DNA of 39,586 nt from a virus. The notes under the pieces are model-generated. The model was not told the DNA's origin. It made no database searches and saw only the letters and a list, made by a program, of their open reading frames with translations. The stretch covers positions 1 to 39,586 of the IMG/VR virus record IMGVR_UViG_3300037483_000555; one strand, 5' to 3'. Both the position numbers and the translations under genes were made by a program. This document shows, piece after piece, positions 1 through 39,586 of this stretch (positions are counted from its first letter, which is position 1; every line of letters starts with the position of its first letter).

Positions 1-127
1 GCCCAGATCGCGGGGCTCGACCCCATCGGTGCCGCCATCCGCATTGGAGAGATCGCGGCGACCATCACCAAGCCGGCACCGAAGAAGACCAGCGACGCCC
101 CCGCCCCGATCAACCCGGTCGGCGGAC
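1..127. repeat. Terminal direct repeat, left copy (identical to 39460-39586)
   Basis: Base-by-base reading shows gcccagatcgcggggctcgac...caacccggtcggcggac at both ends of the window. Confidence 0.95.
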
Positions 128-216
128 GCGCCGCGGCCCAGAAGGACCCCACCAAGATGAGCACCGACGAGTGGATGCGCTGGCGCAACGACCAGGCCGG
201 CATCCGTCGCCGATAA
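1..216 (+). CDS. Scaffolding protein, C-terminal part (continues from 38848 across the circular junction)
   Basis: The frame is continuous with the ORF that runs off the right end. TAA stop at 214-216. Sits between portal and coat. Confidence 0.65.
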   Translation, partial: AQIAGLDPIGAAIRIGEIAATITKPAPKKTSDAPAPINPVGGRAAAQKDPTKMSTDEWMRWRNDQAGIRRR

Positions 217-235
217 CCAACGAGGACCCTGATTC

Positions 236-1465
236 ATGGCCCAGACCATTCTCACGCCGACCGAAATAACTCGGGAGGCGCAGCGTGTGCTTCACCAGAA
301 GTTGAACTTCGTCGGCAACATCAACCGCACCTACGACGACCGATTCGCGAAGTCGGGCGCCAGGATCGGCGACACCTTGCAGATCCGCCTCCCGAACGAG
401 TACACCGTCCGTACGGGCAAGGTGCTCAACGCGCAGGAAACCAGCGAGCAGAAGGTGGACCTGACTGTCGCCACACAGAAGGGCGTCGACGTCAACTTCT
501 CCTCGGCTGAGCTCACCATGAGCTTGGATGACTTCTCCAAGCGCATCATCGAGCCGGCCATGTCGGTGCTCGCGGCATCCATCGAGTCGGATGCGCTCTC
601 CATGTACAAGGACGTGTACAATGAGGTGTCCGACGTCGGCGCCACCCTGGCGCTGGCCGACGTGCTCGAGGTGTTGAAGAAGCTGACCGACAACCTCGCG
701 CCGATGGACATGAGGACCCTGCTCCTCACCACGCGCAACAACGTCGACCTGGTGTCCGCCGCCACGACCCTCTTCAACGACCGCTCCAAGGTGGCGGAGC
801 AGTACCGGAAGGGCCTCATTGGCAACGACTTCCTGGGCTTCGACAGCGTGTACCAGAACACGCTCCTGCCGCTGCACACCACCGGCACAGACGACGGCAC
901 CGGCGACTATTTGACGGATATCGCGGCGGGCGAAGCCGATGGTTCGGCGGGGCTGCTCAATGTAGACACGGGCGCAGGCAGCTTCGCGAAGGGCGACATC
1001 ATCGAGATCGAGAGCCTGCTCGCGGTGCATCCCGAGACCAAGGTGTCCACTGGCGTCCTCAAGCAGTTCGTGGTGACCACCGCGTCCACTCCCGGCGCCG
1101 GCGGCGCCAGTCTGGCGATCAGTCCGTCGATCATCACCTCCGGAGCCCGGCAGAACGTCACCAACACGCTCGCGGACGGGAAGGCGATCTACAAGCGGGA
1201 AAGCGACAGCTCGACCGCCATCGGGAACGCGGCCGACTACTACATCGGCATCGGGTTCCACAGGGACGCCTTCGCCTTCGCGTCGGCCGACCTGCTCATG
1301 CCCAAGGGCGTCGACTTCTCGGCCCGCGAGGTCTTCGACGGCGTCTCGCTGAGGATCGTCCGCCAGTACGACATCAACAACGACAACCTTCCTTGTCGGA
1401 TCGATGTGCTGTACGGCTACAAGACCATCCGGCCGCAACTCGCGTGCAGGCTCGGCTTCAACTAG
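236..1465 (+). CDS. Major capsid (coat) protein, P22-coat-like
   Basis: 409 aa directly after the scaffold, with GAGGA before the ATG. The C-terminal ...FHRDAFAFASADL...RIDVLYGYKTIRPQLACRL resembles P22-type coat family ends as I recall them. The position matches P22 gene 5. Confidence 0.75.
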   Translation: MAQTILTPTEITREAQRVLHQKLNFVGNINRTYDDRFAKSGARIGDTLQIRLPNEYTVRTGKVLNAQETSEQKVDLTVATQKGVDVNFSSAELTMSLDDFSKRIIEPAMSVLAASIESDALSMYKDVYNEVSDVGATLALADVLEVLKKLTDNLAPMDMRTLLLTTRNNVDLVSAATTLFNDRSKVAEQYRKGLIGNDFLGFDSVYQNTLLPLHTTGTDDGTGDYLTDIAAGEADGSAGLLNVDTGAGSFAKGDIIEIESLLAVHPETKVSTGVLKQFVVTTASTPGAGGASLAISPSIITSGARQNVTNTLADGKAIYKRESDSSTAIGNAADYYIGIGFHRDAFAFASADLLMPKGVDFSAREVFDGVSLRIVRQYDINNDNLPCRIDVLYGYKTIRPQLACRLGFN

Positions 1466-1471
1466 GAGGAC

Positions 1472-1732
1472 ATGACGATGGCACTCCCCTCTGCACACGA
1501 TGTGGAAGTTGTCGGTTCCGGCGGCACGGGCGGCAGCACTCTCGGAGAAGCGGCCACCGAGAAGATCAGCTTCTACGGCACGACCCCGATCGTGCAACGC
1601 ACCGCTGCGGTCGCCACCTCGGCCGTTGGTACCGCGTCCTCGGCCGACGTCACCTCCACCCTCAAGGCGGCCGTGATCGACATCATGAACACGCTCGAGG
1701 CGCTCGGCATCTGGGCGGGCAGCGACGCGTAG
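1472..1732 (+). CDS. Small head-associated hypothetical protein with a Ser/Thr/Ala-rich centre
   Basis: 86 aa. AGGAGG lies 2-7 nt upstream of the ATG and GC3 is high. Located immediately after coat. Confidence 0.6.
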   Translation: MTMALPSAHDVEVVGSGGTGGSTLGEAATEKISFYGTTPIVQRTAAVATSAVGTASSADVTSTLKAAVIDIMNTLEALGIWAGSDA

Positions 1733-1792
1733 CGGGTGATTCTCAACGGTGGCGCCGGGGGTTCCTGCCCCCGGCGTCCACAAGGACGGCGC

Positions 1793-2485
1793 ATGAAAGT
1801 CGTGCTGTGCGTGCCCACGATTCGCCGACCGTATCCGCAGCTCCTCGCTGCCATCGCCGCCGCTGTGCCGCTGCTCGACGAGGCCGGCATCGAGCACGCA
1901 ATGGTGTCCGAGATCGGGAACCCCTACGTCAGTCAGGCGCGCAACGTGATGCTTCGCAAGGCGCTCGACGCCAAGGCGACGCACATCGTCTTTCTGGATC
2001 ACGACGTCTCATTTCGTCCGCAGGACCTCTTGAAGCTCATCCAGGCTGAGGGTGATGTGGTCGCGGGCACGTACCGATTCAAGCGCGACGTCGAGGAGTA
2101 CATGGGGACCGTCTTCACCGACAAGGACGGCTTCCCGCTGGGCCGCAAGGCGGACGGTGCGCTACACGCGCAGTGGGTGCCGGCGGGGTTCCTCAAGGTC
2201 ACGGACGGCGCGGTCAACCGCTTCATGGGGGCATATCCGCACCTGCTTTACGGGGTCCGCTACGCTCCCCACGTCGACCTCTTCAACCACGGCGCGCACG
2301 ACGGCGTGTGGTACGGCGAGGACTATGCCTTCTCGCGCAACTGGAATGACTGCGGTGGGCGTATCTGGCTCATCCCCGACCTCTCCATCACGCACCACGG
2401 CGCGGACGGGAAGGACTACCCGGGAAGCTTCCACGAATACCTGATGCGGCGCCCCGGTGGGGCCAAGGAGGTCACCGCAGCATGA
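1793..2485 (+). CDS. GT-A fold (family 2-like) glycosyltransferase
   Basis: MKVVLCVPTIRRP... N-terminus, a DHD (DXD-type) motif in VFLDHDV, and ...GEDYAF... further on. I chose the internal ATG at 1793 (AAGGA upstream) over the track start at 1736. Confidence 0.6.
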   Translation: MKVVLCVPTIRRPYPQLLAAIAAAVPLLDEAGIEHAMVSEIGNPYVSQARNVMLRKALDAKATHIVFLDHDVSFRPQDLLKLIQAEGDVVAGTYRFKRDVEEYMGTVFTDKDGFPLGRKADGALHAQWVPAGFLKVTDGAVNRFMGAYPHLLYGVRYAPHVDLFNHGAHDGVWYGEDYAFSRNWNDCGGRIWLIPDLSITHHGADGKDYPGSFHEYLMRRPGGAKEVTAA

Positions 2486-2979
2486 AGCGGGTCCTGCACG
2501 TCGGCTGCGCTCGGCAAGCGATGCCGAACTTTCTGGAGGGCTACAAGGAAGTGCGCATGGACATTGACCCGTCGTGTGAGCCTGACATCGTGGCGAACCT
2601 TCTGGACATGGGCGACATCGGCACGTTCGAGGCCGTGTTCGGGTGCCACGTGCTCGAGCACTTCACCGCGCCCGACGTGGCGCGCGTGCTCGCCGAGTGC
2701 CGGCGGGTGCTCAAGCCCGGCGGCTTCGCCGCGATGATCGTGCCGAACCTTGAGCACGTCCGCCCGACCCGCGACGTGGTCTATGTCTCGGAGGCCGGGC
2801 CGATCACGGGCCTGGACATGTACTACGGAAAGGAATCGTTCGTTTCCGAGAGCCCGTACATGGCGCACAAAACCGGCTTTGTGCCGGACACGCTGCGCGA
2901 AGCGTTCGCCGTGTTCGCTCCCGTCGAGGTGCGCGACATCTCCCAGTTCAATCTTCTGGCGATCGGAGTGAGGCAATGA
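2482..2979 (+). CDS. Class I SAM-dependent methyltransferase
   Basis: VLHVGC (motif I-like), DIDP, HVLEH and LKPGG motifs typical of the Methyltransf_11/23 type. ATGA overlap with the glycosyltransferase stop. Confidence 0.6.
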   Translation: MKRVLHVGCARQAMPNFLEGYKEVRMDIDPSCEPDIVANLLDMGDIGTFEAVFGCHVLEHFTAPDVARVLAECRRVLKPGGFAAMIVPNLEHVRPTRDVVYVSEAGPITGLDMYYGKESFVSESPYMAHKTGFVPDTLREAFAVFAPVEVRDISQFNLLAIGVRQ

Positions 2980-3188
2980 GCACACGCAAGGCGTTCCGCG
3001 CGCTGACTGTCAGCGTGGTCGAAAAGCGGTTCCTCGGCCCGGATGAGGCCATGCCAGAGGGATGGCACGAGACGCCGGCGCAGGCGCTGGAGGCCTTCGG
3101 AGCGTATCCGGCGCCGACCATCACGGTGCAGTCTGGGCCGGAGGTTCCGGTCAAGCGCAGCCCTGACCGCCACCGGAAGGGTCGCTGA
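2976..3188 (+). CDS. Hypothetical protein
   Basis: 70 aa. ATGA overlap upstream, and a 1-nt TGATG overlap (the stop's final A is the A of the next ATG) downstream. Confidence 0.45.
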   Translation: MSTRKAFRALTVSVVEKRFLGPDEAMPEGWHETPAQALEAFGAYPAPTITVQSGPEVPVKRSPDRHRKGR

Positions 3189-3868
3189 TGGCGACGGCCT
3201 CCGCCATCATCCGCCGGGCCCTGCGGCTCATCGGAGCCATCGCCGCGAGCGAGACGCCCTCCGCAGCAGAGCAGGCCGATGCGCTCGAGGCGCTGAACGC
3301 GATGCTCGACGCGTGGCGGGCCTCGTCGTTGTCGGTCTACGCCCTGCGCGACGAGACGCTCACGCTCACCGGCGCGGCCTCGTACACGATCGGGGCGGGA
3401 GGCAACCTCAACACCGCCCGCCCGGTGCGGATCGAGTCCGCGTACGAGCGGATCAACGACATCGACTATCCCGTTCGCATCGCCTCGGCCGCCGCATGGT
3501 TTGGCCTCGCGGCGAAGAGCACGACCGGCGACGTCGCCGACTGGCTGTACTACGAGACCGCGTATCCGCTCGGCAGGCTCTACCTCTACCCGGTCCCGTC
3601 GACCGGCGTGTTGCACCTCGTGACGTGGGTGCCCCTCACGGCGCTCGCGGCGGCGGATGATGTGGCGCTTCCGCCCGGGTACCAAGAAGCGCTGACCTAC
3701 CATCTCGCCGTGCGCCTGGCGCCCGAGTATGGCCGGCCCGTGACCGCGGAGGTCGCAGCCGTAGCGCGGGACGCCCTGGACAAGATCGGGCGCGTGAACT
3801 TCCGGCCGCCGATCATGGCCACCGGGCTCGGCGAGGGCCGGCAGTGGGACATCCGGAGCGACGAATGA
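3188..3868 (+). CDS. Head-to-tail adaptor, P22 gp4-like
   Basis: N-terminus IIRRALRLIGAIAASETPSAAEQADALEALNAMLDAWR parallels P22 gp4 LVRAALRKLGV...DAVDDLEAMMAEWY. It precedes a gp10-like gene, as in P22. Confidence 0.65.
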   Translation: MATASAIIRRALRLIGAIAASETPSAAEQADALEALNAMLDAWRASSLSVYALRDETLTLTGAASYTIGAGGNLNTARPVRIESAYERINDIDYPVRIASAAAWFGLAAKSTTGDVADWLYYETAYPLGRLYLYPVPSTGVLHLVTWVPLTALAAADDVALPPGYQEALTYHLAVRLAPEYGRPVTAEVAAVARDALDKIGRVNFRPPIMATGLGEGRQWDIRSDE

Positions 3869-5277
3869 TGCGCGTTCCGTTCCTCGGCGGCTCGAACACC
3901 AGCCGGAGCGTGACATCCTCCGCGGAACGGACCGTCAACCTTTACCCTGCGTTGACCCCTGACGGCAAGTCGCCCATGGCGCTGTACGGCACCCCTGGGC
4001 TCGCTCGGTTCGCTGAGATGACCGCGGGAGCTGGGCGCGGGCTGCATGTGGCCGCCGGTCGCTTGTTCGCCGTGGTCGGCGGGACGCTCTACGAGATCCA
4101 GTCCACGGGAGTCGCGACGGCGCGCGGCTCGCTCGGCAGCATCACCGCCCCGGTCTCGATGGCGGACAACGGGCAGCAGCTCGTCCTGGTGGACGGGGGG
4201 AATGGGTACAGCCTCACGCTGGCGGACAACACCTTCGCAACGCTCAGCGCCCCCGAGTGGTCGGATGCGACCCACGTCGCATTCCATGACGGCTATTTCG
4301 TGCTCAACCGCCGCGCCACGGGCCAATTCCTGGTGAGCTCGCTTTACGGCACGGATGTGGACGCGCTCGACTTCGCGACCGCAGAGGGCGCACCGGATGC
4401 GCTGGCGGCGTTACTGGTAGACCACCGCGAGCTCTGGCTGTTCGGCGAGTCCTCGACAGAGGTGTGGTACAACTCCGGCGCCGCCGACTTCCCCTTCGCG
4501 CGACTTGACGGCGCGTTCCTTGAGGTGGGCTGTGTGGCGCCGTACTCGCCGGCCAAGGCTGACAATGCGGTGTTCTGGCTCTCGCAGGACAGGACCGGCC
4601 ATGGTCACGTGATGCGGGCGCAGGGATACCAGCCCCAGATCGTCTCGACCCGGGCTGTGGAGCACGCGATTCAGGGCTACGGCACGATCGCCGACGCGCG
4701 CGGCTACACCTACCAGCAGGACGGACACTCGTTCTACGTGCTCACGTTCCCTTCGGCGGATCGAACGTGGGCGTACGACGCAGCAACGCAGCTGTGGCAC
4801 GAGCGGATGTGGTGGGATGGCGCGGAGCATCGGCAGCGCGGCGAGTGCTACGCGTTCGCGTTCGGCCGCAACCTGGTGCTCGACCACTCGAATGGGCTGC
4901 TCTACGGCCTCGACCTCGACGTCTACACCGACGACGGCGCGACGATCCGCTCCATTCGCCGCACCCAGCACCAGCACGCCGAAGGCTCGCGGCTGTTCTG
5001 GTCGCAACTCCAAGTTGATATGGAGCCTGGGGTAGGGCTTGTTTCTGGGCAGGGATCGGACCCGCAGGCCATGCTCCGGTGGTCGGACGACGGCGGGCAC
5101 ACGTGGAGCTCCGAGCACTGGAGGTCGATGGGCAGGCTGGGTGAGTACCGCGCCCGCGCCCGCGCCATCTGGAGGCGGCTCGGGCAGTCGCGCGACCGGG
5201 TGTACGAGCTAGTGATCACGGATCCGGTGAAGCGCGTCATCATCGACGCGTGGGCCGATGTCGAGGTGGCTAGGTGA
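3865..5277 (+). CDS. Packaged-DNA stabilisation / tail hub protein, P22 gp10-like
   Basis: 470 aa versus 472 aa for P22 gp10. Same position after the gp4-like gene. The C-terminal ...WRRLGQSRDRVYELVITDPVKRVIIDAWADVEV parallels gp10 ...WKRVGRIRRLIGFKLRVITKSPVTLSGCQIRLE. ATGA start overlap. Confidence 0.65.
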   Translation: MMRVPFLGGSNTSRSVTSSAERTVNLYPALTPDGKSPMALYGTPGLARFAEMTAGAGRGLHVAAGRLFAVVGGTLYEIQSTGVATARGSLGSITAPVSMADNGQQLVLVDGGNGYSLTLADNTFATLSAPEWSDATHVAFHDGYFVLNRRATGQFLVSSLYGTDVDALDFATAEGAPDALAALLVDHRELWLFGESSTEVWYNSGAADFPFARLDGAFLEVGCVAPYSPAKADNAVFWLSQDRTGHGHVMRAQGYQPQIVSTRAVEHAIQGYGTIADARGYTYQQDGHSFYVLTFPSADRTWAYDAATQLWHERMWWDGAEHRQRGECYAFAFGRNLVLDHSNGLLYGLDLDVYTDDGATIRSIRRTQHQHAEGSRLFWSQLQVDMEPGVGLVSGQGSDPQAMLRWSDDGGHTWSSEHWRSMGRLGEYRARARAIWRRLGQSRDRVYELVITDPVKRVIIDAWADVEVAR

Positions 5278-6131
5278 GCGATCTTCCTCCGCCCCCGCTG
5301 CTGGGATGGGGTGGCATCCCGCCTGTCTGGCGGCGATGGTTCACGAACCTGTTCAGCCGAGTCGGCGGGTCTACGGGTCGCATTGTGGTGATCCAGGAGG
5401 ACGGATCCGGTCTGACGGCGCTCGACGAACTCGAGCAGCGCGTGATGACCGCCATCCCCGAGCGGCCGGATGTGCCGGCGCTGGAGGCGCGCATCGCAGC
5501 CCTGGAGGCCGAGGCGGCGACCCGAGCCCCAGCCCGCGAGTCCACGGGCATCGACCAGGACTACACGCCGCGGCGCTCCGAGGCTCACAGCGGGTGGAAT
5601 GACATCCTGGCCGACATCGGCGCGGGGCGCGGCATCGGGGTGAACGCGCCGACCTGGACAGGCCTGCGGGACGGTCTCTATGGCTACGCGTTCGCCGCCG
5701 CGCAGATGAACGAAATCTGGCTCAACCTCCACATCACACATGATTACATGTGGGGGTCGAAGGTGTGGCCGCACGTTCACTGGACGACCGCGGGGACGGA
5801 CACCGGCGTCGTGCGGTGGGGCGTCGAGTACTCCTTCGCCCGGGGCTACGGCGTGGACGCGTTCCCGGCCTCGACCACGATCTATATCGAGCAGGCCGCG
5901 AGCGGCACAGCGTACACGCACATGATCGCCGAGCCGGCCGAGGCGGACGGGATCCTACTGCCGGACGCGGAGCCGGACGGCATCATCATGTGCCGCGTCT
6001 TCCGTGACGGTGCGCACGCGGACGATACGTGCACTGACGCCGCGTTCGGATTGTTCGCGGACCTGCACTTCCAGTCAGACGGCTACTTCACCAATGAGCG
6101 CAACCGCGCCTTCACAAAGCGGAGAGTCTGA
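5274..6131 (+). CDS. Tail needle/plug-position protein (coiled coil plus C-terminal beta domain)
   Basis: GTGA overlap with the gp10-like gene. It occupies the P22 gp26 position. Contains the heptad-like segment LDELEQRV...LEARIAALEAEAA. No direct similarity to gp26 was recognised. Confidence 0.4.
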   Translation: MSDLPPPPLLGWGGIPPVWRRWFTNLFSRVGGSTGRIVVIQEDGSGLTALDELEQRVMTAIPERPDVPALEARIAALEAEAATRAPARESTGIDQDYTPRRSEAHSGWNDILADIGAGRGIGVNAPTWTGLRDGLYGYAFAAAQMNEIWLNLHITHDYMWGSKVWPHVHWTTAGTDTGVVRWGVEYSFARGYGVDAFPASTTIYIEQAASGTAYTHMIAEPAEADGILLPDAEPDGIIMCRVFRDGAHADDTCTDAAFGLFADLHFQSDGYFTNERNRAFTKRRV

Positions 6132-6133
6132 GC

Positions 6134-6472
6134 ATGGCCCAGGTAGCGAAGCGCATCATTCCCGGCTCGCAGCTTACGGGCTCCGCGGCGACCTACTACA
6201 CGGCGCCAGTCAACACGAAGTGCGTCATCAAGCGGTTGACCTTCTGCAACACGTCTAGCGACCCGTGCGCCGCGACGATCCACCTAGTCACGTCGGGCGG
6301 TAGCGCAGTGGACTCGAACACCATCACCAAAACCAAGACGCTGTATCCGGCTGAGACGTGGAGTTGTCCGGACGCTGAGGGCCACGTGCTTGAGGCCGGC
6401 GGGACCATCCAGGCGCTCGCCAGCGCGGCCACCTCGATCACGATCGTCGGCTCCGGCGTGGAGATCACCTGA
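6134..6472 (+). CDS. Hypothetical small beta-rich virion-module protein
   Basis: 112 aa, high GC3, tightly packed between neighbours. Confidence 0.5.
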   Translation: MAQVAKRIIPGSQLTGSAATYYTAPVNTKCVIKRLTFCNTSSDPCAATIHLVTSGGSAVDSNTITKTKTLYPAETWSCPDAEGHVLEAGGTIQALASAATSITIVGSGVEIT

Positions 6473-6921
6473 TGGGCGAGCTCTCCCAAGCGTCCGCGAC
6501 GCTGCCTGTTCCAGGCGCGTCCCTGCGCGAGAAGATCGACGCGCTAGAGGCGCTCATGCTGCGCGAGCCGCAAGCGGAGATCGAGCCGGTCCATCGCTTC
6601 GCGCACGGCCTGTACGCTCGGGAGATCACGATCAAGGCGGGGACGCTGCTCACCGGGAAGATCCACCGGACCGAGCACCTCAACATCGTGTCGAAGGGCC
6701 GGATCATCGTGTGGACCGAGGACGGCATCAAGGAGGTCGCCGCGCCCTTCACGATGGTGTCGCGTCCAGGCACCAAGCGGGTGGGGTTCGCGCTCGAGGA
6801 CACCGTGTGGACCACGATCCACGCAACGACTGAGACGGATCTCGCGAAGCTCGAGCTGGAGTTGATCGCGCCGACGCGCGCGGCGCTGGAAGGAAAGGAG
6901 ACGACGCCATGTCTTGGGTAG
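6472..6921 (+). CDS. Hypothetical protein, cupin-like beta-barrel suspected
   Basis: 149 aa. The HRFAHGLYAREI...GKIHRTEHLNIVSKGRI pattern resembles small cupin-type phage proteins. Start shares one base with the upstream stop (TGATG). Confidence 0.45.
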   Translation: MGELSQASATLPVPGASLREKIDALEALMLREPQAEIEPVHRFAHGLYAREITIKAGTLLTGKIHRTEHLNIVSKGRIIVWTEDGIKEVAAPFTMVSRPGTKRVGFALEDTVWTTIHATTETDLAKLELELIAPTRAALEGKETTPCLG

Positions 6922-7673
6922 CGGCGGCGGTGGTCGGCGGGGCCGTGATCGGGGGCGGCGCGTCCATCATAGCGGGCGAGATGCAGTCCGGCGCTGCCGG
7001 CGACGCCGCGAGGATATCGGCCGATGCGGCGCGGTATCAGACAGACGTTCAGAGGCAGATCTACGATCAGATACGTGCGGACCAAGAGCCCTGGCGCGAG
7101 ACAGGCGCAGGCGCGCTGGGCCAGCTGCGCGAGCTCACCGGCATAGGCGAAACGCCCACCGAGCGGAGGCAAAGAGTGTTCGGCCCGGCCGGGCCGCCTC
7201 CTGCGCCCGGCGCAGCTCCGGGCTCCGCAGAGCTTCTGCGCCCCTTCGCGCTGTCGGACTTCGAGGCCGACCCTGGGTACGAGTTCCGCCGGGCCGAGGG
7301 CATGAGGGCCATCGAGCGCAGCGCGGCGGCGCGCGGCGGCGCGCTTTCTGGCGGCGCGCTCCGGGAGACTGAGCGCTTCGGGCAAGGGCTCGCGTCGCAG
7401 GAGTACCAAAACGCCTTCGACCGGTACAATACGGGCCAGACGAACACATTCAACCGGCTCGCTTCACTGGCCGGTGTAGGACAGACGTCGAACGCCGCTA
7501 CCGGCCAGGCGGGATCGAACTTCGCCAACGCAGCCACCGGCATCAGCCAGGCTGACGCAACGAACCAAGGCAACGCGATCTTGGCCGCCGGGAACGCGAG
7601 GGCCTCGGGCTACGCAGGCGCGGGCGACGCGGTTGGAAACTCCCTGGCGATGTACCCGTTCCTGAGGAGGTGA
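6909..7673 (+). CDS. Ejection/internal virion protein, positional analogue of P22 gp7
   Basis: 254 aa versus 229 aa for gp7. Hydrophobic Gly/Ala-rich N-terminus and Gly/Ala/Asn-rich C-terminus. First of three genes in the gp7/gp20/gp16 position. Confidence 0.45.
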   Translation: MSWVAAAVVGGAVIGGGASIIAGEMQSGAAGDAARISADAARYQTDVQRQIYDQIRADQEPWRETGAGALGQLRELTGIGETPTERRQRVFGPAGPPPAPGAAPGSAELLRPFALSDFEADPGYEFRRAEGMRAIERSAAARGGALSGGALRETERFGQGLASQEYQNAFDRYNTGQTNTFNRLASLAGVGQTSNAATGQAGSNFANAATGISQADATNQGNAILAAGNARASGYAGAGDAVGNSLAMYPFLRR

Positions 7674-7676
7674 CCA

Positions 7677-9164
7677 GTGGCTATCAACTATGGACTCCTC
7701 GACACGACCATCCCGGCGCAGCTCGGTGCGCTGCCGGGCAACACCCTGGCGAAGTTTCTCCAGAACCGGCAGCAAGTCGAGGATCGGACGCTGGCGCGCG
7801 AGGAGGCGGGGACACGGAACGCGCTCGCGCGCATGCAGCTCACGCGGGGGGAGCGCGAAATGGCCGAGGAGGACGCCTACAAGGGCGCGCTCGCAGGCGT
7901 CCAGGGCGGCGACTACGAGGGCGCCATGCCGAGCCTGTTGCAGGCGTCTCCGACGCGCGCCCTCGCGCTCAAGAAGAGCGTGAATGAGGGGCAGCGGTCT
8001 GGCCTGGAGACCCAGATCAAGCGGTTCGAGCTCATCGACCGCGCGGCTGGCCAGTTCGCGGCGAACCCGACGCGGCAGACCGGCGTATGGGTGCTGTCGC
8101 AGCTCGCGGCGAACGGCACTCCGCCAGAAGTGATCCAGCAGATGAGCGCCAAGCTCAACTCGGTCCGGGACGAGGAACTGCCGCAGATGGCGCAGGCGTT
8201 CCTGTCGGCGACGCGGCAGGGTATGGAAGCGCAGATCGCGCAGATGTTCCCGAAGCCGGGGCAGCAGACGCCATCGACCCTTGGCAGGCTCCTGTCCGAG
8301 CGCGATTCGCTGCCCCCTGGCGACCCCCGGCGCGCCCAGTACGACCAAGCGATCGTGATGGAGACGACGCGGAAGGAGCCTACACCTTACGTGCAGTTCC
8401 TCCCCAGCGCCGAGGGGTACCTCCGCGGCAACACGCGGACGGGCCAGGTGACCCCGGTAACGGTCGGCGGTCCCCCTCCCTCGGCGGCGCCCGCGCCGGC
8501 GCCAGGGGCCGCGCCAGGGGCCGCGCCAGGTCCCGCCGCGCCTCCCGTGGCCCCTGCGCCCCCGGCGAGGCCGCCGATGCCCGCCTCCGCCGATCCCGAC
8601 CTCCAGGCCCGTCTTGCCGCGGCGAGGGCGCGCGGCACCGCCGAAGGCGAGGCGGCGGGCAAGGCCCAGGGCGACCTTCCGAGGGCCACGGCGCAGGCTG
8701 ACGAGCTCCTCCAGCTCACTGAAGAGCTACTCGCCCACCCAGGCCTCGGGCAGGCCGTAGGCACGAGTTCGGTGCTCGGGGTGCAGAAGATACCTGGCAC
8801 GGACGCGCGCGACTTCTCGATCCGGCTCGAACAGATCCGCGGGAAGCAATTTCTCGAGGCGTTCCAGGCGCTCAAGGGCAGCGGCGCGATCACCGAGACG
8901 GAGGGCAAGAAGGCGACCGAGGCTATCGCGCGCATGGACACCTCGAGTTCAGAGCCGGAATTCAAGCGGGCGGTGCGCGACTTCCAGGGGGTGGTACGCG
9001 CCGGCCTACAGCGCACGAAGGCGCGCGCTGGCGAGGGCAAGTCACCGCCGCAGGGCGCAGACACCATGCCCCCGCCCGCCGAGCACACGGGGCGCATCAT
9101 CCGCGACTCGTCCACCGGTGTGCGCTACCGCTCGGACGGGAGCAGCTGGGTGAGGGTGCAGTGA
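7677..9164 (+). CDS. Ejection/internal virion protein, positional analogue of P22 gp20
   Basis: 495 aa versus 471 aa for gp20. GTG start 6 nt after GAGGAGG. Contains an internal Pro/Ala-rich linker. Confidence 0.45.
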   Translation: MAINYGLLDTTIPAQLGALPGNTLAKFLQNRQQVEDRTLAREEAGTRNALARMQLTRGEREMAEEDAYKGALAGVQGGDYEGAMPSLLQASPTRALALKKSVNEGQRSGLETQIKRFELIDRAAGQFAANPTRQTGVWVLSQLAANGTPPEVIQQMSAKLNSVRDEELPQMAQAFLSATRQGMEAQIAQMFPKPGQQTPSTLGRLLSERDSLPPGDPRRAQYDQAIVMETTRKEPTPYVQFLPSAEGYLRGNTRTGQVTPVTVGGPPPSAAPAPAPGAAPGAAPGPAAPPVAPAPPARPPMPASADPDLQARLAAARARGTAEGEAAGKAQGDLPRATAQADELLQLTEELLAHPGLGQAVGTSSVLGVQKIPGTDARDFSIRLEQIRGKQFLEAFQALKGSGAITETEGKKATEAIARMDTSSSEPEFKRAVRDFQGVVRAGLQRTKARAGEGKSPPQGADTMPPPAEHTGRIIRDSSTGVRYRSDGSSWVRVQ

Positions 9165-11047
9165 TGGCGCGCTTCGTGTTCGAGGACGAGACGCCCGCGC
9201 CGGCTTCGCGCTTCGTGTTCGAGGACACAGGCGAGGCGCCGCCACCCAAGATCAGCGGCGTCGAGTCGGCCCTCCGCAGCGGCTACCAGGGGCTCACGCT
9301 CGGCTGGGGCGAGGAGCTCGATGCTGGTTTGGCCGCGGCGCTGCCGTTCCTCGATCGCGCTGCCACCGCGCCGGCCCAGAAGGGCGACCCGGACACGCTG
9401 GGTGGGCGCTACCAGCGGGCCCTGGAGCGCTATCGCGGCAGGTACGCAGCGGCGAGGGAAGCGAACCCGACGACCTCTCAGGCGGCAGAGCTCATCGGCG
9501 CAGCCGTGCCGGCGCTGGCCACGGCCGGCGGCAGCGCGGCGGCGCAAGGCGCTGGGCTCGGCACGCGCATGCTGGCGGGGGCGAGGGCCGCCGCGCCTCT
9601 TGGGGCCGTTTACGGTGCCGGTGCGTCCGAGGCCGATGACATGGTCGGCGTGGCCCAAGACGCGGCGCTCGGCGGGTTGGCTGCGGGTGCCCTGGGTGGA
9701 GCTGCTCCGGCCATCGGGTCAGCCCTCGGCCGCGCCGGGGGCGCGCTAAAACGCCTTGCGTCAAGACCCGCACCAGCAGCGGCGCAGGGCGGAGCGGCGA
9801 ACGCGGGGAGCGCTTCGACGATCATCGTCCGTCCGCCGAAGAGGACCATCACGGAGCGCGTGATGATGGAGCCCGAGCCGATCCCGGAGTCTCGATTTCT
9901 CTTGGAGCGCGGCGCGCGGCTCACAAAGGGCATGTACGACCCGAAGTCCGGGCGCTCCCTGGTGGAGCTCGCTACCACCTCGCGCCCCGGGTCGGGACCG
10001 CTCATCCTGAAACAGCGCGCCCAGGCGCTCGATGACGCGATGGACCTCGCCTTCAAAGAGGCCGTGCCGCCGGGCGCTCAGGTGAAGCTGGCCGGCGACA
10101 TCAACGCGAAATATTCGGCCCTCAAGGACGCATGGGACGCGTCGTACGACGCGATCCGCAACACGGGAGAACTGATCTATCCGGCCATCCACGACGGCAA
10201 GGGCGGGGCGGCGCTGCGCGGCACGTCCAAGGCTCCGGGCGTCCTAGATCGGGTCATCGGGGACGCGGGCGAGATCTGGGACCGTGAGAGCAGGGCGATC
10301 GCAAAGCGCTTCGTGGACAACGAGATGTCCCGCCTTCCGACGCCCAAGGGCGCGTTGGGTCGGGTCGATCTCGGGGACATGCTCAAGGTGCTGTCGAAGG
10401 TGAAAGAGAAGGGCCGAGAGGCACTGCGCGCGGAGAAGTACGACCTGCATCAGATCATGGGCCGGGTGCAGGAAGCGATCGAGCAAACCGTGGAATCGCA
10501 GGCGTCCCCGGAAACCTCCGCAGCACTCAAGGCCCTGAATGGCAAGTACCGCGACTTCAAGGTCATCGAGGACATGGTGGTGAGGGCCGGCGACTCTCCA
10601 GCCGGCGTGACGCCCTCGCGTCTTTCCGCTGCCGTCAAGGCTGCGGAACCGAGCCGAAGCCGGTACGCGGCTGGCGGGGGCGGCCCGCTGCGCGAGCTCT
10701 CGCAGGCCATCGGCACCGTGTTCGACGAGTCGGCATCCCCGAGGACTGGCGCCCGGCTCCTCGCTGCTGCGCCCAGCTGGGCGCACTCCGGGCTCATCGG
10801 GCCGACGATCTACCTGCGCAACGCAGCGGCGGCGCGCGCCGCAGGCGGAAGCGCGAGCGGTGGCGCTTCGATGCTCGGCCGCGTCGGTAACGTGACCGCG
10901 AACAAGCTCAACACGCTCGGCGGGGCCACTGCGGATGCTGGACCCGCCTCAGCCATCACGTTGAGCCCACGCATCGCCGCCCTCCTCAAGGCGCTGCGCG
11001 GCCGGCCCGGGGTCGCTCCCGCAGCTGCCGAGGAGGAGGATCGGTGA
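9161..11047 (+). CDS. Ejection/internal virion protein, positional analogue of P22 gp16
   Basis: 628 aa versus 609 aa for gp16. GTGA overlap, with an alternative ATG at 9164. The N-terminus carries a duplicated RFVFED motif. Confidence 0.45.
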   Translation: MMARFVFEDETPAPASRFVFEDTGEAPPPKISGVESALRSGYQGLTLGWGEELDAGLAAALPFLDRAATAPAQKGDPDTLGGRYQRALERYRGRYAAAREANPTTSQAAELIGAAVPALATAGGSAAAQGAGLGTRMLAGARAAAPLGAVYGAGASEADDMVGVAQDAALGGLAAGALGGAAPAIGSALGRAGGALKRLASRPAPAAAQGGAANAGSASTIIVRPPKRTITERVMMEPEPIPESRFLLERGARLTKGMYDPKSGRSLVELATTSRPGSGPLILKQRAQALDDAMDLAFKEAVPPGAQVKLAGDINAKYSALKDAWDASYDAIRNTGELIYPAIHDGKGGAALRGTSKAPGVLDRVIGDAGEIWDRESRAIAKRFVDNEMSRLPTPKGALGRVDLGDMLKVLSKVKEKGREALRAEKYDLHQIMGRVQEAIEQTVESQASPETSAALKALNGKYRDFKVIEDMVVRAGDSPAGVTPSRLSAAVKAAEPSRSRYAAGGGGPLRELSQAIGTVFDESASPRTGARLLAAAPSWAHSGLIGPTIYLRNAAAARAAGGSASGGASMLGRVGNVTANKLNTLGGATADAGPASAITLSPRIAALLKALRGRPGVAPAAAEEEDR

Positions 11048-11119
11048 CCCACGAGCACGCCCAGAACGTCCAGGCGACCACGATTCGGATAAGCCACCGA
11101 CGCACCGCGCGAGCCTACC

Positions 11120-11656
11120 ATGCCTGACGCCATGCCCGCCGATCGCGCGGAGTTCCCGCGCTCACCCGTGCCGCGCTGGAGGTACGAGCAGAGGCGCCTC
11201 GTGCTCCAGCGGGTCCGCTCGACGGACCAGGGCACGGCCGGCGCTCTCTTGCGCGCGGACGGTTCTCGGCTCGCGTGGACGATGGAGCTTCCCTGGAGGC
11301 AGAACCGCCCGCGCGTCTCCTCGATCCCTCCCGGCCTGCCTCCCCCCGGCGAGTACGTGTGCCGCATGCGGCGCTCGCCGAAGTTCGGGCCGGTCTACGA
11401 GGTGACGGGCGTCCCGGGTCGATCCTCGATCCTCATCCACACTGGCAACTGGGCGGGAGACGTCTCGAGGGGCTACCGCTCACATGTCCTCGGGTGCGTG
11501 GTGCTCGGCCTCCAGCGCGGGCGCCGAGAGGGGCAACTCGCGGTGATGGTCTCGCGTCCGGCGGTGACCCGACTCGAGCGAGAGATGCAGCGTCAGCCGT
11601 TCACCTTGGAGATTCGACCATCATGGGCTTCCTCGACATCATCGGCTCAGTCCTGA
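11120..11656 (+). CDS. DUF5675-like protein with a YkuD/L,D-transpeptidase-type H...GC motif; candidate endolysin
   Basis: ILIHTGNWAGDVSRGYRSHVLGCVVLG matches the IHxGN...GC signature I associate with DUF5675. It sits directly upstream of a holin-like gene. Confidence 0.45.
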   Translation: MPDAMPADRAEFPRSPVPRWRYEQRRLVLQRVRSTDQGTAGALLRADGSRLAWTMELPWRQNRPRVSSIPPGLPPPGEYVCRMRRSPKFGPVYEVTGVPGRSSILIHTGNWAGDVSRGYRSHVLGCVVLGLQRGRREGQLAVMVSRPAVTRLEREMQRQPFTLEIRPSWASSTSSAQS

Positions 11657-12147
11657 CCGGAGGGCTCGGCGGCATCGTCGGCGCCGGCACCGCGATCGCT
11701 GGCAAGGTCATCGACCTCAAGATCAAGGACAAGGAGATCGAGGTACGTCGCCTCGACCATGCTCACGAGCTGTCCATGCGCGACAAGGACATGGCCCAGG
11801 CGCGGCTCGAGTCAGAGACGCAGCTCGAGGTGACCAAGATCGACGCGGACAGCGCGGCGGCCCAGGCTGACCTCGGCGCGCTCGCGGCGGCGGTGCAGGC
11901 GGACCGGGCGACCTACGGCGACTCCACGCTTGGGCGGATCGTCGACTTCGCCCGCGGGACTGTTCGGCCGGTGCTCACGGCATGGGCCTCAGTGTTGGTC
12001 TCGTTCGTCACGTGGCAGGCGTTCGTCGAGCTGCGCGGGCAGCCGCTCGGGCCGGAGCGCTCCATGGCGCTCGTGAATGACGCGATGTTTCTGGCTGGCT
12101 TGGCGATCGCCTACTGGTTCGGATCGCGGCCGAACAGGGGGCGGTGA
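11623..12147 (+). CDS. Holin, 3-TM (GTA-holin-like)
   Basis: Internal ATG of track ORF 11275..12147. Starts MGFLDIIGSVLTGGLGGIVGAG and has three hydrophobic segments. It resembles the 3-TM gene-transfer-agent holin family. Confidence 0.5.
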   Translation: MGFLDIIGSVLTGGLGGIVGAGTAIAGKVIDLKIKDKEIEVRRLDHAHELSMRDKDMAQARLESETQLEVTKIDADSAAAQADLGALAAAVQADRATYGDSTLGRIVDFARGTVRPVLTAWASVLVSFVTWQAFVELRGQPLGPERSMALVNDAMFLAGLAIAYWFGSRPNRGR

Positions 12148-12491
12148 TGCCGCCCGGCGTCCTTGAGCACGTGGTCCCGGTAGGCTGGATCGTCATCGCC
12201 GTAGCCGGCCTGTTGGCGGCGCTAGTTGCGGCGGGCTGGGCAGTCCTGCGAGGGCTCCGCACCCTCTTCTTGGAGGGGTTCGAGTCGGCCATCCACTCAG
12301 AGCAGTTCGAATCGCGAGTCACCAAGATCGTCGGCGCGGCGTTCACTGGATACACCGATCCGCTTGCCCGGGCCGTGTCGGACATCGAGCTCCGGCAGCG
12401 AGACCATGGGAGGAGACTGGGCGCACTAGAGCAGGACATGGCGGGGCTCAAGGGCAGGCTGCACACCACCAGGGGCTCGGACATCACGTGA
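12144..12491 (+). CDS. Membrane-anchored coiled-coil protein (lysis accessory or spanin-like)
   Basis: N-terminal TM segment VGWIVIAVAGLLAALVAAGWAV followed by a helical region. GTGA overlap with the holin stop. Confidence 0.45.
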   Translation: MMPPGVLEHVVPVGWIVIAVAGLLAALVAAGWAVLRGLRTLFLEGFESAIHSEQFESRVTKIVGAAFTGYTDPLARAVSDIELRQRDHGRRLGALEQDMAGLKGRLHTTRGSDIT

Positions 12492-12784
12492 ATATGGACA
12501 TCCCGCGCATGATCGGATTCACGCTCATCCTCCTCATCCTCATCGTCATCGCGGTCGAGGTCGCCATGTGGCGGCGGTTCCGCGAGATCAAGGCGATGTT
12601 CGCCACGGCGCTCAACGTCGGAGCCTCACTCGATGGCGCCGTCGTGTCGATCCGCAAGGCCGGCGAGGACACGTCGGCGCGGGTCACGCAGCTCTCGGGG
12701 CGCGTGGACCAACTCGACGGCGAGGTTCGCCGGCTCGGCCTCTTTCATCCCCTCGGGCACCCGCTACCGAAGCAGGAGGTCTGA
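12488..12784 (+). CDS. Membrane-anchored coiled-coil protein (second of a pair)
   Basis: TM segment MIGFTLILLILIVIAVEVAMW followed by SGRVDQLDGEVRRL. GTGA overlap, with an alternative ATG at 12494. Confidence 0.45.
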   Translation: MNMDIPRMIGFTLILLILIVIAVEVAMWRRFREIKAMFATALNVGASLDGAVVSIRKAGEDTSARVTQLSGRVDQLDGEVRRLGLFHPLGHPLPKQEV

Positions 12785-12788
12785 CCGC

Positions 12789-15002
12789 ATGGCATTGCTA
12801 CTGCCGCAGGGCAAACAGGCGTACACCGACAGCGCTGGGGATCCCCTCGCGGGAGGCCTACTGTACACGTACGCCGCGGGCACCAGCACGCCCCTGGCGA
12901 CCTACTCTGATCAGGCCGGCGCCACCCCCAACGCCAACCCGGTGGTGTTGGACGCTCGCGGCGAAGCCACGGTGTTTTGGTCGGAGTCCAGCTACAAGGT
13001 GGTGCTGCACGACTCGGCCGACGCGCCGATCTGGACACAGGACAACGTTGGTCCCGAGGCAGTCACCGCCGCCGGCGCATCCACCGCGCGCGGTCTGGCC
13101 GCTTGGCTAGGCGCAGCGAAGGGCTGGCGCTCCCCAGCTGAGTGGGGCGACCACACCGCGCTGACCGGCGCTCACCTGGCGAGCGCAGCCGCGCAGGCGG
13201 TGACGGACGGGGTCGGCCTCCTCATCGCGCATCCGGTCACCATCAGCACCGCGATCGATCTCGGCACGGTCCCGGTCCGCTTCGAGGGTCGCGGCCGAGT
13301 CGTCCGCTCCGGCTCGGGCACACTCACAGGCACCGGGCCGCTCACCGCGCCGATTGGGCAGATTTTCGAGGGGTGGAGCGCGGGGCTCACGTTCGCCTGG
13401 CAGGTAGAGCACGTCGTGCCGCAGTGGTGGGGGGCGGTCGGCAATTGGACGGGCTCGACGGGCGCGGACGACACGGTGCCGATTCAGGCAGCGTGCGATG
13501 CTGCTGCGGCTGCACTCGACCCGGCAACCTACGGCGCAGGCTCCCCCGCGTTCGGCTCGCCACGGGTCCATTTCCCGGCCGGGTATTACCGAATCACGAG
13601 CCCGGTCACCGTCTCTGGGGCCGTGACGGTGACAGGCGATCCAGGCACGTCGTTTGGTGGGTCACGCATCGTACAAGTCACGGACCACGTTCACCTGTTT
13701 GTAGTGGGGCCTGCGAACGATGGCTCTTCGGCCGCGGTAGAGTTCCGCGACTTGACGTTGAGGCAGACAGCGGCCTCCATCACCGCTGGAACATCTTTGG
13801 TGCATATCCCAGCCACGACCACGGGCGCGAACTCGATTTACTTCCGAAACATTTGGTTCCAATCGCCAGAGGACTACGCGATCAACGCCGAGCGCGGCGA
13901 CGATATCCAGATCACTGACTGTACGTTCGACGTGTCGGCGGCCAGGTCCATCCGTCTAGGCTCCGCTGGAGCCGCAGTTACGAACGCGGTAATCTCTAGG
14001 AATACCTTCTATAAGATCGGGCTTGGGTTGGTCGATGTTTTGAACGCGGAACGTGTGGTTTTCGCGGAAAACCGGGTTTATGGCAACTCCACTACCCAAA
14101 TCCCGTATGCGATCAACGCGACTACGACCAGCCCGGTCACCGCGACTGAGATAGTCATTTCGGCAAATACGTTCTATTACACGAACGCGATCATCAAAAC
14201 CACCAAATCACACGCCGTGGTGGTGGGGAACACCGCAAAGAAGGCAACCGACACGCTGATTCAGTTCGGTGGCGGAGGCATTCTCTACGGGAACGTGGTG
14301 GCTGGCAACTCGTTCTGGGGTGCGTTCGGCGCGAGCGCAGTCATAGACGCGACGGGGACCGGGATCCAGGCGAGCGCGATCACGGGCAATGCGTTTTTCG
14401 GCTCGGATCCGTCCGGCACGTCTACTCTCGGCATCAACCTGCCTGACAGCCGGTCACAGTTCAACCGGGTAGAGGCCAACGCCTTCGTTTCATTCACCAC
14501 CGATCAGACCTTGTACAGCAACTCGGTGGCGCCGCTCGTCGCCGCCGGAGATATATACCTGGGGACCGGGCCGCGCATCATCCCGGGTTCGGGCGCTCCG
14601 TCCGCCGATGCGCCGATCGGTAGCGTCTACCTGCGCACGGACGGTACCGGGCGACCGCAGCTCTACTCCAAGCGCGTGGCGGGATCGGGTGCTGGCAATT
14701 GGGTTCTCTCGTCAGCGCTTCCAGTGGCATCCGCCGACAACGGCGACGCTAACGCTACACTGACCGTGGGCTCCAATGCCCCAATACAGCGCTGGGCCAC
14801 CACGTTAACTGCGAACCGTACAGTGACGCTTTCCACCACGGGGGCCGCGAATGGCGACGCCTGGCGCATCGTCCGCACGGGCCTCGGCGCCTTCACGCTT
14901 GACGTCGGCGGACTCAAGACGATCCCGAGCGCAACGGCGGCATTTGTGGACGTGACTTACACTGGCAGCGCCTGGATACTGACCGGCTACGGGACTCTGT
15001 AG
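12789..15002 (+). CDS. Tailspike with right-handed beta-helix (pectate-lyase-like) depolymerase domain
   Basis: N-terminus MALLLPQGKQAYTDSAGDPLAGGLLYTYAAGTSTPLATYSDQAG...NPVVLDARGEA is the classic phage tail-fibre/spike head-binding motif. It is followed by WWGAVG...DDTVPIQAA and repetitive N/G/T-rich rungs. The track start at 12633 overlaps the previous gene. Confidence 0.75.
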   Translation: MALLLPQGKQAYTDSAGDPLAGGLLYTYAAGTSTPLATYSDQAGATPNANPVVLDARGEATVFWSESSYKVVLHDSADAPIWTQDNVGPEAVTAAGASTARGLAAWLGAAKGWRSPAEWGDHTALTGAHLASAAAQAVTDGVGLLIAHPVTISTAIDLGTVPVRFEGRGRVVRSGSGTLTGTGPLTAPIGQIFEGWSAGLTFAWQVEHVVPQWWGAVGNWTGSTGADDTVPIQAACDAAAAALDPATYGAGSPAFGSPRVHFPAGYYRITSPVTVSGAVTVTGDPGTSFGGSRIVQVTDHVHLFVVGPANDGSSAAVEFRDLTLRQTAASITAGTSLVHIPATTTGANSIYFRNIWFQSPEDYAINAERGDDIQITDCTFDVSAARSIRLGSAGAAVTNAVISRNTFYKIGLGLVDVLNAERVVFAENRVYGNSTTQIPYAINATTTSPVTATEIVISANTFYYTNAIIKTTKSHAVVVGNTAKKATDTLIQFGGGGILYGNVVAGNSFWGAFGASAVIDATGTGIQASAITGNAFFGSDPSGTSTLGINLPDSRSQFNRVEANAFVSFTTDQTLYSNSVAPLVAAGDIYLGTGPRIIPGSGAPSADAPIGSVYLRTDGTGRPQLYSKRVAGSGAGNWVLSSALPVASADNGDANATLTVGSNAPIQRWATTLTANRTVTLSTTGAANGDAWRIVRTGLGAFTLDVGGLKTIPSATAAFVDVTYTGSAWILTGYGTL

Positions 15003-15035
15003 CCCCGCCCGCGTCCCGGATCCACGCCGAGGGGG

Positions 15036-15302
15036 CTACTCCTCCTCGCTGCGGAGGCACACGCCCGAGCGGGAGACGGTCAGGAGTGGTGAGGGCTGGC
15101 CGCCGTGCTCACGGACGTACGCGGCAGCCGCAGCGGTACAGGGCACGGTCGCCCAGCCCTGCGTGAGCTCGAAAGCGGCGGCCGCAGGCCCCGGGCCGAG
15201 GTACCGGCGGGCATCATCCGCGGCCGTCTTGTGGTTGGTCCCGACTCCATACACCGTGCGGGTGTCGATCTGGATCGCTGCGTAGTGGGTCGTGGTCGTC
15301 AT
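15036..15302 (-). CDS. Hypothetical cargo protein
   Basis: 88 aa from the internal ATG (MTTTTHY...), preceded by GGAGAG. Shares its 5' region with the next gene. Confidence 0.45.
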   Translation of the reverse strand: MTTTTHYAAIQIDTRTVYGVGTNHKTAADDARRYLGPGPAAAAFELTQGWATVPCTAAAAAYVREHGGQPSPLLTVSRSGVCLRSEEE

Positions 15303-15322
15303 GGTCTCTCCGTGGGGGTGGG

Positions 15323-15526
15323 CTACTGACCCTCTGCGTAGGTCGGCCCTAGGTGGCAGAGGCCCTCGTGCCGGCCAAAGGTCGCCTGGCAGTACTCCTC
15401 GCCGCGGTCGTTGCGGGGCCACTCGCGCGCCGCGCGGAGCCGATCCTCGCAAGCGGTGCAGACGTCGAGCCTCTGGCCGCTCGGCGTGGTCCAGGTCACG
15501 ACTTTGTGCGTGTGCGTGGTCGTCAT
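15323..15526 (-). CDS. Hypothetical small Cys-containing (CxxC) protein
   Basis: 67 aa from the internal ATG (MTTTHTHKVV...DVCTACEDRL...). It has the same upstream CCCACCCCCACGGAGAGAC leader as 15036..15302. Confidence 0.45.
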   Translation of the reverse strand: MTTTHTHKVVTWTTPSGQRLDVCTACEDRLRAAREWPRNDRGEEYCQATFGRHEGLCHLGPTYAEGQ

Positions 15527-15579
15527 GGTCGTCTCTCCGTGGGGGTGGGGCGCCCCGTGATGGCGGCGCCCGGGCGGGG

Positions 15580-15771
15580 TTACGGGCGCATCTCCCACAC
15601 CCAGGCGACCGCCCCGGACCGGACGTGGACGTCGAACGCGCGCTTGCCGGCCAGCCCCTCGCGCACAGCGTCGTCGAGGGTGGAGTACGTGCGCGGCAGG
15701 GGGCCGTTCGGGAAAATCCGGAGCGTCACCATGTAGGTCTCGATCTTCGCGGTCTCGTTTGCGTTCGTCAT
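15580..15771 (-). CDS. Hypothetical small protein
   Basis: 63 aa, high GC3 throughout. Confidence 0.4.
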   Translation of the reverse strand: MTNANETAKIETYMVTLRIFPNGPLPRTYSTLDDAVREGLAGKRAFDVHVRSGAVAWVWEMRP

Positions 15772-15817
15772 GATGAGATACTACCCCCTCCATCGTGTGC
15801 CGTCAACACCCGGCGGA

Positions 15818-16099
15818 CTATTTCTCGGGTTGGCCCGAAAGGGCCAGCGCCCGGACCGCACGCGTGAGCCACGGCGGCAGAGGGTCGCGGATCGCGTAGT
15901 ACCACCTCCGGTCCGAGGGCTCGCGGTACGACACGACCCGGAGACCAGCGGCGCGGAGTCCGGCTAGAACGCGCTCAACCCCGCGCTGCGGTAGCGCCAG
16001 CTCGCTGACGAGGTCGGCCAGGCCGCGAGGGCGCTCCCGGATCAGGCCGGCTGCGTGGATGCCACGGCGGAGGATCTCGTGCTGCGGGACGGAGGGCAT
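15818..16099 (-). CDS. Winged-helix-like DNA-binding protein (putative)
   Basis: 93 aa from the internal ATG. The LADLVSELALPQRGVERVLAGLRAAGL segment looks like a wHTH. Lies downstream of int. Confidence 0.35.
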   Translation of the reverse strand: MPSVPQHEILRRGIHAAGLIRERPRGLADLVSELALPQRGVERVLAGLRAAGLRVVSYREPSDRRWYYAIRDPLPPWLTRAVRALALSGQPEK

Positions 16100-16312
16100 G
16101 CGGACAGTGTACGCGCTCTGTGGAGGTACGTCTACCGTGATTCGAGGCCTTCTCACCGCCGCGCGTGGGCGGAGAGGGGGCGGCTGCGCTATACCTGCGC
16201 TACCGGAGCCGCGTCGGTCGCCTCCGGTCGCCCGAACGTGGCAGCGGGCGCGCGTAAGCGGTTGTTTCGTCGTCACCCGTCGCGGCCCGTCGCCCCTCCG
16301 ACAGCCCTCGGC

Positions 16313-17545
16313 TTACAGGGCGGCTCCGGCATTTCTGCCCTGTTTCCGCGTAGTTGACTTGGCGGGCTCGGTCGAGCCTGCGCTATCCTGCGCTATGGTC
16401 GCTACCGGGGCGTCACCGCCAGCGAGATCCACGGCCAGGGCGGAGTGGACGCCAGGCGCCCAGAAGTCGGGCGCGAGGTGGGCGTACCGCTCCGTCACCG
16501 CGATCGAGGAGTGCCCCAAGAGCTTCTGGAGCTCGCGCAGCGGGCGCCCCGACATGGCCCAGTGGGACGCAAAGGTGTGACGGGTCGCCTCGTACCAACC
16601 GAGGCCCTCGCGCGCGAGCCCGAGGCCCTCCAGCGCGGCTTGGAGGAGCGGCCCCGGGGTGCCCTTGTCGATCTTGCTCCCGTCCTTCCGGAGCGGCGGG
16701 ACCACTCGCCCCGGCCCGGGGTGGCGCAGGCGCCACGCTTGGAGCACGGGCAGGAGAGGATCGAGGATCGGCACGGCTCGCGGCTCGCGGTCCTTCACCG
16801 GCCCTTTCACCGACTCGCGCACCAGGATGCGCCGAGCGAGGAGGTCCACGGAGATCCAGCGCAAGGCGAACACCTCGCCGGTCCGGAGCCCCGCCAGCGC
16901 GCCGATCGCGTAGGCGATCGACAGCGGCTCCTCAAGGGCGAGGTAGACGCGGCGGACGTCGGCGAGCTGCTCGACGAACGGCGTGGTCTCCGGGTCGTGG
17001 TCCGAGCGCATGAGACGCAGCAAGCTCTTGGGGAGGTGGCGGGCTGGGTTGCGGGCCGCCATGCCGCGCTCAAGCAGATCCTCGTAGAGCGACGACAGCA
17101 CGGCGACGACCACGCGGATCGTCGCCGGCGCGAGCTCACCCCGCTTCGCCTCCACGAGCGCGCGGAGGATGGCGGTGTCCACCTCGTCAGGCCGGAGGCG
17201 CCCGAGCGCCGGGGCGAGGTGCTTGTGCCAGCGGTAGCCGTCCTCGGCGCCAGCGGCGTGGGTGAGCTTCCGGCGCTCGAGCCAGGGGCCGGCGAGATCG
17301 GCGAGTTGAGGCGTGAGGCGCGGATCCGCTGCAACGCCAAGGCGGCGGTGGATCTTCTCGGCGCGGATGAGCGCGGCGCGAGCCTCGGCCTCGCTTTTGG
17401 TCCGGAACCCGGACTCATAGACCGCGGTGGAGCCTCGCCCGATGCGCAGGGCGTAGCCATTCCCCTCCCGGATGATGGTCCCCGAGCCCTTCGGTCGTCG
17501 GCGCATGGCCGCGGAGCCTACCGCGGCGGCGAGCGCGGCGGCCAC
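16313..17545 (-). CDS. int: Tyrosine recombinase / phage integrase
   Basis: LAGLRTGEVFALRW (Arg box) and TRHTFASHWAMSG...LLGHSSIAVTERYAHL (H-x-x-R ... Y) catalytic signature. GTG at 17545 or ATG at 17506 as the start. Confidence 0.9.
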   Translation of the reverse strand: MAAALAAAVGSAAMRRRPKGSGTIIREGNGYALRIGRGSTAVYESGFRTKSEAEARAALIRAEKIHRRLGVAADPRLTPQLADLAGPWLERRKLTHAAGAEDGYRWHKHLAPALGRLRPDEVDTAILRALVEAKRGELAPATIRVVVAVLSSLYEDLLERGMAARNPARHLPKSLLRLMRSDHDPETTPFVEQLADVRRVYLALEEPLSIAYAIGALAGLRTGEVFALRWISVDLLARRILVRESVKGPVKDREPRAVPILDPLLPVLQAWRLRHPGPGRVVPPLRKDGSKIDKGTPGPLLQAALEGLGLAREGLGWYEATRHTFASHWAMSGRPLRELQKLLGHSSIAVTERYAHLAPDFWAPGVHSALAVDLAGGDAPVATIAQDSAGSTEPAKSTTRKQGRNAGAAL

Positions 17546-17781
17546 CTGACCATCCGTACCCCGCCAGCCTGGACGGGCTCGAGGCGCCCGTCCTTGAGCC
17601 AGCGCTGGACCGCGCGAGGCGTGACGCCCAGCCGAGCGGCGGCATCGTGGATCGTGACCTGGGGATCGTTCGCGGCCCGCAGCCTGGCAAGCTCGGCGAC
17701 GAGGGGAGCCACGGCGCGCGCAACGGCCGACTCGACCGCGGCGGCGATGAGACCCTCCAGGCTCGCCCCCGGGACGCTCAC
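17518..17781 (-). CDS. Excisionase-family HTH DNA-binding protein
   Basis: VTIHDAAARLGVTPRAVQRWLKDGRL is a MerR/excisionase-type HTH. Lies immediately upstream of int. GTG 17781 was chosen because GC3 upstream favours a different frame (see the mini-ORF finding). The track start is 17844. Confidence 0.6.
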   Translation of the reverse strand: MSVPGASLEGLIAAAVESAVARAVAPLVAELARLRAANDPQVTIHDAAARLGVTPRAVQRWLKDGRLEPVQAGGVRMVRWPPRSPPR

Positions 17782-17818
17782 CCGAGCTGCCTCGCGAGCG
17801 TGGCGCGCTCGGCCAGGC

Positions 17819-18040
17819 TCATCGCTTGGTCTCCTGCGGCGCATCCACCGCGCGGCGCACCCTCACCGTCTCCTGCTCCAGGGCGACCCGGTAGCGGCTA
17901 GGGTCCCGGTCGTTGTCGACGACCCTCCGCGAGCCGTACACCTCGCCAATGGACCGGATCCGGCGCGCGACGCGGCGGGCCTCCACGATGTTCTCGGCCT
18001 CGATCGTGTACTCGGCCACCAGGATCGCGGTGTATCTCAT
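17819..18040 (-). CDS. Hypothetical protein
   Basis: 73 aa from the internal ATG, preceded by GGAGACCAAGCG. ATGA overlaps at both ends. Confidence 0.45.
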   Translation of the reverse strand: MRYTAILVAEYTIEAENIVEARRVARRIRSIGEVYGSRRVVDNDRDPSRYRVALEQETVRVRRAVDAPQETKR

Positions 18041-18240
18041 CGCTTGGTCTCCCGAGGGGAGCGGCGACGCGACCACACGCGACCGCGCTTCGGCCAGAAG
18101 GGCCCGTCACAGCCGCGCGGTACGTGCCGCTCCGGGCGCTGGAGGATGTCGAGCAGGGTCCACAGCCGGGACTCGAGCACGGCCACCCGGCGGCGGAGGC
18201 GCGCGACGTCCATCTCTTCGACGATGGCTGCGCGGATCAT
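18037..18240 (-). CDS. Hypothetical protein
   Basis: 67 aa from the internal ATG, preceded by GAGGACGCG. ATGA overlaps at both ends. Confidence 0.45.
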   Translation of the reverse strand: MIRAAIVEEMDVARLRRRVAVLESRLWTLLDILQRPERHVPRGCDGPFWPKRGRVWSRRRSPRETKR

Positions 18241-18473
18241 CGCGTCCTCGACCTGGGGGAGGGAGAGGGGCAGCGCGACTCGGACGCCTCCTTGAGCCGT
18301 CGCAGCGCTCGGCAGACCGGGCAGTCCGGGTCTCGACGGAGGCCGGGGGGCGGGGCCTCGCATCCTACGCGCTCGGTTGCGGTCGCGACGCCTTCGAGGG
18401 CGATCAGGTACTCGCGCTCGCGGGCGCTCAACATGCGCCAGTTGCCGTCATCGGGCCTCGTCCTAGTTGTCAT
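18237..18473 (-). CDS. Hypothetical small Cys-containing protein
   Basis: 78 aa. AGGGGAGG lies before the ATG. Contains a CPVC motif. Confidence 0.45.
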   Translation of the reverse strand: MTTRTRPDDGNWRMLSAREREYLIALEGVATATERVGCEAPPPGLRRDPDCPVCRALRRLKEASESRCPSPSPRSRTR

Positions 18474-18754
18474 CGCCTCCCCTTTCTCCCGGTCCGGCCC
18501 GGGGAGAGACGGGCCAGCGCGCGGTCGAGCGCGCGTAGCATCTCCCAGTCACCGCCGTTGACGAGCAGATCGCCGGGCGACTCCGGGTCCTCGTAGACCA
18601 GTTTGCGCGCCGCCCTCACCGCCGCGAGCAGCGACCGGAGCTCTCGCCGGGCCGCGTCCCACTCATCCCGCGTGACGCCCCAGTCCACTGGGGCTAGGGA
18701 GGCGATGCGGACCAGTGCCGGCGCGATCGTCGGCTTGCTCACAGGCACCCCCAC
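18470..18754 (-). CDS. Hypothetical protein
   Basis: 94 aa, GTG start, high GC3. Confidence 0.4.
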   Translation of the reverse strand: MGVPVSKPTIAPALVRIASLAPVDWGVTRDEWDAARRELRSLLAAVRAARKLVYEDPESPGDLLVNGGDWEMLRALDRALARLSPGRTGRKGRR

Positions 18755-18806
18755 GCGATGACGAGGTCCCGGATCAGGTCGCGGATGAATCGGACGAGCG
18801 CGGCGA

Positions 18807-19103
18807 TCATTGCGCGGCCCTCCAGTCGTTATGGAGGCGCACGAAGAACTGCGGCGACACGCCGAACGCGCGCCCCAGCTTCCCGGCCAATTCGTCGTCC
18901 ATCACAATGTTGCGCTCGCGGCGGCAAGCCAGGAACATATCCACACACAGGTGGTTGATGCCGTAGTCGGACGCGGGCCCCATGCGCCGGGCCACGTCCT
19001 CAACCGTCCAGCCTCGGGCCCGCATCTCCTCCTCGATCACGTCGGCGCACGGCGAGGAATCGGGCTGCTCCAGCGGGAGGCCGAGGTCGCGCAGGTTCGT
19101 CAC
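18807..19103 (-). CDS. HigA-family (XRE-type) HTH protein
   Basis: 98 aa from GTG 19103 (GGGAGG upstream, GTGA overlap). CADVIEEEMRARGWTVEDVARRMG...ELAGKLGRAFGVSPQFFVRLHNDW parallels the HigA antitoxin layout (...fG.SpefWlnLQ..yd). Confidence 0.55.
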   Translation of the reverse strand: MTNLRDLGLPLEQPDSSPCADVIEEEMRARGWTVEDVARRMGPASDYGINHLCVDMFLACRRERNIVMDDELAGKLGRAFGVSPQFFVRLHNDWRAAQ

Positions 19104-19558
19104 GTCGCGCCTCCCTTCTCCGGCTCGGGAGCGGACGAGACCGGCGTCCCTGCGGGCTGTGGGGTGGGCCAGAGGTGGCGGGTGACGTCCTCCACCCCGT
19201 AGAACTCGGGCTCCTGGTGCGTCTCCTTGAGCCACGCCGCGAACACAGCATTCAGGCGGTCGCTCAGGTCGGCGGCCTCGGCCCCCTCCTCTGAGTCCGC
19301 GGGCGGGTACTCGTAGCCGGCCAGCCACTCCTCGGCCGCCTCGCCAGCCTCTTCTGTCGCTTCTTCGCGCAGGTGCTCGATCAGGCTATACACGTTGATC
19401 CGCGCGACGAACGGCACGCAGCGCCCGACATAGAACGTGCTTCCGGGCCCGAGCATGCCGTCCAGTTCGAGCGGGGCACCGGAGATAGCCTCCTCCTTGC
19501 TGGCGTAGCTGCCGTAGAATGCCTCTTCCGTCCCCACGCACCATCGGTCAGGCTTCAT
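19100..19558 (-). CDS. Highly acidic hypothetical protein
   Basis: 152 aa from ATG 19558. Only this C-terminal part of the 685-aa track ORF is consistent with neighbouring genes. Contains long Glu/Asp/Ala runs such as EEATEEAGEAAEEWLAGYEYPPADSEEGAEAADL. Confidence 0.45.
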   Translation of the reverse strand: MKPDRWCVGTEEAFYGSYASKEEAISGAPLELDGMLGPGSTFYVGRCVPFVARINVYSLIEHLREEATEEAGEAAEEWLAGYEYPPADSEEGAEAADLSDRLNAVFAAWLKETHQEPEFYGVEDVTRHLWPTPQPAGTPVSSAPEPEKGGAT

Positions 19559-20141
19559 GCGGCTCCTCCTCCTCCTTCGTCGGGGTGGGCGCTGCCGGGG
19601 AGCAGACGTGCTCGCGGTTTCCGCCGTTCCACTCGTCGTCGCCCCACTCGGCGCGGCACCGGATGCAAACCCACGATCCGCCGCAACAGAAGTCGCACGG
19701 GTGTGCGCGCTCGGCGTTGTGACGGAAGCCGATCGTCTCGTCGCCAGCGAGGTCGAGGCCCTCCTTCTCGGCCCATGCGCGGTCAGCGTCCCCCGGAGCG
19801 GCGGCCGGAGCCGGGGACTCCTGAGAAAGGGCGGCGCGAACCTTATCGAGCGCTTCGGAGTCCGTGCGGCCCTCGCCCTTTGCGCAGTGGTTACCTTGCG
19901 TGAAAAGCCAGAACGTGTGCGCCTCGCCGCCCTGCCGGTAGTCGTTGTGGATCGCGACCACCCAGCCGGCGGCGCGCAGATCATCAGGGAGCGCCTCCCG
20001 CAGCGCCCTCTCCCTCTCTTCGGACCGGGCCAGGGCGGCGCGGAGGCCCGCCAGTAGTCGATCCTTGCCGGGGGCAGGTCGGCAGCCGCAGAACGTGCAT
20101 GGGCATCCGTGGTGACACGTGCAGGTGCATGTCTCATCCAT
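19548..20141 (-). CDS. Cys-cluster protein, unknown function
   Basis: 197 aa from ATG 20141 (GGAGACGACA upstream). N-terminal CTCTCHHGCPCTFCGC and C-terminal HPCDFCCGGSWVCIRC clusters flank a globular core containing AIHNDYRQGGEAHTFWLF. Confidence 0.5.
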   Translation of the reverse strand: MDETCTCTCHHGCPCTFCGCRPAPGKDRLLAGLRAALARSEERERALREALPDDLRAAGWVVAIHNDYRQGGEAHTFWLFTQGNHCAKGEGRTDSEALDKVRAALSQESPAPAAAPGDADRAWAEKEGLDLAGDETIGFRHNAERAHPCDFCCGGSWVCIRCRAEWGDDEWNGGNREHVCSPAAPTPTKEEEEPHEA

Positions 20142-21003
20142 TGTCGTCTCCGGGAGCGGCGGGTGGAGGGTCCATCGGCGCATGACACATGCAGTTCGGA
20201 TCGCCAGCCGGACAGCGCGGGGCGACAGGGGCGGAGGAGAGCAGGCGCACCAGCACCTTGCGTGCCGTGGTGCGCACTAGCCAGTCGTCTCGCTCGGCGC
20301 CCCGCAGCGTCAGCCCCTCCAATCCGGCCACTTCCGTGAACACGACGCGCCGCAGGACGCGGCACGCCTCCTCGATCGTCGCCCCGCGCGCCTCGCTCAG
20401 CTCGCGGCGCAGGCGCTCCTCGACAACCACCAGGCCGTCGCGCGCAGCGGCGCGTTCCCGGGCAGCCTGTAGCGCCTCGTCCCGCTCCCGGCGCAGGGAT
20501 GCGGCGGCGTCCTTGGCGGCCAGATAGTCCTGATCCTTTTCGGCGATGATGCCGGCGAGCTCTGCGATCTGCTCGTGGGCCTCGTCCCGCTCCCGTCCCA
20601 GCTCCTCCTCTCGGGAGAGGGAGGCCCGCATCGAGTCGCACATGCGGTCGTACTCTCGCCGCGCCGACATGGACCTCCAGTGATCGCGAGCGTCGGGCGT
20701 CTCCTCGCCGTGGCTCTCGCGCACAAGCAGGGCCAGCGCATGGATGATCTGACCGTCCACTTCCGGGATCCGCGGGAAGGCCGGGCGCCTCGCCGGCCGC
20801 TCGGAGTTTGCGCCGAGTTTGACCTCGGCCTCCACGGCGGGCGCGCTCGGCGAGGGCTCGAACCACGCGGTCGGCGAGAACCACACGCACGCGGTCGCGG
20901 TGTGCCGGCAGATAGCCCCCGCGTTCTCTTCGACACGGCGGCCGGTAGCGGTCAGGAGACCGTAGGCGCCGCATGCGCACGTCTGTGTGACGGCGGTTGT
21001 CAT
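20134..21003 (-). CDS. Coiled-coil protein with terminal Cys motifs
   Basis: 289 aa from ATG 21003 (AGGAGACCCG upstream, ATGA overlap). Long Glu/Arg/Ala heptad-like centre. Confidence 0.5.
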   Translation of the reverse strand: MTTAVTQTCACGAYGLLTATGRRVEENAGAICRHTATACVWFSPTAWFEPSPSAPAVEAEVKLGANSERPARRPAFPRIPEVDGQIIHALALLVRESHGEETPDARDHWRSMSARREYDRMCDSMRASLSREEELGRERDEAHEQIAELAGIIAEKDQDYLAAKDAAASLRRERDEALQAARERAAARDGLVVVEERLRRELSEARGATIEEACRVLRRVVFTEVAGLEGLTLRGAERDDWLVRTTARKVLVRLLSSAPVAPRCPAGDPNCMCHAPMDPPPAAPGDDNG

Positions 21004-21377
21004 CGGGTCTCCTGTCCAAGGGCAGCGCGGGCGCGCGCGGCGTGAATGGCGCACTTGAAGGTGGCGCTGACCATCGGTCCGCCCGGGATGCACTCGCCGC
21101 ACGCGTGATCCCAGAGCAGGCCCTCGGGGTAGGGGCGGAACACGGCCGGATCGCCACGCTCGATGTCGTAGCCTCGGTGTCTCCGTACTTGGCTTTCGGC
21201 CTCCATGAGGACCCATCGGTCGGCCAGTTCCAGCGCCCGCTCTGCGGCTGAGAGGCGGTCGAGGAGCGTCATCACCGTCAGGCCGGCTGGCGTCTCGCCC
21301 AGGGCTACCGCCATCCTCTTCGCCTCCATCACTTCGGGGTCCACCGGGGCCGCTCTATCGTCGGTTCGCTCGCTCAT
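21000..21377 (-). CDS. Hypothetical protein
   Basis: 125 aa from ATG 21377. ATGA overlaps on both sides. Confidence 0.45.
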   Translation of the reverse strand: MSERTDDRAAPVDPEVMEAKRMAVALGETPAGLTVMTLLDRLSAAERALELADRWVLMEAESQVRRHRGYDIERGDPAVFRPYPEGLLWDHACGECIPGGPMVSATFKCAIHAARARAALGQETR

Positions 21378-21805
21378 GTCTCTCGCCTCCCCTCCGCCTC
21401 GCGGGACTCCGCCCATTCCGGAGCCGCCTCCGCCCACGTCCGATCGTTCTCGTAGACGCGGACGTTCACGAGTTGGAAAGCCATCGTGGATTCGCGTCGC
21501 ATGAAGCGGAGCGCCTCACACAAGTACGCCACGATGTTCTCTACGGTCGGCTGCGCCAACACAGCCTCCGCGCCGCCGTGCTCCGCGAGCTCGTTCAGGT
21601 ATCGATGGTCGAGGCGCGCGATCACGGGGCCCATGCAGACATCCAGATCACCCGTGTCGATGACGAGTCCGTTCCCGAGTGGCCCGGCGACCGTGATCTC
21701 TACCGCGTAGGTGTGGCCATGCAAGCGGCTGCACCTGTGGCGCTCCCCGAGGCCAATGAGCCGATGCGCCGCTGAGAACGTATACCTGCGAGTCAACCTG
21801 ATCAC
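21374..21805 (-). CDS. queD: 6-carboxy-5,6,7,8-tetrahydropterin synthase (QueD / PTPS family)
   Basis: YTFSAAHRL...CSRLHGHTYAVEITV...GLVIDTGDL is the QueD/PTPS signature (Cys plus His-Gly-His). GTG 21805 follows GGGAGGG. GTGA overlap with the upstream gene. Confidence 0.75.
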   Translation of the reverse strand: MIRLTRRYTFSAAHRLIGLGERHRCSRLHGHTYAVEITVAGPLGNGLVIDTGDLDVCMGPVIARLDHRYLNELAEHGGAEAVLAQPTVENIVAYLCEALRFMRRESTMAFQLVNVRVYENDRTWAEAAPEWAESREAEGRRET

Positions 21806-22542
21806 GCAACCCTCCCAAAGAGCCCTTGCTGAACAGGGCGCCCGATCCATCTCTCGGCGCTCTGTTGAAACTCGATGCGCTCCGCCAGTACGAGAGCTCG
21901 CACCGCCTTGCTCGGCGGCTGGTAGGCCCCCGACCACGCCGCATCGATCCCGATGTTCCGCGCTATGTTCGTGCTGTCCGCGCTGGCGAACGGCAGCCGC
22001 GCGAAGAGTTCGGCGTCCAGCATCCGGAGTCCGTGCAGTTTCACCCGCGGGCGACCCTCCTCGTCACACACGACGCGCATGGCCTCATTCATCCGGGACC
22101 ACCAGGCGACCGACCCGGGATCCGAGTAGGCGCCCGAGCTGCCGAAGGCGACGCGCGGCCAGTCGGCGGCGAGACGCGCGAGGCGGTCCATGCTCTCGTG
22201 CAGGTGCCACACCGGAACGCCGAAGCGGCCATGCGGCCACTCCGTAAGCAGGGCGTCGTTCGCGGCCTCGTCGCCATCGATCACGTCGGGCACGATCGCG
22301 AAGTCGCAGGCGGGGTGCCGCAGAAGATCGCCAACCCACTCGTAGTACGGCGCCCAATCCGCGATCGGTTTGCCGCTGCGCCACGCACCGAAGGCCCCGT
22401 TGTCGAGGGCGAAGGACTGGCACAGCGAGGCGGCGATCCCGATCTGCCGCGAGTCGGACCACGACACGAACGCGTGCCGCCCGCGCAGCACCTCGGCTGC
22501 GACGCTCTCTGGCGTGATCGGCGTGCCGTGGAACGGAATCAC
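21802..22542 (-). CDS. TGT-fold, DpdA-like DNA (7-deazaguanine) transglycosylase candidate
   Basis: 246 aa from GTG 22542 (GAGG upstream, GTGA overlap). LDNGAF, VPDVIDG, LHGLRM and SADSTN are spaced like the DSGGF / D / G / D-containing strands of TGT/DpdA TIM barrels. Adjacent to queD. Confidence 0.45.
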   Translation of the reverse strand: MIPFHGTPITPESVAAEVLRGRHAFVSWSDSRQIGIAASLCQSFALDNGAFGAWRSGKPIADWAPYYEWVGDLLRHPACDFAIVPDVIDGDEAANDALLTEWPHGRFGVPVWHLHESMDRLARLAADWPRVAFGSSGAYSDPGSVAWWSRMNEAMRVVCDEEGRPRVKLHGLRMLDAELFARLPFASADSTNIARNIGIDAAWSGAYQPPSKAVRALVLAERIEFQQSAERWIGRPVQQGLFGRVA

Positions 22543-22991
22543 CGCGATGCCTCGCGGGACTCCGCGCGGCGCATGTCCTCGACCTTCGCCAGTCGGCGCG
22601 ACAGCACTCTCGCGGCCTCGGGCATCCCGCGCTCCACGCAATAAGCAGCCAGGCTGCGCAGCGTGGGCGGACACCCGGCGTGGACGCTGACGGCGCTCCG
22701 TTCGTCGTGGTGCGCGAAACAGAGCATCACCACGCACTCCAAGCGATCGGCCCGGAGGATATGGTGCATGTGCAGCAAATCCCGGGATCCGCACTCGACA
22801 CACTTGCGCCCGTCCCGCTCCATCGCCAGCGCCCGAAGCTCGGAGCGGCTCAGCCCCGGTTCCTGCGCCTTGGTCCGCCCCTCCCTCGGGATGCGCCGGG
22901 GCTTCCGGAGGAGACGCTTGGCCGGCTCCGAGATGCGCGGCGGCGCATGCTCGGCGGCCCAGGTCGCAACCGCTTTCAGATCTCGGTTCAT
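22539..22991 (-). CDS. HNH endonuclease
   Basis: CVECGSRDLLHMHHILRADRLECVVMLCFAHHDE gives a Cys pair plus an H-N-H-type histidine arrangement. GAGGA lies before the ATG. Confidence 0.7.
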   Translation of the reverse strand: MNRDLKAVATWAAEHAPPRISEPAKRLLRKPRRIPREGRTKAQEPGLSRSELRALAMERDGRKCVECGSRDLLHMHHILRADRLECVVMLCFAHHDERSAVSVHAGCPPTLRSLAAYCVERGMPEAARVLSRRLAKVEDMRRAESREASR

Positions 22992-23091
22992 CGCATCCTC
23001 AGGTGAATCCCCGCCACCCGGCTCACCGCCCGACTCCGAGACAGGGGGAGGGCTCGGGCGAGCGATGCGGCCGGGCGGCGGGAAGGGGGGG

Positions 23092-24105
23092 TCAGAAGGA
23101 CAGTCCCGCGTCGGCCTGTTTCATGGCCTCCTGGAAGAGCATCACGTCGGCGTCGGTGAGTTGCCCGGCGCTATCCTTCTTCGTGACGTTCTTGATCTCG
23201 GCGTGGATGTCCTCCTTCGACATGCCCATTTGCGCGCCAATGGCCAGGATGCGCTGATAGGCGGAGGCGGTCTGCTCAGGCCCGGCGGTCCCACTCTTCG
23301 CGTTCGCGCGCCTGCCGATCTCCGCATCGATGGCGGCGAGCTGGGCCTGGGTCTTCGCGTGATACTTGGACTTCTCGGGGTCCTTGAGGTCGCGGTCGAA
23401 GGCGCCGCGATACCACTTGAGGTCCTCGTCCGTGAGCTCGGGTATCGTCTTCCCTTTGGCTCGCCCGAACTTGATCTCGCCGAGCGAGGCGTCGGCCGAG
23501 GAGCCCCCGCCCTTCGAGCCGCTGCGGTAGCTGACCTGCTGGGTCTCGCCGCGCCTGATGCCCAGGGACTCGAGGCGCTCCCACGTGAGGTTCCGCACAC
23601 CCAGGAGCCTCGTCACCGCGTTCACGAGCATGTTGCTGTACGCGGCCTTCATGATGTTCCCCTCGTCGATCTCCGAGAGGGGCCGCCCCTCCTTCGTCTC
23701 CGTGCCGAGGAAGGTGTCGCGCGAGGAGCACGTCCCGATGGCGCGCATGGAGTCCCAGCCGCCGGGCAGCGTGGCCGTGCACTCGTAGAGCCACAGATAG
23801 TACGTTCCCTTGTCGTCGGCGCTGACGATCTTCTCCTTGGCCAGGTCCGAGACCGCTACGGCGCAGCGGCGCGCCATGACCTCGGCGGCCGGCGCGGTCG
23901 GCCAAGGCTTGTCGCCCTGGGAGACCCACTGCCCCGCGTGCGTGGAGCGGATCGCCACCTCCAGCACGCGCTCGAGGAGCTTGTTCCGTTGCTCGATGAT
24001 GACCAACGGGTCGATGTCCGGCCGGGTGATAGAGCCTTCGGGCCGCACCTCCACGGTGCGCGCCGAGGCCGGGATAACGTCGGTGTTCCGTCCTGTGGTT
24101 GCCAT
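23092..24105 (-). CDS. Single-strand annealing / recombination protein (ERF- or Rad52-like, putative)
   Basis: 337 aa from ATG 24105 (GGAGAAACC upstream). MKAAYSNMLVNAVTRLLGV recalls the ERF ...SSYARKYCLNGLFGI segment. Paired with an exonuclease immediately upstream. Confidence 0.45.
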   Translation of the reverse strand: MATTGRNTDVIPASARTVEVRPEGSITRPDIDPLVIIEQRNKLLERVLEVAIRSTHAGQWVSQGDKPWPTAPAAEVMARRCAVAVSDLAKEKIVSADDKGTYYLWLYECTATLPGGWDSMRAIGTCSSRDTFLGTETKEGRPLSEIDEGNIMKAAYSNMLVNAVTRLLGVRNLTWERLESLGIRRGETQQVSYRSGSKGGGSSADASLGEIKFGRAKGKTIPELTDEDLKWYRGAFDRDLKDPEKSKYHAKTQAQLAAIDAEIGRRANAKSGTAGPEQTASAYQRILAIGAQMGMSKEDIHAEIKNVTKKDSAGQLTDADVMLFQEAMKQADAGLSF

Positions 24106-24122
24106 GGTTTCTCCGGGCCGGC

Positions 24123-25097
24123 TCACTGCGCCGCGCTCCGAGGGGTTGCGACGTACGTGCGCTGCCAGTACGACGTTGCCTTCATCTGAAACGCCTTCTT
24201 CTCCACGTGCTTCGCCTTCACGAGGTAATCCCCGACCATCACTTCCTCGGCCTCTGGAAGCATCGTCTTGAGGCGCTTGTCGATGCTCTCGATCTCGCTC
24301 TTGGCGGGCGCCAGTTCCTGCCGGCGCGCGATGAGCGCCATCGCTTCCGCGTCATCAAAGAAGCGCACCCCTGGCCCCATGGCTCGGTTCGGCATGCAGA
24401 CGTGCGCGAAGGCGCACTTGCCGCACTCGTCGGACTCGGACCGGGGAAGGGGCTCGTTCGCCTTCACCGCATCCCGGATGCGCTCGGCCTTGGCCAGCAA
24501 GGCGTCGATGTGCGGCTGGTCTCGCGGGCAGTCGATGAACTGGATCTGCCCCGACGTCTTGTTCATGAGGGCGAAGACGCCTGCGGGCGCGTCGTCGAAG
24601 TGGATGTACAGCTGGAGTTGGGAGTAGTACTTGCGGATCCACTTCTGCGGGCAGTCGCGGATGTCGCCGATGGTCTCGATCTTGTCCGCCGAGTACGGGT
24701 TCAGGCCCTTGATCTCGAGGGGCAGCGGGCGCGGCCAACCCGTCATGCGGATCTTGGCGTCGGCGTGGCCGGTGAGTTCCCGGTCCCGATCGTGGTAGTC
24801 GCGCTCACGCTGGACGATGTCGCAACCCATGGCCTCGAGTTCGCGGACTATGTAGCGCTCCAGATTGTTGCCGAGGTCGAAGATGGCCTGGAGCTCGGGC
24901 GGGTGCGGCTGGCGCAGTTCACCGGCCGTGCGCTCGTAGAACAGGAAGCGCTCGCACTCGTGGCCGATGGAGGACGCTCGGGAGGTGTGCGCCGCCGAGA
25001 CGCGGACGCGGGACTTCTTGAGGTCCCAGAAACGCTCCCGGAGCTGCTCGGCCGGGGAGAGCGCCGCCGGCATCGCTTCCTGTGTGGTCGCTTCCAT
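24123..25097 (-). CDS. PD-(D/E)XK exonuclease, Cas4/RecB-like with a 4-Cys cluster
   Basis: GHADAKI ... LPLEIKG (D ... ExK), YSQLQLY (QxxxY), and one N-terminal Cys (GHECERF) plus C-terminal CGKCAFAHVC (C-x2-C-x5-C). Confidence 0.7.
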   Translation of the reverse strand: MEATTQEAMPAALSPAEQLRERFWDLKKSRVRVSAAHTSRASSIGHECERFLFYERTAGELRQPHPPELQAIFDLGNNLERYIVRELEAMGCDIVQRERDYHDRDRELTGHADAKIRMTGWPRPLPLEIKGLNPYSADKIETIGDIRDCPQKWIRKYYSQLQLYIHFDDAPAGVFALMNKTSGQIQFIDCPRDQPHIDALLAKAERIRDAVKANEPLPRSESDECGKCAFAHVCMPNRAMGPGVRFFDDAEAMALIARRQELAPAKSEIESIDKRLKTMLPEAEEVMVGDYLVKAKHVEKKAFQMKATSYWQRTYVATPRSAAQ

Positions 25098-25120
25098 GGT
25101 GTTCCCCTGTTCGTAAAGTG

Positions 25121-25157
25121 CGGTCGGGCCAGAGATAGGAACCGGGCGGCCCGACCG
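25121..25157 (-). terminator. GC-rich hairpin in an intergenic gap (attenuator or terminator candidate)
   Basis: cggtcgggcc (25121-25130) pairs perfectly with ggcccgaccg (25148-25157). It lies in the 96-bp gap between two minus-strand genes. No clear U-tract follows. Confidence 0.2.
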
Positions 25158-25193
25158 TCCTGCTGCCAGCTCATTCTGGCGAGCAGGGCAAGA

Positions 25194-25592
25194 TCAGAAC
25201 TGGCAGTCTGCCTCCGCTTCCGCCCTGAGCAGGCAGGACGGGGCGAGGTGCTGGCCCCCGCAGCTCCCGCAGTCCACGAGCAGGGGGAGCGGGGAGCGCG
25301 GCGGGGGCGCCACAGCGTGGAGGCCGAGATCCTTGGCCGGCCCGGAGAGGAAGAAATCGGGGCCGTACCTGGTGAGGTTGTCGCGGCTCATCGCGAGGTT
25401 GGCGGCCTCCATGCCCGCCCAGTCGCCAGCGAGCGAGGCCCGCAGCCACGCGGCGAAAAAGCGGCGGCCAGGGTCCCCTTCGGCATCCAGCAGCGAGAGC
25501 TCGGCGGCCTCCTCTATGCGCTGCGCCGCCTGGCGGGCATCCCGCGCCGCCTCGTATCGCTGCCGCAGCTCCTCGATCGTAGCCATGGTCAC
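25194..25592 (-). CDS. Hypothetical protein
   Basis: 132 aa. GTG 25592 (GTGA overlap) or ATG 25586 as the start. Confidence 0.45.
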   Translation of the reverse strand: MTMATIEELRQRYEAARDARQAAQRIEEAAELSLLDAEGDPGRRFFAAWLRASLAGDWAGMEAANLAMSRDNLTRYGPDFFLSGPAKDLGLHAVAPPPRSPLPLLVDCGSCGGQHLAPSCLLRAEAEADCQF

Positions 25593-25921
25593 CGCTCCCC
25601 TCGGAGCTCGTGCGCCTCGTCGCGCAGCCGGTCCCGCTCGTCATCCGCGTGAGCTGCTGCTGCGTCCTCTTCGGCCTCCCCTGCCTGCTCGATCGCCGCG
25701 TCGCGGATGGACGCCAACTCCGCGCGGGTGAGCTCGTCGGTGACACGCAGGATCGAGCCGCTCGCCGAGCGGATCTCCACGACCTCCGCGCTCGGCGGGC
25801 AACCGGGGCTCCATCCGCCGGGGCCGCCGATGCTGCGGTTGTAGTGGTCGGGGCTGCCCGGCTCGATCTCCACGTCGATCTCCACGTCCAGTTCAATGGT
25901 GCGCATGACCGTGACCAGCAT
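25589..25921 (-). CDS. Hypothetical acidic protein
   Basis: 110 aa. GAGGAGGAG lies 4 nt before the ATG. Confidence 0.45.
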   Translation of the reverse strand: MLVTVMRTIELDVEIDVEIEPGSPDHYNRSIGGPGGWSPGCPPSAEVVEIRSASGSILRVTDELTRAELASIRDAAIEQAGEAEEDAAAAHADDERDRLRDEAHELRGER

Positions 25922-26090
25922 GTGTCTCCTCCTCCACCTTCGCGACCAGGTCCTCTCCCTCGTACCCGCAGACGTGCGCCGCCATCACCGCCTCTGAGCT
26001 CGTTTGGCGACGCGTGCTGAATGACCAGCGGCTCCCGTCCGAGCCCTTGCCCTCGAGATGCCACAGGGGCCCGCGCTCGGAGCGCGTCAC
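25893..26090 (-). CDS. Hypothetical small protein with a His-rich C-terminus
   Basis: 65 aa from GTG 26090 (GTGA overlap). Ends ...ETHAGHGHAHH. It is the in-frame 3' part of track ORF 25893..26345. Confidence 0.3.
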   Translation of the reverse strand: MTRSERGPLWHLEGKGSDGSRWSFSTRRQTSSEAVMAAHVCGYEGEDLVAKVEEETHAGHGHAHH

Positions 26091-26194
26091 GGCCGCCCCC
26101 TGCGCACCGTCACGTGCTCTGGCTCTCCGAGGGTGGCGATCGGGGCGAGGAGCGCAAGCAACGACGCGGCGGCGGCGAGGAGGGCGACGATCAT
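26087..26194 (-). CDS. Small hydrophobic peptide (single TM)
   Basis: 35 aa, MIVALLAAAASLLALLAPIATLGE... GGGAGG lies before the ATG and there is an ATGA overlap. Below the track length cutoff. Confidence 0.3.
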   Translation of the reverse strand: MIVALLAAAASLLALLAPIATLGEPEHVTVRRGRP

Positions 26195-26508
26195 GGCGCC
26201 CTCCCGGTTGCCTTCGCGATCGCGGCGTGGGCGGCGCAGGTGATGCACCCCTCAACACCGTCGCAGTCGCACGGGTCAGGGACCACCGCTCGCAGCGCCT
26301 CGAGCATCTCAGGCGCGGCGGCGAACAGGGCCGCGATGCCCTCATAGCCGGGACGCCGATGGACAGTCGCGATGATGGTTGTGTCGTCGCGAGCCAGGAT
26401 ACTCACCGGCTCCAAGCCGCCCAGCATCTTGCTCGCCGAGTACGGCGGCCGGGCGTCCGGCGTGAAGGTCTCCACCTCCAGAAAGCGTGGCTTCGCCTTG
26501 TCGCTCAC
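26191..26508 (-). CDS. Hypothetical protein with a C-terminal Cys cluster
   Basis: 105 aa, GTG start with GTGA overlap. Contains CDCDGVEGCITC. Confidence 0.45.
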   Translation of the reverse strand: MSDKAKPRFLEVETFTPDARPPYSASKMLGGLEPVSILARDDTTIIATVHRRPGYEGIAALFAAAPEMLEALRAVVPDPCDCDGVEGCITCAAHAAIAKATGRAP

Positions 26509-26669
26509 GGCGACACCGTCTCTCTCCGCTCCGCCAGCGTGACCACGTAGCCGAGCGACCGCAGCGCGGAGAGGACCGCCCCCCGCGTGCCCCTCCAGTA
26601 CAGCGGCCCGGTCCTCAGGTCGATGCGGAAGTGGCCTGGGCGGATCTCGGTGATGACTGCGGTTTTCAT
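26505..26669 (-). CDS. Hypothetical small protein
   Basis: 54 aa, MKTAVITEIRPGHFRIDLRTGPLYW... ATGA overlap upstream and GTGA downstream. Not in the track. Confidence 0.35.
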   Translation of the reverse strand: MKTAVITEIRPGHFRIDLRTGPLYWRGTRGAVLSALRSLGYVVTLAERRETVSP

Positions 26670-27202
26670 GGCGCCGCCTCGACCTTCACCGGCTCGGCCT
26701 TCGGTTCCGGGCGCCGCATCGTGAAGCAGACCGGCATCAGGTAGCCTTCGCCCTCGGACTCCTCCACGCGCACTCGGATCGGGTCGATGGTCGCCTGCCC
26801 CGCATCGACACGGAACGTCAGGATCACCTGGGGCTTATTCGGCTCCGCGCCGAGCGCCTTGGCGATGGCGAGCAGGAACCGCGCATCGAGGCTCACAGAG
26901 GCGGTCCCTTCGGCGCCCTCCTCCGGCGCGTCCTTCACGGCCGGTCGCCAGTCAGGGAACTTGGCCTTGCCCCAGCGCTCGAGCTCGGATTCCCCGTCGC
27001 GCGCCAGAGTGAGCTGACCCCGGCTCTTGAAGCCGGACTCTTCGCCCTCCTTCTCCGGTTCGGCGGGAATCGCCACGAGCATCCGGCCATCGGTGGCGAT
27101 GACCTTCCGCTCGCCCGCGTCGAAGTAGGGTTCCGACAGGTTGTACCGGGTGTCGTCCGTGGAGACGCACAGCTCCGGTCTGTAGCGTTTGTCCATCTTC
27201 AT
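26666..27202 (-). CDS. DnaN (beta sliding clamp)-like protein, about half normal length
   Basis: 178 aa. VIATDGRMLVAIP, AKFPDWRPAV and the terminal EGYLMPVCF parallel E. coli DnaN ATDGHRLAV, GRFPDYRRVLP and AAYVVMPMRL, in the same order. Confidence 0.45.
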   Translation of the reverse strand: MKMDKRYRPELCVSTDDTRYNLSEPYFDAGERKVIATDGRMLVAIPAEPEKEGEESGFKSRGQLTLARDGESELERWGKAKFPDWRPAVKDAPEEGAEGTASVSLDARFLLAIAKALGAEPNKPQVILTFRVDAGQATIDPIRVRVEESEGEGYLMPVCFTMRRPEPKAEPVKVEAAP

Positions 27203-27235
27203 GGTGCGTCTCCCCTGTCCTGCGCTGTCCGTCCG

Positions 27236-27541
27236 CTACGACCGCGACCACGACCCCGACCGCGACCACGACCGCGACCACGACCGCGACCACGACCGCG
27301 ACCACGACCGCGACCACGACCGCGACCACGACCACGACCACGACCGCGACCGCGACCCCGACCCCGACCGCGACAGCGACCGCGACCGCGACCCCGACCG
27401 CGACCCCGACCCCGACCGCGACCCCGACCCCGACCGCGACCACGACCACGACCGCGACCCCGACCCCGACCGCGACCCCGACCCCGACCGCGACCACGAC
27501 AGCTCGTAGCCGAGGCGGAGCACCGCTGCGCTCGCGGCCAT
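27236..27541 (-). CDS. Candidate low-complexity Ser/Arg/Gly/Trp repeat protein (frame uncertain)
   Basis: The ATG lies 1 nt after the upstream stop, and the ORF ends 33 nt before the next start. GC3 is 100 percent. A competing (GR)n frame ending at 27199 cannot be excluded. Confidence 0.3.
   Translation of the reverse strand: MAASAAVLRLGYELSWSRSGSGSRSGSGSRSWSWSRSGSGSRSGSGSRSGSRSRSLSRSGSGSRSRSWSWSWSRSWSRSWSRSWSRSWSRSWSRSGSWSRS
27240..27503. repeat. 44 tandem hexamers GACCNC (N = G, A or C; two units are GACAGC)
   Basis: Read directly. Units are in register from 27240 to 27503. There is a (GACCGC GACCAC)n block and (GACCCC GACCCC GACCGC)n blocks. Confidence 0.95.
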
Positions 27542-27542
27542 C

Positions 27543-27836
27543 TCAGATCACCAGGCGCGGGAGGCTGTGCGGCCACGGCGCGACATCGACGACAGCGCCA
27601 ATCGCCACCAGGCACGAGCCCGGGTAGGGCTCCACCTCGGAGAGCTTGCCGGTCCTGAGCGCCTCGGCGAAACGGCCGGTGTCAGCCACCCACGCGGCGT
27701 CCTCGAGCGCGATCCACCGCTCCGACTCGCCCGCAACGCGGCCCGTGAAGTAGTGGGTGACGGTGCGGATGATGACGTTCTCGCCGACCGGGATACCTGT
27801 GAAGCCATTCGCCTTCGCCGTCCTCTTCGCCGCCAT
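27543..27836 (-). CDS. Hypothetical protein, first gene of the early-left operon
   Basis: 97 aa from ATG 27836, preceded by AGGGGAGG. The track start at 27989 lies in low-GC3 leader sequence. Confidence 0.5.
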   Translation of the reverse strand: MAAKRTAKANGFTGIPVGENVIIRTVTHYFTGRVAGESERWIALEDAAWVADTGRFAEALRTGKLSEVEPYPGSCLVAIGAVVDVAPWPHSLPRLVI

Positions 27837-27973
27837 GCGTCCTCCCCTTGAGTTGCGTTCGCCTGCGCTGTCCGTCTCCTGCTCATCCCGCCGCGGCGCG
27901 GGCCTTCCCGGTTGTGGGATCGGGTTGGTTGGGCCCGGTCCGCCCCGCTGCTTGATGAGCGATGCATCCAACG

Positions 27974-28014
27974 TTGGGGAGCCTACCAAGCTTTCCGTTT
28001 GGGCGCAAGCCCAA
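27974..28014 (-). promoter_or_regulatory. PL-like promoter with two TTGG-N8-CCAA operator boxes
   Basis: On the minus strand, TTGCGC (28008-28003), 17 nt, then TAGGCT (27985-27980). Boxes at 27974-27989 and 27999-28014. Near-identical copy at 28700-28740. Confidence 0.45.
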
Positions 28015-28067
28015 CAACACGCACCCGCAAAAGGGGCGTGATGTAGAGGTGTTGGTAGATGGGGGGC

Positions 28068-28265
28068 CTACTCGGGAGGCAGGGACCGAGCGAGCGCCGC
28101 TAGCTCTGGTCTCAGCTCGTCAACCACGTCCAGCAGCGACCGTAGCGCGTCTTCGCGCTCTCCGCCGCGCGCCATGAGCTCGGCGAGCTGCGCGACGTGG
28201 GACAGACGCGATGCGTGGGCGATGACGGCGGTGGGGGACTGCTCGGTTTCGGCGGCGGCATCCAT
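28068..28265 (-). CDS. Hypothetical small helical protein in the immunity region
   Basis: 65 aa from the internal ATG. Codons upstream of it are AT3-rich (CTA, CTT, TCT). No clear SD. Confidence 0.35.
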   Translation of the reverse strand: MDAAAETEQSPTAVIAHASRLSHVAQLAELMARGGEREDALRSLLDVVDELRPELAALARSLPPE

Positions 28266-28366
28266 AAGGGGCGACCTCGCGAGAGAAAGGTCTAGCCCTG
28301 CGACAATGAGTCGCGCAAGCCGCACCCACAGACGAAAAGGGGTGCGAAAACGGCTGCTGCCGTGGC

Positions 28367-28654
28367 TCAGTGCGCCATACGGCCAGCCGCCGTGTCCCGG
28401 ATGGCGGCCAGGACGGCCGCCTCACGGCGCGAGACGAAGGGCCACCCGGGACCTACATCCGCTTCGCGCGCGATCTGCCCGATCTGCTCGATGGTGAAAC
28501 GCTCGTTTCGGTAGCCGATGAGCTTGTGTCGGAAGTCTGGGGCCTCCATCCCCAGGGCAGCGGCCAGCCGCTTGGACGTCCCTCGCCCCTTCGCCGCTAT
28601 AAAGGACTGCACCTCGCGCATCACCGTTTCGTAGCTGATGGCTTCCCGGCTCAT
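28367..28654 (-). CDS. cI-position gene (putative repressor or lysogeny regulator)
   Basis: 95 aa from ATG 28654. GC3 collapses upstream of this ATG. It is divergent from the Cro-like gene, with the operator region between them. HTH-like segment GTSKRLAAALGMEAPDFRHKLIG. Confidence 0.4.
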   Translation of the reverse strand: MSREAISYETVMREVQSFIAAKGRGTSKRLAAALGMEAPDFRHKLIGYRNERFTIEQIGQIAREADVGPGWPFVSRREAAVLAAIRDTAAGRMAH

Positions 28655-28699
28655 GTCTGGAACGCTAGCCGAATCCACGGGTTGCGCTAGATCTGTTAG

Positions 28700-28740
28700 T
28701 TGGTCTTGCACCCAAACGCGCTCCTTGGTAGGCTTACCAA
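28700..28740 (+). promoter_or_regulatory. PR-like promoter with two TTGG-N8-CCAA operator boxes
   Basis: TTGCAC (28706-28711), 17 nt, then TAGGCT (28729-28734). Boxes at 28700-28715 and 28725-28740. The ATG of the XRE gene lies 9 nt after the -10 element. Confidence 0.45.
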
Positions 28741-28742
28741 CC

Positions 28743-28985
28743 ATGGTGCGACCGCTCCCTGCTCCGCTGGCTGTCACGTTCGGGAGGGCGGTGCGCCGAC
28801 TCCGCGATCGCCGAGGCATCTCCCAGACGGACTTGGCGAGGGCCGCCAAGATGGATGCTGGCGACCTCTCGCGACTCGAGCGTGGACTGGTGGGCGAACG
28901 CGGTCCCGGTCTCGGCCTCGTGGAGCGCCTCGCCAAGGCGCTGGACGTCCCCGCCTCCCGTCTCCTCTCCTCGTCTCGACCCTGA
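28743..28985 (+). CDS. XRE-family HTH regulator, Cro-like by position
   Basis: 80 aa from the internal ATG. FGRAVRRLRDRRGISQTDLARAAKMDAGDLSRLERG is a canonical XRE HTH. First gene of the rightward operon. Confidence 0.7.
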   Translation: MVRPLPAPLAVTFGRAVRRLRDRRGISQTDLARAAKMDAGDLSRLERGLVGERGPGLGLVERLAKALDVPASRLLSSSRP

Positions 28986-28992
28986 GTTCACC

Positions 28993-29472
28993 ATGCGATC
29001 TCCTTCGCACCTCGAATCGTGCGCCCAGGGCCACCGTCAAGAGGAGTCATTCGCGTTGCCGACGTCCGACGCTGGCTCCCTTCCGGAGCAGCCAGAGCTG
29101 GGATTCGACTTCAAATCTCAAGTGGATGGCGCAGCGGCGGTGCTCCTCGACAAGATCACGAGGGCGATCGACGCGAGCGGCAAGCGGGGGGACGGGTTCG
29201 CGGCGGACCTCGACCTCGACCCGGCGCAGCTCTCTCGCGCGCTGCGGTCCCGGGGCGCTCACTTCTCCGTCCGTTGGATGCCGGCGGTGATCTGGCGGGA
29301 CCGGGACCACGCGGTGATCCGCTTCCTCGCGGCCATGGCGGGCGGCGAGTTCGTCCCGAAGCCGAAGCGGTCCCGCGAGGACGAGAACGAGGCGCTTCGC
29401 CGGTACGTCGAGGAGCACATGGGGGAGCACGGTCTGGACGTCATCAAGCATGCGCTTGGGGGCGAGTCGTGA
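28993..29472 (+). CDS. Hypothetical early protein
   Basis: 159 aa from the internal ATG at 28993. High GC3. Confidence 0.45.
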   Translation: MRSPSHLESCAQGHRQEESFALPTSDAGSLPEQPELGFDFKSQVDGAAAVLLDKITRAIDASGKRGDGFAADLDLDPAQLSRALRSRGAHFSVRWMPAVIWRDRDHAVIRFLAAMAGGEFVPKPKRSREDENEALRRYVEEHMGEHGLDVIKHALGGES

Positions 29473-29651
29473 GCGAGACCGCCCCGGTCCAACTCCGCCG
29501 TCGCTCGCGCGAGGAGCGCATCGCCTACTTCCAGGGCCGCGTTGATGCCGTCGCGGCGAGCATTGCGGGCCTCGCGGCCGAGCTCAAGCGCCGCCGGATG
29601 ATGCTCCGGCTCCTGCGCAAAGGGCTAGCCGTTACGCGGAGGATGCCGTGA
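29469..29651 (+). CDS. Hypothetical small coiled-coil protein
   Basis: 60 aa, GTG start with GTGA overlap. It is the 3' in-frame part of track ORF 29019..29651. Confidence 0.4.
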   Translation: MSETAPVQLRRRSREERIAYFQGRVDAVAASIAGLAAELKRRRMMLRLLRKGLAVTRRMP

Positions 29652-29783
29652 CCGAGACCGCCCCGCTCAGCGCGCCTCTCTACGATTGGTGCGCGGCGTG
29701 CCAAACGTCCTACGCCGACCTCTTCACCCACAAGTGCAGCAGGAAGCATAGGGCCAACGCAGCAACCACGAGAGGAGAGACGG

Positions 29784-30068
29784 ATGGCGATGATCGGACA
29801 GGGGTTCAACGCGGTCCCGGCCCAGGACTACCCGGCGCCGTGCAAGCCGTCGCCACCGCACGAGAGCGCGGCGCAGGCGTGGACCTCCTCGCGGAATCGG
29901 CTCGATCGGGCGATCGAGGCGTTGAACATCGCGAACGCGGAACTCGAGGAGGCGAGGAAGCTGGAACAGCACAACTGGGGGGCGCTGGAGGATACCGCGG
30001 GCCGCTCCCAAACGAAGGCGCAGGCCGGGACGATGCTGCCGCCGGGCGGGGTTCGGTTCGGCCCGTAG
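29784..30068 (+). CDS. Hypothetical coiled-coil protein
   Basis: 94 aa. AGAGGAGAGACGG lies before the ATG. GC3 is much higher than in the overlapping 29648 frame. Confidence 0.5.
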   Translation: MAMIGQGFNAVPAQDYPAPCKPSPPHESAAQAWTSSRNRLDRAIEALNIANAELEEARKLEQHNWGALEDTAGRSQTKAQAGTMLPPGGVRFGP

Positions 30069-30094
30069 TCACCACGAAAGGAGGCGCTGATGAG

Positions 30095-30880
30095 TTGGTA
30101 CTAGACCACGACACGATCGAGGAAACGAAGGGCGCGGCGGCCGGGCTGGTCGAGTCGGCCGCCGCGCAGCAAGGGGCGCGGCTCGGCATCGCGCCGATCG
30201 ACGGCGACGTGACCGACCTTGCCGTAGAACGGATCTGCGCCGCGCTCTCGAGGTGCATCAACGTCGACGAGCTGCGCGACATCGTCGACAAGGCCATCGC
30301 GATCCGCGGCTACCACCGGCAGCGCGGCGCGTCGCTGCGCATCCAGAACCAGGCCGCGGAGATCCGGATCCAGGCCGAGCGCCGCATCGGCGAGCTGCTC
30401 CGCAACGACCCCGAGATCCGGCCTGGGCGGAAAGGTACTTCCGGAGGGACCATTCCCCGGACCCTCAAGTCCCTCAAGATCAGCAAGAACCAGTCGTCCA
30501 TGTGGCAGCGCCTGGCCGTGCTCGACCTTGAGACGGTCAAGGCCCGCATCGCGCTTGCCACCGACAATGGTCTCGAGGCGACCACCTATCGCGTGCTCAA
30601 CGAGGCCAAGGTGGTCGCGAAGGCGGCCGAGTTGGCGAAGAGGGACGAGGCTGCGGCGCCAACGCCCGCGCCGCGCTCCGCCGACGCGAGCGAAGAGGCC
30701 CTCCGCGAGATGGCGCGCGCCGCCTTCGAGGGCCCTCGCCACGCATTCACCGACGAGCTCCCGGATGACGCAACCACGGCGTTCCTCCGCGCCGAGGCGG
30801 TTCGGTTCATCGCCGACCTCGACACCTTCGAGGCCTCGCGGCTCAAGCGCATCGCACTCGAGCAGCCGTCCACCCCTTAG
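30095..30880 (+). CDS. DNA-binding protein with a ParB-associated-type HTH (putative)
   Basis: 3' part of track ORF 29648..30880. Tentative TTG start 10 nt after AAAGGAGG. ...AEIRIQAERRIGELL...TLKSLKISKNQSSMWQRLA... resembles HTH modules often fused to ParB or methylase proteins. Confidence 0.35.
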   Translation: MVLDHDTIEETKGAAAGLVESAAAQQGARLGIAPIDGDVTDLAVERICAALSRCINVDELRDIVDKAIAIRGYHRQRGASLRIQNQAAEIRIQAERRIGELLRNDPEIRPGRKGTSGGTIPRTLKSLKISKNQSSMWQRLAVLDLETVKARIALATDNGLEATTYRVLNEAKVVAKAAELAKRDEAAAPTPAPRSADASEEALREMARAAFEGPRHAFTDELPDDATTAFLRAEAVRFIADLDTFEASRLKRIALEQPSTP

Positions 30881-30897
30881 CCACCCCGAGAGGCCCG

Positions 30898-31143
30898 ATG
30901 CCGTCCATTTGTCCATCCCGCCCCCTCTCCAGCGCGCAGCTCCTCGAGCTCGCGTCGCTCGTCTCCTTCACCGGCGCCAGCTACCGGGCGATCGCACTGA
31001 CCATGGGGCTAAGAAGCCACGAGTGTGTGTGCTGGATCTGCGGGGGCGTCCAACCCCTCGGCTGTAGCGGCGTGTGCCGCGGGGGGCCTTCTATCGAGGA
31101 GCGCGGCGCCGAGCGCGCGAGGATCAGGGGGAGCGTCCGGTGA
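30898..31143 (+). CDS. Hypothetical small HTH-like, Cys-rich protein
   Basis: 81 aa, high GC3, GTGA overlap with the methyltransferase start. Confidence 0.4.
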   Translation: MPSICPSRPLSSAQLLELASLVSFTGASYRAIALTMGLRSHECVCWICGGVQPLGCSGVCRGGPSIEERGAERARIRGSVR

Positions 31144-31910
31144 GCGACCACGTGGTTCACCTCGGAGACTGCCTCGACCCCGTGACTGGGCTCGCGTCGC
31201 TGCCGGACAAGAGCGTGGACCACTGCCTGACCGACCCGCCATACGAGGCCGAGGCGCACACGCTGCAGCGGCGGGTGAAGCGATCCACGGGAACACAGGA
31301 TGGTGGGGCGTTTTTCAACCATGATGATCGTGTGGTCAAGCTGGACGCCCTCTCGTTCGAGCCCCTCTCGTTCGAGGTCCGCGTTGAGGCGGCGCGCCAG
31401 ATCGCCCGCGTGACGCGGCGCTGGTGTGTCGCCTTCTGCCAGGTTGAGGCGGCGATGGCGTGGCGTGAGGCGCTGGTGTCGGCCGGGATGAGCTACCGGC
31501 GGACGGGTGTGTGGGTGAAGCCGGACGGCATGCCCCAGTACAGCGGTGATCGACCGGGGATGGGGTACGAGTCGCTGGTCATCTGCCACGCCCCGGGCCG
31601 CTCTTCTTGGAATGGGGGTGGGCGCCCGGGGGTGTGGGTGTTCAACAAGATGGGCCCCGAGGATCGGAAGCGCACCGGACACGAGACCCAAAAGCCTATT
31701 GCGTTAATGGAGGCGCTAGTACGTGACTTCACGGACGAGGGCGACACAATACTCGACCCCTTCGCCGGCAGCGGCACAACCATGATGGCGGCGAAACGCC
31801 TGGGGCGCAAGGCGATCGGCTGGGAGCGCGACCCCAGGTATCACGCAATCGCGGCCAAACGGATTACTACAGCGCGCGAACAATACGGACTTTGGGTGGG
31901 TGGCGCATGA
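31140..31910 (+). CDS. DNA methyltransferase (N6-adenine/N4-cytosine family, beta-type motif order)
   Basis: 256 aa from GTG 31140. Catalytic LTDPPYEAE comes first and SAM-binding ILDPFAGSGTTMMAAKRLGRKAIGWE comes near the C-terminus. Confidence 0.8.
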   Translation: MSDHVVHLGDCLDPVTGLASLPDKSVDHCLTDPPYEAEAHTLQRRVKRSTGTQDGGAFFNHDDRVVKLDALSFEPLSFEVRVEAARQIARVTRRWCVAFCQVEAAMAWREALVSAGMSYRRTGVWVKPDGMPQYSGDRPGMGYESLVICHAPGRSSWNGGGRPGVWVFNKMGPEDRKRTGHETQKPIALMEALVRDFTDEGDTILDPFAGSGTTMMAAKRLGRKAIGWERDPRYHAIAAKRITTAREQYGLWVGGA

Positions 31911-32104
31911 AGCCCTTTTGGCCCAACCCGGTCTCCGGGAGCAACGTGAGCACAGCCAAGAACCACGCGGACGCGATCTGGCTCTGCGCTGCGGCCAGCG
32001 AGGCGGCGAAGGACAAGCGCTATGTGGACGCGCTGCGGATCGTGGGCGATGCGGCGCAGCTTCTTGGCCAACTCATCGTCGCCGACACGAAGGGTGCCCG
32101 GTGA
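31907..32104 (+). CDS. Hypothetical small protein
   Basis: 65 aa. ATGA overlap with the methyltransferase stop. Confidence 0.4.
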   Translation: MKPFWPNPVSGSNVSTAKNHADAIWLCAAASEAAKDKRYVDALRIVGDAAQLLGQLIVADTKGAR

Positions 32105-32391
32105 CGAAGGCGTCCTTCGCTCGCGCCGTGGCTGAGCGCCTCGGCCTCAACGAGGAGGCCATGCGCGAGGACCTCGGCATCAAGCGGCCGGTGCTGGCGC
32201 CGCTCGAGCCGGACGCGTTCATGCGATGGGCCTGGACCCGCGGGAAGGGAACTTCCCCGCAGACCCTGGGGGACCTCGCCTTCTCGCTGGGTGTGGACCC
32301 CAGTGTGATTCGGCGCGACTGGGTCCGGCTCGCGGCGCGCGTGCGGCGGAATCAGCGGCTCAACCTCGACCCATGGATGGGGATCGGCTGA
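32101..32391 (+). CDS. Hypothetical protein
   Basis: 96 aa, GTG start with GTGA overlap. Confidence 0.4.
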   Translation: MTKASFARAVAERLGLNEEAMREDLGIKRPVLAPLEPDAFMRWAWTRGKGTSPQTLGDLAFSLGVDPSVIRRDWVRLAARVRRNQRLNLDPWMGIG

Positions 32392-33503
32392 TGGCGCGCC
32401 CCGGCCTTCTCCGGAACCGGAAGTTCGTCCGCATGGAGCGGATGAAGGGCATGACCAAGGCGATCGCCCTCGGCTCGCTGGAGCTCATCTGGAGCGCCGC
32501 CTACGAGACCGGCGAGGACTTGGTGGGGACCGCCGAGGACGTCGAGTTGGCAGCCGACTGGCGGGGCGAGCCGGGACTCCTCTTCGCCGCTCTTCGGGAC
32601 GCCGGACTACCCGGCCCTGGCTTCATTGAGGAGGCTCCGGAGCGGCCCCGCATGTGGCGCATCCATGACCTCTACGACCACGCTCCAGACTACGTACAGC
32701 GCCGCATGGAGCGGGAAGCCGAGCGTCTAGCGAAGGGCCGAACGATCTCGGACATCCGCTCCGAGGCGGCTAAGGCCAGGTGGAACAAAGAGAAAGATGC
32801 AAACGGATGCAAGCGTCCGCCACTTGCTGACCCGCAGGATGCAAAGGTGCTCACTCCCGCTCCCGCTCCCGCTCCCAAAGAAGAAGCACTTGTCTCCGAA
32901 GCTCCCGCTTCGGGCGACGCATGGGGGCGGGTGAGCGAGCTTTGGGGCAGCGTGTGCGTCCCCGCCGGGTTCGCCAAGGCTCGCGGGACGCCGCTGCAGA
33001 AGAAGGCAGCCCAAGCCCGCATGCGCGAGGGTGGCTGGTTCGAGGCCTTCGCTGCGGCCTGTAGGCACGCGGCCGGGGATCCCTTCTACCGCGGCGGCGG
33101 CAAGACGGGTTGGGTGATGGACCTTGGGTGGCTCTTGAAGCCTGGGAACACCGAGAAGACAGCCGATCGCGCAACGACACGGAGAGCGAATGGACACACG
33201 TCCCAGCACGACGCCGAACTACTCCGGGCGCTCGCAGAAGCCGAACGAGACGCCTCAAGTCCCGAGCCTCCAACCAGCGACAGCGGCGATGGAGGAGGGC
33301 TTCGAAGCTCTCCGCCGCTCGACCCGGTTGAAGACGATGTGGCCACGAATGGAAAGCCTCTGTCCGCCGCGGTCCGAGCGCTTATGGTTCATCGGTGGCC
33401 AGCCGGGAAACTTCAAGACGCAACTCATGTGGAACCTCGCGCTGTCACTGGCAGAACGCCGACACCGGGTGCTTTTCGTTTCCCTGGAACAGACGACGGG
33501 TGA
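32391..33503 (+). CDS. Replication-associated protein (initiator or helicase-loader-like); 3' end uncertain
   Basis: Start ATG shares one base with the upstream stop (TGATG). The C-terminal region ...FYRGGGKTGWVMDLGWLLKPGNTEKT resembles phage replication/DnaD-associated C-terminal modules. The coding signal in this frame fades near 33190, where the next gene begins. Confidence 0.4.
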   Translation: MARPGLLRNRKFVRMERMKGMTKAIALGSLELIWSAAYETGEDLVGTAEDVELAADWRGEPGLLFAALRDAGLPGPGFIEEAPERPRMWRIHDLYDHAPDYVQRRMEREAERLAKGRTISDIRSEAAKARWNKEKDANGCKRPPLADPQDAKVLTPAPAPAPKEEALVSEAPASGDAWGRVSELWGSVCVPAGFAKARGTPLQKKAAQARMREGGWFEAFAAACRHAAGDPFYRGGGKTGWVMDLGWLLKPGNTEKTADRATTRRANGHTSQHDAELLRALAEAERDASSPEPPTSDSGDGGGLRSSPPLDPVEDDVATNGKPLSAAVRALMVHRWPAGKLQDATHVEPRAVTGRTPTPGAFRFPGTDDG

Positions 33504-34170
33504 GATGGCCGTGGGCGCCGTCGCCAGGTACTCGCGCATTCCACTCGGCGTGCTGGAGCGGGCGCAGAGCGGCGAGACGCGCCTAACCGAGTCGCAGCAC
33601 GTAGGGCTCGCCACGGCATCGCAGCGAATGGCCGAGACGGAGTTGTTCCTGCGGCTCCATGGCGCAGACCAGCACGGGCGCGGACTCGAGGACGTGATCC
33701 GAAGCGCTACCCGCTCCAACTTCGATGCCGTGTTCATCGACCACATCGGCATGATCGGCCGGGATGACGGCAACGAGCTCGAGCAGCTCTCCGCCGCGAT
33801 CGACAGGCTGCGCCGGCTGGCTAGGGGGTCGGTCGTGAAGGGCTACACCCCGTTCGTCTGCGCCACGACGCCGCTCAAGCGCGATGCCGCCACTGGTGAC
33901 GAGGAGAAGCTGCCGGCCATCACCGACTTTCGCGGCTCGAGCCGCCTCGAGTACGACGCCGACGTTGCGATCATCCTGCGGCGGCGCGCGCGCAAGGGCG
34001 AGGAGGAGAGCGGCGAGCCGACGCTCGTCGACGGGTTCGTACTCAAGAACCGGCAAGGCCCCTGCCCGGCGGTGCTGCAATTCGAAGCGCAAGGGGCGAT
34101 CTGTTTCGTGAACGAGCACCACAAGCCGGAGCCGCAACCACCCCGGCACTGGCAGGAGAACGACCGATGA
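33190..34170 (+). CDS. DnaB-like (RecA-fold) replicative helicase ATPase domain protein
   Basis: IGGQPGNFKTQLMWNLA (Walker A-like), AVFIDHIGMI (Walker B-like) and LKNRQGP. GGAGAG lies 3 nt before ATG 33190. High GC3 from the start. Confidence 0.65.
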   Translation: MDTRPSTTPNYSGRSQKPNETPQVPSLQPATAAMEEGFEALRRSTRLKTMWPRMESLCPPRSERLWFIGGQPGNFKTQLMWNLALSLAERRHRVLFVSLEQTTGEMAVGAVARYSRIPLGVLERAQSGETRLTESQHVGLATASQRMAETELFLRLHGADQHGRGLEDVIRSATRSNFDAVFIDHIGMIGRDDGNELEQLSAAIDRLRRLARGSVVKGYTPFVCATTPLKRDAATGDEEKLPAITDFRGSSRLEYDADVAIILRRRARKGEEESGEPTLVDGFVLKNRQGPCPAVLQFEAQGAICFVNEHHKPEPQPPRHWQENDR

Positions 34171-34325
34171 CCGCCGCTCTCGCCTCGCTGTCCCTCCTCG
34201 TCGGCCTCTGGCTCCTCCGCCGGAACCGGAAGCGGTGCTGGTTCCCCCGGGAGCGAGTGAGGCACCCGGAGAGGCTCACGGGAGCTGTGTGGCCGGAGAG
34301 CTCCAACCGCCGGGGGTGGCCGTGA
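34167..34325 (+). CDS. Small membrane peptide
   Basis: 52 aa, MTAALASLSLLVGLWLL... ATGA overlap upstream and GTGA downstream. Not in the track. Confidence 0.3.
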   Translation: MTAALASLSLLVGLWLLRRNRKRCWFPRERVRHPERLTGAVWPESSNRRGWP

Positions 34326-34492
34326 CCTGCTTCGCCACCTGCCCACCCTGCCCTGGGTGCGAGAAGCTGCGGGCGAGGCTGGCCGACCTCGAGAGGGGGC
34401 GGGACCAGCTCGCCTTCCAACTCCAGGCGGCCAAGGCCGATGCGCAGTTCTTCCGCGAGCGCGAGGCGGCGCAGAACGGAGCGGGCAAGTGA
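34322..34492 (+). CDS. Small Cys-motif coiled-coil protein
   Basis: 56 aa from GTG 34322. Contains CFATCPPCPGC followed by a helical segment. Confidence 0.35.
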   Translation: MTCFATCPPCPGCEKLRARLADLERGRDQLAFQLQAAKADAQFFREREAAQNGAGK

Positions 34493-34644
34493 TGCGCTGG
34501 CTACGCGGACTCTGGCGGCGCTGGCAAGAGCGCTGCCCACGGTGCGGAGGGATCCTGCTCTACGGCCACGAGTTCCAGCGCGAGTACGTGGTCTCGTGGA
34601 GCCGCTGCCCAGAGTGCGGGTGGGAGTCCAGAACACATGGCTAG
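34492..34644 (+). CDS. Small zinc-ribbon protein
   Basis: 50 aa. CPRCG ... CPECG. Start ATG shares one base with the upstream stop (TGATG). Confidence 0.4.
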   Translation: MRWLRGLWRRWQERCPRCGGILLYGHEFQREYVVSWSRCPECGWESRTHG

Positions 34645-35008
34645 CCCGACCTCTCGCAGCCTCGAGTACCTGCGCGGCGGCGGATGGCTCCCCGCCGTGG
34701 TCGAGCAGACCATCCCGCGCACGTTCATCAAGCGCGACCTCTTCGGCGTCGCTGACATCCTCGCCGTGAAGGCCAAGCGGCGCCCGGTCCTGGTGCAGGT
34801 CACGAGCGCATCGAACGTCTCGGCCCGTGTGGCGAAGATCCGCGCCTCCGAGCACCTGCCGGTCCTACTCGACGTGTTCACGTTCGAGGTCCACGGCTGG
34901 GCGAAGCCGACCAAGACCCGCCGGCAATGGCGCCTACGGGTCGTCACCATCGACGCGACCGGAGCAACCGACCACGGCGAGTTGCCGGCGGAGGGCACAG
35001 GGACATGA
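34637..35008 (+). CDS. PD-(D/E)XK-like nuclease, possible Holliday-junction resolvase
   Basis: 123 aa. SLEYLRGGGW...KRDLFGVADILAV...VLVQVTS resembles the Hjc/resolvase-type layout, with Gln in place of the usual Glu. Located just upstream of the packaging genes. Confidence 0.35.
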   Translation: MASPTSRSLEYLRGGGWLPAVVEQTIPRTFIKRDLFGVADILAVKAKRRPVLVQVTSASNVSARVAKIRASEHLPVLLDVFTFEVHGWAKPTKTRRQWRLRVVTIDATGATDHGELPAEGTGT

Positions 35009-35211
35009 CGCACCACGCAAGGCTCGTCCATTGGCAGTGCGCCGGTTGCGCCCTCATCCGCACCACCTACCCGGAGGGATACCCGCGCAACTGGAGCCAC
35101 CGGGCCGGGCGCGACCTCTGCTCGACCTGCCGGCGGCGAGAGGGGCTCACGGGTCCGGTAGGGCTTGTCAAACGAAAGCGCGACGTCACACTCAGCCAAA
35201 GGAATGGCTGA
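35005..35211 (+). CDS. Small zinc-ribbon protein
   Basis: 68 aa from the internal ATG (ATGA overlap). CAGC ... CSTC. Confidence 0.4.
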   Translation: MTHHARLVHWQCAGCALIRTTYPEGYPRNWSHRAGRDLCSTCRRREGLTGPVGLVKRKRDVTLSQRNG

Positions 35212-35575
35212 GAGCAGCGCACCATCAGCGAAAAAGCGTCGCGGCCCAGGCCGACCGTTCCAGGCTGGCCAAAGCGGCAACCCCGGCGGTCGCCCCAAGG
35301 GCATTGCCGAGCGCGTAAAGGCGCTGGTGGGTAAGGACGGGCGCAAAGCCATCGAGATCCTGTGGGACATCGCATCAGGCAAGCTCACCATCACAGCCTA
35401 CGCGGACGGCAAGCCATACGATGCTGAGCCGTCGTTCAAAGACCGACGAGAGGCCGCCATAGCTCTGCTGGACCGCGGGTTCGGTAAACCGGCGCAACCG
35501 CTGACAGGGGAAGACGGCGGGCCGATCGCGGTGACAGCGATCGAGCGCGTGATCGTCGACCCTGCGAAAACATGA
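35204..35575 (+). CDS. terS: Terminase small subunit
   Basis: KKRRGPGRPFQAGQSGNPGGRPKG N-terminus is typical of the DUF5681-type small terminase. Directly upstream of terL. The track TTG start at 35165 is less likely. Confidence 0.6.
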   Translation: MAESSAPSAKKRRGPGRPFQAGQSGNPGGRPKGIAERVKALVGKDGRKAIEILWDIASGKLTITAYADGKPYDAEPSFKDRREAAIALLDRGFGKPAQPLTGEDGGPIAVTAIERVIVDPAKT

Positions 35576-36801
35576 GCACCCTGCGCATCCAAACTCCGCG
35601 GGCGTTCGCTCCGCTCCTCGAGCCGGCCAGGTACAAGGGGCTACACGGTGGGCGCGGATCCGGGAAGAGCCACTTCTTCGCGGAATCGCTGGTAGAGCGC
35701 TGCCTGATGCAGCGTGGAACCCGCTGGGCCTGCATCCGTGAGGTGCAGAAGTCGCTGGAACAGTCAGTGAAGCGGCTCCTGGAGGACAAGCTCGAGTCGA
35801 TGGGCGTGGGTCCGTCGTTCGAGGTCCAGAAGTTCGAGATCGGCACACCCGGAGGCGGGGTGGTCATCTTCCAGGGCATGCAGAACCACACCGCCGACAG
35901 CATTAAAAGCCTGGAAGGATTCGACGGTGCGTGGGTGGAGGAGGCGCAGAGCCTTTCGCAGCGCTCGCTCGACCTCCTGCGGCCCACGATCCGCAAGGAA
36001 GGCTCCGAGATGTGGTTCTCATGGAACCCGCGCCATGAGACCGACCCGATCGACAAGCTCCTGCGCGGCGAGCACGCGCCGCCTGGCGCCGTCGTCGTGG
36101 AGGCCAACTACGGCGACAACCCGTGGCTGCCGGACGTGCTGCGGCAGGAAATGGAGTACGACCAGCGGCGCGACCCGGACAAGTTTGCCCACGTGTGGAA
36201 GGGCGGATATGTGCGCGCGAGCGAGGCGCGTGTCTTCCGTAACTGGCGCGTGGAGGAGTTCGACATCCCCGCCGACGCGATCATTCGGCAGGGCGCGGAC
36301 TGGGGCTTCGCCGTCGATCCAGCGGTGCTCGTCCAGTGCTACACGATCGGTCGCACGCTCTATGTGCCGTACGAAGCGTGGATGATCGGATGTCAGATCG
36401 ACAACCTGCCGGACCTGTTCGCCACGGTGCCGGGCTCGGCCCGGTGGTGGATCACCGCCGACTCGGCCCGGCCCGAGACAATCGCGCACATGCAGCGCCA
36501 CGGATACCCGAAGCTTGGCCCTGCGGTGAAGGGCGCCCGCAGCGTCGAGGAGGGGATCGAGTTCCTGCAGTCCTATGACATCGTCGTGCACCCGCGGTGT
36601 CGGCACACGATCGACGAGCTCACGCTCTACAGCTACGAGACCGACCCACTCACGGGCGCCGTGATGCCGAAGCTCAAGGACAAGTACAATCACGTGATCG
36701 ACTCGCTGCGCTACGCCTGCGAGGGCGCGCGCCGGGCCGTGAAGCCGGGTGTGGTCGCGGTTTCGCGGCAGCCTCGCGCTCCCACGGGATGGATGGCTTG
36801 A
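35572..36801 (+). CDS. terL: Terminase large subunit (PBSX/Terminase_3-like)
   Basis: Walker A GGRGSGKS, ...AWVEEAQ... (Walker B/coupling region), and a C-terminal nuclease region with ...HVIDSLRYA. 409 aa. Confidence 0.85.
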   Translation: MSTLRIQTPRAFAPLLEPARYKGLHGGRGSGKSHFFAESLVERCLMQRGTRWACIREVQKSLEQSVKRLLEDKLESMGVGPSFEVQKFEIGTPGGGVVIFQGMQNHTADSIKSLEGFDGAWVEEAQSLSQRSLDLLRPTIRKEGSEMWFSWNPRHETDPIDKLLRGEHAPPGAVVVEANYGDNPWLPDVLRQEMEYDQRRDPDKFAHVWKGGYVRASEARVFRNWRVEEFDIPADAIIRQGADWGFAVDPAVLVQCYTIGRTLYVPYEAWMIGCQIDNLPDLFATVPGSARWWITADSARPETIAHMQRHGYPKLGPAVKGARSVEEGIEFLQSYDIVVHPRCRHTIDELTLYSYETDPLTGAVMPKLKDKYNHVIDSLRYACEGARRAVKPGVVAVSRQPRAPTGWMA

Positions 36802-38855
36802 TGAGCGACAAGACCAAGGCCATCATCGCCACCGCTCTCGAGCGCTTCAAGCGCTGCGAGGAGGCTGAGTCAGAGAACCGGGGCAGGTCGCTGGAAGACC
36901 TCGAGTTCAGCCTCGGGTCGCAGTGGGATGAGGCTGTGCGGCGCGCTCGCGAGACGGACCCGAACGGTGCCCGGCCGTGCCTCACCGTCGACAAGATCGA
37001 TCAGTACGTGAGGCAGGTCGTGAACGACGCGCGGCAGAACAAGCCGGCGATCAAGCCGCGCGCGAAGGACGCGGGAGCCGACATCGAAACGGCCGAGGTG
37101 TTGGCCGGCATCGTGCGCCACATCGAGGACCAGTCGTCGGCCGACATCGCTTACGACACCGCCGTGGAGATGGCAGCCCGCGCTGGCTTCGGCTTCATCC
37201 GCGTAGTCACCGACTACTGCTACGACGAGGGCTTCGAGCAGGACATCCTGATCCGCGAGGTAGCGAACCCGTTCGCGTGCTACGTCGATCCGGACGCGCT
37301 ACAGGCAGACGGCTCTGACGCGCGGTACGGCTTCGCCTGGGAGGACATGCCCCGCGAGCAGTTCGAGGCCCAGTACCCGGACGCGGACGCGAGCGGATTC
37401 GACGCTGGCAGCGAGAGAGCGGACTGGATCCGCAAGGATACGGTCAGGGTGTGCGAGTACTTCTCGGCCGAGGACGAGCCGCGCCGCGTGTGGCAGGGGC
37501 AGGACGGGCAGGCGTCGGAGACGGAGATCGAGGGCGCTGCGAGCCGCACGGCGAAGCGCCGCAAGGTGATGTGGCGCAAGATCACCGCGCGTGAGGTGCT
37601 CGAGGAACGCGAGTGGCCGTCCAGGTACATCGGAATCGTTCCGGTGTACGGGCACCGCATCAGTGTCGAGGGCCGGCGCGTGACGCGGTCGATCGTCGGG
37701 TCGTCGAAAGACGCGCAACGCATGTACAACTACGCCGCGTCCGCGTTCGTGGAGCGCGTGGCGCTCACTCCGAAGGCGCCTTTCATTGCGACCGTGAACC
37801 AAATCGAGGGGCACGAGGCAACCTGGCAGACCGCGAACACCGGCAACTATTCGGTGCTGCCGTACAACTCGGACCCAAACTCACCTCCTCCGCAGCGCCA
37901 GCCCGCGTCGGACATTCCGTCCGGATGGATGGCCGTCATGCAGTCCATGGAGCACGACATTCAGGGCGCGCTCGGCATGTACAATGCTGCGGTGGGCGCG
38001 CCCAGCAACGAGAAGAGCGGGCGCGCGATCCTGGCGCGGCAGAAGGAAGCGGACGTCGCGACGTTCCATGTGATCGACAACCTTAGCCGCGCGATCAGAC
38101 AGGTCGGCCGGATCGTGATCGACCTCATCCCGCGCATCTACGACACGGCGCGCGTGGTGCGCATCCTGGGCGAGGACGGATCCGAGGAATTCGCGCGCAT
38201 CGACCCGGAGCAGGAGGAGGCACGCCGGGACATCCGCGACGTGAGCGGGCAGGTCATCGAGCGGATCTACAACCCCGGCGTGGGCCGCTACGATGTGACG
38301 GTGACGGTCGGCCCTGGCTACTCGACCAAGCGGCAGGAAGCTGCCGAGTTCCTGACACAGGTGGTGCAGTCCTCAGACGCCATGATGCAGGTTGCTGGGG
38401 ACCTGATGTTCAAGGCGCTCGACATGCCGTATGCCGACGAGCTCGCCGACCGCATGCGTAAGATGATGCCGCCGCAACTCCAGGAACAGGCGGGGCCCCA
38501 AGTGCCTCCCGAGGTCCAACAGCGGATGGAGGCCATGGGGCAGCAGATGGCGCAGCTGCAGGAGCAACTGTCCGCGGCGGCGGCGCAGCTCGGCGACAAG
38601 CGCATGGAGTACGAGGGTAAGAGGGCGGACCTGTTGATCAAGGAACGCGAGCTCGCGATCCGCGAGTTCGACGCCGAGACGAAGCGGATTCAGGCCGTGC
38701 AGGGCGGGATGGGGCCGGAGGCGATCCAGGCGCTCGTGCTCGACACGCTGGCTCATGTTGCGGCGCCGCCGGAGCCGCTCATCCCTCCCGAGCAGATGAG
38801 TGTAGAGACCATGCCTAGCGGTGGGCTTTCACCGCGAGAGGAGCAAAATGGCTGA
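36801..38855 (+). CDS. Portal protein, P22-like with a long C-terminal helical barrel region
   Basis: 684 aa from ATG 36801 (ATGA overlap with terL). N-terminus ...LERFKRCEEAESENRGRSLEDLEFSLGSQWDE is typical of P22-type portals. Gln/Glu/Ala-rich helical tail. Confidence 0.8.
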   Translation: MSDKTKAIIATALERFKRCEEAESENRGRSLEDLEFSLGSQWDEAVRRARETDPNGARPCLTVDKIDQYVRQVVNDARQNKPAIKPRAKDAGADIETAEVLAGIVRHIEDQSSADIAYDTAVEMAARAGFGFIRVVTDYCYDEGFEQDILIREVANPFACYVDPDALQADGSDARYGFAWEDMPREQFEAQYPDADASGFDAGSERADWIRKDTVRVCEYFSAEDEPRRVWQGQDGQASETEIEGAASRTAKRRKVMWRKITAREVLEEREWPSRYIGIVPVYGHRISVEGRRVTRSIVGSSKDAQRMYNYAASAFVERVALTPKAPFIATVNQIEGHEATWQTANTGNYSVLPYNSDPNSPPPQRQPASDIPSGWMAVMQSMEHDIQGALGMYNAAVGAPSNEKSGRAILARQKEADVATFHVIDNLSRAIRQVGRIVIDLIPRIYDTARVVRILGEDGSEEFARIDPEQEEARRDIRDVSGQVIERIYNPGVGRYDVTVTVGPGYSTKRQEAAEFLTQVVQSSDAMMQVAGDLMFKALDMPYADELADRMRKMMPPQLQEQAGPQVPPEVQQRMEAMGQQMAQLQEQLSAAAAQLGDKRMEYEGKRADLLIKERELAIREFDAETKRIQAVQGGMGPEAIQALVLDTLAHVAAPPEPLIPPEQMSVETMPSGGLSPREEQNG

Positions 38856-39586
38856 CGAGATCACCGCACCCGAGCCCACGGCGACGGTCACACCAGCGCC
38901 GACGCAGGGCGACAGCACGCAGACCCCAGCTCCGGAGACGAGCGACGGCGCGGAGACGCAGGACGCCAAGCCGGATGCCGGCGGAGACGACCCCGAGCCA
39001 CAGCGGCCCGCGCTACCCAAGGGTGTGCAGAAGCGGATCGACCGCCTGACCCGCGAGAAGTACCGGCTACAGGCGGAGCTCGAGGTGGCGCGCAAACAGG
39101 CGCCGCAGCCCGAGCCGCAGGCCAAGCCGGCGGCGGACGGTGCGCCGAAGCCCGATCAATTCAAGAGCTACGAGGAGTTTCTCGAGGCCCGCGCCGAGTG
39201 GAAGGCAGAACAGCGGGTGGGGACCCTCCTCGGCGAGCTGCGCGAGAAGGCACAGCGCCAGGCCGGCCAGGCCGAGCAGGAGAAGTTGCAGTCCCAGTGG
39301 GAGAAGCGCGTCGGTGAGGCGCTGACCACGTACGACGACTTCGAGGAGGTGGCCCTCTCGCCAGAGGTGCCGATCTCTGAGCCGATGATGGCTGCCATCC
39401 TCCGTTCGCCGAAGGGCGCGGACGTGGCCTATCACCTCGGCAAGAACCGAGAGCTTGCTGCCCAGATCGCGGGGCTCGACCCCATCGGTGCCGCCATCCG
39501 CATTGGAGAGATCGCGGCGACCATCACCAAGCCGGCACCGAAGAAGACCAGCGACGCCCCCGCCCCGATCAACCCGGTCGGCGGAC
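38848..39586 (+). CDS. Scaffolding protein, N-terminal part (runs off the window and continues at 128-216)
   Basis: ATG overlaps the portal stop (AATGGCTGA). Pro/Ala/Glu/Lys/Gln-rich helical protein between portal and coat. 275 aa in total once the junction is closed. Confidence 0.65.
   Translation, partial: MADEITAPEPTATVTPAPTQGDSTQTPAPETSDGAETQDAKPDAGGDDPEPQRPALPKGVQKRIDRLTREKYRLQAELEVARKQAPQPEPQAKPAADGAPKPDQFKSYEEFLEARAEWKAEQRVGTLLGELREKAQRQAGQAEQEKLQSQWEKRVGEALTTYDDFEEVALSPEVPISEPMMAAILRSPKGADVAYHLGKNRELAAQIAGLDPIGAAIRIGEIAATITKPAPKKTSDAPAPINPVGG
39460..39586. repeat. Terminal direct repeat, right copy (identical to 1-127)
   Basis: Same 127-nt string as the window start. It lies inside the scaffold ORF and keeps the frame, because 39459 is divisible by 3. 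Confidence 0.95.

What the first reader, a model, noticed from the sequence alone, without database searches (positions are those of the whole stretch)
21374..22991. Minimal QueD plus TGT/DpdA-like pair (with adjacent HNH): possible 7-deazaguanine DNA modification module
A clear QueD (CSRLHGHTY and FSAAHRL motifs) is translationally coupled (GTGA) to a 246-aa protein. That protein's LDNGAF / VPDVIDG / LHGLRM / SADSTN motifs follow the strand order of TGT-fold transglycosylases. An HNH endonuclease is coupled immediately upstream.

Established knowledge: phage DpdA enzymes insert preQ0-type 7-deazaguanines into DNA, using FolE/QueD/QueE/QueC products, to evade restriction. Here only QueD accompanies the transglycosylase. 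The phage would therefore depend on host FolE, QueE and QueC, or it makes a different base. The short DpdA-like protein may represent a divergent subfamily.
Basis: partly seen in the sequence, partly recalled or inferred. Interest (0 to 1): 0.7.

Follow-up and report, generated by a model that had tools for sequence, protein, structure and literature searches.

The report
Phage DpdA plus QueD DNA-modification cassette
A P22-like temperate phage carries a coupled gene pair, a short DpdA-type DNA base-swapping enzyme and a genuine QueD, that most likely places a 7-deazaguanine base in its DNA with host help; it is a recurrent variant of a known anti-restriction system, not a new one.

Summary
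Three minus-strand genes overlap by GTGA: an HNH-like ORF (22539-22991), a 246-aa protein (21802-22542) and QueD (21374-21805).

- **QueD:** canonical. It hits Pfam PTPS at 3.5e-27, its best solved match is E. coli QueD, and CxxxHGH and the zinc histidines are intact.
- **The 246-aa protein:** a phage DpdA. It shares phrog_887 with the experimentally validated CAjan DpdA (hhalign 96% probability, motifs aligned). It is 49-57% identical to the "DpdA-only" proteins of BTP1, SfI and SPN3UB catalogued in 2019. I found no direct similarity to TGT itself.
- **Rest of the pathway:** FolE, QueE and QueC are absent from the whole 39,459-bp circular genome.
- **How common the pair is:** among 165 related loci, 21 have a QueD-like partner (9 with the catalytic Cys), 23 have YhhQ, 42 have a small unknown protein and 82 have none.
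- **Unit of inheritance:** relatives keep DpdA-QueD without the HNH. The nearest sister phage lacks DpdA and QueD, so they are exchangeable cargo.

The function (preQ0-type DNA modification that depends on host enzymes) is inferred, not shown. I rate it a new member of a known kind, of moderate-low interest.

The parts
21802..22542 (-). DpdA-family protein, 246 aa (short 'singleton' clade); predicted DNA guanine / 7-deazaguanine transglycosylase
   Evidence: phrog_887 at 2e-68, the same PHROG as CAjan DpdA at 8e-96. hhalign of A1 against CAjan DpdA: 96.3% probability, E 1.5e-9. BLASTP 28% over 154 aa, E 2e-12. 49-57% identical to the BTP1, SPN3UB and SfI proteins. AF2 pLDDT 81.7. BFVD matches to phage DpdA-annotated models.
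21374..21805 (-). QueD (6-carboxy-5,6,7,8-tetrahydropterin synthase), 143 aa, translationally coupled to DpdA (GTGA)
   Evidence: Pfam PF01242 at 3.5e-27. TIGR03367 QueD is the best NCBIfam model, at 75.7 bits against a cutoff of 89.25. Best PDB match is E. coli QueD 4ntm at 1.6e-14, with FSAAH, CxxxHGH and LDHxYLN aligned.
22539..22991 (-). HNH-like ORF, 150 aa (CxxC...HHI...CxxHH); occupies the first position of the slot but is not a conserved partner of DpdA
   Evidence: Weak PHROG HNH hits at 5e-4 to 7e-3. A match to the IscB HNH region at 4e-4. No homologue next to DpdA in other loci.
22986..23089 (.). Upstream cassette boundary: intergenic region, ribosome-binding site and first codons, conserved with sister phage L255
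   Evidence: blastn 88% to L255 5584-5678; alignment A4.
21371..21412 (.). Downstream cassette boundary: last ~11 codons of QueD, the ribosome-binding site and the start of the next ORF, conserved with sister phage L255
   Evidence: blastn 95% to L255 6138-6179; alignment A3.
22390..22407 (-). DpdA motif LDNGAF (D47 invariant)
   Evidence: Invariant in 31 sequences. Aligns with LDSGAF of CAjan DpdA.
22273..22290 (-). DpdA motif PDVIDG (P85, D86, G90 invariant)
   Evidence: Aligns with ASVLDG of CAjan DpdA.
22018..22035 (-). DpdA motif HGLRML (all six residues invariant)
   Evidence: Aligns with HAFGIT of CAjan DpdA.
21967..21984 (-). DpdA motif SADSTN (S187, A188, D189, S190, N192 invariant)
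   Evidence: Aligns with SCDSS of CAjan DpdA.
21713..21733 (-). QueD signature CxxxHGH (C25, H29, H31)
   Evidence: Read directly from the sequence. Aligned to E. coli QueD KCGRLHGH. The signature is cited in PMC10516641.

Best explanation
The pair 21374-22542 is a two-gene 7-deazaguanine DNA-modification cassette. It sits in the early-left operon of a complete, circularly assembled 39,459-bp P22-like temperate phage, downstream of the recombination genes and upstream of xis/int.

Proposed mechanism:
1. After infection or induction, phage QueD converts the host FolE product (dihydroneopterin triphosphate) to CPH4. This is the first step committed to 7-deazaguanines, so it pulls flux into the pathway.
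2. Host QueE and QueC complete preQ0.
3. The short DpdA exchanges some guanines in double-stranded phage DNA for preQ0, or a close derivative, after replication. This blunts restriction and similar defences.

Shown here: the gene identities, the translational coupling, the absence of the other pathway genes, recurrence of the pair, and its cargo-like behaviour. Inferred: the substrate base, DNA as the target, reliance on host QueE, QueC and FolE, and the protective effect.

The HNH-like ORF is a neighbour in the same slot, not a functional partner.
For: **Identity of DpdA**
- phrog_887 is shared with CAjan DpdA.
- hhalign gives 96.3% probability with LDNGAF/LDSGAF, PDVIDG/ASVLDG, HGLRML/HAFGIT and SADST/SCDSS aligned.
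- BLASTP E 2e-12.
- BFVD structural matches to phage queuine tRNA-ribosyltransferase models at 1e-7 to 9e-4.
- CAjan DpdA is needed for 32% G-to-dPreQ0 replacement; the dpdA deletion mutant has none (PMC6884629).

**Identity of QueD:**

**Host dependence is feasible:** 9g dpdA expressed alone in E. coli put dPreQ0 into plasmid DNA using host preQ0 (PMC6884629).

**No FolE, QueE or QueC in the genome**
- Pfam over essentially all ORFs.
- Six-frame tblastn with the CAjan enzymes, which did detect homologues at 28-36% identity in other loci.

**Guilt by association across the clade.** In 165 loci, the gene families I probed with reference sequences (suggested by an unbiased clustering of neighbours) that recur directly beside DpdA are 7-deazaguanine genes: QueD-like in 21 loci (19 adjacent, same strand) and YhhQ-type preQ0/preQ1 transporter in 23. 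The other is one unknown small protein in 42 loci. QueD, YhhQ and that protein almost never co-occur.

**The pair is conserved as a unit:** L257 (DpdA 91%, QueD 76%) and L256 (72%, 72%).

**It behaves as cargo:** the sister phage (integrase 97%) lacks DpdA and QueD at the same slot, between conserved junctions.
Against: - No direct similarity to TGT or to any solved structure: Pfam none, PDB sequence profile none, hhalign against E. coli TGT 0.3% probability, and Foldseek PDB only generic TIM barrels at E>=9e-3.
- No member of this short clade has been tested experimentally, as far as the searchable literature shows.
- The two DpdA-only phages that were tested gave no modification (Orion) or only 0.02% dADG (7-11).
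- The host is unknown, so the presence of host QueE, QueC and FolE could not be checked.
- Half of the clade's loci (82 of 165) have no partner gene.
- 18 of 30 QueD-like partners elsewhere lack the catalytic Cys, so the clade's chemistry may not be uniform.
Confidence: 0.6

Rival explanations
1. The short DpdA clade has diverged in function. It may insert a different base, such as preQ1, G+, CDG or another deazapurine, or act on DNA in another way. QueD then feeds a pathway whose later steps differ from host preQ0 synthesis.
For: - The clade is a separate cluster from the pathway-linked DpdA in the published similarity network, and the authors flagged possible functional divergence (PMC6884629).
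- Only 28% identity to CAjan DpdA, over 154 of 246 residues.
- 60 residues shorter than CAjan DpdA, with no CxCxxC-type cysteine cluster (direct reading).
- Partners vary: an unknown small protein in 42 loci and Cys-less QueD-like proteins in 18 of 30.
Against: - In this window QueD is fully canonical.
- Some members of the same clade sit beside QueC-QueE-QueD or FolE-QueD-QueE sets, or beside YhhQ, all of which point to preQ0 or preQ1.
- The motif residues shared with CAjan DpdA are invariant.
Confidence: 0.2
2. The pair acts on the host tRNA/queuosine economy rather than on DNA. QueD raises the Q-precursor supply and the DpdA-like enzyme works as a tRNA transglycosylase, tuning translation during lytic growth.
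For: - Public annotation calls the family 'queuine tRNA-ribosyltransferase'.
- Phages that carry preQ0 genes without DpdA have been suggested to boost Q in tRNA (PMC6884629).
Against: - That annotation is inherited from remote TGT similarity.
- Every DpdA tested so far (9g, CAjan, bacterial DpdA) acts on DNA.
- The protein has no detectable TGT match and lacks the C-terminal part of TGT (246 aa against 375).
Confidence: 0.08
3. The genes are incidental or decaying cargo with no effect on the phage. QueD and the DpdA-like gene are neighbours by mosaic chance.
For: - The nearest sister phage does without them.
- Orion, a DpdA-only phage, carries no modification.
Against: - Both ORFs are intact, with catalytic residues conserved.
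- They are translationally coupled.
- The adjacency is kept while the proteins diverge to 72%.
- DpdA proteins stay at 55-65% identity to this one in prophages and MAG contigs assigned to several phyla, which indicates purifying selection.
Confidence: 0.05

Closest known systems
'DpdA-only' (singleton) temperate phages: Salmonella BTP1 and SPN3UB, Shigella SfI, HK106, Vibrio Athena1 (third group of Hutinet et al. 2019, PMC6884629)
   Same: - Same DpdA clade: 49-57% identity over 93% of the protein, listed in Suppl. Data 1.
- Same kind of phage. BTP1 is classified as a Lederbergvirus; the window has P22 coat, portal, scaffold and tailspike.
- In several hits the gene lies next to genes annotated Ead/Ea22-like or EaD, which suggests a similar early-region position (not examined further).
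   Different: Those phages are listed with no preQ0-pathway gene. Here a canonical QueD is translationally coupled downstream. No row of the 2019 table I read (part 1 of 2) shows DpdA plus QueD alone. None of this clade has a published modification measurement that I could find.
Queuovirinae DpdA1 systems (Escherichia phage CAjan, Enterobacteria phage 9g)
   Same: Homologous transglycosylase (phrog_887; hhalign 96%). QueD is present. The expected chemistry is post-replicative G-to-preQ0 exchange.
   Different: - CAjan and 9g encode the whole FolE-QueD-QueE-QueC (or Gat-QueC) set.
- Their DpdA is 306 aa and only 28% identical.
- They are siphophages, not P22-like podophages.
- Modification is measured at 25-32% of G.
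Partial-pathway phages in the published catalogue (Mycobacterium phage Bipper without QueC; Escherichia phage SLUR25 without FolE; Acidovorax phage ACP17 without QueC)
   Same: An incomplete phage-encoded preQ0 pathway next to a DpdA, which implies host complementation or a different end product.
   Different: Those lack one enzyme. This phage keeps only one (QueD) and uses the short DpdA clade.
Bacterial Dpd system (DpdA/DpdB/DpdC islands)
   Same: A DpdA-type transglycosylase inserting preQ0 into DNA using cellular preQ0 (PMC10516641 introduction).
   Different: - The bacterial system is a restriction-modification-like island with DpdB and DpdC and further genes.
- None of these is present here.
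- The published network separates bDpdA from phage DpdA.
tRNA-guanine transglycosylase (TGT, PF01702)
   Same: Presumed common ancestry of DpdA with TGT (published HHpred results). The model is a beta/alpha barrel.
   Different: No similarity detectable with the tools used here. 246 aa against 375 aa. No zinc-cysteine cluster.

Membership tests
Phage DpdA (DNA 7-deazaguanine transglycosylase; phrog_887) | Significant sequence or profile similarity to an experimentally validated DpdA | tested here: met
   phrog_887 at 2e-68 for the window protein and 8.2e-96 for CAjan DpdA. hhalign 96.3% probability, E 1.5e-9, 147 columns. BLASTP E 2e-12.
Phage DpdA (DNA 7-deazaguanine transglycosylase; phrog_887) | Conservation of the acidic active-site motifs shared with validated DpdA (LDxGAF Asp; S/C-x-D-S Asp) | tested here: met
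   D47 and D189 are invariant in 31 family members and align with the LDSGAF and SCDSS Asp residues of CAjan DpdA. Their equivalence to the TGT catalytic Asp residues is from memory and was not tested.
Phage DpdA (DNA 7-deazaguanine transglycosylase; phrog_887) | TGT-like (beta/alpha)8 barrel fold | tested here: inconclusive
   The AF2 model (pLDDT 81.7) has alternating strands and helices. Foldseek PDB returns only generic TIM barrels at E>=9e-3, with no TGT in the top 50. BFVD returns phage DpdA-annotated models at 1e-7 to 9e-4, TM 0.46-0.65.
Phage DpdA (DNA 7-deazaguanine transglycosylase; phrog_887) | Genomic association with 7-deazaguanine synthesis or salvage genes | tested here: met
   QueD is coupled here. 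Across 165 loci of the clade, 21 have QueD-like, 23 have YhhQ, and a few have QueC, QueE or FolE.
Phage DpdA (DNA 7-deazaguanine transglycosylase; phrog_887) | 7-deazaguanine nucleosides present in DNA in a DpdA-dependent way | not testable with these tools
   Needs LC-MS/MS of virion or plasmid DNA.
QueD / CPH4 synthase (PF01242, TIGR03367) | PTPS/QueD T-fold domain above the curated threshold | tested here: met
   PF01242 at 95.2 bits against a cutoff of 22.4. Best PDB matches are E. coli QueD 4ntm and 3qn0.
QueD / CPH4 synthase (PF01242, TIGR03367) | CxxxHGH signature plus the first zinc histidine and the DH pair | tested here: met
   H14 (FSAAH), C25, H29, H31 and LDHRYLN align with E. coli QueD. 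The motif definition is cited in PMC10516641. It is not the DpdL form LxxxHRHxF.
QueD / CPH4 synthase (PF01242, TIGR03367) | NCBIfam equivalog cutoff for TIGR03367 | tested here: not met
   75.7 bits against a cutoff of 89.25. It is still the top-scoring model. This is a divergent phage-type QueD, so its enzyme activity should be confirmed by complementation.
tRNA-guanine transglycosylase (TGT, PF01702) | Match to the TGT profile or to a TGT sequence | tested here: not met
   No Pfam hit at E<=1. No PDB chain at E<=10 with the family profile. hhalign against E. coli TGT gives 0.3% probability.
tRNA-guanine transglycosylase (TGT, PF01702) | C-terminal zinc-binding cysteine/histidine cluster | tested here: not met
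   Direct reading: the only conserved cysteines are C41 and C159, with no CxCxxC cluster. The motif definition is from memory.
HNH endonuclease | HNH/His-Me finger motif with flanking CxxC / CxxH zinc ligands | tested here: inconclusive
   C64xxC67...H76H77I...C91xxH94H95 is present. Profile hits are only weak: PHROG HNH families at 5e-4 to 7e-3, the IscB HNH region at 4e-4, and no Pfam hit.

The most novel reading that the evidence does not exclude
The short DpdA clade of temperate phages may be a modular 'bring-your-own-precursor' system. One conserved transglycosylase would be combined with one of three near-exclusive supply modules:
- a flux-committing QueD, as in this window;
- a YhhQ importer;
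- an uncharacterised ~80-aa Cys/His protein (phrog_37496), or Cys-less QueD-like proteins.

If so, a single enzyme (QueD) would be enough to raise host 7-deazaguanine output to DNA-modifying levels. The different partners might also specify different bases, some not yet described.
Probability: 0.25. Interest if true: 0.55.

Novelty: new member of a known kind. Interest (0 to 1): 0.33.

Why it matters
If virion DNA is modified, this would be the first evidence that the very large 'DpdA-only' clade of temperate P22- and lambda-like phages is active. That clade has over 7,000 90%-identity clusters, in prophages and MAG contigs assigned to Proteobacteria, Acidobacteriota, Planctomycetota and other phyla.

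It would also show that adding QueD alone, the committed step, is enough to tap host metabolism for DNA hypermodification. That bears on two practical points. One is predicting which prophages resist restriction or Cas nucleases. The other is sequencing and cloning artefacts in metagenomic phage DNA.

As it stands it is a well-supported annotation of a known system in a new gene-content combination, not a new mechanism.

Tried and rejected
**Linking the protein directly to TGT.** All attempts were negative or non-specific, so the TGT link is left to the literature.
- Pfam and NCBIfam.
- PDB sequence search with the family profile.
- hhalign against E. coli TGT.
- Foldseek against PDB.

**Nucleotide-level relatives among deposited phages.** None by megablast.

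**FolE, QueE or QueC elsewhere in the genome.** Rejected by Pfam on all ORF sets and by six-frame tblastn.

**QueD as a DpdL-like decarboxylase or a Cys-less variant.** Rejected for the window, because CxxxHGH is intact. It is true for many partners elsewhere.

**HNH as part of the module.** Rejected. It has no homologue beside DpdA in 246 loci, in L256 or in L257. The sister phage has a different weak-HNH ORF in the slot.

- No tRNA.
- Terminase and DpdA relatives carry no organism names.
- The best genome hits are only 65% identical or less.

**The small partner protein (phrog_37496).** No Pfam or PDB sequence hit. The QueF/QueF-L resemblance is by eye only.

**Link between phrog_15826 proteins and DpdA.** These proteins sit next to the closest QueD relatives. 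The link is only weak: E 1.6e-4 and hhalign E 0.013.

**Other searches that led nowhere.**
- The promoter and terminator scan was uninformative.
- An IMG/VR search with the exonuclease found nothing.
- Deposited phages with a similar QueD have full pathways, or do not have this DpdA beside the QueD.
Full report
**1. What is in the sequence**

The window is 68% G+C. Its first and last 127 bases are identical, so it is a circularly assembled genome of 39,459 bp. No tRNA gene is present. It is a P22-like temperate phage:
- P22 coat PF11651, SU10/gp4-like adaptor and gp7-like ejection protein.
- P22 portal PF16510 at E 2.5e-177, scaffold and Terminase_3.
- A beta-helix tailspike, a tyrosine integrase (16313-17545, minus strand), an excisionase-like HTH protein, a CcrM-like N6-adenine methyltransferase and a DnaB-like helicase.

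The finding lies in a long minus-strand operon, in this order:
1. Cas4-type exonuclease, 24123-25097 (phrog_1990).
2. A 344-aa ORF.
3. A 100-bp gap.
4. HNH-like ORF, 22539-22991.
5. The 246-aa ORF, 21802-22542.
6. QueD, 21374-21805.
7. Several unknown ORFs, then xis and int.

The three ORFs of the finding overlap as GTGA and GTGA. QueD overlaps the next ORF as ATGA. Each has a GGAGG-type ribosome-binding site. A second assembly of the same phage (Logan SRR12684493) was gene-called independently with the same 150, 246 and 143-aa products. The JGI call of QueD (116 aa, starting LHGHTY) removes the catalytic Cys and is a mis-start.

**2. QueD**

- Pfam PTPS at E 3.5e-27.
- The best NCBIfam model is TIGR03367 'QueD', at 75.7 bits. 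This is below the equivalog cutoff of 89.25.
- The best solved relatives are E. coli QueD 4ntm and 3qn0. FSAAH, (K/R)C(G/S)RLHGH and LDHxYLN all align.

This is the CxxxHGH signature of QueD. It is not the LxxxHRHxF form of the proposed decarboxylase DpdL (PMC10516641).

**3. The 246-aa protein**

It has no Pfam or NCBIfam match. It hits phrog_887 'queuine tRNA-ribosyltransferase' at 2e-68. The experimentally validated CAjan DpdA falls in the same PHROG, at 8e-96.

A 31-sequence family alignment (A1) compared with CAjan DpdA gives hhalign probability 96.3% and E 1.5e-9.

| Window protein | CAjan DpdA |
|---|---|
| LDNGAF | LDSGAF |
| PDVIDG | ASVLDG |
| KLHGLRML | KLHAFGIT |
| SADST | SCDSS |

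Pairwise BLASTP gives 28% identity over 154 residues, E 2e-12.

The AlphaFold model has pLDDT 81.7 and pTM 0.80 and shows alternating strands and helices.
- Against predicted viral structures, it matches proteins annotated queuine tRNA-ribosyltransferase: Arthrobacter phages Mufasa8 and Sonali, Microbacterium phage Megan, Dinoroseobacter phage R5C, Mycobacterium phage Bella96 and a Sulfolobales rudivirus. E-values run from 1e-7 to 9e-4.
- Against PDB, it finds only generic TIM barrels, with nothing at E<=1e-3 and no TGT in the top 50.
- The family profile finds no PDB chain.
- hhalign against E. coli TGT is null.

So membership in the phage DpdA family is supported.

**4. The clade is known and very large**

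- tblastn against deposited phages finds 121 records. The best are Salmonella BTP1, SPN3UB and related phages, Vibrio Athena1, Shigella SfI, and Klebsiella, Pantoea, Acinetobacter and Pseudomonas phages, at 49-57% identity.
- BTP1, SPN3UB, SfI, HK106 and Athena1 are listed as 'DpdA only' in Supplementary Data 1 of Hutinet et al. 2019. That paper describes the singleton DpdAs as forming separate clusters in its similarity network, one of them specific to phages of gamma-proteobacteria.
- At 50% clustering, 275 representatives score E<=1e-30 and 1,705 score E<=1e-3.
- Genome hits at 49-65% identity lie in Pseudomonas, Cupriavidus, Acidovorax, Burkholderia, Enterobacterales, Acinetobacter, Aeromonas, Acidobacteriota, Planctomycetota and others.

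**5. No other pathway gene in the phage**

Pfam over essentially all predicted ORFs found no GTP cyclohydrolase I, radical-SAM QueE or QueC. Six-frame tblastn with the CAjan enzymes found none in the window. The same queries did detect homologues at 28-36% identity in other loci.

**6. How unusual is QueD plus DpdA?**

I collected 246 loci of this clade from IMG/VR, GTDB species genomes and metagenomes. Of these, 165 have at least 800 bp on both sides of DpdA. Partner genes among those 165:

| Partner found in locus | Loci |
|---|---|
| None recognisable | 82 |
| ~80-aa protein of unknown function (phrog_37496) | 42 |
| YhhQ/Vut_1 preQ0/preQ1 transporter | 23 |
| QueD-like | 21 |
| QueE | 4 |
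| QueC | 2 |
| FolE | 1 |

- Of the 21 QueD-like partners, 19 lie within 300 bp on the same strand, 12 upstream and 7 downstream.
- QueD never co-occurs with YhhQ or the small protein; YhhQ and the small protein share a locus in 5 of 165.
- Of the 21, 9 carry the catalytic Cys. Two of those 9 sit in larger QueC/QueE or FolE/QueE sets.
- Seven of the 21 have Ser and five have Tyr in place of Cys. Over all 30 QueD-like partners the split is 12 Cys, 12 Ser, 5 Tyr and 1 Val.
- The exact architecture of the window, canonical QueD alone plus short DpdA, is therefore found in about 4% of loci. Five of those seven loci are Acidobacteriota MAG contigs; the other two are unassigned metagenome contigs.

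In an average-linkage tree of 166 DpdA proteins, the QueD-partnered ones fall into 12 separate groups. The closest long-contig relative of the window's DpdA (78% identity, L006) carries YhhQ and a nucleoside-deoxyribosyltransferase-like gene instead. Partners are therefore swapped often.

Within the window's own lineage the pair is stable. L257 has DpdA at 91% and QueD at 76% identity, and L256 has 72% and 72%. Both keep the stop/start overlap, and neither has the HNH.

No row of the 2019 catalogue table I read (part 1 of 2) shows DpdA with QueD alone. Full-text searches found no paper on it.

**7. Cargo behaviour**

An IMG/VR contig of 38,707 bp (L255) is a sister phage, with integrase 97% identical and structural genes about 90% identical at nucleotide level. 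It shares two short junctions with the window:
- Window 22986-23089 matches L255 5584-5678 at 88% (alignment A4).
- Window 21371-21412 matches L255 6138-6179 at 95% (alignment A3).

Between these junctions the window has HNH-DpdA-QueD, about 1.57 kb. The sister has a single 167-aa ORF with weak HNH similarity. The first 28 residues of that ORF resemble the window's HNH. Its last 11 residues (ESREAEGRQET) match the C-terminus of the window's QueD. DpdA and QueD are thus exchangeable cargo in a conserved slot of the early operon.

**8. Mechanism**

Established knowledge (PMC6884629, PMC10516641):
- The pathway runs GTP to H2NTP (FolE), to CPH4 (QueD), to CDG (QueE), to preQ0 (QueC).
- DpdA exchanges G for preQ0 in DNA after replication.
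- CAjan needs dpdA for its 32% replacement.
- 9g dpdA alone in E. coli inserts host-made preQ0 into plasmid DNA at 0.03-0.3% of G.

By inference, this phage supplies the committed step (QueD) and the transglycosylase, and borrows FolE, QueE and QueC from its host. The near-exclusive alternation of QueD, YhhQ and the small protein beside the same enzyme suggests alternative ways to secure substrate. I give this reading 0.6.

Reasons for caution:
- No member of the clade has been tested.
- Of the two DpdA-only phages that were tested, Orion had no modification and 7-11 had only 0.02% dADG.
- The host is unknown.
- TGT-level structural similarity was not recovered.

The rivals are functional divergence of the clade (0.2), action on tRNA (0.08) and inert cargo (0.05).

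**9. Verdict**

It is wrong or overstated on the HNH, on uniqueness and on subfamily novelty. This is a new member of a known kind of system, in a gene combination that is recurrent in metagenomes but not described in the literature I could search. I score interest at about 0.33.

Noticed in passing
L013:561-977 (core ~80 aa); also L007:6744-7004, L011:5756-6004, L054:6747-7013 and others: A small protein family (phrog_37496) is the commonest neighbour of this DpdA clade. It occurs in 42 of 165 loci, on either side of DpdA, always on the same strand. Its consensus is xNxYRxxFxAxCPxNG..IxYxLxI...VEHI...GxHExIADxL..RFGGxQTLxAxHHGVxIET. It has no Pfam or PDB sequence match. By eye it recalls the Cys-containing core of QueF/QueF-L T-fold enzymes; this was not tested.
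   Followed up: partly
L037, L038, L040, L041, L058, L062, L012, L072, L119, L201, L236, L250 (Ser); L046, L059, L107, L215, L216 (Tyr); L202 (Val): 18 of the 30 QueD-like genes found beside this DpdA clade lack the catalytic Cys of CxxxHGH, with Ser, Tyr or Val in its place. They may be a different T-fold activity rather than CPH4 synthase. The window's QueD is canonical.
   Followed up: partly
L006:10741-11606: The closest long-contig relative of the window's DpdA (78% identity, a 36-kb phage contig) has, instead of QueD, a nucleoside 2-deoxyribosyltransferase-like gene and a YhhQ/Vut_1 queuosine-precursor transporter directly downstream. This looks like a salvage version of the module.
   Followed up: partly
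L170:954-1562, L171:760-1368, L169:9543-9953: The closest QueD relatives that lack this DpdA (58-66% identity) sit next to ~200-aa proteins of phrog_15826. These carry DN..W, VPD and GADS motifs in the same order as DpdA. The statistical link to DpdA is only weak (E 1.6e-4; hhalign E 0.013). They may be a still shorter DpdA-like family.
   Followed up: partly
window 1-127 and 39460-39586: An exact 127-bp terminal direct repeat. The contig is a circular assembly of 39,459 bp, that is, a complete genome.
   Followed up: yes
window 21371-21412 and 22986-23089; L255:5584-6179: Conserved junction sequences bound the HNH-DpdA-QueD block. The sister phage L255 has a single 167-aa weak-HNH ORF in the same slot, sharing the first 28 residues with the window's HNH and the last 11 residues with the window's QueD. 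This is a clean example of a mosaic exchange whose boundaries lie inside coding ends.
   Followed up: yes
window 27239-27500: A tandem array of about 22 copies of a 12-nt unit (CGACCACGACCG; also scored with an 18-nt period). It lies between two minus-strand early genes, and a mechanical ORF reads through it as DRDHDRDH... Function unknown; it could be an origin or iteron region, or a hypervariable repeat. L255 has a comparable repeat at about 1660-1950.
   Followed up: no
window 21374-21724 versus 21374-21805: The public JGI gene call for QueD (P0121, 116 aa) starts at an internal TTG. It omits the catalytic Cys and the first zinc-binding His. The GTG at 21805, which forms the GTGA overlap with DpdA, gives the full domain.
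   Followed up: yes
window 1793-2979: A glycosyltransferase-like ORF (weak Anp1 match) and a SAM-dependent methyltransferase (Methyltransf_11) lie between the P22-type coat gene and the adaptor gene. This is an unusual place for enzymes in a P22-like structural module.
   Followed up: no
window 31074-31910: A CcrM-like N6-adenine DNA methyltransferase (PF01555 at 1.1e-27). It is a second, independent DNA-modification gene in the same phage. DNA methyltransferases (C5 and N6/N4) are also frequent near DpdA in related loci.
   Followed up: no

Follow-up and report, generated by a model that had tools for sequence, protein, structure and literature searches.

The Sm fold is a strongly bent five-stranded β-barrel, usually preceded by an N-terminal helix, and the eukaryotic proteins SmB, SmD1, SmD3 and LSm4 carry basic, disordered, RG-rich C-terminal tails. 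Borg elements encode amino-acid tandem repeats (aaTRs), including Sm ribonucleoproteins with repeat-encoded disordered extensions (PMC9879509), and the T4 proteins GoF, MotB.1 and Frd.2 have an LSm-like fold (PMC12152347). Repeat-encoded disordered regions and Sm-like phage proteins are both already known kinds. Here, we describe a phage locus in which a hexanucleotide array is predicted to encode the tail of a small protein, whose gene directly follows that of a predicted Sm-like barrel.

The locus lies in IMG/VR record IMGVR_UViG_3300037483_000555, the whole of which was analysed (39.6-kb contig, 68% GC; hereafter the window) and which derives from a temperate tailed phage. By PHROG scans, the window has genes for the major head protein (236–1465), head closure (3844–5277), ejection proteins (7677–11047), an integrase (16313–17545), a Cas4-like exonuclease (24123–25097), a DNA methyltransferase (31074–31910), a DnaB-like helicase (33190–34170), the large terminase (35572–36801) and the portal (36597–38855). 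The array sits in a run of minus-strand genes (15580–27989), and plus-strand genes diverge from about position 28700 according to GC3 frame analysis. The gene across the divergence point carries HTH_31/HTH_3 domains, as seen on an independent contig of this phage. The divergent gene runs and this HTH_31/HTH_3 gene make the placement in an 'early-left operon', as proposed in the original prediction from the letters of the sequence, a reasonable inference. The array region has no megablast match in GenBank phages.

The array, its reading frame and the two-gene module

The array (27240–27503) consists of 44 in-register GACCNC hexamers spanning 264 bp, namely 18 GACCGC, 12 GACCAC, 12 GACCCC and two GACAGC units. 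Within the hexamer, positions 1, 2, 3 and 6 never vary, position 4 is C in all but two of the 44 units, which have A, and position 5 is G in 20, A in 12 and C in 12, and never T. Units and coordinates thus agree with those first reported, and such an array is not expected by chance, as the three-unit pattern has 38 matches in the window and none in 100 dinucleotide-preserving shuffles. Tandem Repeats Finder detects the array with periods of 12 and 18 (scores 363 and 370), while the next-best repeat anywhere in the window scores at most 64. Read in the coding sense, the sub-blocks are (GS-GS-RS)n and (WS-RS)6. Because GACCNC and its complement GNGGTC form no stop codon with the bases present, all six frames are open inside the array; the earlier count of four open frames is right for frames that carry listed ORFs and too low for frames free of stops. 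The coding frame can therefore not be identified from openness alone.

The tail-protein ORF runs on the minus strand from 27541 to 27236. It starts at an ATG (27541–27539), comprises 101 codons and ends at a TAG (27238–27236) directly 3′ of the array. Specifically, an N-terminal 13-codon leader motif, MAASAAVLRLGYE (27503–27541, minus strand), which belongs to the commonest leader class, is followed by 88 repeat codons, 44 × NGG-TCG (27239–27502, minus strand; LS WS RS GS … RS), in a register shifted by one base from that of the array. The product thus reads MAASAAVLRLGYE and then (x-Ser)×44, where x is Trp, Arg, Gly or, twice, Leu; the leader peptide, a candidate segment for docking on the partner, is MAASAAVLRLGYELSWSRS. 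The ORF list agrees with the earlier description of this frame, in which the ATG lies 1 nt past an upstream stop (27543–27545) and the frame stops 33 nt before the next start, for which an ATG is found at 27202.

To find related arrays, IMG/VR was searched for six consecutive GACCNC units, which returned at least 120 stretches with at least 140 arrays of 6–50 units (at least 141 with the window's own), many of them at contig ends. For about 70 internal arrays with enough flank among the matches listed, we compared the six-frame open extent on both flanks, and only the minus NGG-TCG frame was consistent, with a near stop and a conserved preceding peptide. In particular, of 75 complete tails, 59 reach their stop 0–3 codons past the last unit, and the commonest leader class reads M-N-A-A-[IVL]-x-R-x-G-[YF]-[DE]. 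In a leader logo of 44 modules, Arg7 is found in 42 and Gly9 in every one. All synonymous codons of the two residues (six for Arg, four for Gly) are in use, which indicates purifying selection on the amino acids in the NGG-TCG frame. A CGC codon in the leader of the window is CGG and CGA in the close relatives L156 and L157, with the peptide kept. These comparisons argue that the array codes in the minus frame 27541→27236, as the C-terminal low-complexity tail of a 101-aa protein. The original prediction had treated this frame as a serious candidate and had proposed the comparison of relatives as a check; it is this frame that relatives preserve.

The upstream gene (27543–27836, minus strand), hereafter the partner gene, encodes a 97-aa protein predicted to be an Sm/LSm-like small β-barrel. 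Neither this gene nor the conserved N-terminal motif of the tail protein had figured in the earlier description. Among the matches listed, about 65 pattern-derived loci have a partner homologue directly ahead of the array and in the same orientation. Furthermore, a search with the partner protein, blind to the hexamer, found 32 loci in GTDB genomes, all on MAG contigs that are binned to many phyla and of which many are about 35–47 kb long, and a leader-plus-repeat ORF lies directly downstream of the partner in 28 of them. Among the four loci without a counted tail, one contig ends at the partner (L124), another ends in the leader (L144), a third is a marginal match (L153, E 1e-4), and L138 is the single true tail-negative among the 32. 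Across all loci examined, a tail ORF follows in 88 of 97 partner genes, and the module occurs in very diverse uncultured phages.

At the gene junction of the window (27539–27545, minus strand), the partner stop TGA (27545–27543) and the tail ATG are separated by a 1-nt spacer. Measured from partner stop to tail start, the distance is −4 nt (an ATGA/GTGA overlap) in 50 of 88 modules and falls between −7 and +11 nt in 77 of 88, with the window at +1. Such spacing is typical of translational coupling, and the tail ORF is probably coupled to its partner. A programmed frameshift fusing partner and tail is rejected, as spacings of −4, −1, +1, +2 or +7 nt mean that the relative frame of the two genes varies. 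Further tail genes lie downstream in seven modules, and several loci have two or three tail genes per partner. No other conserved neighbouring gene was found around the module, and the pair therefore acts as a stand-alone cassette found in a variety of early-region settings. The downstream 178-aa gene has no match in phages or IMG/VR and one distant relative in a large protein collection, which places it outside the module. The same pair is annotated in the uncultured phage MW202573.1, with lengths of 112 aa and 43 aa; there UOF78858.1, the next CDS, starts in an ATGA overlap and reads MNAAIIRAGLDASWSWSWSWSRSRSWSWSGSRSGSRSRSGSGS. We regard the description of the coding frame and the two-gene module, taken as a whole, as nearly certain.

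Leader class tracks partner subfamily. About 15 partners of the 'IVYETG' type all have basic, KQKY-type leaders, partners of the 'AAWVADTGRF' type have R-x-G-[YF]-[DE] leaders, and a third group, 'ADSGRF...EVEPVG', has short hydrophobic leaders. This pattern would fit physical contact between leader and partner, and could alternatively reflect co-inheritance of adjacent genes.

The tail varies in length. In L154 (JGI sample 3300037424), a second assembly of the same phage, the array has 42 units versus 44 in the window; the flanks are identical, the order of units is the same, and one WS-RS 12-mer is absent from the (WS-RS)6 block. An assembly artefact is ruled out, as this independent assembly reproduces the array and its internal order except for that one 12-bp block. 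Assemblies L155–L157, of the same phage or close relatives, break inside the array. Complete tails have 5–44 units with a median of 27; that of the window is the longest complete one among these, and an incomplete tail (L070) has 46. The comparisons indicate that blocks of 6, 12 and 18 bp are gained and lost in frame as the tail evolves, which shuffles Trp, Arg and Gly units.

The earlier suggestion of a slippage-prone locus changing in steps of 6, 12 or 18 is thus supported by the 12-bp step between two assemblies, while its extension to a contingency locus fails. Specifically, a 6-nt unit never shifts the frame and hence alters length and never switches expression on or off; the observed difference is 12 nt, and the stop lies in frame directly past the array in the 59 complete tails noted above. 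The position singled out as hypervariable reflects three unit types shuffled by duplication and deletion. By array, the Arg codon is CGG only in 56, AGG only in 13, accompanied by a single minor unit in seven and truly mixed in none, and a mutational hotspot at the variable base is rejected because each array uses CGG or AGG and practically never both. A diversity-generating retroelement is likewise rejected, given one array only in the window and no free CGG/AGG mixture; PHROG and Pfam scans of about 30 larger window ORFs found no reverse transcriptase.

The partner fold and candidate functions

The partner has a conserved core (RTVTHYFTGR...LEDAAWVADTGRF...EVEPYPG...GAVVD..W.H.LPR) and no Pfam or PHROG family. 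Its 251 homologues are all 'hypothetical' and carry no Pfam domains. A profile search covering 1.84 billion representatives found 2010 clusters (50% identity) at E ≤ 1e-3 and 1477 at E ≤ 1e-10, giving a family of about 1,500–2,000 clusters at 50% identity, all environmental and none named in the sources. Among 50,697 GenBank phage records, the partner occurs in uncultured MW202573.1 alone, and the module is found in no cultured phage.

The structural model of the partner predicted by AlphaFold (pLDDT 91.9) is a small β-barrel with one helix inserted between strands 3 and 4. The best 50 Foldseek matches in the PDB are nearly all Sm, LSm or Hfq proteins, with E values of 1.5e-3 to 4e-2 and TM scores of 0.5–0.75 (0.6–0.75 when normalised to the target), among them structures in which an LSm domain holds a docked peptide (6f9w, 6am0 and 4n0a). 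Foldseek matches in BFVD are uncharacterised phage proteins, some of them labelled Sm-like or RNA-binding. The N-terminal helix is absent from the model. At the sequence level, neither the window partner nor any one of 40 family members matches Pfam LSM or Hfq at a threshold as loose as E ≤ 1, the family profile finds nothing among PDB sequences at E ≤ 10, and the partner lacks the Sm1/Sm2 motifs of the Sm superfamily. As judged from the model, the partner is Sm-like in fold only.

The tail product is of a different nature. In the window it contains 45 Ser, 19 Arg, 13 Gly and 12 Trp, with a net charge of +18 and a pI of 12; the family medians are +10 and pI 12, and the partner core is mildly acidic (median −2). 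A single-sequence AlphaFold run gives a pLDDT of 49.9 and no secondary structure. With 6-nt units, 44 versus 42 units in two assemblies and disorder predicted by that run, the tail resembles a repeat-encoded disordered region of the aaTR type. It is not of the RG/RGG type, as Ser always stands between Arg and Gly in the conserved frame. PHROG, Pfam and PADLOC scans gave the tail product no family match, and the only matches were compositional and sub-threshold (Pfam TrAA12 for the (Gly-Arg)n-frame ORF discussed below and NCBIfam ClfA/Sdr for the tail, far below cut-offs). An exact look-up of the tail, antisense and (Gly-Arg)n products in the protein collection found none present. A homology search with the tail returned 8,000 word-sharing candidates, none of which obtained a score, owing to composition filtering. 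The family is thus missed by standard pipelines, because tail homologues are lost to HMMER composition filters and assemblies break at the array. A practical rule for annotation is to choose the x-Ser frame, beginning at the partner's stop. One gene caller annotated the antisense strand over the array.

We tentatively favour a model in which the module is an RNA-binding scaffold, though we would put it somewhat short of an even chance. The short N-terminal leader would dock the tail protein on the barrel partner, which may oligomerise, so that the barrel would display one or several long, flexible, cationic and aromatic tails with a pI of about 12. Early in infection, the displayed tails may bind nucleic acid, with RNA the likeliest ligand, and slippage might tune tail length and hence valency. 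The module would then be a split counterpart of Sm/LSm proteins with basic disordered extensions. The model draws on analogy with the RG-rich tails of eukaryotic Sm/LSm proteins, the Sm extensions of Borgs and the LSm-like proteins of T4. For the explanation as a whole, that is, a module of a repeat-coded disordered tail and an Sm-like partner with the RNA-binding scaffold included, our confidence is evenly balanced.

A bolder version of the scaffold model, which we consider doubtful, is a widespread two-component, RNP-like device. Here a Ser-(Trp/Arg/Gly) polymer, its length tunable by slippage, would be recruited in trans via the docking motif to the Sm-like barrel, which might form a ring. 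Early in infection, the multivalent brush so formed would capture or condense RNA of the host or the phage, or some other host factor. The length of the tail could evolve rapidly, and NGG-only codons would be kept for repeat perfection and evolvability.

Trp/Arg-rich antimicrobial peptides act on membranes, and the main rival to the scaffold model is an effector with its handler. The Trp/Arg-rich tail would be a toxic or host-takeover effector, acting on membranes or by nucleoid condensation, and the barrel its chaperone, neutraliser or targeting factor. The strongly basic, Trp-rich tail and the mildly acidic partner core would suit such a pair, as would the apparently tight coupling of the two genes in expression, the loci with two or three tail genes per partner, and the movement of the module among unrelated genomic contexts in the manner of a moron. 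However, the tail lacks any segment that is hydrophobic or amphipathic, membrane-active peptides do not typically have Ser at every other residue, and the module lies in the early/recombination region and not in a lysis cassette. We consider this reading rather unlikely.

Argonaute hooks of the GW/WG kind place Trp between small residues in a disordered region and bind the Trp pockets of Argonaute or a related protein. By analogy with these, or with protease decoys, the tail might be a decoy, a Trp 'hook' that titrates a host factor, or else a substrate, a RiPP-like precursor modified with the partner's help. The latter is favoured by the architecture, in which a repetitive core comes after a short conserved leader, and by multiple tandem copies at some loci; in the predicted disordered region of the tail, Trp occurs as S-W-S, next to G-S, and is thus flanked by Ser or Gly in the disordered context expected of a hook. 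Against both stand the lack of a modifying enzyme or other conserved neighbour and the small size of the partner (about 85–97 aa), which has no enzyme-like fold, and we judge a substrate or decoy improbable.

Selection on the tail peptide

Codon usage across homologous modules separates constraint on the peptide from constraint on the DNA. In all modules together, the x codons are TGG (626), GGG (606), CGG (536) and AGG (162), so that x is Arg in 34%, Trp in 30% and Gly in 30%, 94% in sum. The Ser codons are TCG (1853), TCA (88), AGC (68), AGT (42) and TCT (26). Among the GTDB loci, TCG is used by most, TCA by L128, L129 and L149, AGC by L136 and L137, AGT by L131 and L143, and TCT by L130. 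Two further loci (L159 and L160) have a more degenerate TCT-type tail that retains the x-Ser alternation. Since TCN and AGY are not joined by single mutations, the conserved entity is the alternating x-Ser peptide, and the codon evidence argues that selection acts on this peptide and not on the hexamer DNA. The locus thus offers a case of peptide-level selection on a microsatellite, in which the Ser codon family switches between lineages and the peptide is kept. The switch of Ser codons with the peptide kept leads us to reject translation as (Gly-Arg)n, the antisense frame and every role that depends on GACCNC. For the antisense D-[R/H/P] frame in particular, homologous arrays with switched Ser codons keep the x-Ser peptide.

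Selection on the protein leaves one feature unexplained, the codon monotony of the tail. Third positions are near-invariant, with GGG for 606 of 615 Gly codons and CGG or AGG for 698 Arg codons versus 16 others; the leader of the same genes, unlike the tail, uses all synonymous Arg and Gly codons. Moreover, TCG is dominant in tails even within genomes of 36–47% GC. The monotony could come from fast turnover, from selection for repeat perfection or from an added RNA- or DNA-level constraint.

Extreme uniformity at silent third positions, together with the retention of TCG and NGG in low-GC genomes, is also what would favour a reading of the array as a DNA- or RNA-level element (iterons, a protein-binding array, a G-rich structure or a recombination hotspot) in which coding is incidental. 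Iterons or a protein-binding DNA array had been among the roles first suggested. However, the Ser codon family alternates between TCN and AGY among homologous modules, x-Ser is retained in degenerate arrays, and the start, the stop and the leader peptide are conserved; homologous modules with TCA, TCT, AGC or AGT instead of TCG replace the hexamer and keep the peptide, the leader and the stop. We therefore regard an element of this kind as very improbable and retain selection on the peptide as the preferred reading.

Least credible of all is translation as a (Gly-Arg)n protein in the minus-strand frame 27615→27199, which the original prediction considered supported because the variable base falls at the Arg wobble position and the ORF, with its GTG start, overlaps the next gene by ATGA, as the ORF list confirms: the synonymous wobble is a coincidence, the only starts are GTG codons within the partner gene, start, stop and flanking peptide are not conserved in relatives, homologous AGC/AGT-type arrays read (G-A)n or similar, and the spacer from the partner stop to the leader is 13 nt in L156 and 8 nt in L157 versus 1 nt in the window, changes of +12 and +7 nt that keep the leader frame.

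Comparison with known systems

Literature searches on repeat peptides, phage hexanucleotide repeats, Trp/Arg-rich disordered phage proteins and phage Sm-like proteins found no description of the module. Together with the Pfam, PHROG, NCBIfam and PADLOC scans, which likewise found none, this agrees with the earlier statement that no phage function is described for such an array. What appears to be new is the conserved split arrangement, the x-Ser design with near-exclusive NGG at x, and the size of the family.

The T4 LSm-like proteins resemble the partner in being early phage proteins with no sequence family, recognised by structure prediction only and suspected of an RNA-related role (PMC12152347); they differ in having no repeat-tail gene, and there is no sequence relationship. 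The Ser-Asp regions of staphylococcal ClfA/Sdr proteins resemble the tail, being long, length-variable x-Ser dipeptide repeats made from short DNA repeats. Those repeats form acidic extracellular stalks within large wall-anchored proteins, whereas the phage tail is basic, Trp-rich, predicted to be intracellular and nearly the whole of its protein. With contingency loci, the array shares slippage-prone short repeats whose copy number varies between close genomes; unlike there, changes in the phage array alter tail length alone.

Eukaryotic Sm and LSm proteins share with the module a small bent β-barrel, predicted in the phage case, and an Arg/Gly-rich flexible tail, and the short linear motifs that bind LSm domains (6f9w, 6am0 and 4n0a) set a precedent for leader docking. 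The phage partner differs in lacking the Sm1/Sm2 motifs and the N-terminal helix, and the phage tail is provided in trans, its basic residues alternating with Ser and interspersed with Trp. We hypothesise that phages may use split complexes of a barrel and a disordered basic tail, an architecture otherwise known from the Sm proteins of eukaryotes and archaea. Being easily synthesised, the short module of MW202573.1 makes this idea testable.

The aaTRs of Borgs show the broadest likeness, with perfect nucleotide tandem repeats inside ORFs, a unit length divisible by 3, fast evolution, predicted disorder and association with an Sm-type barrel (PMC9879509). In Borgs, however, the Sm protein carries the repeat in its own chain, as an N-terminal extension, and repeats with varied units have independent origins (PMC9879509). 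In the phage module, by contrast, the repeat is a separate and, as predicted, translationally coupled polypeptide with a docking-like leader, and its x-Ser design is conserved across thousands of phage lineages.

Annotation of the tail gene

The source's gene calls for a second, independent assembly of the window's phage (L154, JGI 3300037424) contain a 98-aa ORF at 3032–3328, antisense to the tail frame, that encodes D-[R/H/P] repeats. The equivalent ORF across the array in the window lies on the plus strand at positions 27201–27509. In addition, the tail product is absent from a collection of 15 billion proteins, and a HMMER search with it returned no homologue. Together, the antisense call, the absence from the collection and the lack of a HMMER homologue indicate that standard pipelines overlook or wrongly call the tail family.

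Composition of the module and other genes of the window

In some phages, a single gene for the Sm/LSm-like partner is followed by two or three tandem tail genes, every tail having its own leader (loci L013, L051, L062, L079, L106, L107, L125, L135, L139 and L143). Some partner-family members (P0134, P0135, P0137 and P0140) contain two partner domains within one protein. Of the genome loci retrieved with the partner, only L138, whose contig was assigned to a Saccharimonadales MAG, is a clear exception to the pairing: no tail ORF follows its partner gene (731–1100).

The minus-strand gene at 26666–27202, called clamp-like in the original prediction, is not conserved beside the module at other loci. 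It has one distant relative only among 5.8 billion proteins, a weak and partial match to PHROG 3007 (‘RusA-like resolvase’), and no match in a Pfam scan. Furthermore, the minus-strand ORF at 21802–22803 strongly matches PHROG 887 (queuine tRNA-ribosyltransferase; E = 7e-68), and its product looks DpdA-like, suggesting that the phage may carry a 7-deazaguanine-derivative modification in its own DNA.

Arrays at contig ends and related repeats

Among the matches listed, at least three IMG/VR viral contigs have arrays at both ends (L006/L070, L037/L065 and L050/L067), and many further viral contigs terminate within an array. The repeats are evidently points where assemblies break or get circularised.

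Some of the listed (GACCNC)x6 matches are not related to the module (L045, L032, L058, L075, L020 and L109). Unrelated examples include matches on giant-virus MAG contigs, Asp-x repeats read in the plus frame within long ORFs, and a large, acidic protein whose N-terminus carries RS/QS repeats.

NCBIfam comparison of positions 27239–27541 (minus strand) gave compositional, far-sub-threshold matches to three staphylococcal proteins, ClfA, SdrC and SdrD, in their regions of Ser-Asp dipeptide repeats. These are the nearest described x-Ser dipeptide repeats to the phage tail.
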